A stretch of 64,000 nt of DNA from Anthoceros angustus (lineage: Eukaryota > Plantae > Anthocerotophyta), in NCBI GenBank assembly GCA_010909165.1, contig MU008172.1, forward strand, positions 1,054,001 to 1,118,000. The letters run 5' to 3'. Positions 1-64,000 of this stretch are shown here, piece by piece. The number at the start of each line of letters is the position of its first letter. The stretch's first letter is position 1. The notes under the pieces are model-generated. The model saw nothing but the letters and a program-made list of their open reading frames with translations, was not told the origin of the DNA and ran no database searches. Both the position numbers and the translations under genes were made by a program.

Positions 1-255
1 AAACCAAAACAACAGCCAAGTAGAAAGGTAAGACTAACGACATTCAAAGGAATTGAGTCACCAAAGTTTGGTGGCTCTAGCAGCACTAGATCCATTGGTA
101 GGCGGGCGTGCAGATGAGGATGCTCAAGACGCTGGAGTAACTTGAATCCGTGGGCCAGCAGGGTTGCTATTTCCAGGGGAGCTGAAACTGGAGGTGGATG
201 TACTTCCGGAAGGCAAATGCTGTTGGCTGCATTCAGAATGACCGGAAAAGGATAA

Positions 256-1990
256 CTAGCGCTGGTTATAATAGGGGCCAGCAAACTTGTTGGAAAACGT
301 GTTTCGTACCATGGGGCCACCTTGCCGGTTACCACGAGTACCACGAATGAGTAAAGTCTCCTGTTTATCCCCTTCAGACTTTGATCTCTTTACGTAAGAA
401 CGCTGATTGGCCCTTTGCTCCTGTTTGAGAAGGCGATCACACTCCTCAGTGAAAGAGGGTGGTTTGATCATCTTCTCGATGATAAGCTTGGCAGATCCTG
501 GGACAGTGGCAAGGAGACGTTGCATAGGATGATCAGCAAGTTGCAAGGCAGCATCCAGCATCAAATCCCGGACCATCATGAAAGAAACAAGCGCCTTCAC
601 ACAATCACGATTATGTCCAGCATTAAGAAAGGCAATGAAAGCCCTCCATTGGACATGAAGGCTACGGCCAGGGTAGAACTCTTCGAGATGATGAACCATG
701 AACCACAAAGGCTGATCCAACCAGATGATACTCCCTGTACAAGTGGAACGGCCTTCACCGCTTAGCAGATCTTGGCACACACGCTTGATGTAAGGGCGTA
801 TCCAGTTCCACCAGGCTTTCTCATGCTCCTTAAGACGCTGCCCACCTGTTTCCATACTACCTTTCACGCGGCACAAGTGTTGCTCATCAGCTTTGCACTT
901 CGTGGGATCAAAGGAAGACTGCCGAGGACTATTGACCAAGGTTTGAAACCCTGCCCACGGCACGTTCCCCTCTCTCGCACGGTTCAGGCATTCTTCTATC
1001 TCTGCATCCAAAAAACTGCAAAGAATTTGCAGAGTTTCAATGGTGAACGGGGCTAGATAATTCAGATTCGAGCCAGTCCACATTTTGTGGCCTATGGCAG
1101 TCAAATCTTCCTCTAGGTCCCGTGGAGCCACTAAAGGAACAAGGCACTATTCGTGCGAAGACACCCTTGCAATTTGAGACAATTTCCTGGGCAGAAGCAA
1201 CAAATTCCTCAAGGAAAATCCAGTCAGTTTCGGACAACTCCTTCACAGGAAAACCAGGGTGATGAAATGCCCCTTCTTGTGTATTACAAGGCCCCGGCTC
1301 ATGGACTCCAGTAGCCACCTTGAGTGCCTTGGCAATGGAAACACGCTGAGCATCCAAACACAGCTTAGTCGTACCGTCAGCTGCCACACACTCCTCCAAC
1401 TTCTCCTCGATAAACTTCAGCAAGCTCATACCCTCTTCTGCATTCCGATTGACAGCATTCGCCAATTTACATCAGTCGTTAAAGGACAGGATGTCAAGCA
1501 GCATTGGTAGATGCCAGCCATCAACCACGGCTTCGGCAGCAGAGCTGTCATGTACTTGTACCTCCAGGTGGAAAGGCAAGTGAACAATGGAAGAAATTGC
1601 AGTTTGTGAGCGCTTGGAAGTGGCCACAAGTCCACAGTGTGTGTATCCAAGTTCAACCAAGGCAGGGAGGAATTCATGATGACCCTGTGACGCATCCAGA
1701 GCAATATTAGGAGCTGAGCACCACAACACGAAAGACTGCTGCAACATCAAAACATTCAGATTCTCACTATACATGCAAAACGTAGAAGCCGCTGCAGGTG
1801 ACCAGCCTGCAGAGGGCGATTCATAGATAGATTCGATTAGACGCGACTCAATTTCACAAAACTCCTTTGACAAGGCAGCTTCAACGTGTGCAATAGCAGA
1901 GCTGACAAAAACGTCCCAGCACTTGTTCGGAAAAGAGAATTCATGTGAGATTCCTAAACAGTCCAGGACCGCGAGGTGTGTCATCAGCAT
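256..1990 (-). pseudogene. Degenerate ORF of unknown function (~580 codons in three near-contiguous pieces)
   Basis: ORFs 1472-1990, 1037-1465 and 256-1131 lie head-to-tail on the minus strand with normal globular amino-acid composition. No family motif recognised. Confidence 0.4.
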
Positions 1991-2066
1991 TCCAGCCTGC
2001 AGCGGGCATTCCTCTGCATTTTCCTCAACCAGATCAGCAGCCAGATCCCATTCTGATCTATAGGTC

Positions 2067-2174
2067 AGCCAAGCACGTCATGGGACGGGGAATATACAAA
2101 CCCCCTTCGATTGGAAAAAAAGCCAAGCACGTCATGGGACGGGGAATATACAAACCCCCTTCGATTGGAAAAAA
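2067..2174. repeat. 54-bp direct tandem duplication (AGCCAAGCACGTCATGGGACGGGGAATATACAAACCCCCTTCGATTGGAAAAAA x2)
   Basis: Identical units start at 2067 and 2121. Confidence 0.9.
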
Positions 2175-3875
2175 AACCCCCTTGACGGATTCGACACCAT
2201 CCTTGAAGTGCCGGAACTGCCTAGTTATGAAAATCAGCATACCCTTCGTAAGTCCAAATGTTCGGTAAAAGGTATAATTTATAGCACTAACCCCCCACTA
2301 ACCAAAACAGGGCGCCGGCCGGTCGGCGTCCACATGAATCCGAATTAAACACAATAATTTTGCAAGGGGCAATACATATACCCTCTTCTTTTGGGGTTGG
2401 ACCCTCTTGACCAAGTACCACTGGTCCGAAAATAGCCTTTTCACGTCATGTTCAAAACATCACCCCCATTCCTAGGGTACATACACTTACACACCAAATG
2501 TTTACTAGTTGCCTCCACTACATGACCCATCAAGACGCCAGCCAGCTGGCACCCTAAACGGGTCTATCACAGCACTCAAGCCTTATACTACATTTTGGGG
2601 AACTACTGGCGAACTTTCTATACCACAAAAAAAATGGACCTTTCACTATCAATCTAATGTTTTGAGTCTGTCTACTTTAGAATGGAGGAATATGACGGGG
2701 GCTACGTTGTGATTTATCCGGTGCTTGAGTGAATACTGAATCCATCATTGCTAAATTACGCATTCATTCCACCATAATTTTGGAAGGAGGTTAATGTACG
2801 AACCCCCTTCTTTTGCTTTTGGACCTCCTTCACGAAATCTACGCAGTCCTTAAAAGACGGTTTTAGCCCATTCTTCAAAATGACATTACCCTGGTTATTC
2901 CGTCCACAAACAGAGAGTCTGCAGTCTTTCCATTGACTTCATAGAGAGCTTGTCTAGGGCGCCAACCGGCCAGCGCCCTTCGTGATGTGTTCATGGACAC
3001 CATTCAATTAATTCATCAAAACTAAACATGGCTCTACTTTGGAAAGAAACAAAATCGAAGGTTGTGTGTGAATGCCGACATGACGGCGTCCACAACGACT
3101 AGGACAAAAACGGTAAAATTTAAAACGAGCACATGCAAGCGGTTATGCCGCGAATGGTCCCTCATGACGACCAATCTGTAACTCATCTGGGCCTTGAGCC
3201 AATACTTCATGTATGACTACTTTTAAGTTCCACATGTGCGGACCCACTTATGGGTCATCAAAACCGTTGTTCTTGCCAATGGACTTGGCGTCTTTATTGT
3301 ACCCAACTCCTGCCTCATCAAGCACTTTTGTAAGCATCTGACAATTGTAGTCGTAGCATATGCATCATTTCTTTGCCGTTTTGGTTTACGAGGACATTCA
3401 TCCATGCCCAGGTTTTGGCTTTCATGGGTTTGAATCGTTACCTTTATCAAACAAGTAACCCATTCCCTCAACCGTTTGAATGTATGTTTCAAATTGAGTG
3501 AGCAGAAATATGACATTTTTCACATGTCAAATTACAATGTACAGCCTTAGTCGATCGCAAAGATGGTGTGTAAGATTGAAACACATACCCAGGAGCTATG
3601 ACCTCCACAATACAATGGTCGCGGCCTTCAATGAGCTCGACAACACGGAAGAAACTTGAGTGAGCCGTAGCTCTCTTCACCATTTTGATTTTTTATAATT
3701 TGCGATCATTAATATAATGTTACGAGTAATTTAAAACTTGCAATCAATGATTGAAAGATATTTAAAACTACAAATTCTTAACTTTGCTCGCCCAAAATAA
3801 GGACATGCGAATCGAACCATAGACCATGCCCACTTAGCCCTTATATCAAGCCATACCTTAGCAGATGAGTGCGGG

Positions 3876-4161
3876 CATGCCTGCGTCCTGAAAATCAACA
3901 AAGTGGGTTGCCCATGCGCCCATACCAGCGTCCTTAAAATCAACAAAGTTGATTGCCCATGCGCCCATGTCAGCATCCTTAAAATCAACAAAGTTGGTTG
4001 CTCATGCGCCCATGCCAGCGTCCTTAATCCTTAAAATCAACAAAGTTGTTTTATTGTAATGCTAGAGGTTTTGAACTCTTATTCCTTAAAATCAACAAAG
4101 TTGGTTGCCCATGCGCCCATGCCAGCGTCCTCAATCCTTAAAATCAACAAAGTTGGTTGCC
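3876..4161. repeat. ~45-bp minisatellite, about 6 copies (core CCTTAAAATCAACAAAGTTGGTTGCCCATGCGCCCATG)
   Basis: AAAATCAACAAAG recurs near 3891, 3936, 3981, 4033, 4088 and 4140. Confidence 0.9.
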
Positions 4162-4298
4162 ACTTGAGCAAGGAGGTTTTGAACTCATAACCTATGAACT
4201 CCTACTCCTAAACTTTTTTTTTTCTAACCACTTGAGCAAGGAGGTTTTGAACTCATAACCTATGAACTCCTAAACTTTTTTCTAACCACTTGAGCAAT
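4160..4298. repeat. ~60-70-bp tandem repeat (CCACTTGAGCAAGGAGGTTTTGAACTCATAACCTATGAACTCCT...), two copies plus a partial
   Basis: CCACTTGAGCAA occurs at about 4160, 4228 and 4286. Confidence 0.85.
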
Positions 4299-5169
4299 TA
4301 CCGCATCCCGAGAAGTGGTTCAACAAGATAATGCCGAAATAATAATTATTTTTAAATAATTTTTAACATAAATATTTATATTTTCAAAATTTAATATTTA
4401 TGAAAAATAAACTTATCAATTTATTAAAATATATAGGTATCTATATAGAAATAATAGATATATATAGAGCTCCTCTAAACAAGCCCCACACAAGCCCTAG
4501 TTTCCTTTTTTGTTTTGCATCTTAAACCCATAATTTTTTATGTATTCAGCATTTTAAGTAAAATAATTTTTATATTTTCAAATTTTCATAATTTTAATTA
4601 ATTAACGATGAATCACCCCTTAGGATACGGTATACTAAGCTATGAATGTCTTTGAAGCACTAATTATTTATTTTATCAAAGGAGCCCATGAGGAGGACAT
4701 GCATGGGAAGGGCACCGGCCGGCCGGTGCCCCAACTATGCATGGGAAGTGAGAATGACGACCAGGAACTTTGAACTAAACCCCAAACCCTGGGTATGCAG
4801 GGAAAGGGCGTCGGCCGTTGCCCTTTCCCCGCACACTCGGGAATATGCCCGATGTGCAGTATATAAACCGCTACTCAAGGTCTTCTTTTGGTGTTTTTAT
4901 ATAGTGCCTTAGTTGAAGGGTAGTATTTATGTGCGTAACAGCGGCAAGAATGGTCAACTACATGGGTTCAATTATGCCGGAAATTGATGTGTTGTGGAAA
5001 GCCTAAACCCTTCACATGCCTCTACCGCTCATGAAAACAATGCAACCACTTGTGTGACACTATGATTTTGTGATAATTTTTTAGAGCATGCCACGACAGG
5101 CTAATTTTAGACCCATGAGAAATCCTCTTCGAAGGATAAAAGCCACTAAACCCCCATCGGGTATGTGAC

Positions 5170-6241
5170 TGCCACTCCGTTGGCAAAGGCAAGGGCACTG
5201 GAGCAGACCTTGGGGTGGTGGTGGTGGGGGCCGTTTTCCTTTTCTTTGCCTCCGTCCTGGTCCGGCGAGGCTCGGTAGTTGGGGCCGAAGCAGGTTGCTG
5301 GTCCGCTGGGGCGGCGACTACGCCTCCCCGTCGTGTTTGCCTCTGGTGAGGGGTGTTCTGGCGGAGGGACCAAAAGGAGGGAAGCATGAATTTCTTCCCA
5401 TACTTCCCTGGGCGGCGAGGGGGTCCGTTCCAGTCGTATGGAGTCCGGAATGCCCTCCTAATCCTCATCTTCCTGGGTCCTCCTGGGCTTGGGTGGGCGT
5501 CCTTCTGGCTCCTGTGCCCTTGCCTCTCGCTCCGTCTTAGGTAGGGTCACCAACCCTTTCCAGAGTGCTCACTCTTCCTCTCCCTCCTTCAAGAGGTTAA
5601 GGTGTCCCCATACGTGGACGATAAACGGAGACAGCGCCGATGGGGGCGGCCGCTCGTTTTGCAACTTCCTGGCCTCCTGGTTAATCCGGGCGAAGATGAT
5701 CGTTCCTCAGTCCGCTCTCTTTCCTCTCTGCAAGGCGTGGAGGAACACAAGCAAATTGTCACCAGGCTGGTCCACCTTGGTGAGCATATTCCAGTGCACG
5801 ATGACCTTCGCCACCGCTCTCACACGTCGGTCCAACAGGTCCGATAGCAGCCACCCGTTTGAGAACCGCTGCGTCCTCGGCCTCAAAAGCGCCGCCTTTG
5901 CTGCCTCCATCTTCCCTTTTACCTTAAGGGGCTCCGGAACTACGCCCCCAATCTCCTCCACCGGCCTATTGTAGACCGCTCACAGGACCCCCACAGTCCA
6001 TCTCCTCGGATCTTCGCTCAAGCTCTTGGAGCGGACGGTTTTGTTGGCCGCCGCCAGGATCTTCCGGGCGTACTCCCAGCCAGTTATCAGCAGGTCCACA
6101 CCACTGGAAGATGTCCACGTGCATCGGGCCCTCCGCCTCCACTACCCAGGTCCGAACTGGGTAGCGCTTAGTGACGATATTTTTCTTCACTAAGCGCCAG
6201 GGCTCCCAGATCTCCGCCACCTTCTTGGGTCCCATGCTCAC
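5170..6241 (-). pseudogene. N-terminal part of the LTR-encoded ORF in the solo LTR
   Basis: Reads MGPKKVAEIWEPWRLVKKNIVT...EDPRRWTVGVL...NGWLLSDLLDRRVRAVAKVIVHWNMLTKVDQPGDNLLVFLHALQRGKRAD...VHVWGHLNLL, homologous to the LTR ORFs of both full elements. Contains in-frame stops and a frameshift. Confidence 0.75.
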
Positions 6242-6712
6242 GCGCTAGTGGGGATGCTGATGTGAGATGGTGGATGGCAATGCTCCCGCTACGTTCCGCC
6301 GTGATGAGCGCTTAGTTCGGGGGGAGATGGCCGCTCGTAGTTGTGCTTGAACGTCGGAAGAGATAGCACCAGAGAGCAGGATGCCTGAGTGCAAGTGACC
6401 GCGAAAACTGTCGAGAAGTCGGTCGAGAGAATGGCCTTCTCTCAGCGTTAGAACGTCGGAAGTAACTGAAGCGCGGGAGGACGTCCTTTCGCTGGCCATA
6501 ACTACTAGAGTCTTGCATCGCGTACTCTAGCCTTACGCTGCCGCCGCCCTGGCGTATGTACTTGGGTCGTGGTTACCTGCCCATAACGGCCACTGACAAC
6601 CCTGCGGTCCCGGTCCGCTGCATGCCCATTCTCCTCTCAGCACCGTCCACGTGGCCCCCTTGCCAATTGCGCTCCACCCCTTTCTCGAAGTTTCTTTTCC
6701 CGGCGGACTTAT

Positions 6713-6840
6713 CCCGGCCTACTCCGGAGTTCAGTCCGAACTTATTTCCGCCTACTCCGGAATTCAGTCTGGACTCACCCCGGCCTACTCCGGAATTCAG
6801 TCCGAACTCACCCCGGCCTACTCCGGAGTTCAGTCCGGAG
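6713..6840. repeat. 33-bp tandem repeat x4 (CCCGGCCTACTCCGGA(G/A)TTCAGTCCGAACT(T/C)A) near the LTR 5' end
   Basis: Visible directly. It produces the shadow peptide repeat PRPTPEFSPNS. Confidence 0.9.
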
Positions 6841-7887
6841 CGGCTCATGCCGAGGTTTCTTGCTGCCCGTCCTTATGCCTCTCAACCGCCCATTCCCCTT
6901 TCACCTGTTCCCGACCTTATTTCCCCTTTTGCGCCTTATTTCCCACTCCACACTAATGAAAAAAACAAAAAAGAGTTTATTACCTTCCTAAGGGGGGGAG
7001 TCCGCAGTCCACAGGGTATATTCCCCCCTTGCAAAGTTATCGTGTTAGTGGCAATCCCAAATAATTGATGGAGGCTAAGATAAGCTTGGAACTACTCCCA
7101 TTGTTGAGGGGCAATGTTGCGGCTAATGACCTGCAAGAACGCCTCCCCCACGCATACCAGCGATAGGACACACCCCTGGTGTGGGCTTCCCCATAGCCAA
7201 TAACCTGCTAGCACCCAACACCTGAGAAATCCGATGGGGGGTCTCACCCCTAGCCACAGGTGCTGCCAGAATAAAAAGTTCTGACTTCGAACCAAGAGAA
7301 GATTTCCGAGAGTAATAGTCATGGAGGTGGTTATAGACCATCCCCGATAGACAACCTGAAGAAAGTCACAGGGCAGTGGTAAAGTAAAGTTATGGCCATA
7401 GAGCGCAAGTCGTGCCTAAAATAGGTAGCATTTTAGCAAATCTCCTGATAGAGGTGCTTGACACCAAGACAACGAAATTGAACAATAAAGCTTGCAAAGA
7501 TTGCTTAATTGATAGTTTGTGTACTTCGTGCATGTTGGAGACTTGCATCTTCATTTAGTGTGATTGCATATAGTTAGGTACTTGGCTAGAAGAATGAGTG
7601 CTTGGATTTATGAAGTCATTGCTGAAAAAGCTTTATGGGTGTACAAAGTTTGTTGCTGCTGAAATTTTCTTGGTAGAAATTGTGTTCCCCATAAATTGTT
7701 CTTCTAGTATGCTTGTATAGTTTCGTCTAATACATGTCTAGAAGAGGAGCGAGGTCTCAAACAAGCTACTGCCACAGTTTCAAAGCTTTGGCATGCGGAG
7801 CAATTAGAGTGCTCATGTGCTAGAAACTGCGTTTTGAAAGAGCTGCAGAAGCTTCGAAGTTCCCAGAACAATGACAACCTATAAATT

Positions 7888-8060
7888 CACTACTAGGAAC
7901 CAGGTGGGTATGTCACGTTTTTTTGTAACATATATACGTCCTATTGTTACATTATAATGTCCATTGTAACGGTTCTGGTTCGGTCCCCCGAGCCAGCGAA
8001 ATCGTTACAATTAAATTGTTAGAAGGCGATTCGTTGTAATGTTTCTGGTTCGGGGCAGGG
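7888..8060. mobile_element. CACTA terminal inverted repeat (CACTACTAGGAA) with subterminal repeats
   Basis: CACTA pentamer at 7888, followed by direct and inverted TTGTAAC/GTTACAA motifs and TTCTGGTTCGG twice. It lies downstream of minus-strand CACTA ORFs. No partner terminus was seen in the window. Confidence 0.75.
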
Positions 8061-8432
8061 TTGGGCCTCGGGTTGGTGAGCATGGATTAAGCGGGGATTC
8101 GTTTGCCCGCTTCTGACATGAAGGGGGCGTCGCACACATTTATGTGCCGCACGCCACCCCCGATGATGCGGGCGTACTGTGGATGCCCCTTTATGGATGC
8201 CCCTTTATGCCTGCCACTTATTTTTCGACCCACCGTACCGATTTATCGTGAAAACATATTGACGTATTTGAATGTATGGGGATTGTATGTATGACGATGG
8301 TATGTATTGTTCTGCATATTTGGCATACAGCATGTAGAATAAAAGCATTAATTCCAGAGCATTTGTAAATCGTTGTATCATGTTTTATGGCCAGCACTGG
8401 AGGCCAATGCACCATAAGCCATATGCATATGG

Positions 8433-10780
8433 CTATCTAATCGTACTCGCGAGCGGGGTATTTGACGGCTTTGTCGCTCCGGATGCGTTTGCGGCCTTTG
8501 GCCTTTTCCGCTCGCGACCTTCTACACACAGTCGGTGCCTTGCGTTTCGCTCGGCCGTCTTTCTCAGGTGCATGATCCCCGGCTTTGCGAAGGAGGGTTC
8601 TCCCCTGCATACAGACACCAAACACTGACGATGATGCGACATCAAACAAGAAAGTGACCAATCAACACCAATCTTACACAAGAAACCGATGACCCGCTTG
8701 CTTTTCCCCGCGCCTTTTCCTTTCGTGGAAGCGCCAGCCCTTGTTACTCGTGACTTCCATATGTGGGGCCACCCCTTTCCTCGGCAATTTCCCTTCCTTG
8801 CGGTTTGGGTCGTCACGACCTCGGTTCTTCCTGGAGAATGCACGTCATCCGAATCACTCCCATCATCAACCGACGCCTCCATCTCCTGCTGCCTTCCGCA
8901 TGACCCTCCTCTTCCTCGCCTCGGCTTCCCTGCGTTCTCATCCTCCTCCTCTTCCCCATTGTCCTCTTCCTCATCCTCTTCTTCCCTTCTCTTTCCCTTC
9001 TTGCCCATCTTCCCCTCGCATCCCCATTCTCGCCATCGGCATTGTCGCCCTCGAGCGCATCCACTTGACATATGGTCCTCAAACACACCATTACCTCCTT
9101 CTTGATCCTCCTCCCGCTATCATCGCCGTCCGCCACATGTTCCCGCGGTCCGATCTCGTATATCCTGTCGATGTTGGAGGTCATATTTCCGCTTCCTTCC
9201 CCTCCTTCTTAGCTCGCACGCGAGAAATCCTTCCACGACCCTCCACCTCCCGCAACAGTTGGTTATGTTTTCATAGGACGAGAGCCCCAAATTCAAGCTC
9301 CTCGATCGTTGGATCCCTCCCATGCTCTTTGGAACTTGTAGATCCATCCCTTCTTCCCACAACGCCATCTTGGTTAGGCCCTCGCCATCCGCCTTGAGTC
9401 TTGCCTTTGCGCTAGTTGAGCTTTGGAGGGCAAAAGTTGCCATGTTGTCAAGTTCAACCGTGCCCATGTAAGCACCTCTTGCCATACCTTGTCATCCGCC
9501 ATGGGTGGCTTGAATTTCGAGGACCTGTTTCCCTGTTTTCCTCTAAGGCACAAGCCTTGGTCGGCCTACATACCGCTGGTTCCGACTCCTTGTATGTTGG
9601 CTAAAAATGGGCAGCCTGCCCTTCATCATCAAGTCCGGAATCGTAAGACATCTTCGCATAATGTCTTCCTCCTCGACTTTGACAATTCGCTCCACCTACC
9701 TGGTATCTCGTTGGTAGCCTTTGTCCGAATGAGTTCCAAGAATTCCTTGTGTCTTGGAGCTGTCAAGCCCCCGAATAGCAACTCATTCACCTTGCCAACG
9801 CCTCCTGCCCCTCCTTCCACTTCCTCATCCCGGGAGGTTCGCGTTGCCACGGGTGCCATGGGCTGGGCCAGCCGCTCTCGAACCCACAACATTCCATGTT
9901 TTCTCACCAAACACTGTAGCAGCTGCGTGTTGTCCATGTGGTCAACAACTGAAGGTGGCCCATTTCTGCAACAGCAGTGCGTAGCCCCCAGTTGCCCACC
10001 AGCCGCAACAAAGCTCCGACCCCAAGCATTATGCAAGGCAGCCGCACGACGGTCAACTGGCGGGTCAGATCGCGCATTTCCTTCAGCCTCCTGCGAATCC
10101 TGCACTTCGTCGGGTGGATATAGGGGTGAGCGTTGCAGGGCGGCTGGCAAACTTCCGCCTTCGTCTTCGCCTCCGGATGACCAGATTGCATTGCCATTTG
10201 CCCCGATAGTCCAAGCGTCAGGGAAATCGGGTACCTGCGAGCAGCCGGCATCAGTTCTCATGGGCTTCCTGGATCGGACACTCGCTTGGAATGAGACGGG
10301 ATCGCGTGGTCTTACCGTGTCTGGCAGTGTGGGAACTCCATGGTGATCGGTGTATCCCCCCCCACTCGCGTGCAAGTCAGCTGACTGCGGAGATGGGAGG
10401 TTGAATTCCTCAACGCCACCGCCATGTTCACCATTCGCCTCATGTTGCCGACCACCTTTAGTGACTTAGTGCGCCAACCATGTGTGGCTTACCGCCTAAT
10501 TGGGTCAGAAGTATGGAAGGCGTACCGGGGTTACGGACGACAGACCATCCGGTTGCACTGGACTGGTTTCTTCGCCACGTTGTTGAAATGACTTGCACCA
10601 GGGAAAATTGGTCCATGGTAGGAGCCATCCAGTAGTCCCCGTCGGCGGTGGTGCGGAGATCTGCCGATAAGATTTGAGTGAAGTTGTGATGGCTTGTGAT
10701 AAATGTTCTGCCTTTCAAATGATCCTGCACAAAACCCCATGCACCCTTCCATGCGCAGCGCGTATGTCAAGGACACGCAT
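8433..10780 (-). pseudogene. CACTA second ORF (TnpA / Transposase_24-like), fragmented
   Basis: Lies between TnpD and the terminus. Segments GRWSELSKSRRKTL and KPPMADDKVWQEVLTWA...RCGKKGW fit the Ptta/En/Spm layout, followed by an acidic low-complexity tail. Confidence 0.5.
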
Positions 10781-12394
10781 TTTGAGCGGTGGCGTGCATG
10801 TCTTGTTACACTTCAAGTAATCTCTTGTTATGGCATAACGGGTGCCGTTGTTCTGACCACGCGTCGTTTCCATTGAGGGACATTTAAATCTCTATTTTAG
10901 TTTCATTCCTATAGCCGAAATTCACACAACTCATATAACATATACTTTGCGAGGCAAGTGCCTTCCCACGAATCGTGTCAAAGCAAAAAGGTCACCAACA
11001 ACTTCTGGCTAAGCATGGTTGCGATCATCGCCAAGCACCCACAACAAATCTACAATCTCAAAGCAACTTCTGTTCCAAATTGGATCCAATTCTCATGCAT
11101 GTATGGACAATTCTTTTCTTGCTAGCCTCAAAGCTCCTAGTCATTGTTTCTTCAACCCGGTGTGCATGACGAGGCGTGTCTCGTAGAGGCGGCTCAAAAC
11201 CCTAGCATCCCACAATCCGAATGATTCGCCAATGTCGTCTGCCTCCGTCCATATATGAATACATTCAGACTCCATTTCACCCCTGAATCCCCAGGCTTCG
11301 GTTATTCCCATTCGCATATGGCCGTCGTTGGCAACTCCAGCACATCCAATAGACAATTGTGCTGCCTCCTGCACACAGGCCTGCAAGTAGGTGGTTCTGG
11401 CGTCTTCATGCCCCAACCGTTGGCGCCCAAACGCCTGGGAGCGTCGACGGTCCTTCACCCCGGCCAGACGCCTGCTTTCACTCTGTTTGAACCCTCATGG
11501 AGGACCATGCTTTGTTCGCTCGGGTCATTGCGCAAGCTGGAGGGTCGTTTCGTCGGCTCCGTGGAGCCATGTATGGATTGAGGCGTCTTCGCTCTGTGAT
11601 GATGGGTTGCCCAAGAACATGCGTGGTGTCACATTCCTTTCGCGGGCGGCGTGCCTCCGACAACTTTGAGGCGCGTGCGGCCAAGCATCATGACGACTCA
11701 GTGCACGAGATCGCGGTTGTCCTCACATTCAATATGTCATTCATCGCCCATTTACCAGCCATATATATAGCATGACATATATAGGCATCGAACCCATCAA
11801 CCAAGGAACTTCCTCCCATGCCATCACCATGTCCCCACGACATGGTTTGTGCAAAGTACCATGGTCCAAGGAACAAGGTACATACACAAATGCATAATTT
11901 CCGCCCTATGTATCTGAGTATCATGACATCCCCATGTTCCAAGGAGCATGGTATGAGCGGAAATATCATGGTTCGATGACATGGTATCTTGTTGGGAAAA
12001 GACCATGTTCCAAGGACACCGGCCTCTCCTCAAACATGGTATATAGCATTGTATGACTGGAACATTAAAATGGAAAGCCGCGTTCTCTCAACAGACAGTG
12101 ACGGCGCGCGAGGGGGCAGGCGAATATTTCCATGCACGCTTCACACTTGTCCAGACGGTAGCGCCAGCCAATGAGTCCATCCTCGTCATGCGCACCTGTC
12201 ATAATTGCAGCCTTTCTCGGGATATAAGGCTTCCATTTCTGCCTCCTCCCTCCCACCCTTTGCCCTCTGGTTTCTGCATTGAAGACGGTCGGTCGATCTG
12301 CTTGGATTTCGCCTTTCATTCAATTGTCGGCCATATTGTCTTTGCTCTGATCTTCTTATCTTATGGTTTGGCGGCTTTGTAGGTGTGCGGTGTA

Positions 12395-12751
12395 ATGGGC
12401 ATGGCGGCAGGCCCGGATGGAGGCAACGGATACAGCCAATTTCTTGCCGAGGTGGAGGGTACCATACGCCAAACGTGGGCGGACGCATGGGCACACCGCC
12501 AGCTTCCACCACGGCGCCCCAACTTCCGCGATGAAGACGCGCGACGATGGCTTGCAACTTTGCAGGGCGAAGCTGAGGTTTTGGATGCGCGGAGGCGTGT
12601 GCTGGAGGTGGGTCGCTGTTTGCTAGATATTACACATTGGATGGACCTGGTGCCGGATCTCCCCATTGCGGAATGGTTTGGAGAAGAGCGGCAGACATGG
12701 TGGGTCCTATACTCAGCGGTCCAGAGACGTTGCGGCGATAACACGCCTTAG
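12395..12751 (+). CDS. Small hypothetical protein (~118 aa) antisense to the CACTA genes
   Basis: Uninterrupted ORF MGMAAGPDGGNGYSQFLAEVEGTIRQTWADAWAHR..., with a TATAAG near 12223 and a possible GT...TTGTAG 5'-UTR intron at ~12288-12382. Confidence 0.4.
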   Translation: MGMAAGPDGGNGYSQFLAEVEGTIRQTWADAWAHRQLPPRRPNFRDEDARRWLATLQGEAEVLDARRRVLEVGRCLLDITHWMDLVPDLPIAEWFGEERQTWWVLYSAVQRRCGDNTP

Positions 12752-12899
12752 AGCGGCGGAGTGTGTCCCAATGTCGCGCCATAACTTGGCGCCTAAGGTT
12801 GCCTTTTTTTGTATATGGAAACCCATGTTCATACGATGTTCCAACTCAAGTCGCATAAGAAGAAAATTCTATGAAGCCCCGAGTCATTATTCTCGACTC

Positions 12900-15800
12900 G
12901 CTCTCCCTCCACGCAGCGCGTAGGCACAAGCCGGCCTCTATTCTCCTTTGTGCTTGACATGGAATATGCATTGTGTAACTTGATGTGGCCATATGAAAGG
13001 TGTCAACTCCATCGCAACATATGTGCGGCCTTCCGGTGAACACGAGATCAAATCCACCGTAAGTTTCGCGAATGGATTGGGATCTCCCACTTGGATTACA
13101 CTCAAACCACTTGACCTTAAGGACCATTGGCTCGAATCCGCAAAGCACTCAATTATTTCCGCTACATTGCCATAGTATGTCCGCTGTACACCGTCTCCCA
13201 TGACATACTTTGTACAAACTCCGCTGTCTTGAGTGGCGCGACGGTCTTCGTCTGCTGCAAAGGTGCGTAGGTGGCTACCATTGCTCCACATGTGCCTATA
13301 AGTAGTCGCCGAAATAGAAGGCCCATCCATTATGGCCGCAACATCAGCAGTCATAAGTACAGATGACTCCCACCTTCCAGAATCCCTGCCAGCATGAACC
13401 CACGCGCGGAAAGATTGCTTCATCACCATCAACATCCATGACCTCTTCGTTGTAAAGCTGTAGGAAGGGGTCAAGAACCATCGTGTGTCTCAACACAAAA
13501 TTGTGGACCTGGTGGAGCTTCGACGTGGTGAACTTGTATGGCTTGCCCATTCCTAACGGTTCACCGTCGCGATCTTGGTCATCTTTCTCACCGTCAATAT
13601 GGGCTGTTTGCGGATGATGTCGCCGAAGGTAAGCCTTTGCAAACATGACAGCCTCCTCTCGAACATACCCTCCGCCATGCTTCCTCCGGTTTCTTTGCGT
13701 TGTCGGATGTCTTCCTTCCTCCTTCCTAGATATCTTTCAACCGGATACATCCATCGACATGAAAGGGGCCAAGAAGTGCGACCTCATCCACAAGATGAAT
13801 AATGAGGTGGGTGGAAATATCAAACAATTTAGGTGGGAATTCCCTCCAAGTCGACATGAGCAGGCCAAGAAGTGCGACCTCATCCACAAGATGAATAATG
13901 AGGTGGGTGGAAATATCAAACAATTTAGGTGGGAATTCCCTCTCCAAGTCGCACATGACTTTGATGCACTCTGCTTGCATTCTTCCCACCTCATGCCCTG
14001 TGATTCTCCGCTGGCATATCCACCGATAAAGTTTGCTCAACCCGGCCACCGCCTTGTACACATCTGGTTTAATTCTTCCCCTTAAAACAATTGGGAAGTA
14101 TATTTCCATTAGTACATGCCAATCGTGTGCTTTTAAACTCCCCACTTTGCCCGAAGCTAGCTTTTTGCGATGTTAGAAGCATATCCGTGGGTAGTTTGAT
14201 TGCTTGCATTTCCTTCATAACCTTCTCCAAGTCCGGACGATAACACATACGTCGGAGTATATTGGTCCCTATTGGCTCCACGAGGCCACAAGTCGTGCTT
14301 CCCACCGTATTCTTCCATGTCCAACCGGGATTTCAAGTCATCCTTTTCTCCTGTTAGAGTGTGCCGGATAGTCTCGCATTGTTTCTTTCAACGTGCATCA
14401 CATCCTTCGTGCCCACTTGCATATCCCTCCAATATGGTAAATATTTGAACCACGGCGACAAGCGACGGGTGCCGAACAACCCTCGCCATGCTTCCCTCGG
14501 TTTCTTTGCGTTGTCGGATGTCTTCCTTCCTCCTTCCTAGATATCTTTCAACCGGATACATCCATCGACATGAGCAAGAAGTGCGACCTCATCCACAAGA
14601 TGAATAATGAGGTGGGTGGAAATATCAAACAATTTAGGTGGGAATTCCTCTCCAAGTCACACATGACTTTGATGCGCTCTGCTTGCATTCTTCCCACCTC
14701 ATGCCTGATTCTCATTTGGCATATCCACCGATAAAGTTTGCTCAACCGCCACCGCCTTGTACATCTGGTTTAATTCTTCCCAAACAATTGGGAAGTATAT
14801 TTCCATTAGTACATGCCAATCGTGTGCTTTTAAACTCCCACTTTGCGAGCTAGCTTTTTGCGATGTTAGAAGCATATCCGGTGGGTAGTTTGATTGCTTG
14901 CATTTCCTTCATAACCTTCTCCAAGTCCGGACGATAACACATACGTCGTGGAGTATATTGGTCCCTATTGGCTCCACGAGGCCACAAGTCGTGCTTCCCA
15001 CCGTATTCTTCCATGTCCAACCGGGATTTCAAGTCATCCTTTTCTCCTGTTAGAGTGTGCCGGATAGTCTCGCATTGTTTCTTTCAACGTGCATCACATC
15101 CTTCGTGCCCACTTGCATATCCCTCCAATATGGTAAATATTTGAACCACGGCGACAAGCGACGGGTGCCGAACAACCCTCGCCATGCTTCCCTCGGTTTC
15201 TTTGCGTTGTCGGATGTCTTCCTTCCTCCTTCCTAGATATCTTTCAACCGGATACATCCATCCGACATGAGCAGGCCAAGAAGTGCGACCTCATCCACAA
15301 GATGAATAATGAGGTGGGTGGAAATATCAAACAATTTAGGTGGGAATTCCCTCCAAGTCGCACATGACTTTGATGCACTCGCTTGCATTCTTCCCACCTC
15401 ATGCCTGATTCTCATGGCATATCCACCGATAAAGTTTGCTCAACCCGCCATTTTGTACACATCTGGTTTAATTCTTCCCTTAAAACAATTGGGAAGTATA
15501 TTTCCATTAGTACATGCCAATCGTGTGCTTTTAAACTCCCACTTTGCGAAGCTAGCTTTTTGCGATGTTAGAAGCATATCCGGGTAGTTTGATTGCTTGC
15601 ATTTCCTTCATAACCTTCTCCAAGTCCGGAGCGATAACACATACGTCGGAGTATATTGGTCCCTATTGGCTCCACGAGGCCACAAGTCGTGCTTCCCACC
15701 GTATTCTTCCATGTCCAACCGGGATTTCAAGTCATCCTTTTCTCCTGTTAGAGTGTGCCAGATAGTCTCTGCATTGTTTCTTTCAACGTGCATCACATCC

Positions 15801-16640
15801 TTCTGTGCCCACTTTAGCATATCCCTCCAATATGGTAAATATTTGAACCACAGCGACAAGCGACGGGTGCCGAACAACCCTCGCTCCCTCAACTCCCTCG
15901 ATGTTGCTTTCTCCCTACGTTCCATGTCGGAGATGACCGTGGCATAAGTTGGTGCGTGTGGCCGTGAGCGCCTTTCCACTTCACCATTGTACATATTCGA
16001 ATGAAGGCGACGCATGGGGTGGTTGGGTGGCAGCCATCGGCGTACCCAGATATACCTCCTTTGAAGGTTCTGCGCCCATCGGGATCCCAATGCATCCCAA
16101 CATTCCATACATGCCCGCGACCCTTTCACCTGAAACCCCGACAATGTTCCTAAGCCCGGGTAATCAGCTATCGTGTGCAAAATAGCCGCACGCAAGCGGA
16201 ATTTCCGCTGCGGGCTGCCTTCCGGTTGTGAGAAGTCTTCCATTGGTATCCCAGTCCAAAGGTCACTCAACTCCTGCAATAGTGGCTCCATGTAGACATC
16301 GAAATTCGGGACAATGTGGGGCCCTGGCACTATAATTGGCATTATGATATTGAGACTTCAGACTCAACCATGGTGGCAAGTTGTGCACAACCAGAACACA
16401 GCCAAATGGAATGGGATGTAGACTTATGCCCAAAAGGATTAAACCCATCTGGCGAGCAAAACGAATATTTCGCGGTTCCAAGCCAAAACCGTCCAACCCA
16501 TCCGTAATTATGCACGTGTGTATCGCCATGATGCCCATGGAACCATCCACGCCCGCATTGTCACGCACGGTCATGAGCGCAAATTGCCTCTCGGCAAAAC
16601 ATACGAGTCACCCTAGACTTGGGAAAATGCCAGAGGACTG
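12900..16640 (-). pseudogene. TnpD: CACTA transposase TnpD/Tnp2, C-terminal part (Transposase_21, DUF4218, DUF4216)
   Basis: Motifs VLWHFP, EPRNIRF..DGFNPFG, NLPPWL, IVPGP..FDVYMEPLLQELSDLW, ADYPGLGTLSG, DVMHVERN, LKAHDWHVLM, FPPKLFDISTHLIIHL, WMYPVERYL, TQDSGV...YYGNVAEIIE. Many frameshifts. Confidence 0.95.
13672..15883. repeat. Tandem triplication (~700 bp) of the DUF4218-coding segment; the first copy also has a ~90-bp internal duplication
   Basis: CGCCATGCTTCC..CGGTTTCTTTGCGTTG starts units at ~13672, ~14483 and ~15180, and each ends GCCGAACAACCCTCG. The copies differ mainly by small indels. Confidence 0.9.
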
Positions 16641-17569
16641 TGAGCATGGTTAGGTGACCACTAATTTAAAGCAGCGAAACTGCCTCTATGGTGTTTTGCA
16701 TTACGCTCGATTTTAACAATTGAAATTATGCCCATTTTGACCGATATTTTTAGGGCTATTCGTTTTTAACTTCATAGATATATTTAAATTTTTTTATTTG
16801 GAAAATTGATTTATTTGATATATTATTGGTTTAAGTCTTGCTATATATGCTAGGGACAATTTATTATACAAACTCGTAAGTGACCGACGGGCAGGAAGCA
16901 GGAGGCGGAAACGAGCGGGATGCTCGTTGACTTTTTAAGGGTGATAATGAGGTTATCCACTTCCATCAGCCGTGCTCCTAATGTTGAGACTCACAAGCAT
17001 TGGATTTGTGCATGCATCACGCCGAATCGAGCTCAACCTTGGGCCGGTGAGGATTGTCGACCATGTGGAGTCCCTACATGGGTTTTGCTAGAGCTATGTC
17101 TGCGGGCAATAGGTGGTGTGGCGGTGATTGTCTTGGCAGGGTCGGAACCGTTCTTCTGGCCGGTTGGTAGCTCGGTGGTGCAGGCGGTGGCTTTGTCAGA
17201 GGCGTTTGGGTCGTCGGCCGTGCGGCGACCTTTTCGTGGGCGTGGAGGCGTTGTGGTGCGGCGAAGGCGGTGGTGCAGCGGCGAACTCCAGGCGCCACCC
17301 GAGGTTTTCCTGGTGAGTCCCTATATGTCTTACGCTAGAGCTTTCGTCGCGGAATAGTAGGTGTGACGGCGGATCGGCGCAGAACCGCTTGGAGTCGAAT
17401 CGTTTCTACGGCCGGATTTGGGAGCTCGGTGGTGCAGGCAATAGGCGGTGGGTTTGTGCGAAGGCGTTTGGGTTCGCCCGGCCGTGCGGCGATCCGCCTT
17501 CACACGAGGCGTGCGGCCAAGCGAGTGAGTGCGCGCGACAAGCGCCGGTGAGGTGAAGGACACCATGTC

Positions 17570-18700
17570 ACTAGCAGTAGGGTGAAGGCTCGGCGTGTGG
17601 CGGAGCGGCGGCGATACTTCCGTGGTGTGTCAAGCGCCTCTGTGCAAGCAAGATGGACAGAACGCTAGGCGCCACCAAGGCTAGGTTGGATAGAGCTGCA
17701 AAGGTGTCTGCGGCTCTGCAAGGACACGACATTCTGAAAAATTCAGGGGGGAGCATTGGTGTTGGCACTACGGTGATATGGAATTGTCAACTACGGTGTG
17801 AATGTGAGATGTCTTTGAACTACAGTTGGACTAAAGGAGGCTATTGGAGGTGAAGATGAGATCAAGAGGCATTTTGGGGATGTCACTAATGGGAGCGATG
17901 GATACCTCTTGGGGATGGATCACTCCCTCGACATAGAGTGGACGATGTTGATAGTCTTGTTGAGAAGTCAGATGGGCGGGCTCCACGGTCACAGATCATA
18001 AAGGGTGCCAGTTTGTGGCACTTGGGTTCCTAATCGAGAAGAAGCTTGGCAAGCGTGTGAATTGGTTTGAGTACTATTTAGAGAAGAGGAAGCAGGATAA
18101 GGCAGATGCGATGGAGAAGAAATCACAGGTTGTGGAAGTCCCATCTGCAGAGAATACAAACGATTCTTCACAGCCTGTTGTGGTGGCAGGTGATGATGCA
18201 GGAGCGGAGGTTGATGTGGAAGAGTGTTCCACTCTGCGGAGCCGAGAAGCCCACAGGCGATCCTCCCAAAGAATCTGGAGCTCTCCAGAGTTGGGAAGAG
18301 GGAAGCACAGAAGGCCATGAAGAAGGACGGACCTCCGGCTGCAAAGAATGTAGAAGAGGAGGCCGGCAAGAAGGGAGACGAGGAGTCTCCAATTCGATTG
18401 CTGGCGGCGAGAAAAGTGACACTGGCCAGCTCGTGTCTTGAGCCATGGGCACCAAAGGTTGTCATGGATGAGGTCTGGAAAAATTCGTGCAGAGTTGGAA
18501 GCTTGTCTGCGGAGGAGGCTGTTGTCAAAAGATGGGGAGGAGGCACTCTTGGATTTGGGCAACACCAAGGTCCAGCTTGCCGACATGGTCATGAATAGTG
18601 GAGGGCTTGAGAGTATTCAGACTCAGACAAAGATTCAAATTGCTTGACAAAACTAAATATTCCGAGGTGTTTCAGCTTGAAGGAGAAAACTGAGGAACAA
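17570..18700 (+). pseudogene. Fragmented ORF, probably a transposon accessory protein
   Basis: Pieces EIKRHFGDVTNGSDGYLL and ALGFLIEKKLGKRVNWFEYYLEKRKQDK followed by a charged low-complexity region. No firm family assignment. Confidence 0.35.
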
Positions 18701-18762
18701 GCTCCGGACACGGCTTCTTGAAAACATGAGGATGTTCTCCAGCTGCTCAACACCGGGCACAA

Positions 18763-19225
18763 CATGGATCACTGCGTGGGTGTCGGCTCCCCGCCTCCCG
18801 CCAAGTCATGCCCCTCGCAGTGTGTGTGTACGTGAAGGGTGGATTCTTCTTGCACACGGACGAGGTGTCCGACCGATGTTTTCCTTATGGTGATGTGCCA
18901 GGTGGTGGGGTGCCCCGTGACGCTCACGGATGGTGAGGTGGTGGTAGGGGTGCTCAAGGGGTGGTGACTCATGTGTTCTCCGGTAGCGTTCACGGTGGGC
19001 GAACATGGATCACTGCGTGGGTGTCGGCTCGCCTCTCCCGCCAAGTCATGCCCCGTCATGGCGTGAGTGTTTGTCTGTGATAAGTGTGGATTCTTCTTGC
19101 ACAGGACGAGGTGTCCGTGATGTTTTCCTTATGGTGATGTCTTGCAGGTTGGGTGCTCTGGTGACGTTCACGGGATGGTGAGGTGGTGGTAGGGGTGCTC
19201 AAGGGGTGGTGACTCATGTGTTCTG
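18763..19225. repeat. ~240-bp tandem duplication within a GT-rich region
   Basis: ACATGGATCACTGCGTGGGTGTCGGCTC occurs at ~18763 and ~19003. Confidence 0.85.
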
Positions 19226-20353
19226 GTGGAAGGGTGGGTGATCACTTGACGGATGGTGAGGAATTGGTCTGTGTGTTCATCTGGGTGTCCCGTGAGCTTT
19301 TGGTGGCCTTGGTGATGTAGTGCATGGCTTGTGTGCAGTTATGGCCTTCGCATCGTAGGGGTAGGTCGGTGGGCAGGTGGTGGCATTCGTGATGTAGTGG
19401 TAGGTTGGTGGGCGTGTGGTGGCCGGTGATGTCATGGTTTCGTGGATGGGTTCGGACTTGGTGATGTAGTGGTGGGGTGGCAGAGGTGGCCTTGGCACCA
19501 CCTAGTCATGTGGTGCCAAGGCCAAGGTGATCCCTTTCTCACGCAACGGTGGTTTTCCTTCAAAGCCGCAAGCTCGTGTGTCCTAAAGTGTAATGTGTGT
19601 CATGGCGGTGGTACGCCTGTAACGAGATGGTGTTCACTCCATGTGGCCATTGCTTCCACGATATCTCGTCAGATCGTGCACTTGACAAACATTGTTGCCC
19701 ACGTCCTGTGGTGCAATGCCGATGTGCCCTGCATCATGGTTGAGAGCGAAGGGTTGGTGATCAAAGCACCGAGGAGAAGCTCCTTCCATGGGAGCAGGAC
19801 CAGCGAGACACTTGGGAGAAAGAGTTCCTCGAGTGCATTGGAGACCCATGACCATGACACACGATGGAAAGACATTGAGTCACAATCACCAAGAAGAATT
19901 GGTTGGCCACACCCAAAGAAAAAATCTTGAGTCTCCAATATGTATGTTCCACAGTTCTCCAGTGTTTGTTGTCTTGTCCATTTTCAGAAGTCTCGACTAA
20001 ATTTTGTCATACATGATCTCGAACTCGGGTCCAGGTGCAATTATGCCAACTGACGATGTCAACGTATTTCTCCGCCGTGTAGCTGATGAATTTGCCGCAA
20101 AGGGAGGCACATGAAGCCTACGTGAATTCCTTCGCAGACCCCAATGCCCGGAGGAAAAGCCTCGTGTTGTTCGCGCATGTTTGGGCAGCGATTACTGTGC
20201 TGTGGTGCTAGACTCACAAATTGAAGATGACGTTGTCCCCACGCAGTCCACACGAGCAGCCCTCCGCCTCGGACATAGCTCCTACTCCACCAAGGCCGCC
20301 AGACACAAGGTCCCCACAGGGTTGAAGTTGGTGAGGAATGCAGCCAAGTTGGC

Positions 20354-22240
20354 ATGTGCGTGTTCCTCCGAAGGACATCGTGTGGGTTTGTGAGGGCATT
20401 GCTTTGTTGAAACTAGATATTGTTCTACACTTTGAGTACATGTTTGTCCGTTCGCAGGATGACCAGGCCACGACAAGCTACAACGGTGCGCCTACCGCTC
20501 TCGTTGGTCACGGGTGTATTGTGCCTTATTGCTGCATAACGGTGCCTTCCATGGTATTGTGAGTGGAGGTGTGGATGTAGGTGATGAAATGGTTGTGGTG
20601 TCCGAGTCTTGTGAATCAAGTGATAACTTGGAGGTGGCCGCAATTGAATGTGTTGATAAATGTGACGAATCGCGAGGAGTCGTGGTGTTCTACCTGACCA
20701 ATATCTTGGATCATGTGGCAAGTGACTCGGACCAAGTGTCCATTTGGCATTGACGACAACCGGTGATGTCCACCGCTTGCAGCTGTGGTGTGGTGGCGGT
20801 GGAGATCCGTATGAGGGTGGCGCAGTTGGATACCGTGATGATTGGTGCCAATCAAGTTATAGCGAGATAGGGTTGTTGCGGATGGCGCCTCAATCAGCGA
20901 ACATCAAAAACTTTTGGAGCATCCCGGCGATGTGGAGGCGGTGGCACCGACCGAACATACTTGCAACCGTGAATCAATGTCCGTGCTCTTCACCACCTTG
21001 GTCGACGTGACGGTGTTCTTGCAAGTGGTGGTGGGCCCATCATGCCCAATGAAGAAGGTGGGCTGAATGAAATGGTGACTTTTGAAATGGTTGACGAGTT
21101 CGCAGTAACGTGGGCGAATCAAAACCAATGAAGGAAAGGAGAGCATGCATGGAGTCCCAGAGACGCCACCTCCTCGGCCAAGTTAGCCGTGAGGATAAAA
21201 AGGAAGAATGGAAACAGCCCCAAAAGAAACATCCGTGGAAGCACAAGGGTGCTCAATGGTCACCAGAGAATGTGGATGAAGTGCCCGCCCCACCCATGCC
21301 TCAAGGTCTTATGATGTGCGTGTTCCTCTGAAGGACATCGGTGTGGGTTTGTGAGGGCATTGCTTTGTTGAAACTAGATCTGTTGTCTACACTTTGAGTA
21401 CATGTTTGTCCGCTGCAGGATGACCAGCCTGCTACAAGTGGCCGCGCCCTCACTCGTTGGTCACGGGTGTATTGTCTCTTATTGCACGGACAACGGTGCC
21501 TTCCTTGGTATTCAGTGGAGGTGTGGATGTAGGTGATGAAATGGTTGTGGTGTCCGAGTCTTGTGAATCAGTGATAACTTGGAGGTGGCCGCAATTGAAT
21601 GTGTTGATAAATGTGACGAATCGGCAGTGGTGTTCTACCTGACCAATATCTTGGATCATGTGGCAAGTGGACGGACCGTGTCCATTTGGCATTGACGACA
21701 ATGATGTCCGGCCGCTTGGTAGCGGTGTGGTGGTGGAGATCGATGAGGGTGGCGCGGTGGATACATGATTGGTGCCAATCAAGTTATAGCGAGATAGGGT
21801 TGTTGCGGATGGCGCCTCAATCAGCGAACATCAAAAACTTTTGGAGCATCCCGGCGATGTGGAGGCGGTGCAATCTTGATCCGGAACATACTTGCAACCG
21901 TGAATCAATGTCCGTGCTCTTCACCGGCTTGGTCGACGTGGTGTTCTTGCAAGTGGTGGTGGGCCCATCATGCCCAATGAAGAAGGTGGGCCTGCGAATG
22001 AAATGGTGACTTTTGAAATGGTTGACGAGTTCGCACCGTGGCGAATCGAAAAAACCAATGAAGGAAAGGAGAGGCGACATGACGGAGTCCAGAGACGCCA
22101 CCTCCTCGGCCAAGTTCAGCGGAGGAAAAGGAAGAATGGAAACAGCCCCAAAAGAAACATCCGTGGAAGCACAAGGGTGCTCAATGGTCACCAGAGAATG
22201 TGGATGAAGTGCCCGCCCCACCCATGCCTCAAGGTCTTAT
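20354..22240. repeat. ~950-bp tandem duplication of an unidentified coding-like segment
   Basis: ATGTGCGTGTTCCTC.GAAGGACATCG starts at ~20354 and ~21314, and both copies end CCCATGCCTCAAGGTCTTATGA. Confidence 0.9.
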
Positions 22241-22280
22241 GACGAGTGCGGACACGGTGCAAGGTAGTAACTTTATAACG

Positions 22281-25200
22281 TGTGTCGTAGCATGACTTTG
22301 CGCCGATGACATCATAAGGCGCGCATAACTCCCGCAAGGTCGTCGCTAGGAAGAAGTCCGCTCCAAGGGAATGATAGGCCCTTTACCGCTTCGTGTGATT
22401 CCCACCGCACTTAGCGCCTGCTCACCTCAACACACATACTCCTAACTACTCACAACGTTTCACCGTGTGTGATGGCTAAACGCTTAAGGACCTGTCACGT
22501 CCAGATCGCTCACATCCGCCACCACACATCCGCCTTTCCTCTCTCCCCTCACGCTACACTCCCTTTTAGAAAGACGCTGGTTACATGCCCTCCGCTGCTG
22601 CTGGCCTCTCCGTCTGACGCCTCCCGAGTTCCTCCGCCACACGCCCATTGCCTGGCCGCCGGGTCGGGACGAGCACGGTCACCACACCCTTCCCCGCACA
22701 CACCACAACACGTTAGGTCCGCTACCGTGACCGATCAATCTCCCGAGCCGCGGCTCGCCGGACTCAGACTCACGTTAGCAAGAAGACACACAAAGGTCCG
22801 CAAGAACGCGCATCAACACCAAGAGAAAGATGATTTATTGGCGGCCTTAGCCCTCTTATACTACGCCAAGGTCGGCGCCTTTATTACACCTCTATTCTCG
22901 AAATGAGGCCACCAGGCCCCTAACCACCGCCTACTACCCCCGCCTATTCCGCCTATCGCCTGGGGTGGGGCTGGATGGCCTCATTCCTTCTTGGCACCGG
23001 CGGCCCAAAGCCGAGCCTGGCCGGCGCACCCAATCGGATGATCCGCGAGGCGGACCCTTCCTCTTCCCGAGGGTCTGCCAGTCGCCACCGGCGGCTCGAC
23101 AACGGCGCCACCACCAAGTCCTCCTCGCCTCCCTCTTCTCTCTCGGCGGCCCCCGCAGGGGCCTCCAAGGGTTGGATCACTGGGTTGGATCGTGGCTCTC
23201 CCCACTCCCGAGTTTGGACCTCGGGACTGCTCGACTCGAGTCCGGACCTCTAGGTCCGGTCCTCCGGGTCCGGCCTCGCCCTTCCTCCGGGTCCGGACCT
23301 CGTGGTCCGGACCTCTAGGTCCGGCCTCGACCCAACCTTCCTCGGGTCCGGACCTCGTGGTCCGGACTCACCAGAGTCCGGATCCCTAAGTCCAGATTTC
23401 TGGGCCGGACTGGATCCCCGAGTCCGGACAAAGTCCGACCTCGTGCCCCGGCATGCCTCCTCACGGCTAGCCACGGGTTCATCCACGAGCCTCCTTGGTT
23501 CCCGAATGCCCGGTTGCACCTTTCCCTTCTCAAGATCCTCCTCGTCCTTCCATGCGAGGGTGCCGAGGGCTTACCTCCTGTGGCGCCCTTCCTCCTCCCT
23601 CGTCCTCCCTCTCCGCCTCCTCCTCCGCTGCTGGCTCAAACACTCCTAGGACTCCTGCTGCCAGGCCCCGGTCCGCCCCTCCTCGCCTCCTCCTTCCGTC
23701 CTTCCGAAGTCCACCTCCGCCTAGGGTGGCGCAGGACCTCCAGAGCCTTGAGGAGCTCATGGTAGTAGGCGGTCGGAATCGACTTGTCAATCGCCTCCTC
23801 CACATGAGCCCGAGCAGATTCTCCTCCAAGGTGCTCCAGAATCGAGCAGATCACCGGGCTCGCCTCGGGCTGCTTACCACTGAGGCGGGCGGACTCCCTT
23901 GAGGCCGCCAAGGCGCCTCTACCTTTTGCAACCTTCGCGGCTCTCCTCCTCCTTGTTGCTCCCGCCATTATGGGGCCATGGAGCCGAGCTCTTCCTTCCC
24001 TCGCAACCGGACGAGCAAGTACCTTTCCTCCAAGGCTTTCCTCCCTCTTCGCTCTATTCTTTCCCGAGGTCCTCCACTTCCTTCTCCAGCGGGCCGGTAT
24101 CCCGTCCGACTCTCGGCTTCCGCCACGCCCCGCCGCAACCTTGCGACGCCGAACTCCTTGCACCGCCGCTCTCCTCCGTCAAGCGAGCCGGAGGCGCCCA
24201 CCTCGTCAAGTCTTGGATTCTCGCTGAGAACCCCGCCGCCTGATGCATCTTGAGTTGCAACCCAAGGTGTCCTTGTTGTCCTCCAGCCTCCGCCCGCCTT
24301 CTACCTCCTGCACTGCACTCGAGGTCCCCAATCTCCCGGCCGGCCTCCTCCTCCTCACTGCGGCTTGCTCCGGCCACTTGCTCGGCCTTGCCCGCCTCCG
24401 CCTCCACCGGCCCGATCACGCCGATAGTGATCGCGATCGGCCGCCGCGGGCCTCCGCCTCCTTGGCCACCTTCACCGAGCCTCCACTTGGCTCGTCCACG
24501 GCCGCCTCTCACGGTTCGATCACGCCGATAGTGATCGCGATCGCCGTGGCCTCCGCCTCCTTGGCCACCTTCACTGAGCCTCTCGGCTTGGCTCTGGTCG
24601 GTCAGGCTCCCGCGAGATCCGCGCCCGTTCCTTCGGGCGTCCTCGCTTCTGCGCTCGCCCCTCACTGCGGTCCTCCGCCCGCTTGGGCCTCCTTGGCCAC
24701 CTTCACTGAGCCTCTCGGCCGCCTCCACCGGGAATTTGGTCCGGCCCCTGGATGGACCAGACCTCCTCCGCCTCCTTCCTCAATCCGCCGAGAGCCCTTC
24801 CTTCTCGCCTCCGGGCTCCTCCAACCGCCTCGGAGGAGCACCATGCGCCCGGTGGCTTCCACCTCCGGGCCTTCTCGGCCATCCCAAGATGCACTGCAGC
24901 ATACCATGACGGTAGCTGACCCGCCGTGTTTCCTCCACGGCCGTGAGGCTCCCACAAAGTCCGAGGAGCTGCATCTCACGGTCCGTCAAGGACCTCCATA
25001 CCGCAGCCCGAGCAAGTCCGGACCGGGTTCTCGACCCAATCAGACCCTTAGGTCCTGGAGCTCCGAGCTTCCCTCCTTGGCCCTTTTGGTCATGAGCTCC
25101 TTCTCCGCCTTTTCTCTCCTGGGCTCGGAGGTGATGGAGTCCGGAGCACGCCTTTGCCCCTTCCTGCGGGCGATGGACTGCTCGATGCGCTGTCCTCCGC

Positions 25201-26774
25201 TCCTCGCGCCCTTCGCCTCCCATCGCTTCCGCTTGCCACTCCGCGGGAAGAGGTACTGCACCGACTGCTGGTAGCCGTGGTCTTGCGCTTCGGCCTCTCG
25301 GTCCGCGGGCTCACCGAGTGATGGCCGTGGCGGGCCTGGCCGGGCCGCTCTGGCCGGGCTGCTCGGGTTGGGGCACTGAAGGAGGGAGGCGGGAATTGCT
25401 TCCCATACTTCGGGTGGTGGTGAGGGGTCCGCTCCACGATGGAGTCCAATCCCTCCGCCTCCTCCCGAGTCCGCTTGGTTTTGTCGACCGCCTCCTCCTC
25501 CGGCGCCTTGCCCGCCCACTTCCGGCAGGGCCTCCAGCCCTTTCCGAGCCAAGCTCTCCTTCCGAGGAGTTCAAATGCCCCCATACATGGATCGTATGGG
25601 GATCATGGCGGGCTTCGCCCCGAGCTATGAGCCTCTAAACCGGGCGAAGATAATCCTTCCTCACCCGCCTTCTTCCCGCGCGCGTGCAGAACACTAATAG
25701 ATTATCACCAAGGTGATCCACCTTGGTGAGTAGGTTCCAAGGATATGATCCGGCCACCGCCACTCGACCGGCCCAATGTGGATATCGCCCAACCGCTGGT
25801 GGTCCGCTGCGCCCCTGTGCCTTAGCATCACTGGCTGGACCTATCTTCCCTTCGCCTTGAGGGGCCCGCACCACTCCCCTCTTCCTCCTTGGGCGGTTGT
25901 AGGTCAGACCTCCAAGGTCCATCGCCTTGGTCCTCCGGAGGTTCTTGGACCGCACCTCCTTGTGACCGCCAAGATCTTCCGCAAACTCCCGGACCAGTGA
26001 CATCAAATGTCCGCACCATTTGAACACATCCAAATGCCACTCCCGCACCAATTCCCCCGCTCTCGGAGCCAGAGCCCAAAGTCCGGATAGCGCCGGTCAC
26101 AATGTTGCGCTCCAAGGTTCCATGGCTCCCAAACTTCCGCTGGCTTTTGGGTGCCATCGCCTTCTTCTCCTTGCCGCTTGTCAAGATCGCCGCACGCTGA
26201 GCCCCGCCGCCCCGACCTCAACGGTGAGCCGCCAAGACGCCCGAGTGTCCCACGAGATACCGCCAGAGCCGGATCATGAGCGCAAGAGATCGCGAATTGT
26301 CTCGAGGCCGCGCAAATGAATGACCTTCTTCCGCGACCACGCCGGAGTAACTCCGGGCGAGGGCGCCTTTCCGTCTGTGAATCCGAGGTCCATGGCTTAC
26401 TTCTCGCGCCACGCTGCACTGCCCACTCCGCCGCCAGCCCGCGGGCGTGAATACGCTATAACGGCCTCGCAAGGTTACGGCCCGACCACGTGCATGCCCG
26501 TCCTCCACTGTGGTCGCCCACGTGGCGCCGCCCTCCCCACGCTCAACTTCTAAGTTACCTGGCGATTTATCCCGCCTGGTCCCGGAGTGGGTCCGGACTT
26601 ACCCCGCCCGCCATCGAGGGTCTAAGTACGCTCCTCACTCCGAGTCCGAGTATACTCCGAGTGCCGTCCGAGTGCTAACTGCTTATTTCCTCCTTTTCGC
26701 CTCATTTTATCCTTCGCCTCCACAAAAACAAAACCTACCTAATTTCTAACCCCTGTGGAAGTCCGTAGTCCACA
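22281..26774 (-). repeat. 3' LTR of element 1
   Basis: Direct repeat of 32062-36444. On minus it starts TGTGGACTACGGAC immediately after the PPT. Left boundary is approximate. Confidence 0.9.
23450..26157 (-). pseudogene. LTR-encoded ORF, 3' LTR copy of element 1
   Basis: MAPK..EVWEPWNL..RNIVT, WHLDVFKWCGHLMSLVREFAEDL, WNLLTKVDHLGDNLLVF, then charged or coiled-coil-like segments and IDKSIPTAYYHELLKALEVLR. Frameshifted; end approximate. Confidence 0.7.
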
Positions 26775-26787
26775 TACTCCCTTCTCA
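26775..26787 (-). other. Polypurine tract of element 1 (TGAGAAGGGAGTA)
   Basis: Abuts the 3' LTR and is identical to the PPT of element 2. Confidence 0.9.
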
Positions 26788-26809
26788 CTGCTGCCTCCGC
26801 CAACACTAA

Positions 26810-29800
26810 GCGTGGTACTTTTTCACCCGCCACCCGCTCACCCGAGTGGGCGTCACCATCCAACCGCGGCGAACGGACCCATTGGGGTATACGTACTTGG
26901 TAAGGCCCCATCCATCGAGGTGGAGTTTACAGGAAGTGCATATATGTCCGTCGAAAGGAGGCCGATCTCCTCCTTCACATACTCCCGATTCCTAAGGCGC
27001 CTATCATGCCACTTATGCGTTGATTCTGCATCAGCGATTGCACGGCGCCTCTTCCCTCCGACAGACAAACCCTAGCAACGCTCCAGCTTGGCTCTCTTCA
27101 TCCGTTAAGCGCCTTTCCATCATGACCCGGAGTGTTGGCACCTCAAACTCGACCGGCATAACGGTGAGTGCCCATAGGTCGAATACGGAGTTCGGTTACC
27201 TTTTCTCGCCGCATAGCCGATGGCGCTTTGTATCCCATGCGCATAGTTAACCGTCACCTTATTGAGGATGCGCAGATAAGTCCATTGGTCTTCTCCCTCC
27301 TTTTGGATTGTAGGGGCCGTTTACGATGTGTGATGCGAAATAGTCCGTCATTGCGTTATCACATCATTGAGGAAATGGGTTCCCCTATCGCCACCAAATA
27401 CGACACCCATACCTTGTGATGATGTTTTCAGAGGAATTTGGCCACCGTGCTCGCAGAGTCCGTGTAGCGACCGCTTCAACCCACCGTGTGAGTCCGCCAC
27501 CAAGATGTACCGCTGTGTGCCTCGCTGGTCGATAGGTCCAACGTCGATGCCCCATTTCTCAAAAGGCGCTAGTGCTAGTATGGGCACTAACGGCCATTGA
27601 GTTGTGGCCGGCTTCCCGATCCGCCGACAAGCATCACACTTCTTCACAAGGTGTGTTTCCCCATACATGGTACAGCCTCCAAGATTTTCTTGGTGGTGAC
27701 TGTGCATAATGTCCACCACCTAGTCCTTCGTGCATCCCCTTTATTACCACCTGCTCCACTGTTGGAGGTACCTTCTGCTCCAGTCGCCCCCTACCTTAAA
27801 GATGCAACATAAGGGCGAGCGAGTGCACAAAGGCTGCCACTGACCCGTTCGCCTGGGTAGCTCCATCTCCCATAGGTACTGCCAACTCAGAGGGCCGCCC
27901 CGCCTCCCTCCCTTCTCCGCTGGGTCCGCCACCGCTTTGGGTTTGTCCGGCGTGCTCTCTACCTCCTCCTCTATCCGCCACCAATTCCTCATCCGGAAGG
28001 CGTCCTCTGATCCTGCAGACAGGCTCCGCTTTAACTGGACAAGAAGTCTGTTGCCCTTGCCTAGTCTCCACCTCAAATGTGAACTCCTCAGAGCAACATG
28101 TAATCCACCTCGCAATTCGTCCGGACAAGTCCGCCTTGTTCACCAAATGCTTGAGCCAAGTGATCAACATAGAACACAAACTCATTAAGGTAGTGTCTGA
28201 ATTTCTTAACGGCAGATACCATACCCAATGCCTCCGTAGTAGTGTACCTCCGCCTGCGTGAGCCTGTCTCCAGCGTAGTAGATTGGGTGATCCCTCCGCT
28301 TATCATCTTTTGATCGAGCACTACTCGGCACATGGCGACACATCCACGCACATGGAATCGCTTCCCCCTGAGTCCGGGCACTGGCCTGTGAGGTCTGGTC
28401 TCGAATGCCGCCTTTCTCGCCCGTGTCCATTCCTCCTCCTTCCCGAGTAGCTCGCTAGCTTGAGGCCCGCTTTGCAAAATCTTGTATGAAACGCCTATAG
28501 TAACCACCATGCCTGAATCGTAACTCCTTCAAGTTCGGCCGCAGGGACCGGATGACTTTCACCTTGTCTTGGTCCACCTCTATCTTACCGACTCGGTGCC
28601 CCAACAAGATTCCTCCATGCGTCAAGTAGCATTTCTCGGATGCAGCTGAGTCTCCTACATCGCTCCAAACACTTCCGCAAATGTCCCACGTGTTTGTCCT
28701 CCTCTCCGCACATGAAGTCATCCAAGAACACCTCCATGAAGTCCCTGGAATTTTAAGACATTGGTCACCATCCGCATAAATGATCCGGTGCTCTGCTCAT
28801 CCCAAGGCACCCGCTTTGTAGGCAAACGCGTCCCCACTCCGTGGTGAATGTTGTCTTATTACCCGACTCCCTTAGGTGTAATGGTTGTGAGTAGCCGTCA
28901 AGAAGGAGTAGGTACTCCGCCACCTTGTCCAAGATGTCGTCCACAAAGGGCATGGGAAATGGTCCTTTTGGCGGCGTTGCTTTCTCCCCCCTGAGACCAA
29001 TCGCCTGCTGCTTCTTGACGACCACAATGGGCGCCACCCACTCACCGCTTACGATTGGGAAGATGATGTCCGCCTGGATACTTATCCAGACTTCCTTGAC
29101 CTTGAGCGAGTGCTTGGGATTCGCGCTAATCCGAACAGCACCGCCTCCCGGCTTCAGATCTATCCGTGTTACCTAATCGCTTTGAATGCCTTTCATATCC
29201 GTGACCTTGAAAGCAAACACCTACTGAATTCCCCAACAATGTGAGGTCTCGTTTAACCCCTCCGGCATGCCCTTGCGAATTTGAGGAATTTCCGGGCGAA
29301 CCTCCACGCCTTCCACATCGTCCGGGTTGACTGCCTCTTCTTTGCCGCTCACGTCGGCCGCTCCTCCATCCGGGTTCATCTTCACGCATTCCCCACTCCC
29401 GAAAGAGCTCGTCCAAGTGAAACGGTTACTTCTTCTACTCCCGTCCTCCGGACCCTCCTCTTGATTGCCTTCCGCTCTTGTCCGCCGCGAGTCCACCCTA
29501 AAATCGATGACCTCCTCGTCACCTCCGCCCAAAGGCGTCTCCGTAATCCATCTCCTCCTCTCGACCACGTGATTTTGGGAAAGGGTAGTCCTCATTCGTA
29601 TCCTCGCTCATCGCCCCACTGCCTTCGGAGGTGTACCCTCTGCCGACGGTTTCCACGACGTGTCCTTACTCCGTAATCGCTACCCGTCCTTCCCTCACCT
29701 TCGGATCCCCCATCGGCTTGAAGTGTATCTCTTCCGTCCAAGTGTAGTTTTGTCTCGAGCGAGGCCCAGCCCAAGGCCCTAACAGACCTCATACCCTGTG

Positions 29801-31838
29801 GTCCGTGGTCCGGCGACGACAAAATCTAATGTATAGGGGCTCCGCTATGGTGGCTTGGACTCGGACAACTCCTACTGGCGCGACATGTCCGCCATCCCGA
29901 GGGTTTTGGTGGATGGCTCAAGGTGAACCCCACTGCCTTGCGTGGCCTCGGTGATGAGGTTCACTCCCGACCCGTATCTAGAGGCACGCTTTTAATTACA
30001 CACCCCGCACCCCACCGCACCACGGCGCCTGTGGTCCGTATGAGATACGACCTTACCTTGCCTTCCCACCAAGGAGTTCCTGGTGCGTTCTCGATTTCCT
30101 GACTTCGCCGATACCGGGTTGTCCTTTAACAAGCCTAAGGGACACCAAGTGTTGTTGGTCCATCATCAAGTCGGCCACCTTGAAAGGGCCGGGTGGTTCT
30201 CCGCCACCACGCTCGCCTTGTCTCCTCCGGCGTTGCTGTGGTGGCGGACTACTGGGTCCCGTCGAGTTCTTCTTGAAGCATCTCGGTCACTTCCGAACCA
30301 CAGTGGAAATCGCGGCTGCTGAGAGTCCGCCTCCCGAGACTCCGGTTTTTGGGTTTCTTCCGCAGTGGCTGCCCGTTTAACTCGCCTCTTTGGCGGGTTC
30401 GGCTTCCTTCAGGTGTTCCGTCCTCCGTATCCGTGGGACTATCCTCATTTTTCTTCCTCTTACTGCCTCTCCTTCCGCCTCCTCCTTTCTACGACCGGTT
30501 GACACTTCCAGACCTCCAGTCCTTCTTCTCCTTAGCGACTTGCTCGTACCACCTCGCTTCGTGCCCCTCCTCCCACTCCGCCAGGCCTTCAAAGCACAGG
30601 CCGCCTTAGGAGGGGGGCGTGGTCTTGGCTCCCAGAGTTGCGTAGCGCACGCCCTCGAGCGAGGATTCGGACTTGGTACTGCATGTGCCCACCGCTACAA
30701 TCTCCACCCGCTCAAAGTCTCCGTACCTTGCGGTGGGGTAGGGACAGGCTTGGAGTAGTGTCCGGGTTCCCATGCACCACCGCCGCCGAGAATTCTCGGA
30801 GGGGCTCCCATGCGGTGCTTGCATCGAGGTCGATGCACGACGGACCAGCCGTGGGTACATCGTCTGGATACCGTGGTCCGGGTGCTTCTTGCACTTGGTA
30901 GGCCTCCCACCGCTTCCTCGGACTCTTCCCGTAGTCATACTCCACCTGGTTCACGGGTCTCGAGGGGCTTGGCCTTCGAATGCCCATGTTGGTGACACAC
31001 CGCACACCACAGATGAGTACGGACTGTGGTGGCCGCCTTACGCCGTTCTTTATCCTTCACCTGGTTGATCGTCAACTCCTCCACCCTCTTCATTACCCGT
31101 TCTAGATCTTCCCTCAGCCCCGCTACTTCCTTCAAAGGAGCTGGGTCGGGCGGGACCTCTCGTACCGGTGCGGGCATCATGACCTCCTTCTTTTCCACCC
31201 TCCCTGACTACGGGCTTCTTCTTCTTTATTTTTCGGCGGGGTTCTTCTTCTTCCATGACCTCCTGATTCTTCCTGAGTCCTCTTCCTCCTCCTCCGACGC
31301 CGGCCTCATCCTCCTCGTCCGAGGGTTCTTCATCTTGAGTCCACCGCTTCTTCTTTTTCTTCTTTCCTCCGGAGGAGTCCTCCGCCGTTGGTGCATCGAT
31401 TCTTCATAGTTCTCCGCCCCGACCGCCTTGCTCACATCTTTCGCCAACAAGAAGACGCTTTAGCCATGGCTTGGATAAGCCAGCGAACCAACGATCACTG
31501 TGCATGTGTGTGTGGGTGCCGATCCCGAGCGTAGAACTGCTCACACGATCCCAACTTCTCCGCCTTTCCTCGCTGTTCTCGAGTTTGGACAAGACATAGC
31601 CTTCTTGATCGATTCTGAATCTTTCTAAGAAGGCATCCTTCAATGCTCAAGGTTGGGTGTGCTCGAGGGGCTCGGTACTCCGATACCACCGAGCACTGTA
31701 CTCGTAGACCCTTGGAACAATTGGGCATCCGAACCTTCTCCGTTGAAGTTTGCCCGAGACACAAAATCCTCCACGGTTTCGGCTCTCCTTCTTACCTCCA
31801 AAGAGAGAATACGCTTGCTTGGTCGACGTTGTCGCCAT
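26810..31838 (-). pseudogene. gag-pol: gag-pol polyprotein of element 1 (frameshifted)
   Basis: Gag LKDAFLERF; knuckle CAVCHQHGHS; RT APIVVVKK, FPMPFVDDILDKVA, LDGYS, KTTFTTEWG; RNase H YTTTEALGMV..VKKFRHYL; integrase CDACRRIG, APFEKWGID, DRGTHFLN, MGPF. Confidence 0.95.
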
Positions 31839-32047
31839 CGCTGCGGTGGGATGAGGAACCGCCCCTTACCACCGCCGACTTGGTGCGGCCCTCCTCTCGA
31901 TCCGACAACCCACCACACTTACGCTGGTGTCCTCCCGAGCTCCGCTCTCACGCTCACGGAGCGCGCAACAACGTCCGACTCTCAAGAAACTCTTCCTTAA
32001 CTACCTCACGCCCTCCACGCATCCACGCTACGGAACGATTTCATTCC

Positions 32048-32058
32048 CAACGGCGCCA
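32048..32058 (-). other. Primer binding site of element 1 (TGGCGCCGTTG, tRNA-Asp type)
   Basis: Lies 3 nt after the 5' LTR end (...GCCACA-TTT). Matches the first 11 nt of the Athila-type Asp PBS TGGCGCCGTTGCCGGGGA. Confidence 0.85.
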
Positions 32059-32605
32059 AAATGTGGCGCGACTTCACGATGGCGCCGGGCGCGACAATCC
32101 CGTGTCGTTGTAGGAAGAAGTCCGTCCCAAGGGAATGATAGTTACGCGCTTGTGATTCTACCGCCGCCTGCTCGCCTCAACACACATACTCCTAACTACT
32201 CACAACGTTTCACCGACAGCCCGGTATGGCCAAACGCTTAAGGACCTGTTCGTCCGTATCGCTCACATCCGCCACTCACATCCCCTTCCTCTCTCCTCAC
32301 GCTACACTCCTCTTTAGAAAGACGCGGTTACATCCTCTCCTCCTCCGCTGCCGGGCCTCTCCGTCCGGCTCAGACGCCTCCCGAGTTCCTCCGGCTCACA
32401 CGTTCGCCCGCTCGGCCGGGCTGCCCGGACGAGCACGGGTCACCACCCTTCCCCGCACACACCACAACACGTTAGGTCCCACACGGGACCGATCAATCTC
32501 CCGAGCCGCCGTGCTCGTGACTCAGACTCACGTTAGCAAGAAGACACACAAAGGTCCGCAAGAACGCATCAACACCAAGAGAAAGATGATTTATCTGAGC
32601 CTTAG

Positions 32606-32615
32606 CCCTCTTATA
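32606..32615 (-). promoter_or_regulatory. Candidate LTR TATA box (TATAAGAGGG)
   Basis: About 550 bp before the LTR 3' end. Also at 22851-22860; the element 2 equivalent is GATAAGAGGG. Confidence 0.4.
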
Positions 32616-33199
32616 CTACCAAGGTCGGCGCCTTTATTACACCTCTATTCGAAATGAGGGCCACCAGGTACCCTAACCACCGCCTACTACCCCTATTCCA
32701 CCCTACCCGGTGGTGGGCTGGATGGCCTCATTCCTTCTTGGCACCGGCGCCCAAAGCCGAGCTCCGCGGGCGCACCCAATCGGATGATCCGCGAGGCGGA
32801 CCCTTCCTCTTCCCGAGGGTCCAGTCGCGCCACCGGCGGCCTCGACAACGGGTCACCACCAAGTCCTCCTCGCCTCCCTCTTCTCTCTCCGGGGGCCTCG
32901 CGCAAGGGGCCTCCAAGGGTTGGATCTCAGGATGGCTCTCCCCACTCCCGAGTTTGGACCTCGGACTGCCTCGACCGAGTCCGGACCTCTAGGTCCGGCC
33001 TTCCTCCGGGTCCGGCCCCCGCCTCCTCCTCCGAGTCCGGCCCTGGGACCGGATCCTCCGGGTCCGGCCTGACCCAACCCTTCGGGTCCGGACCTCGTGG
33101 TCCGGATCTACTAGAGTCCTGGATCCCTAAGTCCAGATTGGGGCCGGACTGATCCGCCTGAGTCCGGACAAAGTCCGACCTCGTGCCTCGGCATGCCTC

Positions 33200-35794
33200 C
33201 TCACCGGCTGGTACGGGTTCATCCACCGAGCCTCCTTGGTTCCCGAATGCCCGCTGCACCCTTTCCCTTCAAGATCCTCCCTCGTCCTTCCATGCGAGGG
33301 TGCCGAGGGCTTACCTCCTGCAGGCGCCTTCCTCCTCCCTCGTCCTCCTCGCCTCCTCCGCCACACAAACAGGCCCTAGGACTCCGCGTTGTGCCCGGTC
33401 CGCCTCCTCTCGCCTCCTTCCATCCTTCCGAAGTCCACCTCCCGCCTAGGGTGGCGCAGACCTCCAGAGCCTTGAGGAGCTCAGGCGGTCGGAATCGACT
33501 TGCCAATCGCCTCCACATGAGCCCGAGCACCCGACTTCTCCTCCAAAGGTGCTCCAGAATCGAGCAGATCGCACCGCCTGCCTCCGTGGCCAAGCTCACC
33601 ACCAGGCGGGCGGACTCCCTTGAGGCCGCCAAGGCCCTCACATTTGCAACCTTCGCCGCCGACGCTCTCCTCCTCCTCCGTTGTTGCTTCAGCCTCCATT
33701 ATGGAGCCGAGCTCCCTTCCGCTCGCAACCGGACGAGCAACTTTTCCTCCAAAGGCTTCCTCCCTTCTTCTATTCTTTCCCGAGGTCCTCCACTTCCTTC
33801 TCCAGCGGGCCGGTATCCCCGTCCGACTCGGCTTCCGCCACGCCCCGCCGCAACCTCGACGCCGAACTCCTTGCACCGCCATTCTCCTCCGTTTCAAGCG
33901 GAGCTGAGGCGTTCCACCTCTCGTCAAGTCTTGGATTCTCTGAGAACCCCGCCCGATGCATCTTGGAGTTGCAACCCAAGGTGTCCTTGTTGTCCTCCAG
34001 CCCGCCACGCCTTCTACCTCCTGCACTGCACTCGAGGTCCCCAATCTCCCGGTCCGGCCTCCGCCTCCTCACGGCCGACTGCTTGCTCCGCGCCACTTGC
34101 TCGGCCTTCGATTGCGGCCTCTGGCCGCCTCTCCACCGGCCCGATCACGCCGATAGTGATCGCGATCGGCCTCGCCGTGGCCTCCGCCTCCTTGGCCACC
34201 TTCACCGAGCCTCCAGCCTTGGCTGGGTCCGGCCTCCGCCTCCTCCTCGCCTCCTCGCCTCCTCCACTTCCTTCTCGCCTCCTCGCCTCCTCCGCCCGCA
34301 GAGGTCCTCCGCCCGCTTGGGCCTCCTCGCTTCACTGCTCCTCCACTGAAGGAATTTGGTCCGTCCTGCGGATGGACCAGACCTCCTCCTCCGCCTCCGG
34401 CTTCCTCAATCCCGCCGAGAGCTTGGCCTTCCTTCTCGCCTGGCTCCTCCAACCGCCTCGGAGGAGCACCATGCGCCCGGTGGCTTCCACCTCCGGGCCT
34501 TCTCGGCCATCCCGCATGCATTCTGCAGCATACCGTCCATGACGGTAGCTGTGACCCGTGTTTCCTCCACGGCCGCCGTGAGGCTCCCACAAAGTCCGAG
34601 GGAGCGATCTCACGGTCCGAAGGACCTCCATACCGCCGGAGTAAGTCCGACTGGGTTCTCCGGACCTAATCAGGGACCCTTAGGTCCCGAGGCCGAGCTC
34701 CGAGCTTCCCCTCCTTGGCCCTTTTGGCATGCGAGCTCCTTCTCCGCCTTTTTCCCGGGCTCGGCGGAGGTGATGGAGTCCGGAGCACGCCTTTTGCCCC
34801 TTCCGCCGGGCGATGGACCAGACCTCCAAGGTCCATCGCCTTGGGTCCTCCGCCTCCACCTCCGGGCCTTCTCGCCTCCCATCGCTTCCTCCGCTTGCCA
34901 CCCGGGAAGAGGTACTGCACCGACTGGGTGCCGCAGCCGTGGTCTTGCGCTTCGGCTCTCCGTCCGCGGGCCTCACCGAGTGATGGCCGTGGCGGGCCGC
35001 TGGGCCGGCCGCTCGCCGGATTGGCTGCTCGTTGGGGCACCGAGAGGGAGGCGGAATTGCTTCCCATACTGGGTGGTGAGGGGTCCGCCCACGTATGGAG
35101 TCCGGAATCCTCCTCCGCCTCCTCCCGAGTCCGCTTGGTTTTCGACGACTGCCTCCTCCGCCTTGCCCGCCTCCACTTCCGGAGGGCCTCCTTCCGAGCG
35201 CTCGCTCAAGCCTCCCGAGGAGTTCAAATGCCCCATACATGGACTGCATGGGGATGCTGATGATGGGCTTCGCCCGAGCTTGAGCCTCGCTAAACCGGCG
35301 AAGATAATCCTTCCCAGTCCGCCCTCTTCCCGCGTGCGGGAACACTAATAGATTATCACCAAGGTGATCCACCTTGGTGAGTAGGTTCCGTGACGATGAT
35401 CCGCCACCGCTCGACCGCCCAATGTGTCGGATATCGCCCAACCGCTGGTGGTCCGCTGGCCCTGTGCCTTAGCACTGTCGGACCTATCTTCCCTTCGCCT
35501 TGAGGGGCCCGCACCACTCCCCTCTTCCTCCTTGGGCGGTTAGGCCTCAGACCTCAAGGTCCATCGCCTTGGGTCCTCCCGAGGTTCTTGACCGCACCTC
35601 CTTGTTGACCGCCAAAGATCTTCCGCAAACTCCGACCGTAGTGACATCAAATGTCCGACCATTTGGAACACTCCAAATGCCACTCCCGCACCACCCCGCT
35701 CGGAGCCAGGCCCAAAGTCCGGATAGCGCCGGTCACAATGTTGCGCTCCACAAGGTTCCATGGCTCCCAAACTTCCGGGCTTTTTGGGTGCCAT
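33200..35794 (-). pseudogene. LTR-encoded ORF, 5' LTR copy of element 1
   Basis: MAPK..PEVWEPWNLVERNIVT, EDPRRWTL, NLLTKVDHLGDNLLVF. Frameshifted; end approximate. Confidence 0.7.
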
Positions 35795-38329
35795 CGCCTT
35801 CTTCTCCCTTGGTTGCCGCCGCTTGTCAAGACCGCCGCACGTTGAGCTTCTCGCGCTTCGCCTCCGACCTCAACGGTGAGCCGCGCGCGAAGACGTCTGA
35901 GTGTCCCACGAGATACCGCCAGAGAGCCGGACTGCGGAGCGCAAGGGATCGCGAGAATTGTCTCGAGGCTGCGCAGCAAAATGACCTTCTTCCGCGACCA
36001 CGCCGGAGTAATCACGGGCGCCCCGTCAGAATCGCCGAGGTCTCGCATGGCTTACTCGCGCTGCCGCCACAGACTGCCTTACTCCGCCTGCAGCCCCACG
36101 GGCGTGAATACCGCTATAACGGCCTCGCAAGGTTACGGCCCGACCACGCATGCCCGCCTCCACTGTGGTCGCCCACGTGGCGCCGCCACCCCCACGCTCC
36201 AACTTCTAAGTTACCTTCTCGGCGCATTTATCCCGCCTCGGTCCCGGAGTGGGTCCGGACTTACCCGTCCGCCCGCCATCGAGGTCTGGCACGCCTCACT
36301 CCGGAGTCAGGAGTATACTCCGGAGTGCCGTCCGGAGTGCTAACCGGGCTTATTTCCTCCTTTTTCGCCTCATTTTATCCTTCGCCTCCCACACAAAACA
36401 AAATCCTACCTAATTTCTAACCCCTGGGAAGTCCGTAGTCCACATGCCGCTCCCAAGGAAATGTAGAGCATGTGGAGTTCTATGTGCTACGGTATCGACG
36501 CCACACAGCTAGCCAAGCCGTCTTGACAAAGCATGGCAAAGCGGCAAGGTGTTTCCTATTGGCGAGGGTGATCATGGCTTATTATTACGAGGGAGCCAAA
36601 TTCGAGGGGGTGTACCAGGCTCCTTAACTCGTGTCCGTGGTCACCCCACCGCAATAGAGGAGGACATGGTTTTGGCAACAAACTTGATGATCGCCATCCC
36701 AAGGCTACCCATAAGACATCCGTGTATTGAGCCCCACAATCGCCAAATATCCGGACTGGTGGCTAAGAGGGAGCATGAAGGAGGGACTTGACGGTCAAGT
36801 GATTGTCTTGGCTGGTATGGTCGGCACGTCGGTGGTTTTGAGTTTCTAGGCACCCATGCCTAAATGTAGGGTTGTTAAGGAGGCCCGTTTTTCTTTTTGG
36901 TTGATCCACATACAATGGTCAGATAAACTTGCCGACATGAGGCAACAAGATTTACCTGCACTTGACATTAACGAAACATGCCTTCAACCCGTCTTGCATT
37001 AGCACATGCCACACAACATCCTTTCCAACTCGTTCACAGGGAGGGATCAAGTTACGAGGCTTGGGTAACAACTACATCCAAGCACGCCGCCTAAAAGGGC
37101 TTCGGCAACAACATGCACGCGCATGTCCGCTATCCAAAGAATGTGGAAGACGGCCCCAATCACAAGACCGTAGACAAAGATGCTTCCATTATGAGTCAAA
37201 ACCTGCCATCAAGAGTCGCCACTTTCCACCGCCATCCTTGATTCATTGTCTATACACCGCCCATGTCACAATCATCCTCAACAACACGACATCCCTTCCT
37301 GCGCAATTGCCGAGCGACTTGAGGTCTTCCGGCATATGGCGATCCACGCCCCTCTTCGCAAGCCCGATGCCGCGCCACCGCCTCACGGCCGATCTTGGAA
37401 CTTCGCATTGCGGCCAAAACCTTCCATCAAGCTCCTTGCCTCGGCTGCCCATGGCTTCTCCCGCATCAAGGGCGGAACCGAGGAGCTGCGTGTGGGTTCG
37501 ACAAATCACAGACCCAAGTTAGAGCACATGGCCCATTGTAGCTGTATGAAGATGCAGCGACTTCCCGCTTGTGGTCACACGCCATTTAAAGCCCACTATG
37601 TGCCACCAAGGACAAGGCCTGTGGACACCACGCCGTGGGGGTCAATTGGCGAAAGTGGGCTTCAACGTGGCGGATAATCATGTGTCCCGGAGACCAGAAC
37701 TCAACTTTTAATGCAAATGCCCTTGTAAGCAAATTCCACGGAATAAGTGTTTTGCATGAATGCAATCGGCATAGTGCATCCCGCTTGGACCTTCAGGACC
37801 CCTAAAGAAGCCATGTATCAACGTGTTAACATGGACAAGACCCATTTGCAAAATAACGGTGCACTGGCGCCACCGTTAGTGACAACTGTTAGTGAGCAAA
37901 TAGTTAGTGACCACGCTTGGTGGTCGCGTGGTTATGTTTGCCAAACGTGGCCTCGTCAATAGGGAGACCAATCATTACGCACATGTGCTTTCTAGCACAA
38001 GGCTCGAGTTGCTTTCTCTTACCAAGGTGGTCACTCCGAGAGCTTCCCCTCTAAAGAATAGCACTCCACACCTTCACTATCGTACACCCGCAATTCAATC
38101 TTGCAACTTAGGACACCGGCATGAAGGGTGCACTCCTCATTCTCTTCACCAGTGTACAGACGCCGTCGTGTGGAGTGTGTACCGCCAGAGACAACCACTT
38201 CTCCCACTCGGAATGTTGAGTTGCTCCAAGGGCACCACTTGTTACAGAGGGTTTGCTTCAACTGTGCAACGCAAGGTAAAACAATTGCCCCTCGCCTTGA
38301 TGTCGTACAACAAACGTATCACCAACTTC

Positions 38330-39900
38330 TAGGAGGTCGGCCATGTCCGATACATCCTCCATAGCATCATCGTCAAGGCCATCAACTAGTTTCCAAAGCT
38401 CCTTGTTCCTCCCAGTAGCACCCGGAAGGTATCGCCAGACTCAAGATCCCGGCCTCTTCTCCAGTACGGCTCCTTCCGTGGGTTGTCCATGTGGCCTAAT
38501 GGATACGAGTCTCCATCCTGCATGGGCACATAGAGAATGCTTGACTCAAGACAACAAGCGTGTATGCCAACATGCATTTTCGATTGAGTTGGGTCCAGAA
38601 TGAAACCATATATGCTATGCATTTTTTGACCAGTATTGGGTCACAATTAAACTTGTTCCTCCTGCTCACCTCGTTTTCCCAATCGCCGAAGCTCCTATGG
38701 ACGATGCTCTCCACTAGACGACGTTGTTGCACGGTGAGATGTTCTTAAGTAGGTGACAACATCGAGTGATCGCAATGAGCATTCGGAGAGGACTCGCAGC
38801 AATGCCCTTTTCAAGATTGCACTGCTCACATGTTCGCCTTTGCCATGCCCACGCCAAAGAACGACCATAGCATCTTGCAACCACCAAGCTAGGGTACGGG
38901 CAACAAAGTAAGAAGGCCTACATGCTTTAAATTGACTAGCCCCCCATCAACACCAATGTTCCCGGCACCGGAAACCTGAATCACGCATCCACCGCCAATG
39001 CAACATGAGGCGGTGCATAAAACAAAGGTATCGTGGACCATATCATCACCGATGTAGAAGTGATAGTATTTGTCGATGTTAGCAGCCGCCTCGTGCATCA
39101 ATTGGACCCGTCCTCCTATAGAACACCAAGACAAAAATCGAAACGGTCATTATGCCAATGCATAGATTGAATTTCGCTTTGAACACCAAACGCATAGTTC
39201 GATCAAGTCCATGACAGAGACGACAACATCGGAACCACTCCAAGCAATCGACGAATTCCAACCCTTGCCATATCACGCACAAAAATCGCGGATGAACTCT
39301 TTCAATTTTTCTTTCAAGTACATGACAAAAATCAATGGATGAGTCTCCATGAAAACAAGTTTGATCCGCTTCTTCATGCCCATCTTGGTAACCAACGACT
39401 TGGTATTGAAAACGGCGCCACCGAGGACTGACCGAGGAAGCTTATCATTCGATGACTCGGCGGGAAGCCAATTTGCCCCACCCCACGCCGCCACAAGTGC
39501 CCGCAAACATGCGAGGTTGTGCCATCCAGTTTCCTTCGCACAAAGCAATTTCGCACAACATCCGGATACAACACATGTGTTGCTCACTACACTCTTGAAC
39601 AAGCCCGTCACCTTCTTGGGGAGCACATATGTCACATGGACAATGACATTGACCTGGATGCACACTTGAAAGACAATCAAGCATTGAAAGCGCCCTTGAG
39701 AAAGGCCATTTCCACATGATACCGCACAAGACAAGTTCCGCTCGCAGGCTCTTCACAAAATACGGCTTCAATTTCTCAAAAGTTCGCTGCCCAATTGAAA
39801 TGTCGGGATGCTCGCAGAACCGCAGTAGAATTGCCGCACACATCACAAGGCGATTTCATTACATAGCTCCCGCAGAACGGTGGTATCACCGATGGGATGG
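38330..39900 (-). pseudogene. Sola2-like DDD transposase (DFAENY-type), frameshifted
   Basis: Reconstructed motifs in order: HPDISIGQRTFEKLKPYFVK; Cys-rich region; VVSVMD.(E)NYAFGVQSEIQSMHWHN; HFYIGDDMVHDT; DGGASQFK; WSFFG.GHGKGEH..AILKRAL. The superfamily name rests on recalled motif layout, not a search. Confidence 0.75.
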
Positions 39901-40175
39901 CCAATATCAAAACGTGCAACACACTTCCAACGACGGACACGAGGTCACCAAGTGATGCCAACTAAAATGGAACAACTCCAAAACATCACCAAACCGTGTG
40001 ATCACCATTCCATCATCCACAACACCAACACATCCACCACATCACTAAGTCAAAACAGAGCTCCACCTACTCCATGACATCACCAATCCGTCCACCTTAT
40101 CACCATGCCATCATCCACATCACCAACGCATCAATCAACAAGATAGCTGACCACCACATCACCAGCTGTCCCGCA

Positions 40176-43100
40176 TGTGGGCTATGCACTTCCCTGGGGA
40201 GTTAAGAAACAAGTAGGGTTTCTGTTTTTTAGGATTGAAGGATAAATAAGGAAAAGGAGGAATAAATTGGGGTAGCGCCGGACGAGGCTCGAGTATACTC
40301 CGACTGAGTGAACAACGGACCCGCACCACTATGGCAAGCTCCGACTACGCCGAGTAACGGATAAGTCCGGAACCCACCCAGTGTCAAAACAGGATAAGTA
40401 CGCCAGGAAAGTAACCTAGGAGCGAGGCGTGAGGATGACGAGGCGGCGCCACGTGGACGGCCCCGAGTGGAGGTCGGGCATGCGAGGGTCAGACCTGCTG
40501 AGGCCGCAGGCAGTATTCACGCCCGCGGTCGCGCGGGCGCGTAAGGCGCTGCAGGTAAGCGAGGGTCGAGTATGCGCACTCGCGCGGACAACGAAGAGGC
40601 GCCTTCCGCCCAGCTTATTTCCACAAGCGCCAAGGAGGGAGGTGCGCAGCCTCCGCATAATCACAGCCCCTTGCGCCCGCAATCCGGCTCGCTATCTTTT
40701 GGGCGCCACGCTAGAGCGCAAGGTTGGAGCAATAACGCGCGAAGGAGGAACATCGTGCCGACGCCAGCCACAAAGAGAACAAGAGGAGGAGAAAGCAATG
40801 GCACCCAAAAGCCGGAAGTCTGGGAGCCATGGACCGTGGAGCGCAACATTGTGACCCGCGCTATCCGGACTTCGGGCCCCGGCCGGAGGAAGTGGAATTG
40901 GTGCAGAGTGGCATCCGGACGTGTTCCAAATGGTTCGACCTTTGACGCTACTCTAGTCCGGAGTTTGCGAAGATGTCGGGCGATCAACAAGGAGGTCCGA
41001 TCCAAGAACCTCCGGAGGACTGAGGCGATGGACCTTGAGGTCCCGAGGATGGCCTACAACCGCCAAGGAGGAAGAAGGGCGGTGCCGAGCCCCTTAAGGC
41101 GGGGAAGATAGGGCCGCCAGCCGCGATGCCGAGGCTCGAACGCAGCGACAACCAACGGATGGTTGATATCCGATCCGACAATGAGTAAGGGCGGTAGCCC
41201 GGATCATTGTCCATTGAACTCGCCACCAAGGTGGATCACCTTGGTGATAACTGCTGGTATTCTCGCATGCGCCCAGTGGGAAGAGAGCGACCGGGAAGGA
41301 TTATCTTCGCCTGGTTCGTGAGGCACGCAAGCTAAGGAGCGAGAAGCCTCATTATCGGCCGACCCCATACCGATTCATGTATGGGGACATTTCGAGCTCA
41401 AGGAGGGAGAGCTTGAGCGGCGCCCGGGCCGGAGGCCCCGCCAAGTAGAGCGTGCAAGGGCGCCCGAGGTGGGGGGGCCCTTCAAGACCAAGCGACTGGA
41501 GGAGGACGAGGGATTCCTGACTCCATACCTGAGCGAACCCCCACCACCTGTGGAAGTTTGGGAGGCGATTCCTTCCTCCTTTTGGTGCCCTCCGAGCACC
41601 AAGAGTGAGGGAGCGATGCCGAGGGCGCGGCGGCCCGCACCGGCACAGTTAACAACCACGACCGCCGAGCCCCGACGAACTCAACGGGAGCCAAGAGGCG
41701 AAGACGGTGCCGCTTACCAACGCAAAGACCTCGAAGGTGAGACTTACCCCGCCCACGAGTGGCAAGAGGTCAAGAGGCGTAAGGAGGGCGAAGGGACGTG
41801 GCAAGGTGGAGGTCACCGGCAGCCCCCACCTCGAGCCGGGTCCTGCCCCCGGCTGTGAAGGGGCAAAAGAGCTTGCTCCTGACCCCTCACCTCCTCCGAG
41901 CCCTGTGAGAAAGAGGGCACAAAGGAGTTAGAGGCCAAGAGGGCCAAGAGGGTGAGACTCGGACTCACCACTCAGACCCGAGGGTCCCGATTAGGTCCGA
42001 GAACCCACCCCGACTTACTCCGATCAAGGGTATGGAGGTCCTCGGATCGAGAAATGCCGGCCCCACTACGGACTTTGTGGGGCCTCACCGGGCCGTGGAA
42101 GAAACACGGCGAGTCCTGCTACATGGACGGAATGCTTTGGGGTCTCGTGGTACAATGGAGAAGACCTGTGAAGTGGAGGCCACCCGAGGAGGATGGTGGA
42201 ACCCAAGAGCAAGTGAAGGCGGCCTGTGGGGCAAAGGAAAGGCGGAGTCCCTCGCCGGATCGAGGAAGGGAAACGGGTGGAGCGCGAGGCCCGGTTCAGC
42301 AGATCGTTAAGGTTCTTCAATGAACAAGCAAGCTCAGAGGCCCAAGCGGGAGGACCTTTGCAAGAGGGAAGCGCAGCAGAGGCGGAAGAGGCCCGGCACA
42401 AGCAGAGAGAGCTCGGGACCGGAGGCGGCCAGAGCGCCAAGTGGGGCGGCCTGTAAAGGCGGCGAAGGAGCTCAAGTCAAAAGAGCGACCGGATCACCAT
42501 GCACGTGATCGAACCGTGGAGAGAGTCAGTGAGGCTAACTGGCCGACAAAGGCGGATGCAAGGGCCATGAAGGAGGAGATGGAGGCCGACTCGGGAGATA
42601 GAGATCTCCGGCACAGCAGGAAGTAGAGGGAGGCGGCAGCAGATGGAGGACAAAAGGACACGCTGGAGCTACAACCCAAGATGCGCTTGAGCAGCAGTGA
42701 TTCTCAACGAGAGAATCCACGACTGAGCACGAAATAGTGCAGGCCCTCAAGACGGAGGAAAATCGCGACTATCCAAGGAGTTGGACGCTGCTGCCATGTA
42801 TGAGCCGGAGGAAGTCCGAGCCTGGACGAGGTATCCGATCACCGGGAGAGGGAGTCATGAGCTAAAGGCCGTAATGAACGGAGGAGCGAGCACCGGAAGC
42901 GAAGAAGCCGGGTCCACCGAGAAAGGCGGAAGGGAACGCGCTATGGCGGTAAGTCGGGCAATGGAGAAAACGACGGAGCCGGAGCAGTGGAGCAACAGCA
43001 CCGCAGGAGGTGACCGAGGCCGCCTTGTAGCCTCGTGATACACCCCACCACAACCGGGCAGGAGAGGTGGCCCAACAAGCCGGCAAATTTTAACACTTAT

Positions 43101-44516
43101 GGCGGAGGGAGTATCGGTGCCCGCACACGTGGAAGAGGCACCAACAAGTCGATCTGACTTTGCCTATTACCACCGAGCTCCGGCGTGAGAAGCCTCTCGA
43201 CTCACAGAACGGACGGACCGGAAGGCTCAAGGAGATGAAGGCCACGGGACAAAGACAGGACCCTAGTGGCCCTGCTTGAGAGATGACGGAGCGGGAGAGG
43301 AGCAAGGAGCAGAACGAGGGAGCGGATGCGATCGAGGCACACCCCTCACCATGGAAGGAGGGCCAACGAAGGAGTACCGGGCGATCGGGAACATGGAGGA
43401 CTGAGGAGAGCCACGAGGAGTCCCGTGAGGGAGGAAACCCGGTGGAGTCCGACTTTGTCCGACCCTGAGGGAGGCCGATCAAGTCCGGACGAATAAGTCC
43501 GACTCAAGTCCGGACCGAATAAGTCCGGACTCAAGTCCGACCTGAATAACCGACCGAGGTCCGGACCCCAGACAAGGCTCGGACCTAGCCACGACCTGTG
43601 AAGGGACTCAAGTTCGTGAGTCGAGACAGACCTCGAGGACCGGATCGGGCAAGAAGGAGGAGCCCCTTCGACTTACGCTTAGGGGAGCAGAGAATGGTGG
43701 CCCCACCGCGGCGACCTGTGGGGAGGCCAGGGAGGATGACGCCGTGGTAACGGCGGTTGTCGATCACGCCGAGCCCAACCCGGTGATTCCGGGAGAGGAG
43801 GGGCCTGCCACGGATCATCCGATTGGGTGCACCACAACCGACGGGGATTGACCACCCATTCCGAGGGCCTGTGACCTTCCCACCCCACATGGCGAGATAG
43901 GGGAAAATAGGATGGTAGGCCGATTAGGGTATACCGAAATGGCTATCACCGTAATAGGGGTGTAAAGACGCCACCTTGGGCGCAGATAAGAGGGCCGATT
44001 CTAGTAAAGCATCTTTCTCTTGGTGTTGATGCCGCTGCGCACTGTGAGTCTTCTTGCTAACGTGAGTCCCGAGTCACCGAAAGGTGCACGACCCGGGAGA
44101 TTGATCAAGGTCCCGTGACGACTTAACGCTGGTGGTGTGCGGTGGAAGGGTGACTGATGTGCCGAGAGCCGCGTCCAACACCGAACGGACCGAACGTGAG
44201 CCGGAGGAACTGAGGGTGTGTAGAGGACGGAGAGGCCCGCGAACAACGAGGAGGTCCGGATCAGAACTCGCCTTTTCTAAGACCAAGAGTGTAGAGAGGA
44301 GAGGAGAGAGGAAAGGATCGAGGATGCGAACGATACGGACGCGAACGGGTCTCAAACGCTTGGCCATACCGGCCCGACGGTGAACGTAGTGTAGTAGTTG
44401 AGTGTGTTGGTGAAGGAAGAAGAATCACCGAAACGGGCCTATCATTCCCTTGGGAACGGACTTCTTCCTACAACGACACGGATTGTGGCGCTACCGCTAT
44501 CGAAAGTCCCGCCACA
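40176..44516 (+). repeat. 5' LTR of element 2 (4341 bp)
   Basis: TGTGGGCTATGCACTTC...CCCGCCACA, repeated from 49713. Confidence 0.92.
40798..43470 (+). pseudogene. LTR-encoded ORF, 5' LTR copy of element 2
   Basis: MAPK..EVWEPWTVERNIVT, NGWLISD, TKVDHLGDN, GRIIFA, IHVWGHF, then a charged or coiled-coil-like region. Frameshifted; end approximate. Confidence 0.7.
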
Positions 44517-44519
44517 TTT

Positions 44520-44536
44520 TGGCGCCGCTGTCGGGA
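44520..44536 (+). other. Primer binding site of element 2 (TGGCGCCGCTGTCGGGA, tRNA-Asp-like)
   Basis: Lies 3 nt after the LTR-terminal CA. Confidence 0.85.
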
Positions 44537-44730
44537 ATGAAATCGTCCAGAAAGTGCGCGGGAAGAGAAGGAAGTGAAGGTGAAGGCGACCGAAGAGGAA
44601 CCAGGATCGGACGTGAGCGCCTCCGAGCCAGAGAGGAGAGAGAGACGCCCAACGAGAGAGCACCGCCGTGGGAGAACGTTTGTCGAGGAAGAAGTAGCAC
44701 CACGCCCAACGGAAGAAGGTAGGACAACCG

Positions 44731-47700
44731 ATGGCGCACGATGGCCCCTACCTCGACCAAACAAGCGACTCCATATTCGGAGGGAAGAAGGAGGGATGCG
44801 AGACCTTTGTGGAGGACTTCGTCCAAAGCCAACTTCAACGGAGAGGGAGTCGACGCACTCATCCAAATTTTCCAAGGGGTTCAGAGCCTCAATGGTATCG
44901 GAGAAAGTACACCACCGAGAATGCCCCACCCGCCGCTTGAAGCTTTGAAAATGCCTTCTTAGAACGGTTTCGAGGATCGACCAGAGGGGTATGTATTATC
45001 AAAGTTGGAAAATCAAGCGAGGAAGAAGGAGAAGGGCTCAGACATCGAGCGGTTCTATGCCCGAGGATCGGCATCCAACCCATACCACGATGCAAGCGGT
45101 ACTGGTTCGCGGCCTAGCCAAACCCATGGCAGCACGCCGCCGAGAAGGACGTGCAAGGCGGCGGCCGAAAACTACGAGGAATCGCTACATCGAGGATAAA
45201 GAACCGCCAAGGAGGCAAGAAGAAGAAGAAGAAACGGGGTTCGGACTCCGAGGAGGAAGAGTCTTCGAGGAGGAGGAAGACCGAGGTGTCTCTGAGGAGG
45301 AGGAGAGTCAAGAAGAGACGAGGTCTCTAGCGAGGAAGAGTATCCCGCAAGAAGAAGAAGAAGAAGCAAAAGAAGTGGTAAGAAGGAGGTGGTGACACCA
45401 AGACCGTCCGAGAAGCTCACCGACCCGACTCCTCAAGGAGGTAGCTGTCCAGGGAGGAAGTGATAAAGAGAGTAGAGGACGACAACCAGTGTTAAGGACC
45501 GAGCGCGGACCACGGCGAACGCATCTCGTGTGCCGGTCAACAAGATCGGCCATTCAAATCCAACCGCCTCCGGCATCAAGTGGACTACGAGGAGGAGGCC
45601 GAGGAGCAATGGGAAGAGGCCTATCGCATGAAGCCCTCCGGGCCGCGATATCCCAAAACCATGTATCCGCCAACCGGAGGTCCATCCAACAGCCCCACCG
45701 ATGCAAAGACCGCATGGGAGCCCTTCGTATCCTCCGCACGTGGTCTTGGAACTGGGAACCCCGCCATTACTCCAACGCGCCGCATACCCAACGCAGGTAA
45801 TGGGGACTTCGACGGTGGTGGCGATGGTGGGGGCATATGGCAAGACGCTATGTCCCAACCCCGCTCAAGGACGGTGCGATATGCCACACCAAGCGGAGAA
45901 CCCGACCACCAACGCCACCTCCTAAGACCAAGGCTCAGAAGATGCCACCATGAGTGGGAAGAGGGAAGGGATGAACAAGTGGTACGTGGAGGAAGGGGTC
46001 GAGGAGGAGGAGGAGGAGGAGGAGGAGGCCGAGGAGGAGCGAGGAAGAAGAAGAAGAACAAGATCGGAAGGGACACCAAAGGAAGGCAATCAAAGGAAGG
46101 AGAGATCGCAGCCGACGGAGCCCCGAGGAAGTTCTCCACAGATGGGAGAAGGCCCCCGCCGACGTTAGCTTCCACCGGACGTAGTCCGGAGGTGACCGAG
46201 ATGTTGCAGGAGGAAATGCGCAAGCATCCGAGAGAATACCGAACACGACCGGGGGAGGGGAGGATGAGGGATCCTCGATTGGGGGTAGACCCGCCTTTAA
46301 TGTGGCGACTGATGAATCAACAAAGCCACCTTGTGGATAACCCGATCCAAGAGGTCCGGGGCCGTTAGGGGAACCCAGCAAACCCCAGGGAAGCAAGGAA
46401 GTGAGGGGGTGGTGTCCCATACCACGCCAGTGGTACAAGTGGAGATTGGATGTATCATCAAGGATGTACTGCTGGACACGGGTCCGAGTCAACCTCATCA
46501 CGCCACGACGAAAATTGGGCTTCACATCCTTCAACCTCAACGAAGACTCGAGAATGGCGTATATGTCAAGAAGAGATCCGCGGGAGTTAACCGAGTCTTG
46601 GCCACCATAGCACCCTACATTTTGTTGTGATCAAACCGCCGGACCATTAGGGTATGAGGTGTTGCGCCATGGCGTTGGCCTGCATAAAGCTACACTTTGG
46701 AAGGAAGGAGATTCACTTCAAGCCGTGGACTGGGACCCTAAGGTGCGAAGGGAGGGTTGCTATCACCGGAGCAAGGACACCTATTGGGGAAACCGTGAGC
46801 ACTACAGGGTATACTCGAGGACTCCACGGCGACGAACAAGATAGCTCGAGGAGGCGACTTTCGCCAAGATCCGGGGTCCGAGGAGGAGATGGACTACCAG
46901 GGATGCCTTTGGTGCGAAGTGATTGTTTTGAGGAACAAGAAGAGGAGGCTGGAAGGAAGTGAAGAGGAGAAAAGATAAGAGTGGGGACATCAAGGAGTAA
47001 CACGATTTCACGACGAGCTCTTCAGAATGGGGATGCGAGAGGACGATCCCGAGAGGAGGACGAGGGGTTTGGACGCAGCGAAAGACGGAACGGGAGACGT
47101 GAACCCGGACGACGTGGAAGAAGTGGAGGTCCGCAAATTCTCAAGTTTAAGAAAGGCATGCCTCCTGACCAAGGAAGGACTAAAGCACTGGGGAGTTTTA
47201 TGAGGTGTTCGCCTTCAAGGTCACGACATGAAGGGCATTCAAGAAGTGGGAGAGCATAAGATCGATTTGAAGCCGTGAGCCAACCGAACAATACAAGCTC
47301 AACCCCAAGTATTCGATCAAGGTGAAGGAGGTCCTTGATAAGTACCGGAGGCAGACATCATTTTCCCCATCACAAGCCGAGTGGGTCGCCGATTGTGGTG
47401 GTTCCCAAGAAACACAGACAAATTGGTATGCCAAGATTGAGGAAGCTCAACGAACGAGAAGGACCACTTCCGATGCCATTCAGAGACGACATTTTGGACA
47501 AGGTGGTCGGACGGACTACTTACTCCTTCCTCGGATGGCTACTCCGGATACAACCAATTGCACCTAAGGGAGTTTGACCGACAAGACGACCTTCACTACG
47601 GAGTGGGGTACGCTTGCCTACAAGAGAAGTGCCTTTGGGATGACCGAGCGCCTGTGGTCGCTCATGCGATGGTGACCAACGCCTTCCGTGACTTCGAGGG

Positions 47701-49680
47701 ACTTCATGGAGATATTCTGGATGATTTTTGTGTGCATGGGGAGCAGGACAAACACCTTGGGCATCTAAGAAGGTGCTTGAGCGCGCCGGAGACTCAATTG
47801 AGCCTACACCCGAGAAATGCTACTTTGGAATGACGGAGGGAATCTTGTCGACATCGTGTCGCTGAATCGAGGTGGACCAGACAAGGTCCGGTCATCCGCC
47901 TCCACCACGACGAACCTAAAGGAGCCGAGAGGTTTCGGAATGGTGGGATACTACCGGTTTATTAAGGACTTTAAGAGGGCGGCTAAGTTGATGTAATCCG
48001 CTGAAGGAGGAGGTTTGGACCGTCACGTGGAGCGAGAGGAGGCCTTCGGATTTACAACACCTTGGTAAGCGACTGCCCTAAGAGGACCGGATCGAGCAAG
48101 AAATTTCATGTGTATGTAGATGTGTCCGCTTTGCTATCGGAGTAGCCGTGGGAATGCACGAAGGATTATCCCGTATACTACCGGACGATACCACCCACGC
48201 TGAACGAAAATACACAACTACAGAGCGCCAAGCACCGGGTATGGTATATGTCGCCAAGAAATTCGACACTACCGCTACCTGGAGTTTGTGTTCTATGTAG
48301 ACCACTTACCAAGCATCCGGTGAATAAGGCGGACCGTCCGGACGGATAGCAAGGTGGATATTGTTGCCGCAGGAGTTCACGTCAAGTGGAAACAAGACAA
48401 GGGAGGCAAGACCAAAATGCGATTTCGTCACGATTGAAAACAGCAGTGTTGAGAGATCGAAGATGCGCTCCTGGATGAGACATTGGTTGCCGCAGAAAAG
48501 TACAACCGGAGGAGCCCACCGACCAACCCCAAGCTACGAGAACTGCAGCCTTAGTGTAAGAGAAGGGAGGGTCCGCCGGTCGTCCGACCCACGAAGAAAT
48601 GGAGCGTACCTGGGAATGGAGCTTCCCAAAATCGACTCGGATGAGGGAGGCATTCGCACTATGCTCGACCCTTCGTAATGTACAACGGTGTGTGTTCAAA
48701 TTAGGGCCTGACGGAGTAGAACGAAGGTACTTGCAACCGCAGATGTGGAGCGGCCGGGAATGCACGAAGGATTGGGGAGGACACTACGCAAGACAGTCAC
48801 CACCAAAAGATTTTGAAGCGGATACGTGGCCAACAATGTATGGGGACACCCACCGCTTAGAAGAAGTGTGATGCTTGTCACGGATCGGAAGCCAACCCCG
48901 ACGACACAAGGCCGCTAGTACCGATATTGGCACCGCACCTTCAAAAGTGGGTATTGACTTTGTTGGACCTATACAACGACAAGACACACAAAAGGAGATA
49001 CATCCCGTGGCAACGACACCGCACTGTGGGTAGAGGCGGTAACAAGAACGGACTCGCAAACCGTGGCCAAATTCCACGAGAACATCATAACCCGGATGAT
49101 GTCCGCATTGGTAAGTGATAGGGGAACCCATTTCCTTAATGATGTGGTGGCCGCCATGACGGAGTATTTCGCATCAATCATCGCAAGACGGCACCCTACA
49201 ATCCTAAGGCCAATGGGTTGACAGAGAAGACAAATGGGCTCATCCGCAGATCTCGAATAAACTCAAGGAACTACGCCCATGATCGATACTTGCCATCCGC
49301 ACTGTCGACAGCAGAAGGTGACCACACAACGGACTTTACTTGACACCTCCGTAATGCCGTGAGAGTTTGAAGTGCCCACTTTCGAGTAATGATGGAAGGA
49401 GTGATGAGGAAAGCCACCGAGCGACTTTGGGGTTTGTTCAACACAGGAGGAAGAAGCTCACAAGATGCAATAGCAACCAACAAAGATTTGGATCACGCCG
49501 AATCGGAGTATGTAAAGGGGGACCGCCTCCTTTATGATAGTCATATGCATTTTCCGTGCAAACTTCACCGAGATGGATGGGTCCGTACCAAGTGGTGCAA
49601 GTATATGACAACGGGTCCGTCACACGATGCCTAGATGGAGAGCTGCCCACCCGGTGAACGGGTGGCGGTGAAGAAGTAGT
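44731..49680 (+). pseudogene. gag-pol: gag-pol polyprotein of element 2 (frameshifted)
   Basis: Protease VLLDTG..VNLIT; RT SPIVVVPKK, PMPFRDDILDKV, KTTFTTEWG, ILDDFCVHG; RNase H FHVYVD, ERKYTTTER; integrase KWGIDFVGP-like, VSDRGTHFLN, APYNPKANGLTEKTNG. No chromodomain before the PPT. Confidence 0.95.
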
Positions 49681-49699
49681 GTTGGCGAGACGCCAATGA

Positions 49700-49712
49700 T
49701 GAGAAGGGAGTA
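49700..49712 (+). other. Polypurine tract of element 2 (TGAGAAGGGAGTA)
   Basis: Immediately precedes TGTGGGCTATGC at 49713. Confidence 0.9.
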
Positions 49713-52700
49713 TGTGGGCTATGCACTTCGGGAGTTAAGAACAAGTAGGGTTTCGCTTTTTAGGATTGAAGGATAAATAAGGCGGAAAAGGAGGAATAAA
49801 TTGGGGTAGCGCCGGACGAGGCTCGAGTATACTCCGACTGAGTGAACAACGGACCCCACCACTATGGCAAGCTCCGACTACGCCGAGTAACGGATAAGTC
49901 CGAACCCACCTGTGTCAAAATAGGATAAGTACGCCAGAAAGTAACCTAGGAGCGAGGCGTGAGGATGACGAGGCGGCGCCACGTGGACGGCCCCGAGTGG
50001 AGGTCGGGCATGCAGAGGGTGACCAGAACCTGCTGAGGCCGCAGGCAGTATTCACGCCCGCGCGCGCGCGTAAGGCCGCAGTAAGCGAAGGGTCGAGTAA
50101 GCCATGCACTCGCGCTACGGACAACGAAGAGGCGCCTTCCGCCCCATTACTTCCACAAGCGCCAAGGAGGGAGGTCTCACGCAGCCTCCGCAATCCTCAC
50201 AGCCTTGCGCCCGCAATCCGCTCGCGCTATCTTTTGGGCGCCCAGAGCGCGCATCAAGGTTGGAGCAACAACGCGCGAAGGAGGAACATCGTGCCGACTC
50301 GCCAGCAGCTACAAGAACAAGAGGAGGAGAAAGCAATGGCACCCAAAAGCCGACGAAACTGGGAGCCATGGACCTCGTGGAGCGCAACATTGTGACCCGC
50401 GCTATCCGGACTTCGGGCCCCGGCCGGAGGAAGTGGTGGGAGCAGAGTTGGACGTGTTCCAAATGGTCTGACCTTTGACATACTAGTCCGGAGTTTGCCC
50501 GAAGATGCCGGGCGATCAACAAGGAGGTCCGATCCAAGAACCTCCGGAGGACCCGAGGCGATGGACCTTGAGGTCCCGAGGATGGCCTACAACCGCCAAG
50601 GAGGAAGAAGGGGCGTGCCGAGCCCCTTAAGGCGGGGAAGATAGGGCCCACGGGCCGAGGCTCGAACGCAATGACAACCAACGGATGGTTGATATCCGAT
50701 CCGGATACCGAGTAAGGGCGGTAGCCCGGATCATTGTCCATTGAACTCGCCACCAAGGTGGATCACCTTGGTGATAACCTCGCTGGTATTCTCGCATGCG
50801 CCCAATGGGAAGAGAGCGGACTGGGAAGGATTATCTTCGCCCGGGCCGAGGCACGCAAGCTAAGGAGCGAGAAGCCTCGCCATCGGGCCGACCCCATACC
50901 GATTCATGTATGGGGACATTTCGAGCCCTCAAGGAGGGAGAGCTTGAGCGGGCGCCAAGGCCGGAGGCCCCGCCAAGTAGAGCGTGCAAGGGCGCCTGAG
51001 GTGGGGGTCGCCCTTCAAGACCAAGCGACTCGGAGGAGGACGATCGAGGATTCCTGACTCCATACGCCCTGAGCGAACCCCTCACCACCTGTGGAAGTTT
51101 GGGAGGCGATTCCCCTTCCTCCTTTTGGTGCCCTCCGAGCAAGACAGAGGGAGCCGATGCCGAGGGCGCTGGCCCGCACCGGCACCAACAACCACGACGG
51201 CCGAGCCCCGACGAACTCAACGGGAGCCAAGAGGCGGAAGACGGTGCCGCTTACCAACGCAAAGACCTCGTAGGTGCAGATTCTTACCCCCGCCCACCTG
51301 AGTGGCAAGAGGTCAAGAGGCGTAAGGAGGGCGAGAAGGGACGTGGCCCAAGGAGCAGGAGGTCACCGGGCAGCCCCACCTCGAGCCGGCCTGCCCCGGC
51401 TGTGAAGGGGCAAAAGAGCTTGCTCCCTGACCCCTCACCTCCTCCGAGCCCTGTGAGAAAGAGGGCACAAAGGAGTTAGAGGCCAAGAGGGCCAAGAGGG
51501 TGAGACTGACCACCACTGTGACCCGAGGGTCCCGATTAGGTCCGAGAACCCACCGACTTACTCCGGATCGGTATGGAGGTCCTCGGATCGAGAAATGCCG
51601 GCTCCACTACGGACTTTGTGGGGCCTCACTACCGGCCGGAGGAAGGGAATTGGTGCAGGAGTGGCATCCGGACGTGTTCCAAATGGTCTGACCTTGACTA
51701 CCTAGTCCGGAGTTTGCCCGAAGATGCCGGGCGATCAACAAGGAGGTCCGATCCAAGAACCTCCGGAGGACCCGAGGCGATGGACCTTGAGGTCCCGAGG
51801 ATGGCCTACAACCGCCAAGGAGGAAGAAGGGGTGCCGAGCCCCTTAAGGCGAAGATAGGCCACCACGATGCCGAGGCTCGAACGCAGCGACAACCAACGG
51901 ATGGTTGATATCCGATCCGCCGAGAGTAAGGGCGGTAGCCCGGATCATTGTCCATTGAACTCGCCACCAAGGTGGATCACCTTGGTGATAACCTCGCTGG
52001 TATTCTCGCATGCGCCCAATGGGAAGAGAGCGGACTGGGAAGGATTATCTTCGCCTGCCCAGTGAGGCACGAAGCTAAGGAGCGAAGCCTCGCCATCGGG
52101 GCCGACCCCATACCCGATTCATGTATGGGGACATTTCGAGCTCCTCAAGGAGGGAGAGCTTGAACGGGCGCCAAGGGGCCGGAGGCCCCGCCAAGTAGAG
52201 CGTGCAAGGGCGCCTGAGGTGGGGGTCGCCCTTCAAGACCAAGCGACTGGAGGAGGACGACCGAGGATTCCTGACTCCATACGCCCTGAGCGAACCCCTC
52301 ACCACCTGTGGAAGTTTGGGAGGCGATTCCCCTTCCTCCTTTTGGTGCCCTCCGAGACAGAGGGAGCCGATGCCGGAGGCGGCCCGCACCGCAGAAACAA
52401 CCAACCACGACGCCGAGCCCCGACGAACTCAACGGGAGCCAAGAGGCGGAAGACGGTGCCGCTTACCAACGCAAAGACCTAAGGTGCAGACTTACCCCCG
52501 CCCACGGAGTGGCAAGAGGTCAAGAGGCGTAAGGAGGGCGTAAAGGACGCCCAAGGAGCAGGAGGTCACCGGGCAGCCCCACCTCGAGCCGGCCTGCCCC
52601 GATGTGAAGGGGCAAAAGAGCTTGCTCCCGACCCCTCACCTCCTCCGAGCCCTGTGAGAAAGAGGGCACAAAGGAGTTAGAGGCCAAGAGGGCCAAGAGG

Positions 52701-55700
52701 GTGAGACTGACCACCACTGTGACCCGAGGGTCCCGATTAGGTCCGAGAACCCACCGACTTACTCCGGATCGGTATGGAGGTCCTGGATCGAGAAATGCCG
52801 GCCCCACTACGGACTTTGTGGGGCCTCACCGGCCGTGGAAGAAACACGGCGAAGTCCTGCTACCGCCATGGACGGAATGCTTTGGGGTCTCGGTACAATG
52901 GAGAAGACCTGTGAAGTGGAGGCCACCCGAGGAGGATGGTGGAACCCAAGAGCAAGTGAAGGCCTGTGGGGCAAAGGAAAGGCGGAGTCCTCGCCGATCG
53001 AGGAAGGGAAACGCCGGGTGGCGGAGCGCGAGGCCCGCGGTTCACAGATCGGTTAAGGTTCTTCAAGCGAACACAAGCAAGCTCAGAGGCCCAAGCGCGG
53101 AGGACCTTGCAGCGAAGAGGGAAGCGCAGCAGAGGCTAAGAGGCCCGGCACAAGCAGAGAGCTCGACTGCGGAGGCGTGAGGATGACGAGGCGGCGCCAC
53201 GTGGACGGCCCCGAGTGGAGGTCGGGCATGCAGAGGCCAGTGCCTGCGAGGCAGTATTCACGCCCGCGCGCGCGCGCGTAAGGCCGCAGTAAGCGCGAGG
53301 GTCGAGTAAGCCATGCACTCGCGCTACGGACAACGAAGAGGCGCCTTCCGCCAGCTTACTTCCACAAGCGCCAAGGAGGGAGGCTGCCAGCCTCCGCAAT
53401 CCTCACAGCCTTGCGCCCGCAATCCGCTCGCGCTATCTTTTGGGCGTTTTAGAGCGCGCGCATCAAGGTTGGAGCAATAACGCGCAAGGAGGAACATCGT
53501 ACCGGACCGCCAGCTACAAGAACAAGAGGAGGAGAAAGCAATGGCACCCAAAAGCCGACGGAGTCTGGGAGCCATGGACCTCGTGGAGCGCAACATTGTG
53601 ACCCGCGCTATCCGGACTTCGGGCCCCGGCCGGAGGAAGGGAATTGGTGCAGGAGTGGCATCCGGACGTGTTCCAAATGGTCTGACCTTTGACAACCACT
53701 CTAGTCCGGAGTTTGCCCGAAGATGTGGCGGCGATCAACAAGGAGGTCCGATCCAAGAACCTCCGGAGGACCCGAGGCGATGGACCTTGAGGTCCCGAGG
53801 ATGGCCTACAACCGCCAAGGAGGAAGAAGGGGCGTGGTGCCGAGCCCCTTAAGGCGAAGGAAGATAGGGCCGCCCAGCGTTGAGGCTCGAACGCAATGGA
53901 CAACCAACGGATGGTTGATATCCGATCCGCCGGATACCGAGTAAGGGCGGTAGCCCGGATCATTGTCCATTGAACTCGCCACCAAGGTGGATCACCTTGG
54001 TGATAACCTCGCTGGTATTCTCGCATGCGCCAAGGGGAAGAGAGCGGACTGGGAAGGATTATCTTCGCCTGCGGGCCAGAGGCACGCAAGCTAAGGAGCG
54101 AGAAGCCTCGCCATCGGGCGACCCCATACCCGATTCATGTATGGGGACATTTCGAGCCCTCAAGGAGGGAGAGCTTGAACGGGCGCCAAGGGGCCGGAGG
54201 CCTGGTAGAGCGTGCAAGGGCGCCTGAGGTGGGGGTCGCCCTTCAAGACCAAGCGACTGGAGGAGGACGATCGAGGATTCCTGACTCCATACGCCCTGAG
54301 CGAACCCCTCACCACCTGTGGAAGTTTGGGAGGCGAGATTCCCCTTCCTCCTTTTGGTGCCCTCCGAGCAAGATGTGAGGGAGCCGATGCCGGAGGCGGC
54401 TCCGACCGGTAATGCAACAAACAACCACGACGCCGAGCCCCGACGAACGGGAGCCAAGAGGCGAAGACGGTGCCGCTTACCAACGCAAAGACCTCGGGAG
54501 TGATTCTTACCCCGTGAGTGGCAAGAGGTCAAGAGGCGTAAGGAGGGCGAAAAGGGACGTGGCTCAAGGTGGAGGTCACCGGGCAGCAGCCCCACCTCGA
54601 GCCGGCCTGCCCCGGCTGTGAAGGGGCAAAAGAGCTTGCTCCCGACCCCTCACCTCCTCCGAGGGAGAAAGAGGGCACAAAGGAGTTAGAGGCCAAGAGG
54701 GCCAAGAGGGTGAGACTGACCACCACTGTGACCCGAGGGTCCCGATTAGGTCCGAGAACCCACCGACTTACTCCGGATCAAGGTATGGAGGTCCTCGGAT
54801 CGAGAAATGCCGGCCCCACTACGGACTTTGTGGGGCCTCACTACCGGCCGGAAGAAACACGGCGAAGTCCTGCTACCGCCATGGACGGAATGCTTTGGGG
54901 TCTCGGTACAATGGAGAAGACCTGTGAAGTGGAGGCCACCCGAGGAGGATGGTGGAACCCAAGAGCAAGTGAAGGCCTGTGGGGCAAAGGAAAGGCGGAG
55001 TCCTCGCCGATCGAGGAAGGGAAACGCCGGGTGGCGGAGCGCGAGGCCCGCGGTTCACAGATCGGTTAAGGTTCTTCAAGCGAACACAAGCAAGCTCAGA
55101 GGCCCAAGCGCTGGGCGGAGGACCTTGCAGCGAAGAGGGAAGCGCAGCAGAGGCTAAGAGGCCCGGCACAAGCAGAGAGCTCGACTGCGGAGGCGGCCGG
55201 CCAGAGGCCAAGTGGGCGAGGCCTGTAAAGGCGGCGAAGGAGCCTGCTGCAAAGAGCGACCGGATCACTACAGACGTGATCGAACCGTGGAGAGAGTCAC
55301 AGCATGACCGAGGTTACTCAAGGCCGTGACAAAGTGCTATGGAGGTGCAAGGCCAAAGGAGGAGATGGAGGCCAGACTGGGAGATAGGAGATCTCCGAGC
55401 ACACCGCAGGAAGTAGAGGAGAGGCGGCAGCAGATGGAGGATGAAGGACACTGGAGCTACAACCCAAGATGCGCTTGAGCAAGCAGTGATTCTCAACGAG
55501 AGAATCCACGACTGAGCACGAAATAGAGCCAGCTCCTCAAGACGGAGGAAAATCGCGACTATCCAAGGAGTTGGACGCTGCTGTATGAGCCGGAGGAAGT
55601 CCGAGCCTGGACGGAGGTATCTCACTGGAGAGGGAGTCATGAGCTAAAGGCCGTAATGAACGGAGGAGCGAGCACGGAAGCGTAAAAGAAGCCGTCCGAG

Positions 55701-58700
55701 AAAGGCGGAAGGGAACGCCGCGCTATGGCGGTAAGCCGGGCAATGGAGAGGAAACGACGGAGCCGGAGTGCGGAGCAATGGCAACAGGAGGTGACCGAGG
55801 CCGCCTTGTAGCCTCGCTGATACGCCCGCCCACCACAACCGGGCAGAGAGGTGGCCCAACAAGCCGGGCAAAGACACCTCCCAACACTTATGGCGAGGGA
55901 GTATCGGTGCTCCGCACACGTGGAAGAGGCACCAACAAGTCGATCTGGACTTTGCCTATTACCACGCCGAGCTCCCAAGGCGAGAAGCCTCTCACGCAAA
56001 CGGACGACCGGAAGGCTCAAGGAGATGAAGGCCACGGGACAAAGACAGGACCCTAGTGGCCCCTGCTTGGAGATGACGGAGCGCGGAGAGGAGCAACCGG
56101 AGGAGCGGAACGAGGGAGCGGATGCGATCGAGGTAAGCACCGACCCTCACCATGGAAGGAGGGGCCAACGGGAGTACCGGGCGATCGGGAACATGGAGGA
56201 CTTCGAGGGAGAGCCACGGAGGAGTCCCGTGAGGGAGGAAACCCGGTGGCGGAGTCCGACTTTGTCCGACCCCGAGGTCCGGACCAAGTCCGACTCAAGT
56301 CCGACTCAAGTCCGGACTAATAAGTCCGGACTCAAGTCCGGACCAAGTCCGACCTCAAGTCCGACCCCGAGGTCCGGACCCCAGAGACAAGGTGACCTAG
56401 CCGGCCGACAGAATAAGCCGACTCAAGTTCGTGGAGTCGAGACAGACCTCGAGGACCGGATCGGGCAAGAAGGAGGAGCCCCTTCGACTTACGCTTAGGG
56501 GAGAGGTGGCCCAACAAGCCGGGCAAAGACATTTTAACACTTATGGCGGAGGGAGACGGTGCTCCGCACACGTGGAAGAGGCACCAACAAGTCGATCTGA
56601 CTTTGCCTATTACCACGCCGAGCCCCTCAGAAGCCTCGACGCCGCCGCAAACGGACGGACCGGAAGGCTCAAGGAGATGAAGGCCACGGGACAAAGACAG
56701 GACCCTAGTGGCCCCTGCTTGAGATGACGGAGCGCGGAGAGGAGCAACCGGAGGAGCAGAACGAGGAGCGCGGATGCGATCGCACCCCGACCCTCACCAT
56801 GGAAGGAGGGGCCAACGAAGGAGCCACTCGATCGGGAATGGAGGACTTCGAGGGAGAGCCACGGAGGAGTCCTGAGGGAGGAAACCCGGGCGTGAGTCCG
56901 ACTTTGTCCGACCGAGGGAGGCCGGATCAAGTCCGACTAGAATAAGTCCGGACCAAGTCCGGACTAATAAGTCCGACCTCAAGTCCGACCCCGACAGTCC
57001 TGACCGAGGTCCGACCCTGAGACAAGGTCGACCTAGCCGACCTGAATAAGCCGGACTCAAGTTCGTGAGTCGAGACAGACCTCGAGGACCGGATCGGGCA
57101 AGAAGGAGGAGCCCCTTCGACTTACGCTTAGGGGAGCAGAGCCGGTGGCCCCACCGAAGGACCTGTGGAGGCCAGGGAGGATGACGCCGTGGTAACGGCG
57201 GCTGTCGATCACGTGAGCCCAACCCGGCTGTGATTCCGGGAGAGGAGGGGCCCCTACCACGGATCATCCGATTGGGTGCACCACAACCGCTGTGACGGGA
57301 TTGACCACCCATTCCCGAGGGGGCCTGTGACCTTCCCACAATGAAGGAGATAGGGGAAATAGGATGGTAGGCGTCGATTAGGTATACCGAAATGGCTATC
57401 ACCGTAATAGGGGTGTAATAAAGACGCCACCTTGGGCGCAGATAAGAGGGCCGATTCTAGTAAAGCATCTTTCTTGGTGTTGATGCCGCTGCTCTGCACT
57501 TGTGAGTCTTCTTGCTAACGTGAGTCCCGAGTCACCGAAAGGTGCACGACGACCCGGGAGATTGATCAAGGTCCCGTGACGGACTTAACGTGGTGGTGTG
57601 TGCAGGAAGGTGAGGGAGGCCGGACCTCAAGTCCGACCCGCACCTCACCATGGAAGGACGACCGGAACGTGAGCCGGAGGAACTCCGAGGGCGTGTAGAG
57701 CCCGGACGAGAGGCCCGGAGCAACGAGGAGGTCCGGATAACCCGCGCTGCCTTTTTCTAAGACCAAGAGCGTGAGGGAGAGAGGAACGGATCAAGAAACG
57801 AGTGACGAACGGGACGCAAAACGGGTCCTTAAACGCTTGGCCACACCGGCCTGCTCGTGAACGCTGTGAGTAGTTAGGAGTATGTGTGTGTGTTGAGGCC
57901 GAACGAGCGCTATGACGGTGAAATCACCAACGAAACGAGCCTATCATTCTCTTGGGAACGGACTCCATACCACAACGACACGGATTGTGGGCGTGAGTCC
58001 GACTCAAGTCCGGACCAAGTCCGACCCGCACCACATACCTTGGCCCCGACAATCCTTCCCACCCCAATACGCAAGCGGCAACCACCAACGAAACGGATCA
58101 AGTCCGACCCCGAGGTCCGGACCAAGTCCGGACCAAGTCCGGACTAATAAGTCCGGACCAAGTCCGACTCACACCAATGTGCTTGGCCACACCGCACATC
58201 ATCCACAACACCAATCAGCCCAAACCATCACAAGGCCATACAGGCATCACATAGCCCTTCCGTCAACACCAATCAGCCCAAACCATCACAAGGCCATACA
58301 GGCATCACATAGCCCTTCCGTCAACACCAACTGCCCATATCACCGGTCCCTAAATCACAACACAAGCATGGAATCAACATCACCAAATGTCCGCACATCA
58401 TCCACGCGGCCCACTAAATCACCCAGCGACCACCCCAATACGCAAGCGGCAACCACAACACCCCGCCCTCCCCACACCAAACTGGGAACCCGCCCTTGCC
58501 GCCCAAACATAACCAGTCAGGAATCAACATCACCAATCAGCCCAAACCATCACAAGGCCATACAGGCATCACATAGCCCTTCCGCCAACACCAACTTCCA
58601 CCCCATATCACCGTAATAGGGGTGTAATAAAGACGCCCTTGGGCGCAGATAAGAGGGCCGAGGCCGCCTAGTAAAGCATCTTTCTTGGTGTTGATGCTGC

Positions 58701-59224
58701 CTGCACTCAGTCTTCTTGCTAACGTGAGTCCCGAGTCACCGAAAGGTGCACGACTCCCGGGAGATTGATCAAGGTCCCGTGACGACTTAACGTGTGGTGG
58801 TGTGTGCAGGAAGGTGAGAATCGGTGACCTGTTCGCCGAGAGCGCGGTCCAACGCCGAGCGAGAACGCGTGAGCCGAGGTGGGAGGGTAGAGCCCGGACG
58901 GAGAGGCCCGCGAGCAACGAGGAGGTCCCGATCACAGACTCGCTTTTCTAAGCAAGACAAGTGTAGAGGGAGAGAGGAACGGATGCGATGAGTGAACGAT
59001 ACGGACGACGAAAACGGGTCTCAAACGCTTGGCCACACCGGCCTGCTCGTGAACGTTATAAATAGGGGTGTAAACGAAGATTGAGTGTGTTAAGGTGAAG
59101 TGGACCAAGAAAGGTGAGAATCAAGCGCAAAACGGCGGAGCTATCATTCCCTTTGGGAACGGACTCATACCACAACGACACGGATTGTGCGCGCCTACCG
59201 GCCCATCAACAAAGTCACGCCACA
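49713..59224 (+). repeat. 3' LTR of element 2, expanded to ~9.5 kb by internal re-iterations
   Basis: The sequence jumps back within the LTR at ~51630, ~53172, ~56500 and ~58605. 57990-58605 is a mosaic of flanking fragments. Confidence 0.85.
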
Positions 59225-60895
59225 CCGCACATCATCCACGCGGCCCACTAAATCACCCAGCGACCACCCCAATACGCAAGCGGCAACCACAACACCCCGT
59301 CCTCCCCACACCAAACTGGGAACCCGCCTTGCCGCCCAAACATAACCAGAGGAATCAACATCACCAATCAGCCCAAACCATCACAAGGCCATACAGGCAT
59401 CACATAGCCCTTCCGTCAACACCAACTGCCCACCCCATATCACCGGTCCCTAAATCACAACACCAAGATGCATACGAGAAGCCTACGTGAACACCCTTAT
59501 CGACCCCAATACCATCATGCCCAAGAGTCAAACATGAATTTGGAAGGTAGTGCTAACATATAACGACACCGTGAAGTACAAACAAGCATGGAAGGTGAGG
59601 GACGCATGATGAAGGTTCGCACTCACAACACAAGCATGGAATCCATGTACAAGATATTCATCTCACCGTGAAGTATCCAAGAAGTGGATGATGTGCTGGT
59701 CAAAAGTGTTTGGTCCAGACGTAGGCGCTTGGTGTCCTTTGTGTTGGAGGAAGGTCGAGAGGCGAGCTCCTGCACTGCGTAACGCCGGCTTTCACATCAT
59801 CCGAGATCACATCGACCTAAGCTTCCTTCCGACCCGCACCACATACCTTGGCCCCGACAATCCTTCCCACCCCGCACTGCAGATCGGATCCGCTCGACTC
59901 ACACCAATGTGCTTGGCCAGTGGGAATCGATGGTCATCCGGACCGACAAAATGATATTCCAGAGCGATTGCCTCGCAGTGATCGCCGACCAACATCCTTC
60001 AAATTTACATGTCAGGCTCATATTCCTCATGAGAACAAGAACAACTCTTCATCTTTCCCAACAAGGTTCGGAGTACGAAAGTCCTTCAGCAGGAAGCTCT
60101 TCAAAAGTACTATAGATCTCACGACATTGCAATCGAGAACTCACTTGTCATCCGCAAGAATTGCTCTCCAAGCTCCCTTGCTAGTTTGGCGGCGCGATCA
60201 GGTGTATCAACCCCAACGACCTTGAAATAACGCTGCATCGCGCCGACACGCACTCGGCTTGTGGAGGTGGAGGTCGATGCCGCCGCACTGCCTACTATGT
60301 CCACCGGCTCATTCCTCGCTTTGCGCCTGCTCGCAGCCGCCAAAGCCCCGCCTCCCCGCACGCTTCCTCTCAAATTTAACACGCTGACTACAAGGAGAGC
60401 GGCCATCATGGGCGTAACCACCCCAATCAGCTTGAGAAACTTCCATCACAAGTCGGCTTATTCCTCGCACAATCGGGCGACACACAATCCATGCCGAAAC
60501 CTTGCCACACAACGCACTTCTCGCCGCCCGCCTCCTCTCCGTGCATTTGCACCAGATCGCGTATGTACGCCTCCACACCGCAGAACAAACAAGCTTTTCA
60601 CATCAATTCAAAGAACATATATGCCATGAATGCATCCCAAAGCAAGACCCACCGTGTCCACAAAGTGACATCAACGGGATAGGCATAATGGGCGAAGGAA
60701 GTCCGCTTGGTTATGCACGATCGGTTCTTGCCTTCACAAGAGCAGGAAAACACGCGGAGCACACATTTTTATGTTCCCGCGGAGGTTCCTTCCTGTGTAA
60801 TTTTGAATTTCGTGACATGTAGGCTGGTCCATGTGACCAAATGACACAACCAGCTTTTTCTATGTCAAGTGCCACCAAAGCGTAAGTGACACCGA

Positions 60896-61800
60896 CTTTC
60901 TGGGTACTCTAGTACCATTTATAGAACTGCATGTACACATATCCGCCGATGCACATTTCGCAAATTTCTAAGCATATGGTCCACGGAAAAGCAAATATTA
61001 ACACAGCGTGAATCTTTTCGACCTTGGGCCCAAACATATATAGGGTTTTCTTTGCCTCCGCCATGGACCGTGGCAAGTTTCCGATGGCGCAAGTGATGCC
61101 CAAGAGCCTCCAATATAGCCGCTATGGCAACATCGATATACCGAACTTGGATTGGATTGATAGGAGCAGAAGTGTCGCAGTGAGAGAAGTTTCAGTGGTA
61201 CTGCAATGTTCGCAACCTGTGAACAATGGTGTTTCCGCGGCAATTCGGGCTGCTGCTGTGTCATCGCTGGGCACTTGTTGGGGATCCCAACCGGCCATGC
61301 TGTCATCGATGTCCACATCATCCATACCATGTGCCCGCCCGCCATCAGAAGCGTTCTCGTTCTCACTGTTCGAATGTGGTGGGTGGGCATAAATTAATAC
61401 ATCTGGTTGCTGTGGCGTATTGATGTCGCCGAGTGGAGGAGACATGTGTTGCTCATCAGATGGATTCAAACCGCACCTTATTGCAGGCGGAATGACGGCG
61501 GCATGCCCACGCGTCTCATCCTCAGGAATGGGCGAGGACTGGGACCAGCAAATTTCTACGCGCTGCATTGAAAGCCCGAAAAAAATAAATGAGATGCATA
61601 ACCCTTAAACAAGTCACGTAATCAAGTAGGGAGAACATGCTTGCATATTCCACGACGCTCACCGCTTCACGATACCAACGACGGATAGTTTCCTCACAAT
61701 GTTGCTGTGAAATGTGTGCAGGGATGGGTGTTGCTATGTTCTGGCAGCGCGGGCATGGACATAGCATGTGCGTCGTCAAGTCCGGATTCCGTATACGCGG
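60896..61800 (-). pseudogene. TnpD: CACTA transposase TnpD/Tnp2, N-terminal part
   Basis: Transposase-associated CPCPRCQN...H; AETPLFTGC; LTATLLLLSIQSKFGIS; NLPRSMAEAKKTL..FGPKVEKIHA; LLFRGPYA..CEMC; ends at TRVPRK. Confidence 0.9.
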
Positions 61801-62862
61801 CATTGCAACCTGATGGTTCAAACTGGAAATACCCCACCCCGGCCTGAAGAATGTTAACTGCGTGCCGTGTCGTCCATAGAAAGCTGCATTGGAGGGCACC
61901 GCTCACTTTCCCCGCACGACATGCCGGGTATCAGGCTCGTTGATGAGAAGGATGGGACGCCAACAACGCACTCTGCTTCCACGTTCGTATTCTCATGGGC
62001 GGCATCTATCTGTCACACAAAATGTGGATGTTCACAATAGCGACTTCAAATGCCCAGAATTGGGCCAGCAACGCCACCAGCCTCTCTCACATACCACGAC
62101 ACCCATCGCTTCCGTGTCGATGCCAACCAAAGAATGTATTTAACCTTGTTATATTGTCAATGGACAACATTGGATGGCATCACCGGGCTTGAGGAGATGG
62201 TCGACACGCCAATGCCCCGTGGTACGAGGCATTGGTAGACTGGCATTTGCCAACACCAGGTATAGTCGGCGATCGATTCTTTCCGTTGCGTCCATCGGAA
62301 GGCTATCGCCGCAACAACGCCCGTAGTTCTCCTCATATGCGAAGATGTATGCATGCATCGAGAAGAGTTTTCCATGCATCAAGACATGGAGCTCCCAACA
62401 GCACCCAAAGACACCACAATGTGGCGGAGAAGGCCGCAACCTCCATTTGAAGACGAAGCATTCCAAACTGGCGTCGCCGACGCATTGCAGGCCTGCACTA
62501 GCTGTTTGCCATAAGACGTTGCAAGTGGCAGATGCCGGTATCCTAGGTGTTTATTTCTACAGTAGGGCACACGCGGGTGAACATGCCATGACGACCGACA
62601 ACAAGTGCACACAGTGGCCGGAATCGCCGACTGCAGGATGTCCCGTGTGGAGTTTTGTAGCACTTCCACAAAGGGTGTGTGTAAGAAGCGAAGTTGTTGA
62701 ATTGAAGTAAAGTTGGAAAGCATTGCCTTCCCAAAGTTCACCAGTACTAAAGCGTGTTTGTCACTCGAGCTTGACTCCCATTCTATTTGCCGCACACTTG
62801 CTTGCATATGCGCACTCTGCCGGCTTACCTTACACATTTCTCGCAACTGCCACCGGACCGCC

Positions 62863-63910
62863 ATGGATGGCACACCCGAAACAGAGCCTTACTACTTGCC
62901 CGAACTGTCTCAGCCAATTACAGACACCCAACACATGGAGCAGCTGGTATCATTGGCAATGGCGAACCCGCCCATAGAGTACCGCGAAGGCATAAGGCGT
63001 GCACGACGGCACAGTTGTGGTGGCAGTGCACATTCAGGTTCTGAGTCCGACTCTGAGCGACCAACTCCACCGCCAAAACCAGATGGCATGATGTGCCGCT
63101 GCCTCCAATTTGGAGTGCAGCCTCGGGCCGGTGGAAGGCGATGAGAAGGTGTGGGCGCACTGATTCGATGTGCACACCCCATATGTGTGGGGAGGGGGAG
63201 AGGGTAGGTGGGTGCTCCAAGTCATGGAGGCAGCAGGGTTGCCGGAAATGCATCATCGGTTTGTCACAGCAAGAGCAAGTTTGGAGGATGATGGGCCGTT
63301 GCCTGTGCTGCGGCCTGAGCAGCATCGGCCGAACGGGAAAGTTTGGGGAGCTTGCGCAGAAAGGTTGGGTCTTGGGTTCCTGGGTCGAGCAAAGGAGCTC
63401 GCAATATTCGTGCACCAAGCAGTTGAGGCACTCCGAGAGAATTGGCGTGAACACATCGTCGTCCTCAGATTTGAGACTGCAAGGGAGAAATTGTATTGTG
63501 ACGCCATGTTGGGAGAGCACTTGTTCACACTTCTGGTGGTGCAGAAGGTGGCCCAATTTGGAGAAATTACCTCGTCACCCAACAAGGCTGATTGGATTGG
63601 TGGGAACTTGCGACGCCATTGCAGGAGGAGGCACATTTCACAAGTGGATGTGGGGAAACACATATATGTGCGCGAGAGGGGCCCTATTGGGATCAACGCT
63701 GCTACCTTCGTGGATCGCCCATTATGCGTTAAGGTCCATGCTTACATCTACAAAGATGTGGCATTGTCACTATTGTGAAGCAAAGAATTGATGGGGCAAA
63801 CTTCTGCTGTATCACGAGGGTTTTGTTCACTCACAATGTGGTGGACCATTTTGTCATATGATTTCAAAGTGAATGACGAAGGCCATTACTACTCGAGGCG
63901 GCAGACATGA
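62863..63910 (+). CDS. Hypothetical protein divergent from TnpD (possible CACTA accessory gene), interrupted
   Basis: ORF pieces 62863-63144 and 63170-63778, with the frame staying open ~40 codons past the TGA at 63776-63778. No family recognised. Confidence 0.35.
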
Positions 63911-64000
63911 TCGCTGAGGCCCGCTTCACCTTGGCCGGAGGACGACTTCATGCCTTGTTGGCGGGCGATCACATGGGTACCTATTCGACAAGGACATGGA

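Follow-up and report, generated by a model that had tools for sequence, protein, structure and literature searches.

A putative accessory gene within the giant LTRs of Gypsy retrotransposons from Anthoceros angustus

A 64,000-nucleotide stretch of the Anthoceros angustus genome (the window) holds Gypsy retrotransposons with a sense-strand gene that appears to lie wholly inside their 4.3-kb long terminal repeats (LTRs). On balance, the gene probably encodes a DNA-binding regulator of its own LTR, akin to the VANC, plant mobile domain (PMD) and Athila proteins, which would probably act by resisting silencing; this anti-silencing function is suggested by the comparisons described below. The initial annotation had proposed an accessory gene that is doubled at each insertion and persists in solo LTRs. 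This proposal is supported, because the N-terminal domain is under selection, a solo LTR flanked by target site duplications (TSDs) contains this domain, and intact relatives carry the gene at the same place. Since the gene is present in both LTRs and a relative has a predicted VANC21-like fold, the element probably brings along a regulator of its own, even as a solo LTR.

Structure of the elements and location of the gene

Element A lies on the forward strand and consists of a 5' LTR (40176-44516; TGT..ACA ends), a gag-pol interior (44517-49712; RT-RH-INT order) and a 3' LTR (49713-59224), flanked by the 5-bp TSD CCGCA (40171-40175 and 59225-59229). As had been claimed for LTRs of 4.3-4.5 kb, the 5' LTR of 4341 bp approaches the length of the internal region (5196 bp). 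A PBS-like 18-mer, TGGCGCCGCTGTCGGGAA, which starts with TGG and may resemble the tRNA-Asp PBS of Athila, adjoins the end of the 5' LTR (44520-44537, +), and a polypurine tract (PPT), GAGAAGGGAGTA, directly precedes the 3' LTR start (49701-49712, +). The features that define Ty3/gypsy elements are thus all present, namely TG..CA LTRs, PBS, PPT, TSD and a pol in the order RT-RH-INT. Element B lies on the reverse strand and has the same plan, with a 5' LTR at 32062-36444 (ORF ATG at 35794), a gag-pol interior at 26775-32061 and a 3' LTR at ~22339-26774 (ORF ATG at 26157; the right end is approximate). The third copy, C, is an internally deleted solo LTR of 1850 bp on the reverse strand (5164-7013), flanked by the TSD GGGTA (5159-5163 and 7014-7018).

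The ATG of the ORF lies inside the LTR by 623 bp in the 5' LTR of A, 651 and 618 bp in the 5' and 3' LTRs of B, and 779 bp in C. With boundaries set by TG..CA ends, the PBS-like 18-mer, the PPT and 5-bp TSDs, the earlier placement of the ORF inside the true LTR holds. The 3' LTR of A contains ORF ATGs at 50277 and 53541 and a headless copy that starts at 51632. The sequences beyond 49713 that had been taken for separate copies represent partial tandem re-duplication within this one 3' LTR, possibly a misassembly, rather than further insertions. A block with AATAAA-like and TATA-like words (43950-44010, +), conserved between A and B, is a candidate promoter/poly(A) region, and the ORF itself may lie in U3. 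Because the PPT is upstream of the gene, reverse transcription would place a copy in both LTRs. The gene would be related to an accessory ORF of Athila elements (located there between pol and the 3' LTR), with transcription driven by a promoter of its own within the ~600-bp leader.

Coding support, relatives and predicted fold

In the 5' LTR of A, the ORF can be divided into three parts on the forward strand: (i) an N-terminal conserved domain with the start of an acidic linker (40798-41545), which is frameshifted in the assembly and under purifying selection; (ii) a low-complexity and probable coiled-coil part (41546-42875), in which the sense translation outscored the antisense in 4/4 comparisons; and (iii) the claimed 3' end (42876-43470), in which AHVEEA..YYH is the sole shared motif. 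Coding had been extended to the end of a 2.7-kb ORF, and this was not borne out, as no coding support was found for the last ~600 bp (42876-43465), where the antisense strand outscored the sense in 2/2 comparisons. Nor does every copy hold a 2.7-kb ORF, as C has only ~1.07 kb of the gene, from 6235. The peptide motifs quoted by the initial annotation are present.

For comparison with C, the A and B copies were translated with X at frame breaks. They are 54-61% identical to C over 206-241 aligned codons (6/6 copies), with alignment scores of 294-416; five shuffles scored 34-45 and the antisense strand 30. With the frame of C as reference, mismatch is 0.33-0.42 at third codon positions and 0.18-0.23 at the first two; of the codons that differ, 40-46% are synonymous in this frame, compared with 7-18% when either of the remaining sense frames is read; both patterns are found in all six copies, which represent two independent elements. 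The upstream control displayed no consistent bias in the codon-position comparison. A frame-free period-3 test was negative on the N-terminal domain and positive on gag, pol and, once, the upstream control. Judged by these codon patterns, the first ~280 codons of the ORF are shown to be under purifying selection between LTR types, which bears out, for this part of the protein, the claim of conservation despite LTR divergence. An antisense reading, raised by antisense frames of 348-475 aa in B, was rejected because intact relatives match the sense frame.

One of these relatives, L003, comes from a metagenome. Its RT/RH/INT pol is accompanied by a purine tract and a TGTGGG start, and an intact ORF of 630 aa begins 573 bp further in. 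The pol of L003, to which that of element A is 49% identical and colinear over 684 codons, is of the same lineage as that of the window elements, and Pfam detects neither an archaeal RNase H nor a chromodomain in it. L002 has the same LTR start with no pol upstream, its flank being only 26 bases, and seven further homologues are 492-671 aa long. When the profile of the relatives was run against 642 six-frame pieces of the window, copy C was the sole match (16.5 bits; best of 2000 shuffles, 6.9). The profile-profile score between window and relatives is 40.6, vs. a maximum of 21.0 among 40 shuffles, with an hhalign probability of 69-74%; in the other direction, the window profile clearly recovers 1/7 relatives (P0008). 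These scores point to the N-terminal domain of L003 as a remote homolog of the window protein.

Database searches yielded little else. Pfam returned no match for the C read-through (E<=10), L003/L002 or any of the nine alignment members (E<=10 or E<=1), and two weak, unrelated matches for 76 stop-free LTR pieces. The HMMER check against PF20167 (Transposase_32) and PF03078 (ATHILA) gave no match, with none of the queries (C, L003/L002 and the nine members) reaching a gathering threshold, and no LTR ORF relative matched PF10536 or DUF1985. The C read-through found no match in 1.84 billion representatives, a 5.8-billion collection or metagenome contigs; likewise, there was none for a window pol piece, for the relatives' alignment in viral or prokaryote contigs, or in Rfam. 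The suggested likeness to Transposase_32 and ATHILA, which finds no Pfam match, retains some footing in Atlas language-model features, as residues 1-235 of relative P0006 score 0.89 for ATHILA and 0.88 for Transposase_32 with 154-155 shared features, scores below 0.9 being leads only.

According to structure prediction, the N-terminal domain of a relative may resemble VANC21. Among 48,161 PDB chains, VANC21-DNA is the best match to its model (Z 6.3, rmsd 5.0, 198 aligned), followed by a row with Z 4.1 and 63 aligned; the match spans the whole domain. It concerns an AF2 model of the relative (pLDDT 70.7), not of the window protein, and a Z of 6.3 falls in the range that the fold-search tool calls common. 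A single-sequence model of C (pLDDT 39.2) matched generic helical rows only. Foldseek found no match in PDB and BFVD at E<=0.001, a second fold search found none at Z>=2, and HMMER against PDB sequences gave coiled-coil noise only and did not recover VANC21.

The LTRs are also rich in TCCGGA, which ranks first among 64 palindromes in 5/5 LTRs. Tandem arrays of it occupy non-coding LTR parts in three diverged LTR types: directly after the ORF in the 5' LTR of A (43475-43567, +), in the 3' LTR of B (23235-23381) and in C (6713-6837). VANC targets are likewise arranged as tandem repeats, according to excerpts of PMC5735166, and the TCCGGA arrays are candidate binding sites of the LTR protein. As a mechanism, the N-terminal domain would bind DNA in the manner of VANC21, the coiled coil would oligomerize, and the arrays in the LTR would be the target sites.

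Frame breaks, alternative explanations and meaning

A continuous open frame is found in none of the window copies, and, the window being indel-ridden long-read sequence, it cannot be demonstrated from the window. Each A or B copy shows, over ~280 codons, 12-18 frameshifts but few stops (0-1); in C, a single frameshift is joined by four stops. If the frameshifts are real, a once functional gene would persist in the A and B families as a dead passenger, which is unlikely. Breaks common to all four A copies number 6-7 per copy, some at positions also broken in B; pol breaks common to A and B (8 of 39, 7.1 expected) do not exceed chance, so purely systematic error is not favoured. The frameshift density of the ORF (4.9-6.6 per 100 codons) is also somewhat above that of pol (3.6-4.5), and C is decayed. 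However, the reference used for pol was more distant, so breaks in pol would be undercounted, and a dead gene sits poorly with the scarcity of in-frame stops in A and B. Moreover, sister LTRs differ mostly by indels (2.1-3.2 to 1 substitution between 5' and 3' copies), as does the assembly from short-read contigs over 40100-45200 (274 indel rows, 35 other-letter rows). On the other side, of the five short-read indels listed in the N-terminal domain, only two fall exactly at a break and three within 5 nt. Depletion of CAG/CTG to 0.42-0.53 in A, B and a CACTA element, with little in C (0.89) and L003 (0.95), fits base loss in the assembly. On the favoured reading of a functional gene, sequencing errors would account for most of the breaks in A and B.

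The assembly noise and the re-duplicated 3' LTR of A also raise the question of whether the 4.3-kb repeat is itself an artefact, through misassembly or tandem elements with a common internal region, the ORF being an ordinary internal 3' ORF. Only one LTR start is visible in each of L001-L003, and the flank of L002 is short. Nevertheless, the same plan recurs in two separate, oppositely oriented elements; the PPT sits directly before the repeat and the PBS directly behind it; 5-bp TSDs flank both A and C, with a contig of run X1 showing the empty site of C; and pol stop, purine tract and TGTGGG precede the ORF in L001 and L003. The artefact explanation is therefore largely refuted and very improbable. 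Less easily set aside, though still rather improbable, is a real gene of Athila/Transposase_32/PMD kinship that is not an anti-silencer, possibly a structural or integration-targeting accessory protein, with TCCGGA a compositional quirk. A common fold proves no function, as MAIN, kin by the same fold, promotes silencing (excerpts of PMC5418596); TCCGGA is enriched in L003 pol (12 observed vs. 3.3 expected), and tandem expansion accounts for part of its abundance in A, B and C. Against this, the best-matching fold belongs to a DNA-binding anti-silencer encoded by a transposon, the match extends over the whole domain, and the arrays sit in non-coding parts of three diverged LTR types.

A regulator encoded in the LTR would have several consequences. 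LTR-LTR recombination is the main host route for deleting retrotransposons, and an LTR-borne gene, doubled at each insertion, outlives it. Such a gene is also easily missed by surveys of extra ORFs. The boldest reading, that a widespread Athila-like Gypsy lineage moved a VANC-fold, sequence-specific anti-silencing gene together with TCCGGA target arrays into its LTR, is tentative and rather doubtful. If true, every LTR, even a solo one, would be self-sufficient, both producing the factor and bearing its sites; VANC would for the first time have a counterpart in retrotransposons; and transposons would have had the VANC/PMD/Athila fold long before dicots. Given an intact 630-aa relative, a predicted VANC21-like fold and a candidate site of 6 bp, sequence-specific anti-silencing by LTR retrotransposons becomes directly testable. 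The outcome would be of interest for understanding what Athila ORF-1, Transposase_32 and Gypsy PMD proteins do.

Comparison with known systems

Protein genes in LTRs that are copied to both ends are found in animal retroviruses, where MMTV sag and the HIV nef and foamy virus genes overlap U3. The proteins are unrelated to the one described here, and the ORFs and LTRs are much shorter. A literature search found no gene inside an LTR described for plants, whose extra ORFs are classed by 5' or 3' position in the element (excerpts of PMC6317226) and described within the internal region (excerpts of PMC7264820). Among plant elements, Retrosat2, RIRE3 and RIRE8 combine LTRs >3 kb with an extra ORF (ORF0); unlike the present ORF, it is described as preceding gag-pol, in a lineage akin to RIRE3/8, and the excerpted text of PMC3485330, the source for these points, describes no LTR location. 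Phygy and Selgy, non-chromovirus Gypsy elements of a moss and a lycophyte, likewise have a polyprotein that fills the internal region. However, excerpts of PMC6317226 give them a 4-bp TSD, a tRNA-Trp/Ala PBS, a length of 4.4-10 kb and no eORF, whereas the TSDs of A and C are 5 bp and the present element is ~14 kb.

Athila, a non-chromovirus OTA Ty3/gypsy lineage, is similar in its RT-RH-INT pol lacking a chromodomain and archaeal RNase H (as in L003), its size near 13.9 kb, its 5-bp TSD (here CCGCA in A and GGGTA in C) and a sense extra ORF downstream of pol, for which the Atlas leads to PF03078 and PF20167 were obtained. The Athila ORF is placed between pol and the 3' LTR (excerpts of PMC7264820 and PMC11728184). 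Here, on the other hand, the PPT comes directly after pol and no extra ORF intervenes before the 3' LTR; the ORF follows the PPT, as part of the LTR, and occurs twice per element. PMD proteins (MAIN/MAIL1; Gypsy-encoded PMD-A) offer a Gypsy-borne accessory domain with a structural link to VANC (excerpts of PMC13547354). They are described from angiosperms (excerpts of PMC5418596), the LTR ORF lacks a PF10536 match, and the excerpted text of both sources reports no PMD protein inside an LTR.

VANC21, the anti-silencing protein of the Arabidopsis MULE VANDAL21 (PDB 9LNK), appears to share with the LTR protein a globular domain together with a coiled coil, and a short motif in tandem arrays within non-coding parts of the element. 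VANC is structurally homologous to MAIN, and coiled-coil pentamers are predicted for VANC and Athila-domain proteins (excerpts of PMC13547354). In contrast to the Gypsy LTR described here, its host is a DNA transposon, described as dicot-specific in the same excerpts, and relatives of the LTR ORF have no sequence match to VANC21. VANC motifs are specific to their families and lie mostly outside coding sequence, whereas TCCGGA is common to distant lineages and abundant in L003 pol as well.

Anatomy of the three insertions

Self-comparison and motif search distinguish three insertions in the window: two Gypsy elements, A (forward strand) and B (reverse strand), and a third, short insertion, C (reverse strand). 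A has a 5' LTR of 4341 bp (40176-44516), a PBS-like TGGCGCCGCTGTCGGGAA at 44520 (forward strand, motif search), an internal region of 5196 bp, and, directly after the PPT GAGAAGGGAGTA, a 3' LTR region with partial re-duplications (49713-59224, forward strand); CCGCA stands at both flanks. The LTRs of B, which has the same PPT, lie at 36444-32062 and 26774-~22339 (reverse strand; the right end is approximate), with 5287 bp between them. C (5164-7013, reverse strand) begins with TGTGGAC, ends with GTCACA, is flanked on both sides by GGGTA, and has its empty site spanned by one short-read contig; C is thus a solo LTR with an internal deletion and not a full copy. The initial annotation had placed a sense-strand accessory gene (the LTR ORF) inside the LTR, and here it was right, since the ATG lies 623, 651, 618, and 779 bp in from the LTR start of the 5' LTR of A, the 5' and 3' LTRs of B, and C, respectively.

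Parts of the 3' LTR of A and of the adjoining flank (49713-59445) are re-duplicated (51632, 53172, 56500, and 58391-58613 versus 59225-59445), which reflects either misassembly or a tandem LTR structure. A terminal hairpin (arms TGTGG../..CCACA) is found at the 5' end of the 3' LTR of B (26754-26774, reverse strand) and of three related loci from metagenome contigs (L001:174-195, L002:27-48, L003:2525-2546), and is absent from four of the five window LTR starts; it places another att-like word, ending in CA, ~22 bases into the LTR.

Elsewhere in the window, decayed transposase pieces at 12900-16600 (reverse strand), presumably CACTA/En-Spm-like from their motifs, are accompanied by tandem duplications at 13660-15884. 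These CACTA-like pieces, together with the pol lineage of A and B, indicate a plant host. Two stretches are duplicated head to tail, one of ~960 bp at 20354-22242 and one of ~245 bp at 18761-19224, and the ~960-bp pair differs mostly by indels. Three long frames (296, 144, and 201 aa) at 256-2077 (reverse strand) are CpG-poor without CHG depletion, and Atlas, which scores language-model feature likeness to protein families, linked them only to weak uncharacterised eukaryote clusters. A repeat-like region at 7921-10465 has long frames (227-308 aa) on either strand.

Coding evidence and frame breaks

C keeps a single frame over 282 codons, with 4 stops. Measured against this frame, all six A and B copies, which represent two independent elements, have mismatch rates of 0.33-0.42 at third positions versus 0.18-0.23 at positions 1-2, and 40-46% of their differing codons are synonymous. 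The two remaining sense frames reach 7-18%, while the antisense frame that mirrors the coding frame, and so has the same third positions, falls only slightly short of it. Consistent codon-position bias was absent from the upstream control. When frame breaks are read as X, the copies share 54-61% identity with C and score 294-416, against 34-45 for shuffles and 30 for antisense. In translated alignments of A with B, sense exceeds antisense over 40798-42875 in 6/6 comparisons, like two pol controls; antisense is higher in 4/4 flanking controls and in both comparisons of 42876-43465, where coding is unsupported. From the A versus B and codon-position results, the first 0.8 kb of the ~2.7-kb ORF originally claimed is thus well supported and the next 1.3 kb modestly so, while the last 0.6 kb is not. 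A frame-free periodicity test gave no information on coding.

The 5' and 3' LTR copies differ by substitutions at 2.2-3.3% and by 4.8-9.0 indels per 100 bases, and contigs of a short-read run, X1 (30/30 bins of 40100-45200 covered), differ from the window in 274 indel rows versus 35 other-letter rows. Frameshifts in the two window pol genes number 4.46 and 3.58 per 100 codons, and CAG/CTG is depleted to 0.42-0.53 in both Gypsy elements and in the CACTA element beside them, but not in C (0.89) or L003 (0.95). From this indel excess, the pol frameshifts, and the CAG/CTG depletion, we infer error-prone long-read sequence; a continuous frame in A and B is likely. However, 6-7 breaks per copy are common to all four A copies, some also occurring in B, pol breaks common to A and B (8/39; 7.1 expected) are not beyond chance, and only two of the five listed N-domain indels relative to X1 fall exactly on a frame break. 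These three points weigh against that inference.

Relatives and predicted fold

As a direct query, the window protein matched nothing in Pfam, protein collections, or metagenome contigs. Its motif layout presumably resembles that of unnamed proteins of bryophyte genomes, and a short degenerate pattern modelled on those proteins retrieved the three metagenome loci. L003 has an open 828-aa pol with RT, RH, and INT (Pfam), to which window pol is 46-49% identical; its pol stop is followed by 24 bases, a purine run, TGTGGG, and then 573 bp to a sense ORF that is intact over 630 aa. L001 nearly duplicates L003. In L002, 26 bases of flank that are not pol precede TGTGGG, and the ORF begins 702 bp further on. 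Each locus has a single LTR start, and it is the purine tract and the terminus that suggest a place inside the LTR for the relatives' ORF. Upstream of the ATG in L002 (540-615), a CT-rich tract and TAGGGTTAGGGT, which we take to be a telobox-like word, are arranged as in plant gene leaders and hint at the ORF having its own promoter.

Seven further homologues (492-671 aa), without names or Pfam domains, were recovered from 999 candidates. Among 642 six-frame window pieces, C was the sole match of the relatives' N-domain profile (16.5 bits; best of 2000 shuffles, 6.9). Alignment of relatives with the window N-domain by hhalign (19/20 relative rows kept) gave a probability of 68.7-73.9% and a score of 40.6; the highest score among 40 column shuffles was 21.0. 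C matched the homologue P0008 at 42.7 bits over 171 columns; in reverse, the window profile clearly matched P0008 only, one of the seven relatives. By these comparisons the window protein is a remote homologue of its relatives, and the shared location of their ORFs within one pol lineage backs the homology.

Neither the LTR ORF proteins of the relatives nor the alignment members match Pfam. For residues 1-235 of the homologue P0006, Atlas gave an unnamed cluster (0.90), ATHILA PF03078 (0.89), and Transposase_32 PF20167 (0.88), all of them leads. The ATHILA/Transposase_32 likeness noted initially persists as leads for a relative, and the protein is not a Pfam member of either family. An AF2 model of the L003 N-domain (9 sequences; pLDDT 70.7, pTM 0.72) is mostly helical. 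Foldseek returned no match to this model; full alignment against 48,161 chains placed VANC21 bound to DNA first (9LNK; Z 6.3, rmsd 5.0, 198 residues, whole domain covered), the next row reaching Z 4.1 over 63 residues. While Z 6.3 is middling by itself, the match gains weight from its coverage, the gap to the next row, and the nature of the protein matched, an accessory protein of a plant transposon. According to PMC13547354, VANC and MAIN are structurally homologous, and VANC and Athila-domain proteins are predicted to form coiled-coil pentamers; PMC5418596 places plant mobile domains in Gypsy elements. By definition no VANC, the LTR ORF protein likely works like one.

A 118-aa frame beside the CACTA-like gene (17964-18317, forward strand) has a GKRVNW motif resembling GKRADW of the LTR protein; it had no meaningful Pfam match and none to the relatives' profile at E<=1. 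It might be distantly related to these accessory proteins.

TCCGGA is the commonest of the 64 palindromic hexamers in the 5' LTRs of A and B, in C, in the LTR part of L003, and in L002; its count was reached in 0/200 Markov simulations for the first four and in 7/200 for L002. It is also enriched in L003 pol, and not in the A and B internal regions or other window DNA. Tandem arrays lie at 43475-43567, 23235-23381, and 6713-6837.

Proposed role and comparison with described elements

The ORF is resident in the LTR, its N-domain is under selection, and its relatives are intact. The account somewhat favored here is that of an Athila-kin accessory gene in the LTR acting as an LTR-binding counter-silencer. 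The gene would be kin to the Athila 3' accessory ORF, and plus-strand priming upstream of it would leave it enclosed in the LTR. Its expression may start from the 600-bp leader, and a block near 43950-44010 that is conserved in both A and B, with AATAAA- and TATA-like words, could serve genomic RNA; the protein would then bind the LTR and counter silencing.

A protein of the same fold with another job, which would share the likeness to VANC21 and differ in function, is plausible and clearly less probable. That the ORF is a dead passenger in the A and B families is unlikely. Least credible is an artefact, and its probability is very small.

MMTV sag and HIV nef are retroviral genes that lie in the LTR or overlap it. 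No plant LTR-resident gene was found in the literature covered, mostly outside subscription journals, and the accessible portions of PMC7466625 and PMC12885004 make no mention of such an ORF. The extra ORFs of plant elements, as far as the available sections describe them, are placed in the internal region (PMC7264820; PMC6317226; PMC11728184; PMC3485330; PMC11963269), whereas the ORF of the window lies inside the LTR itself.
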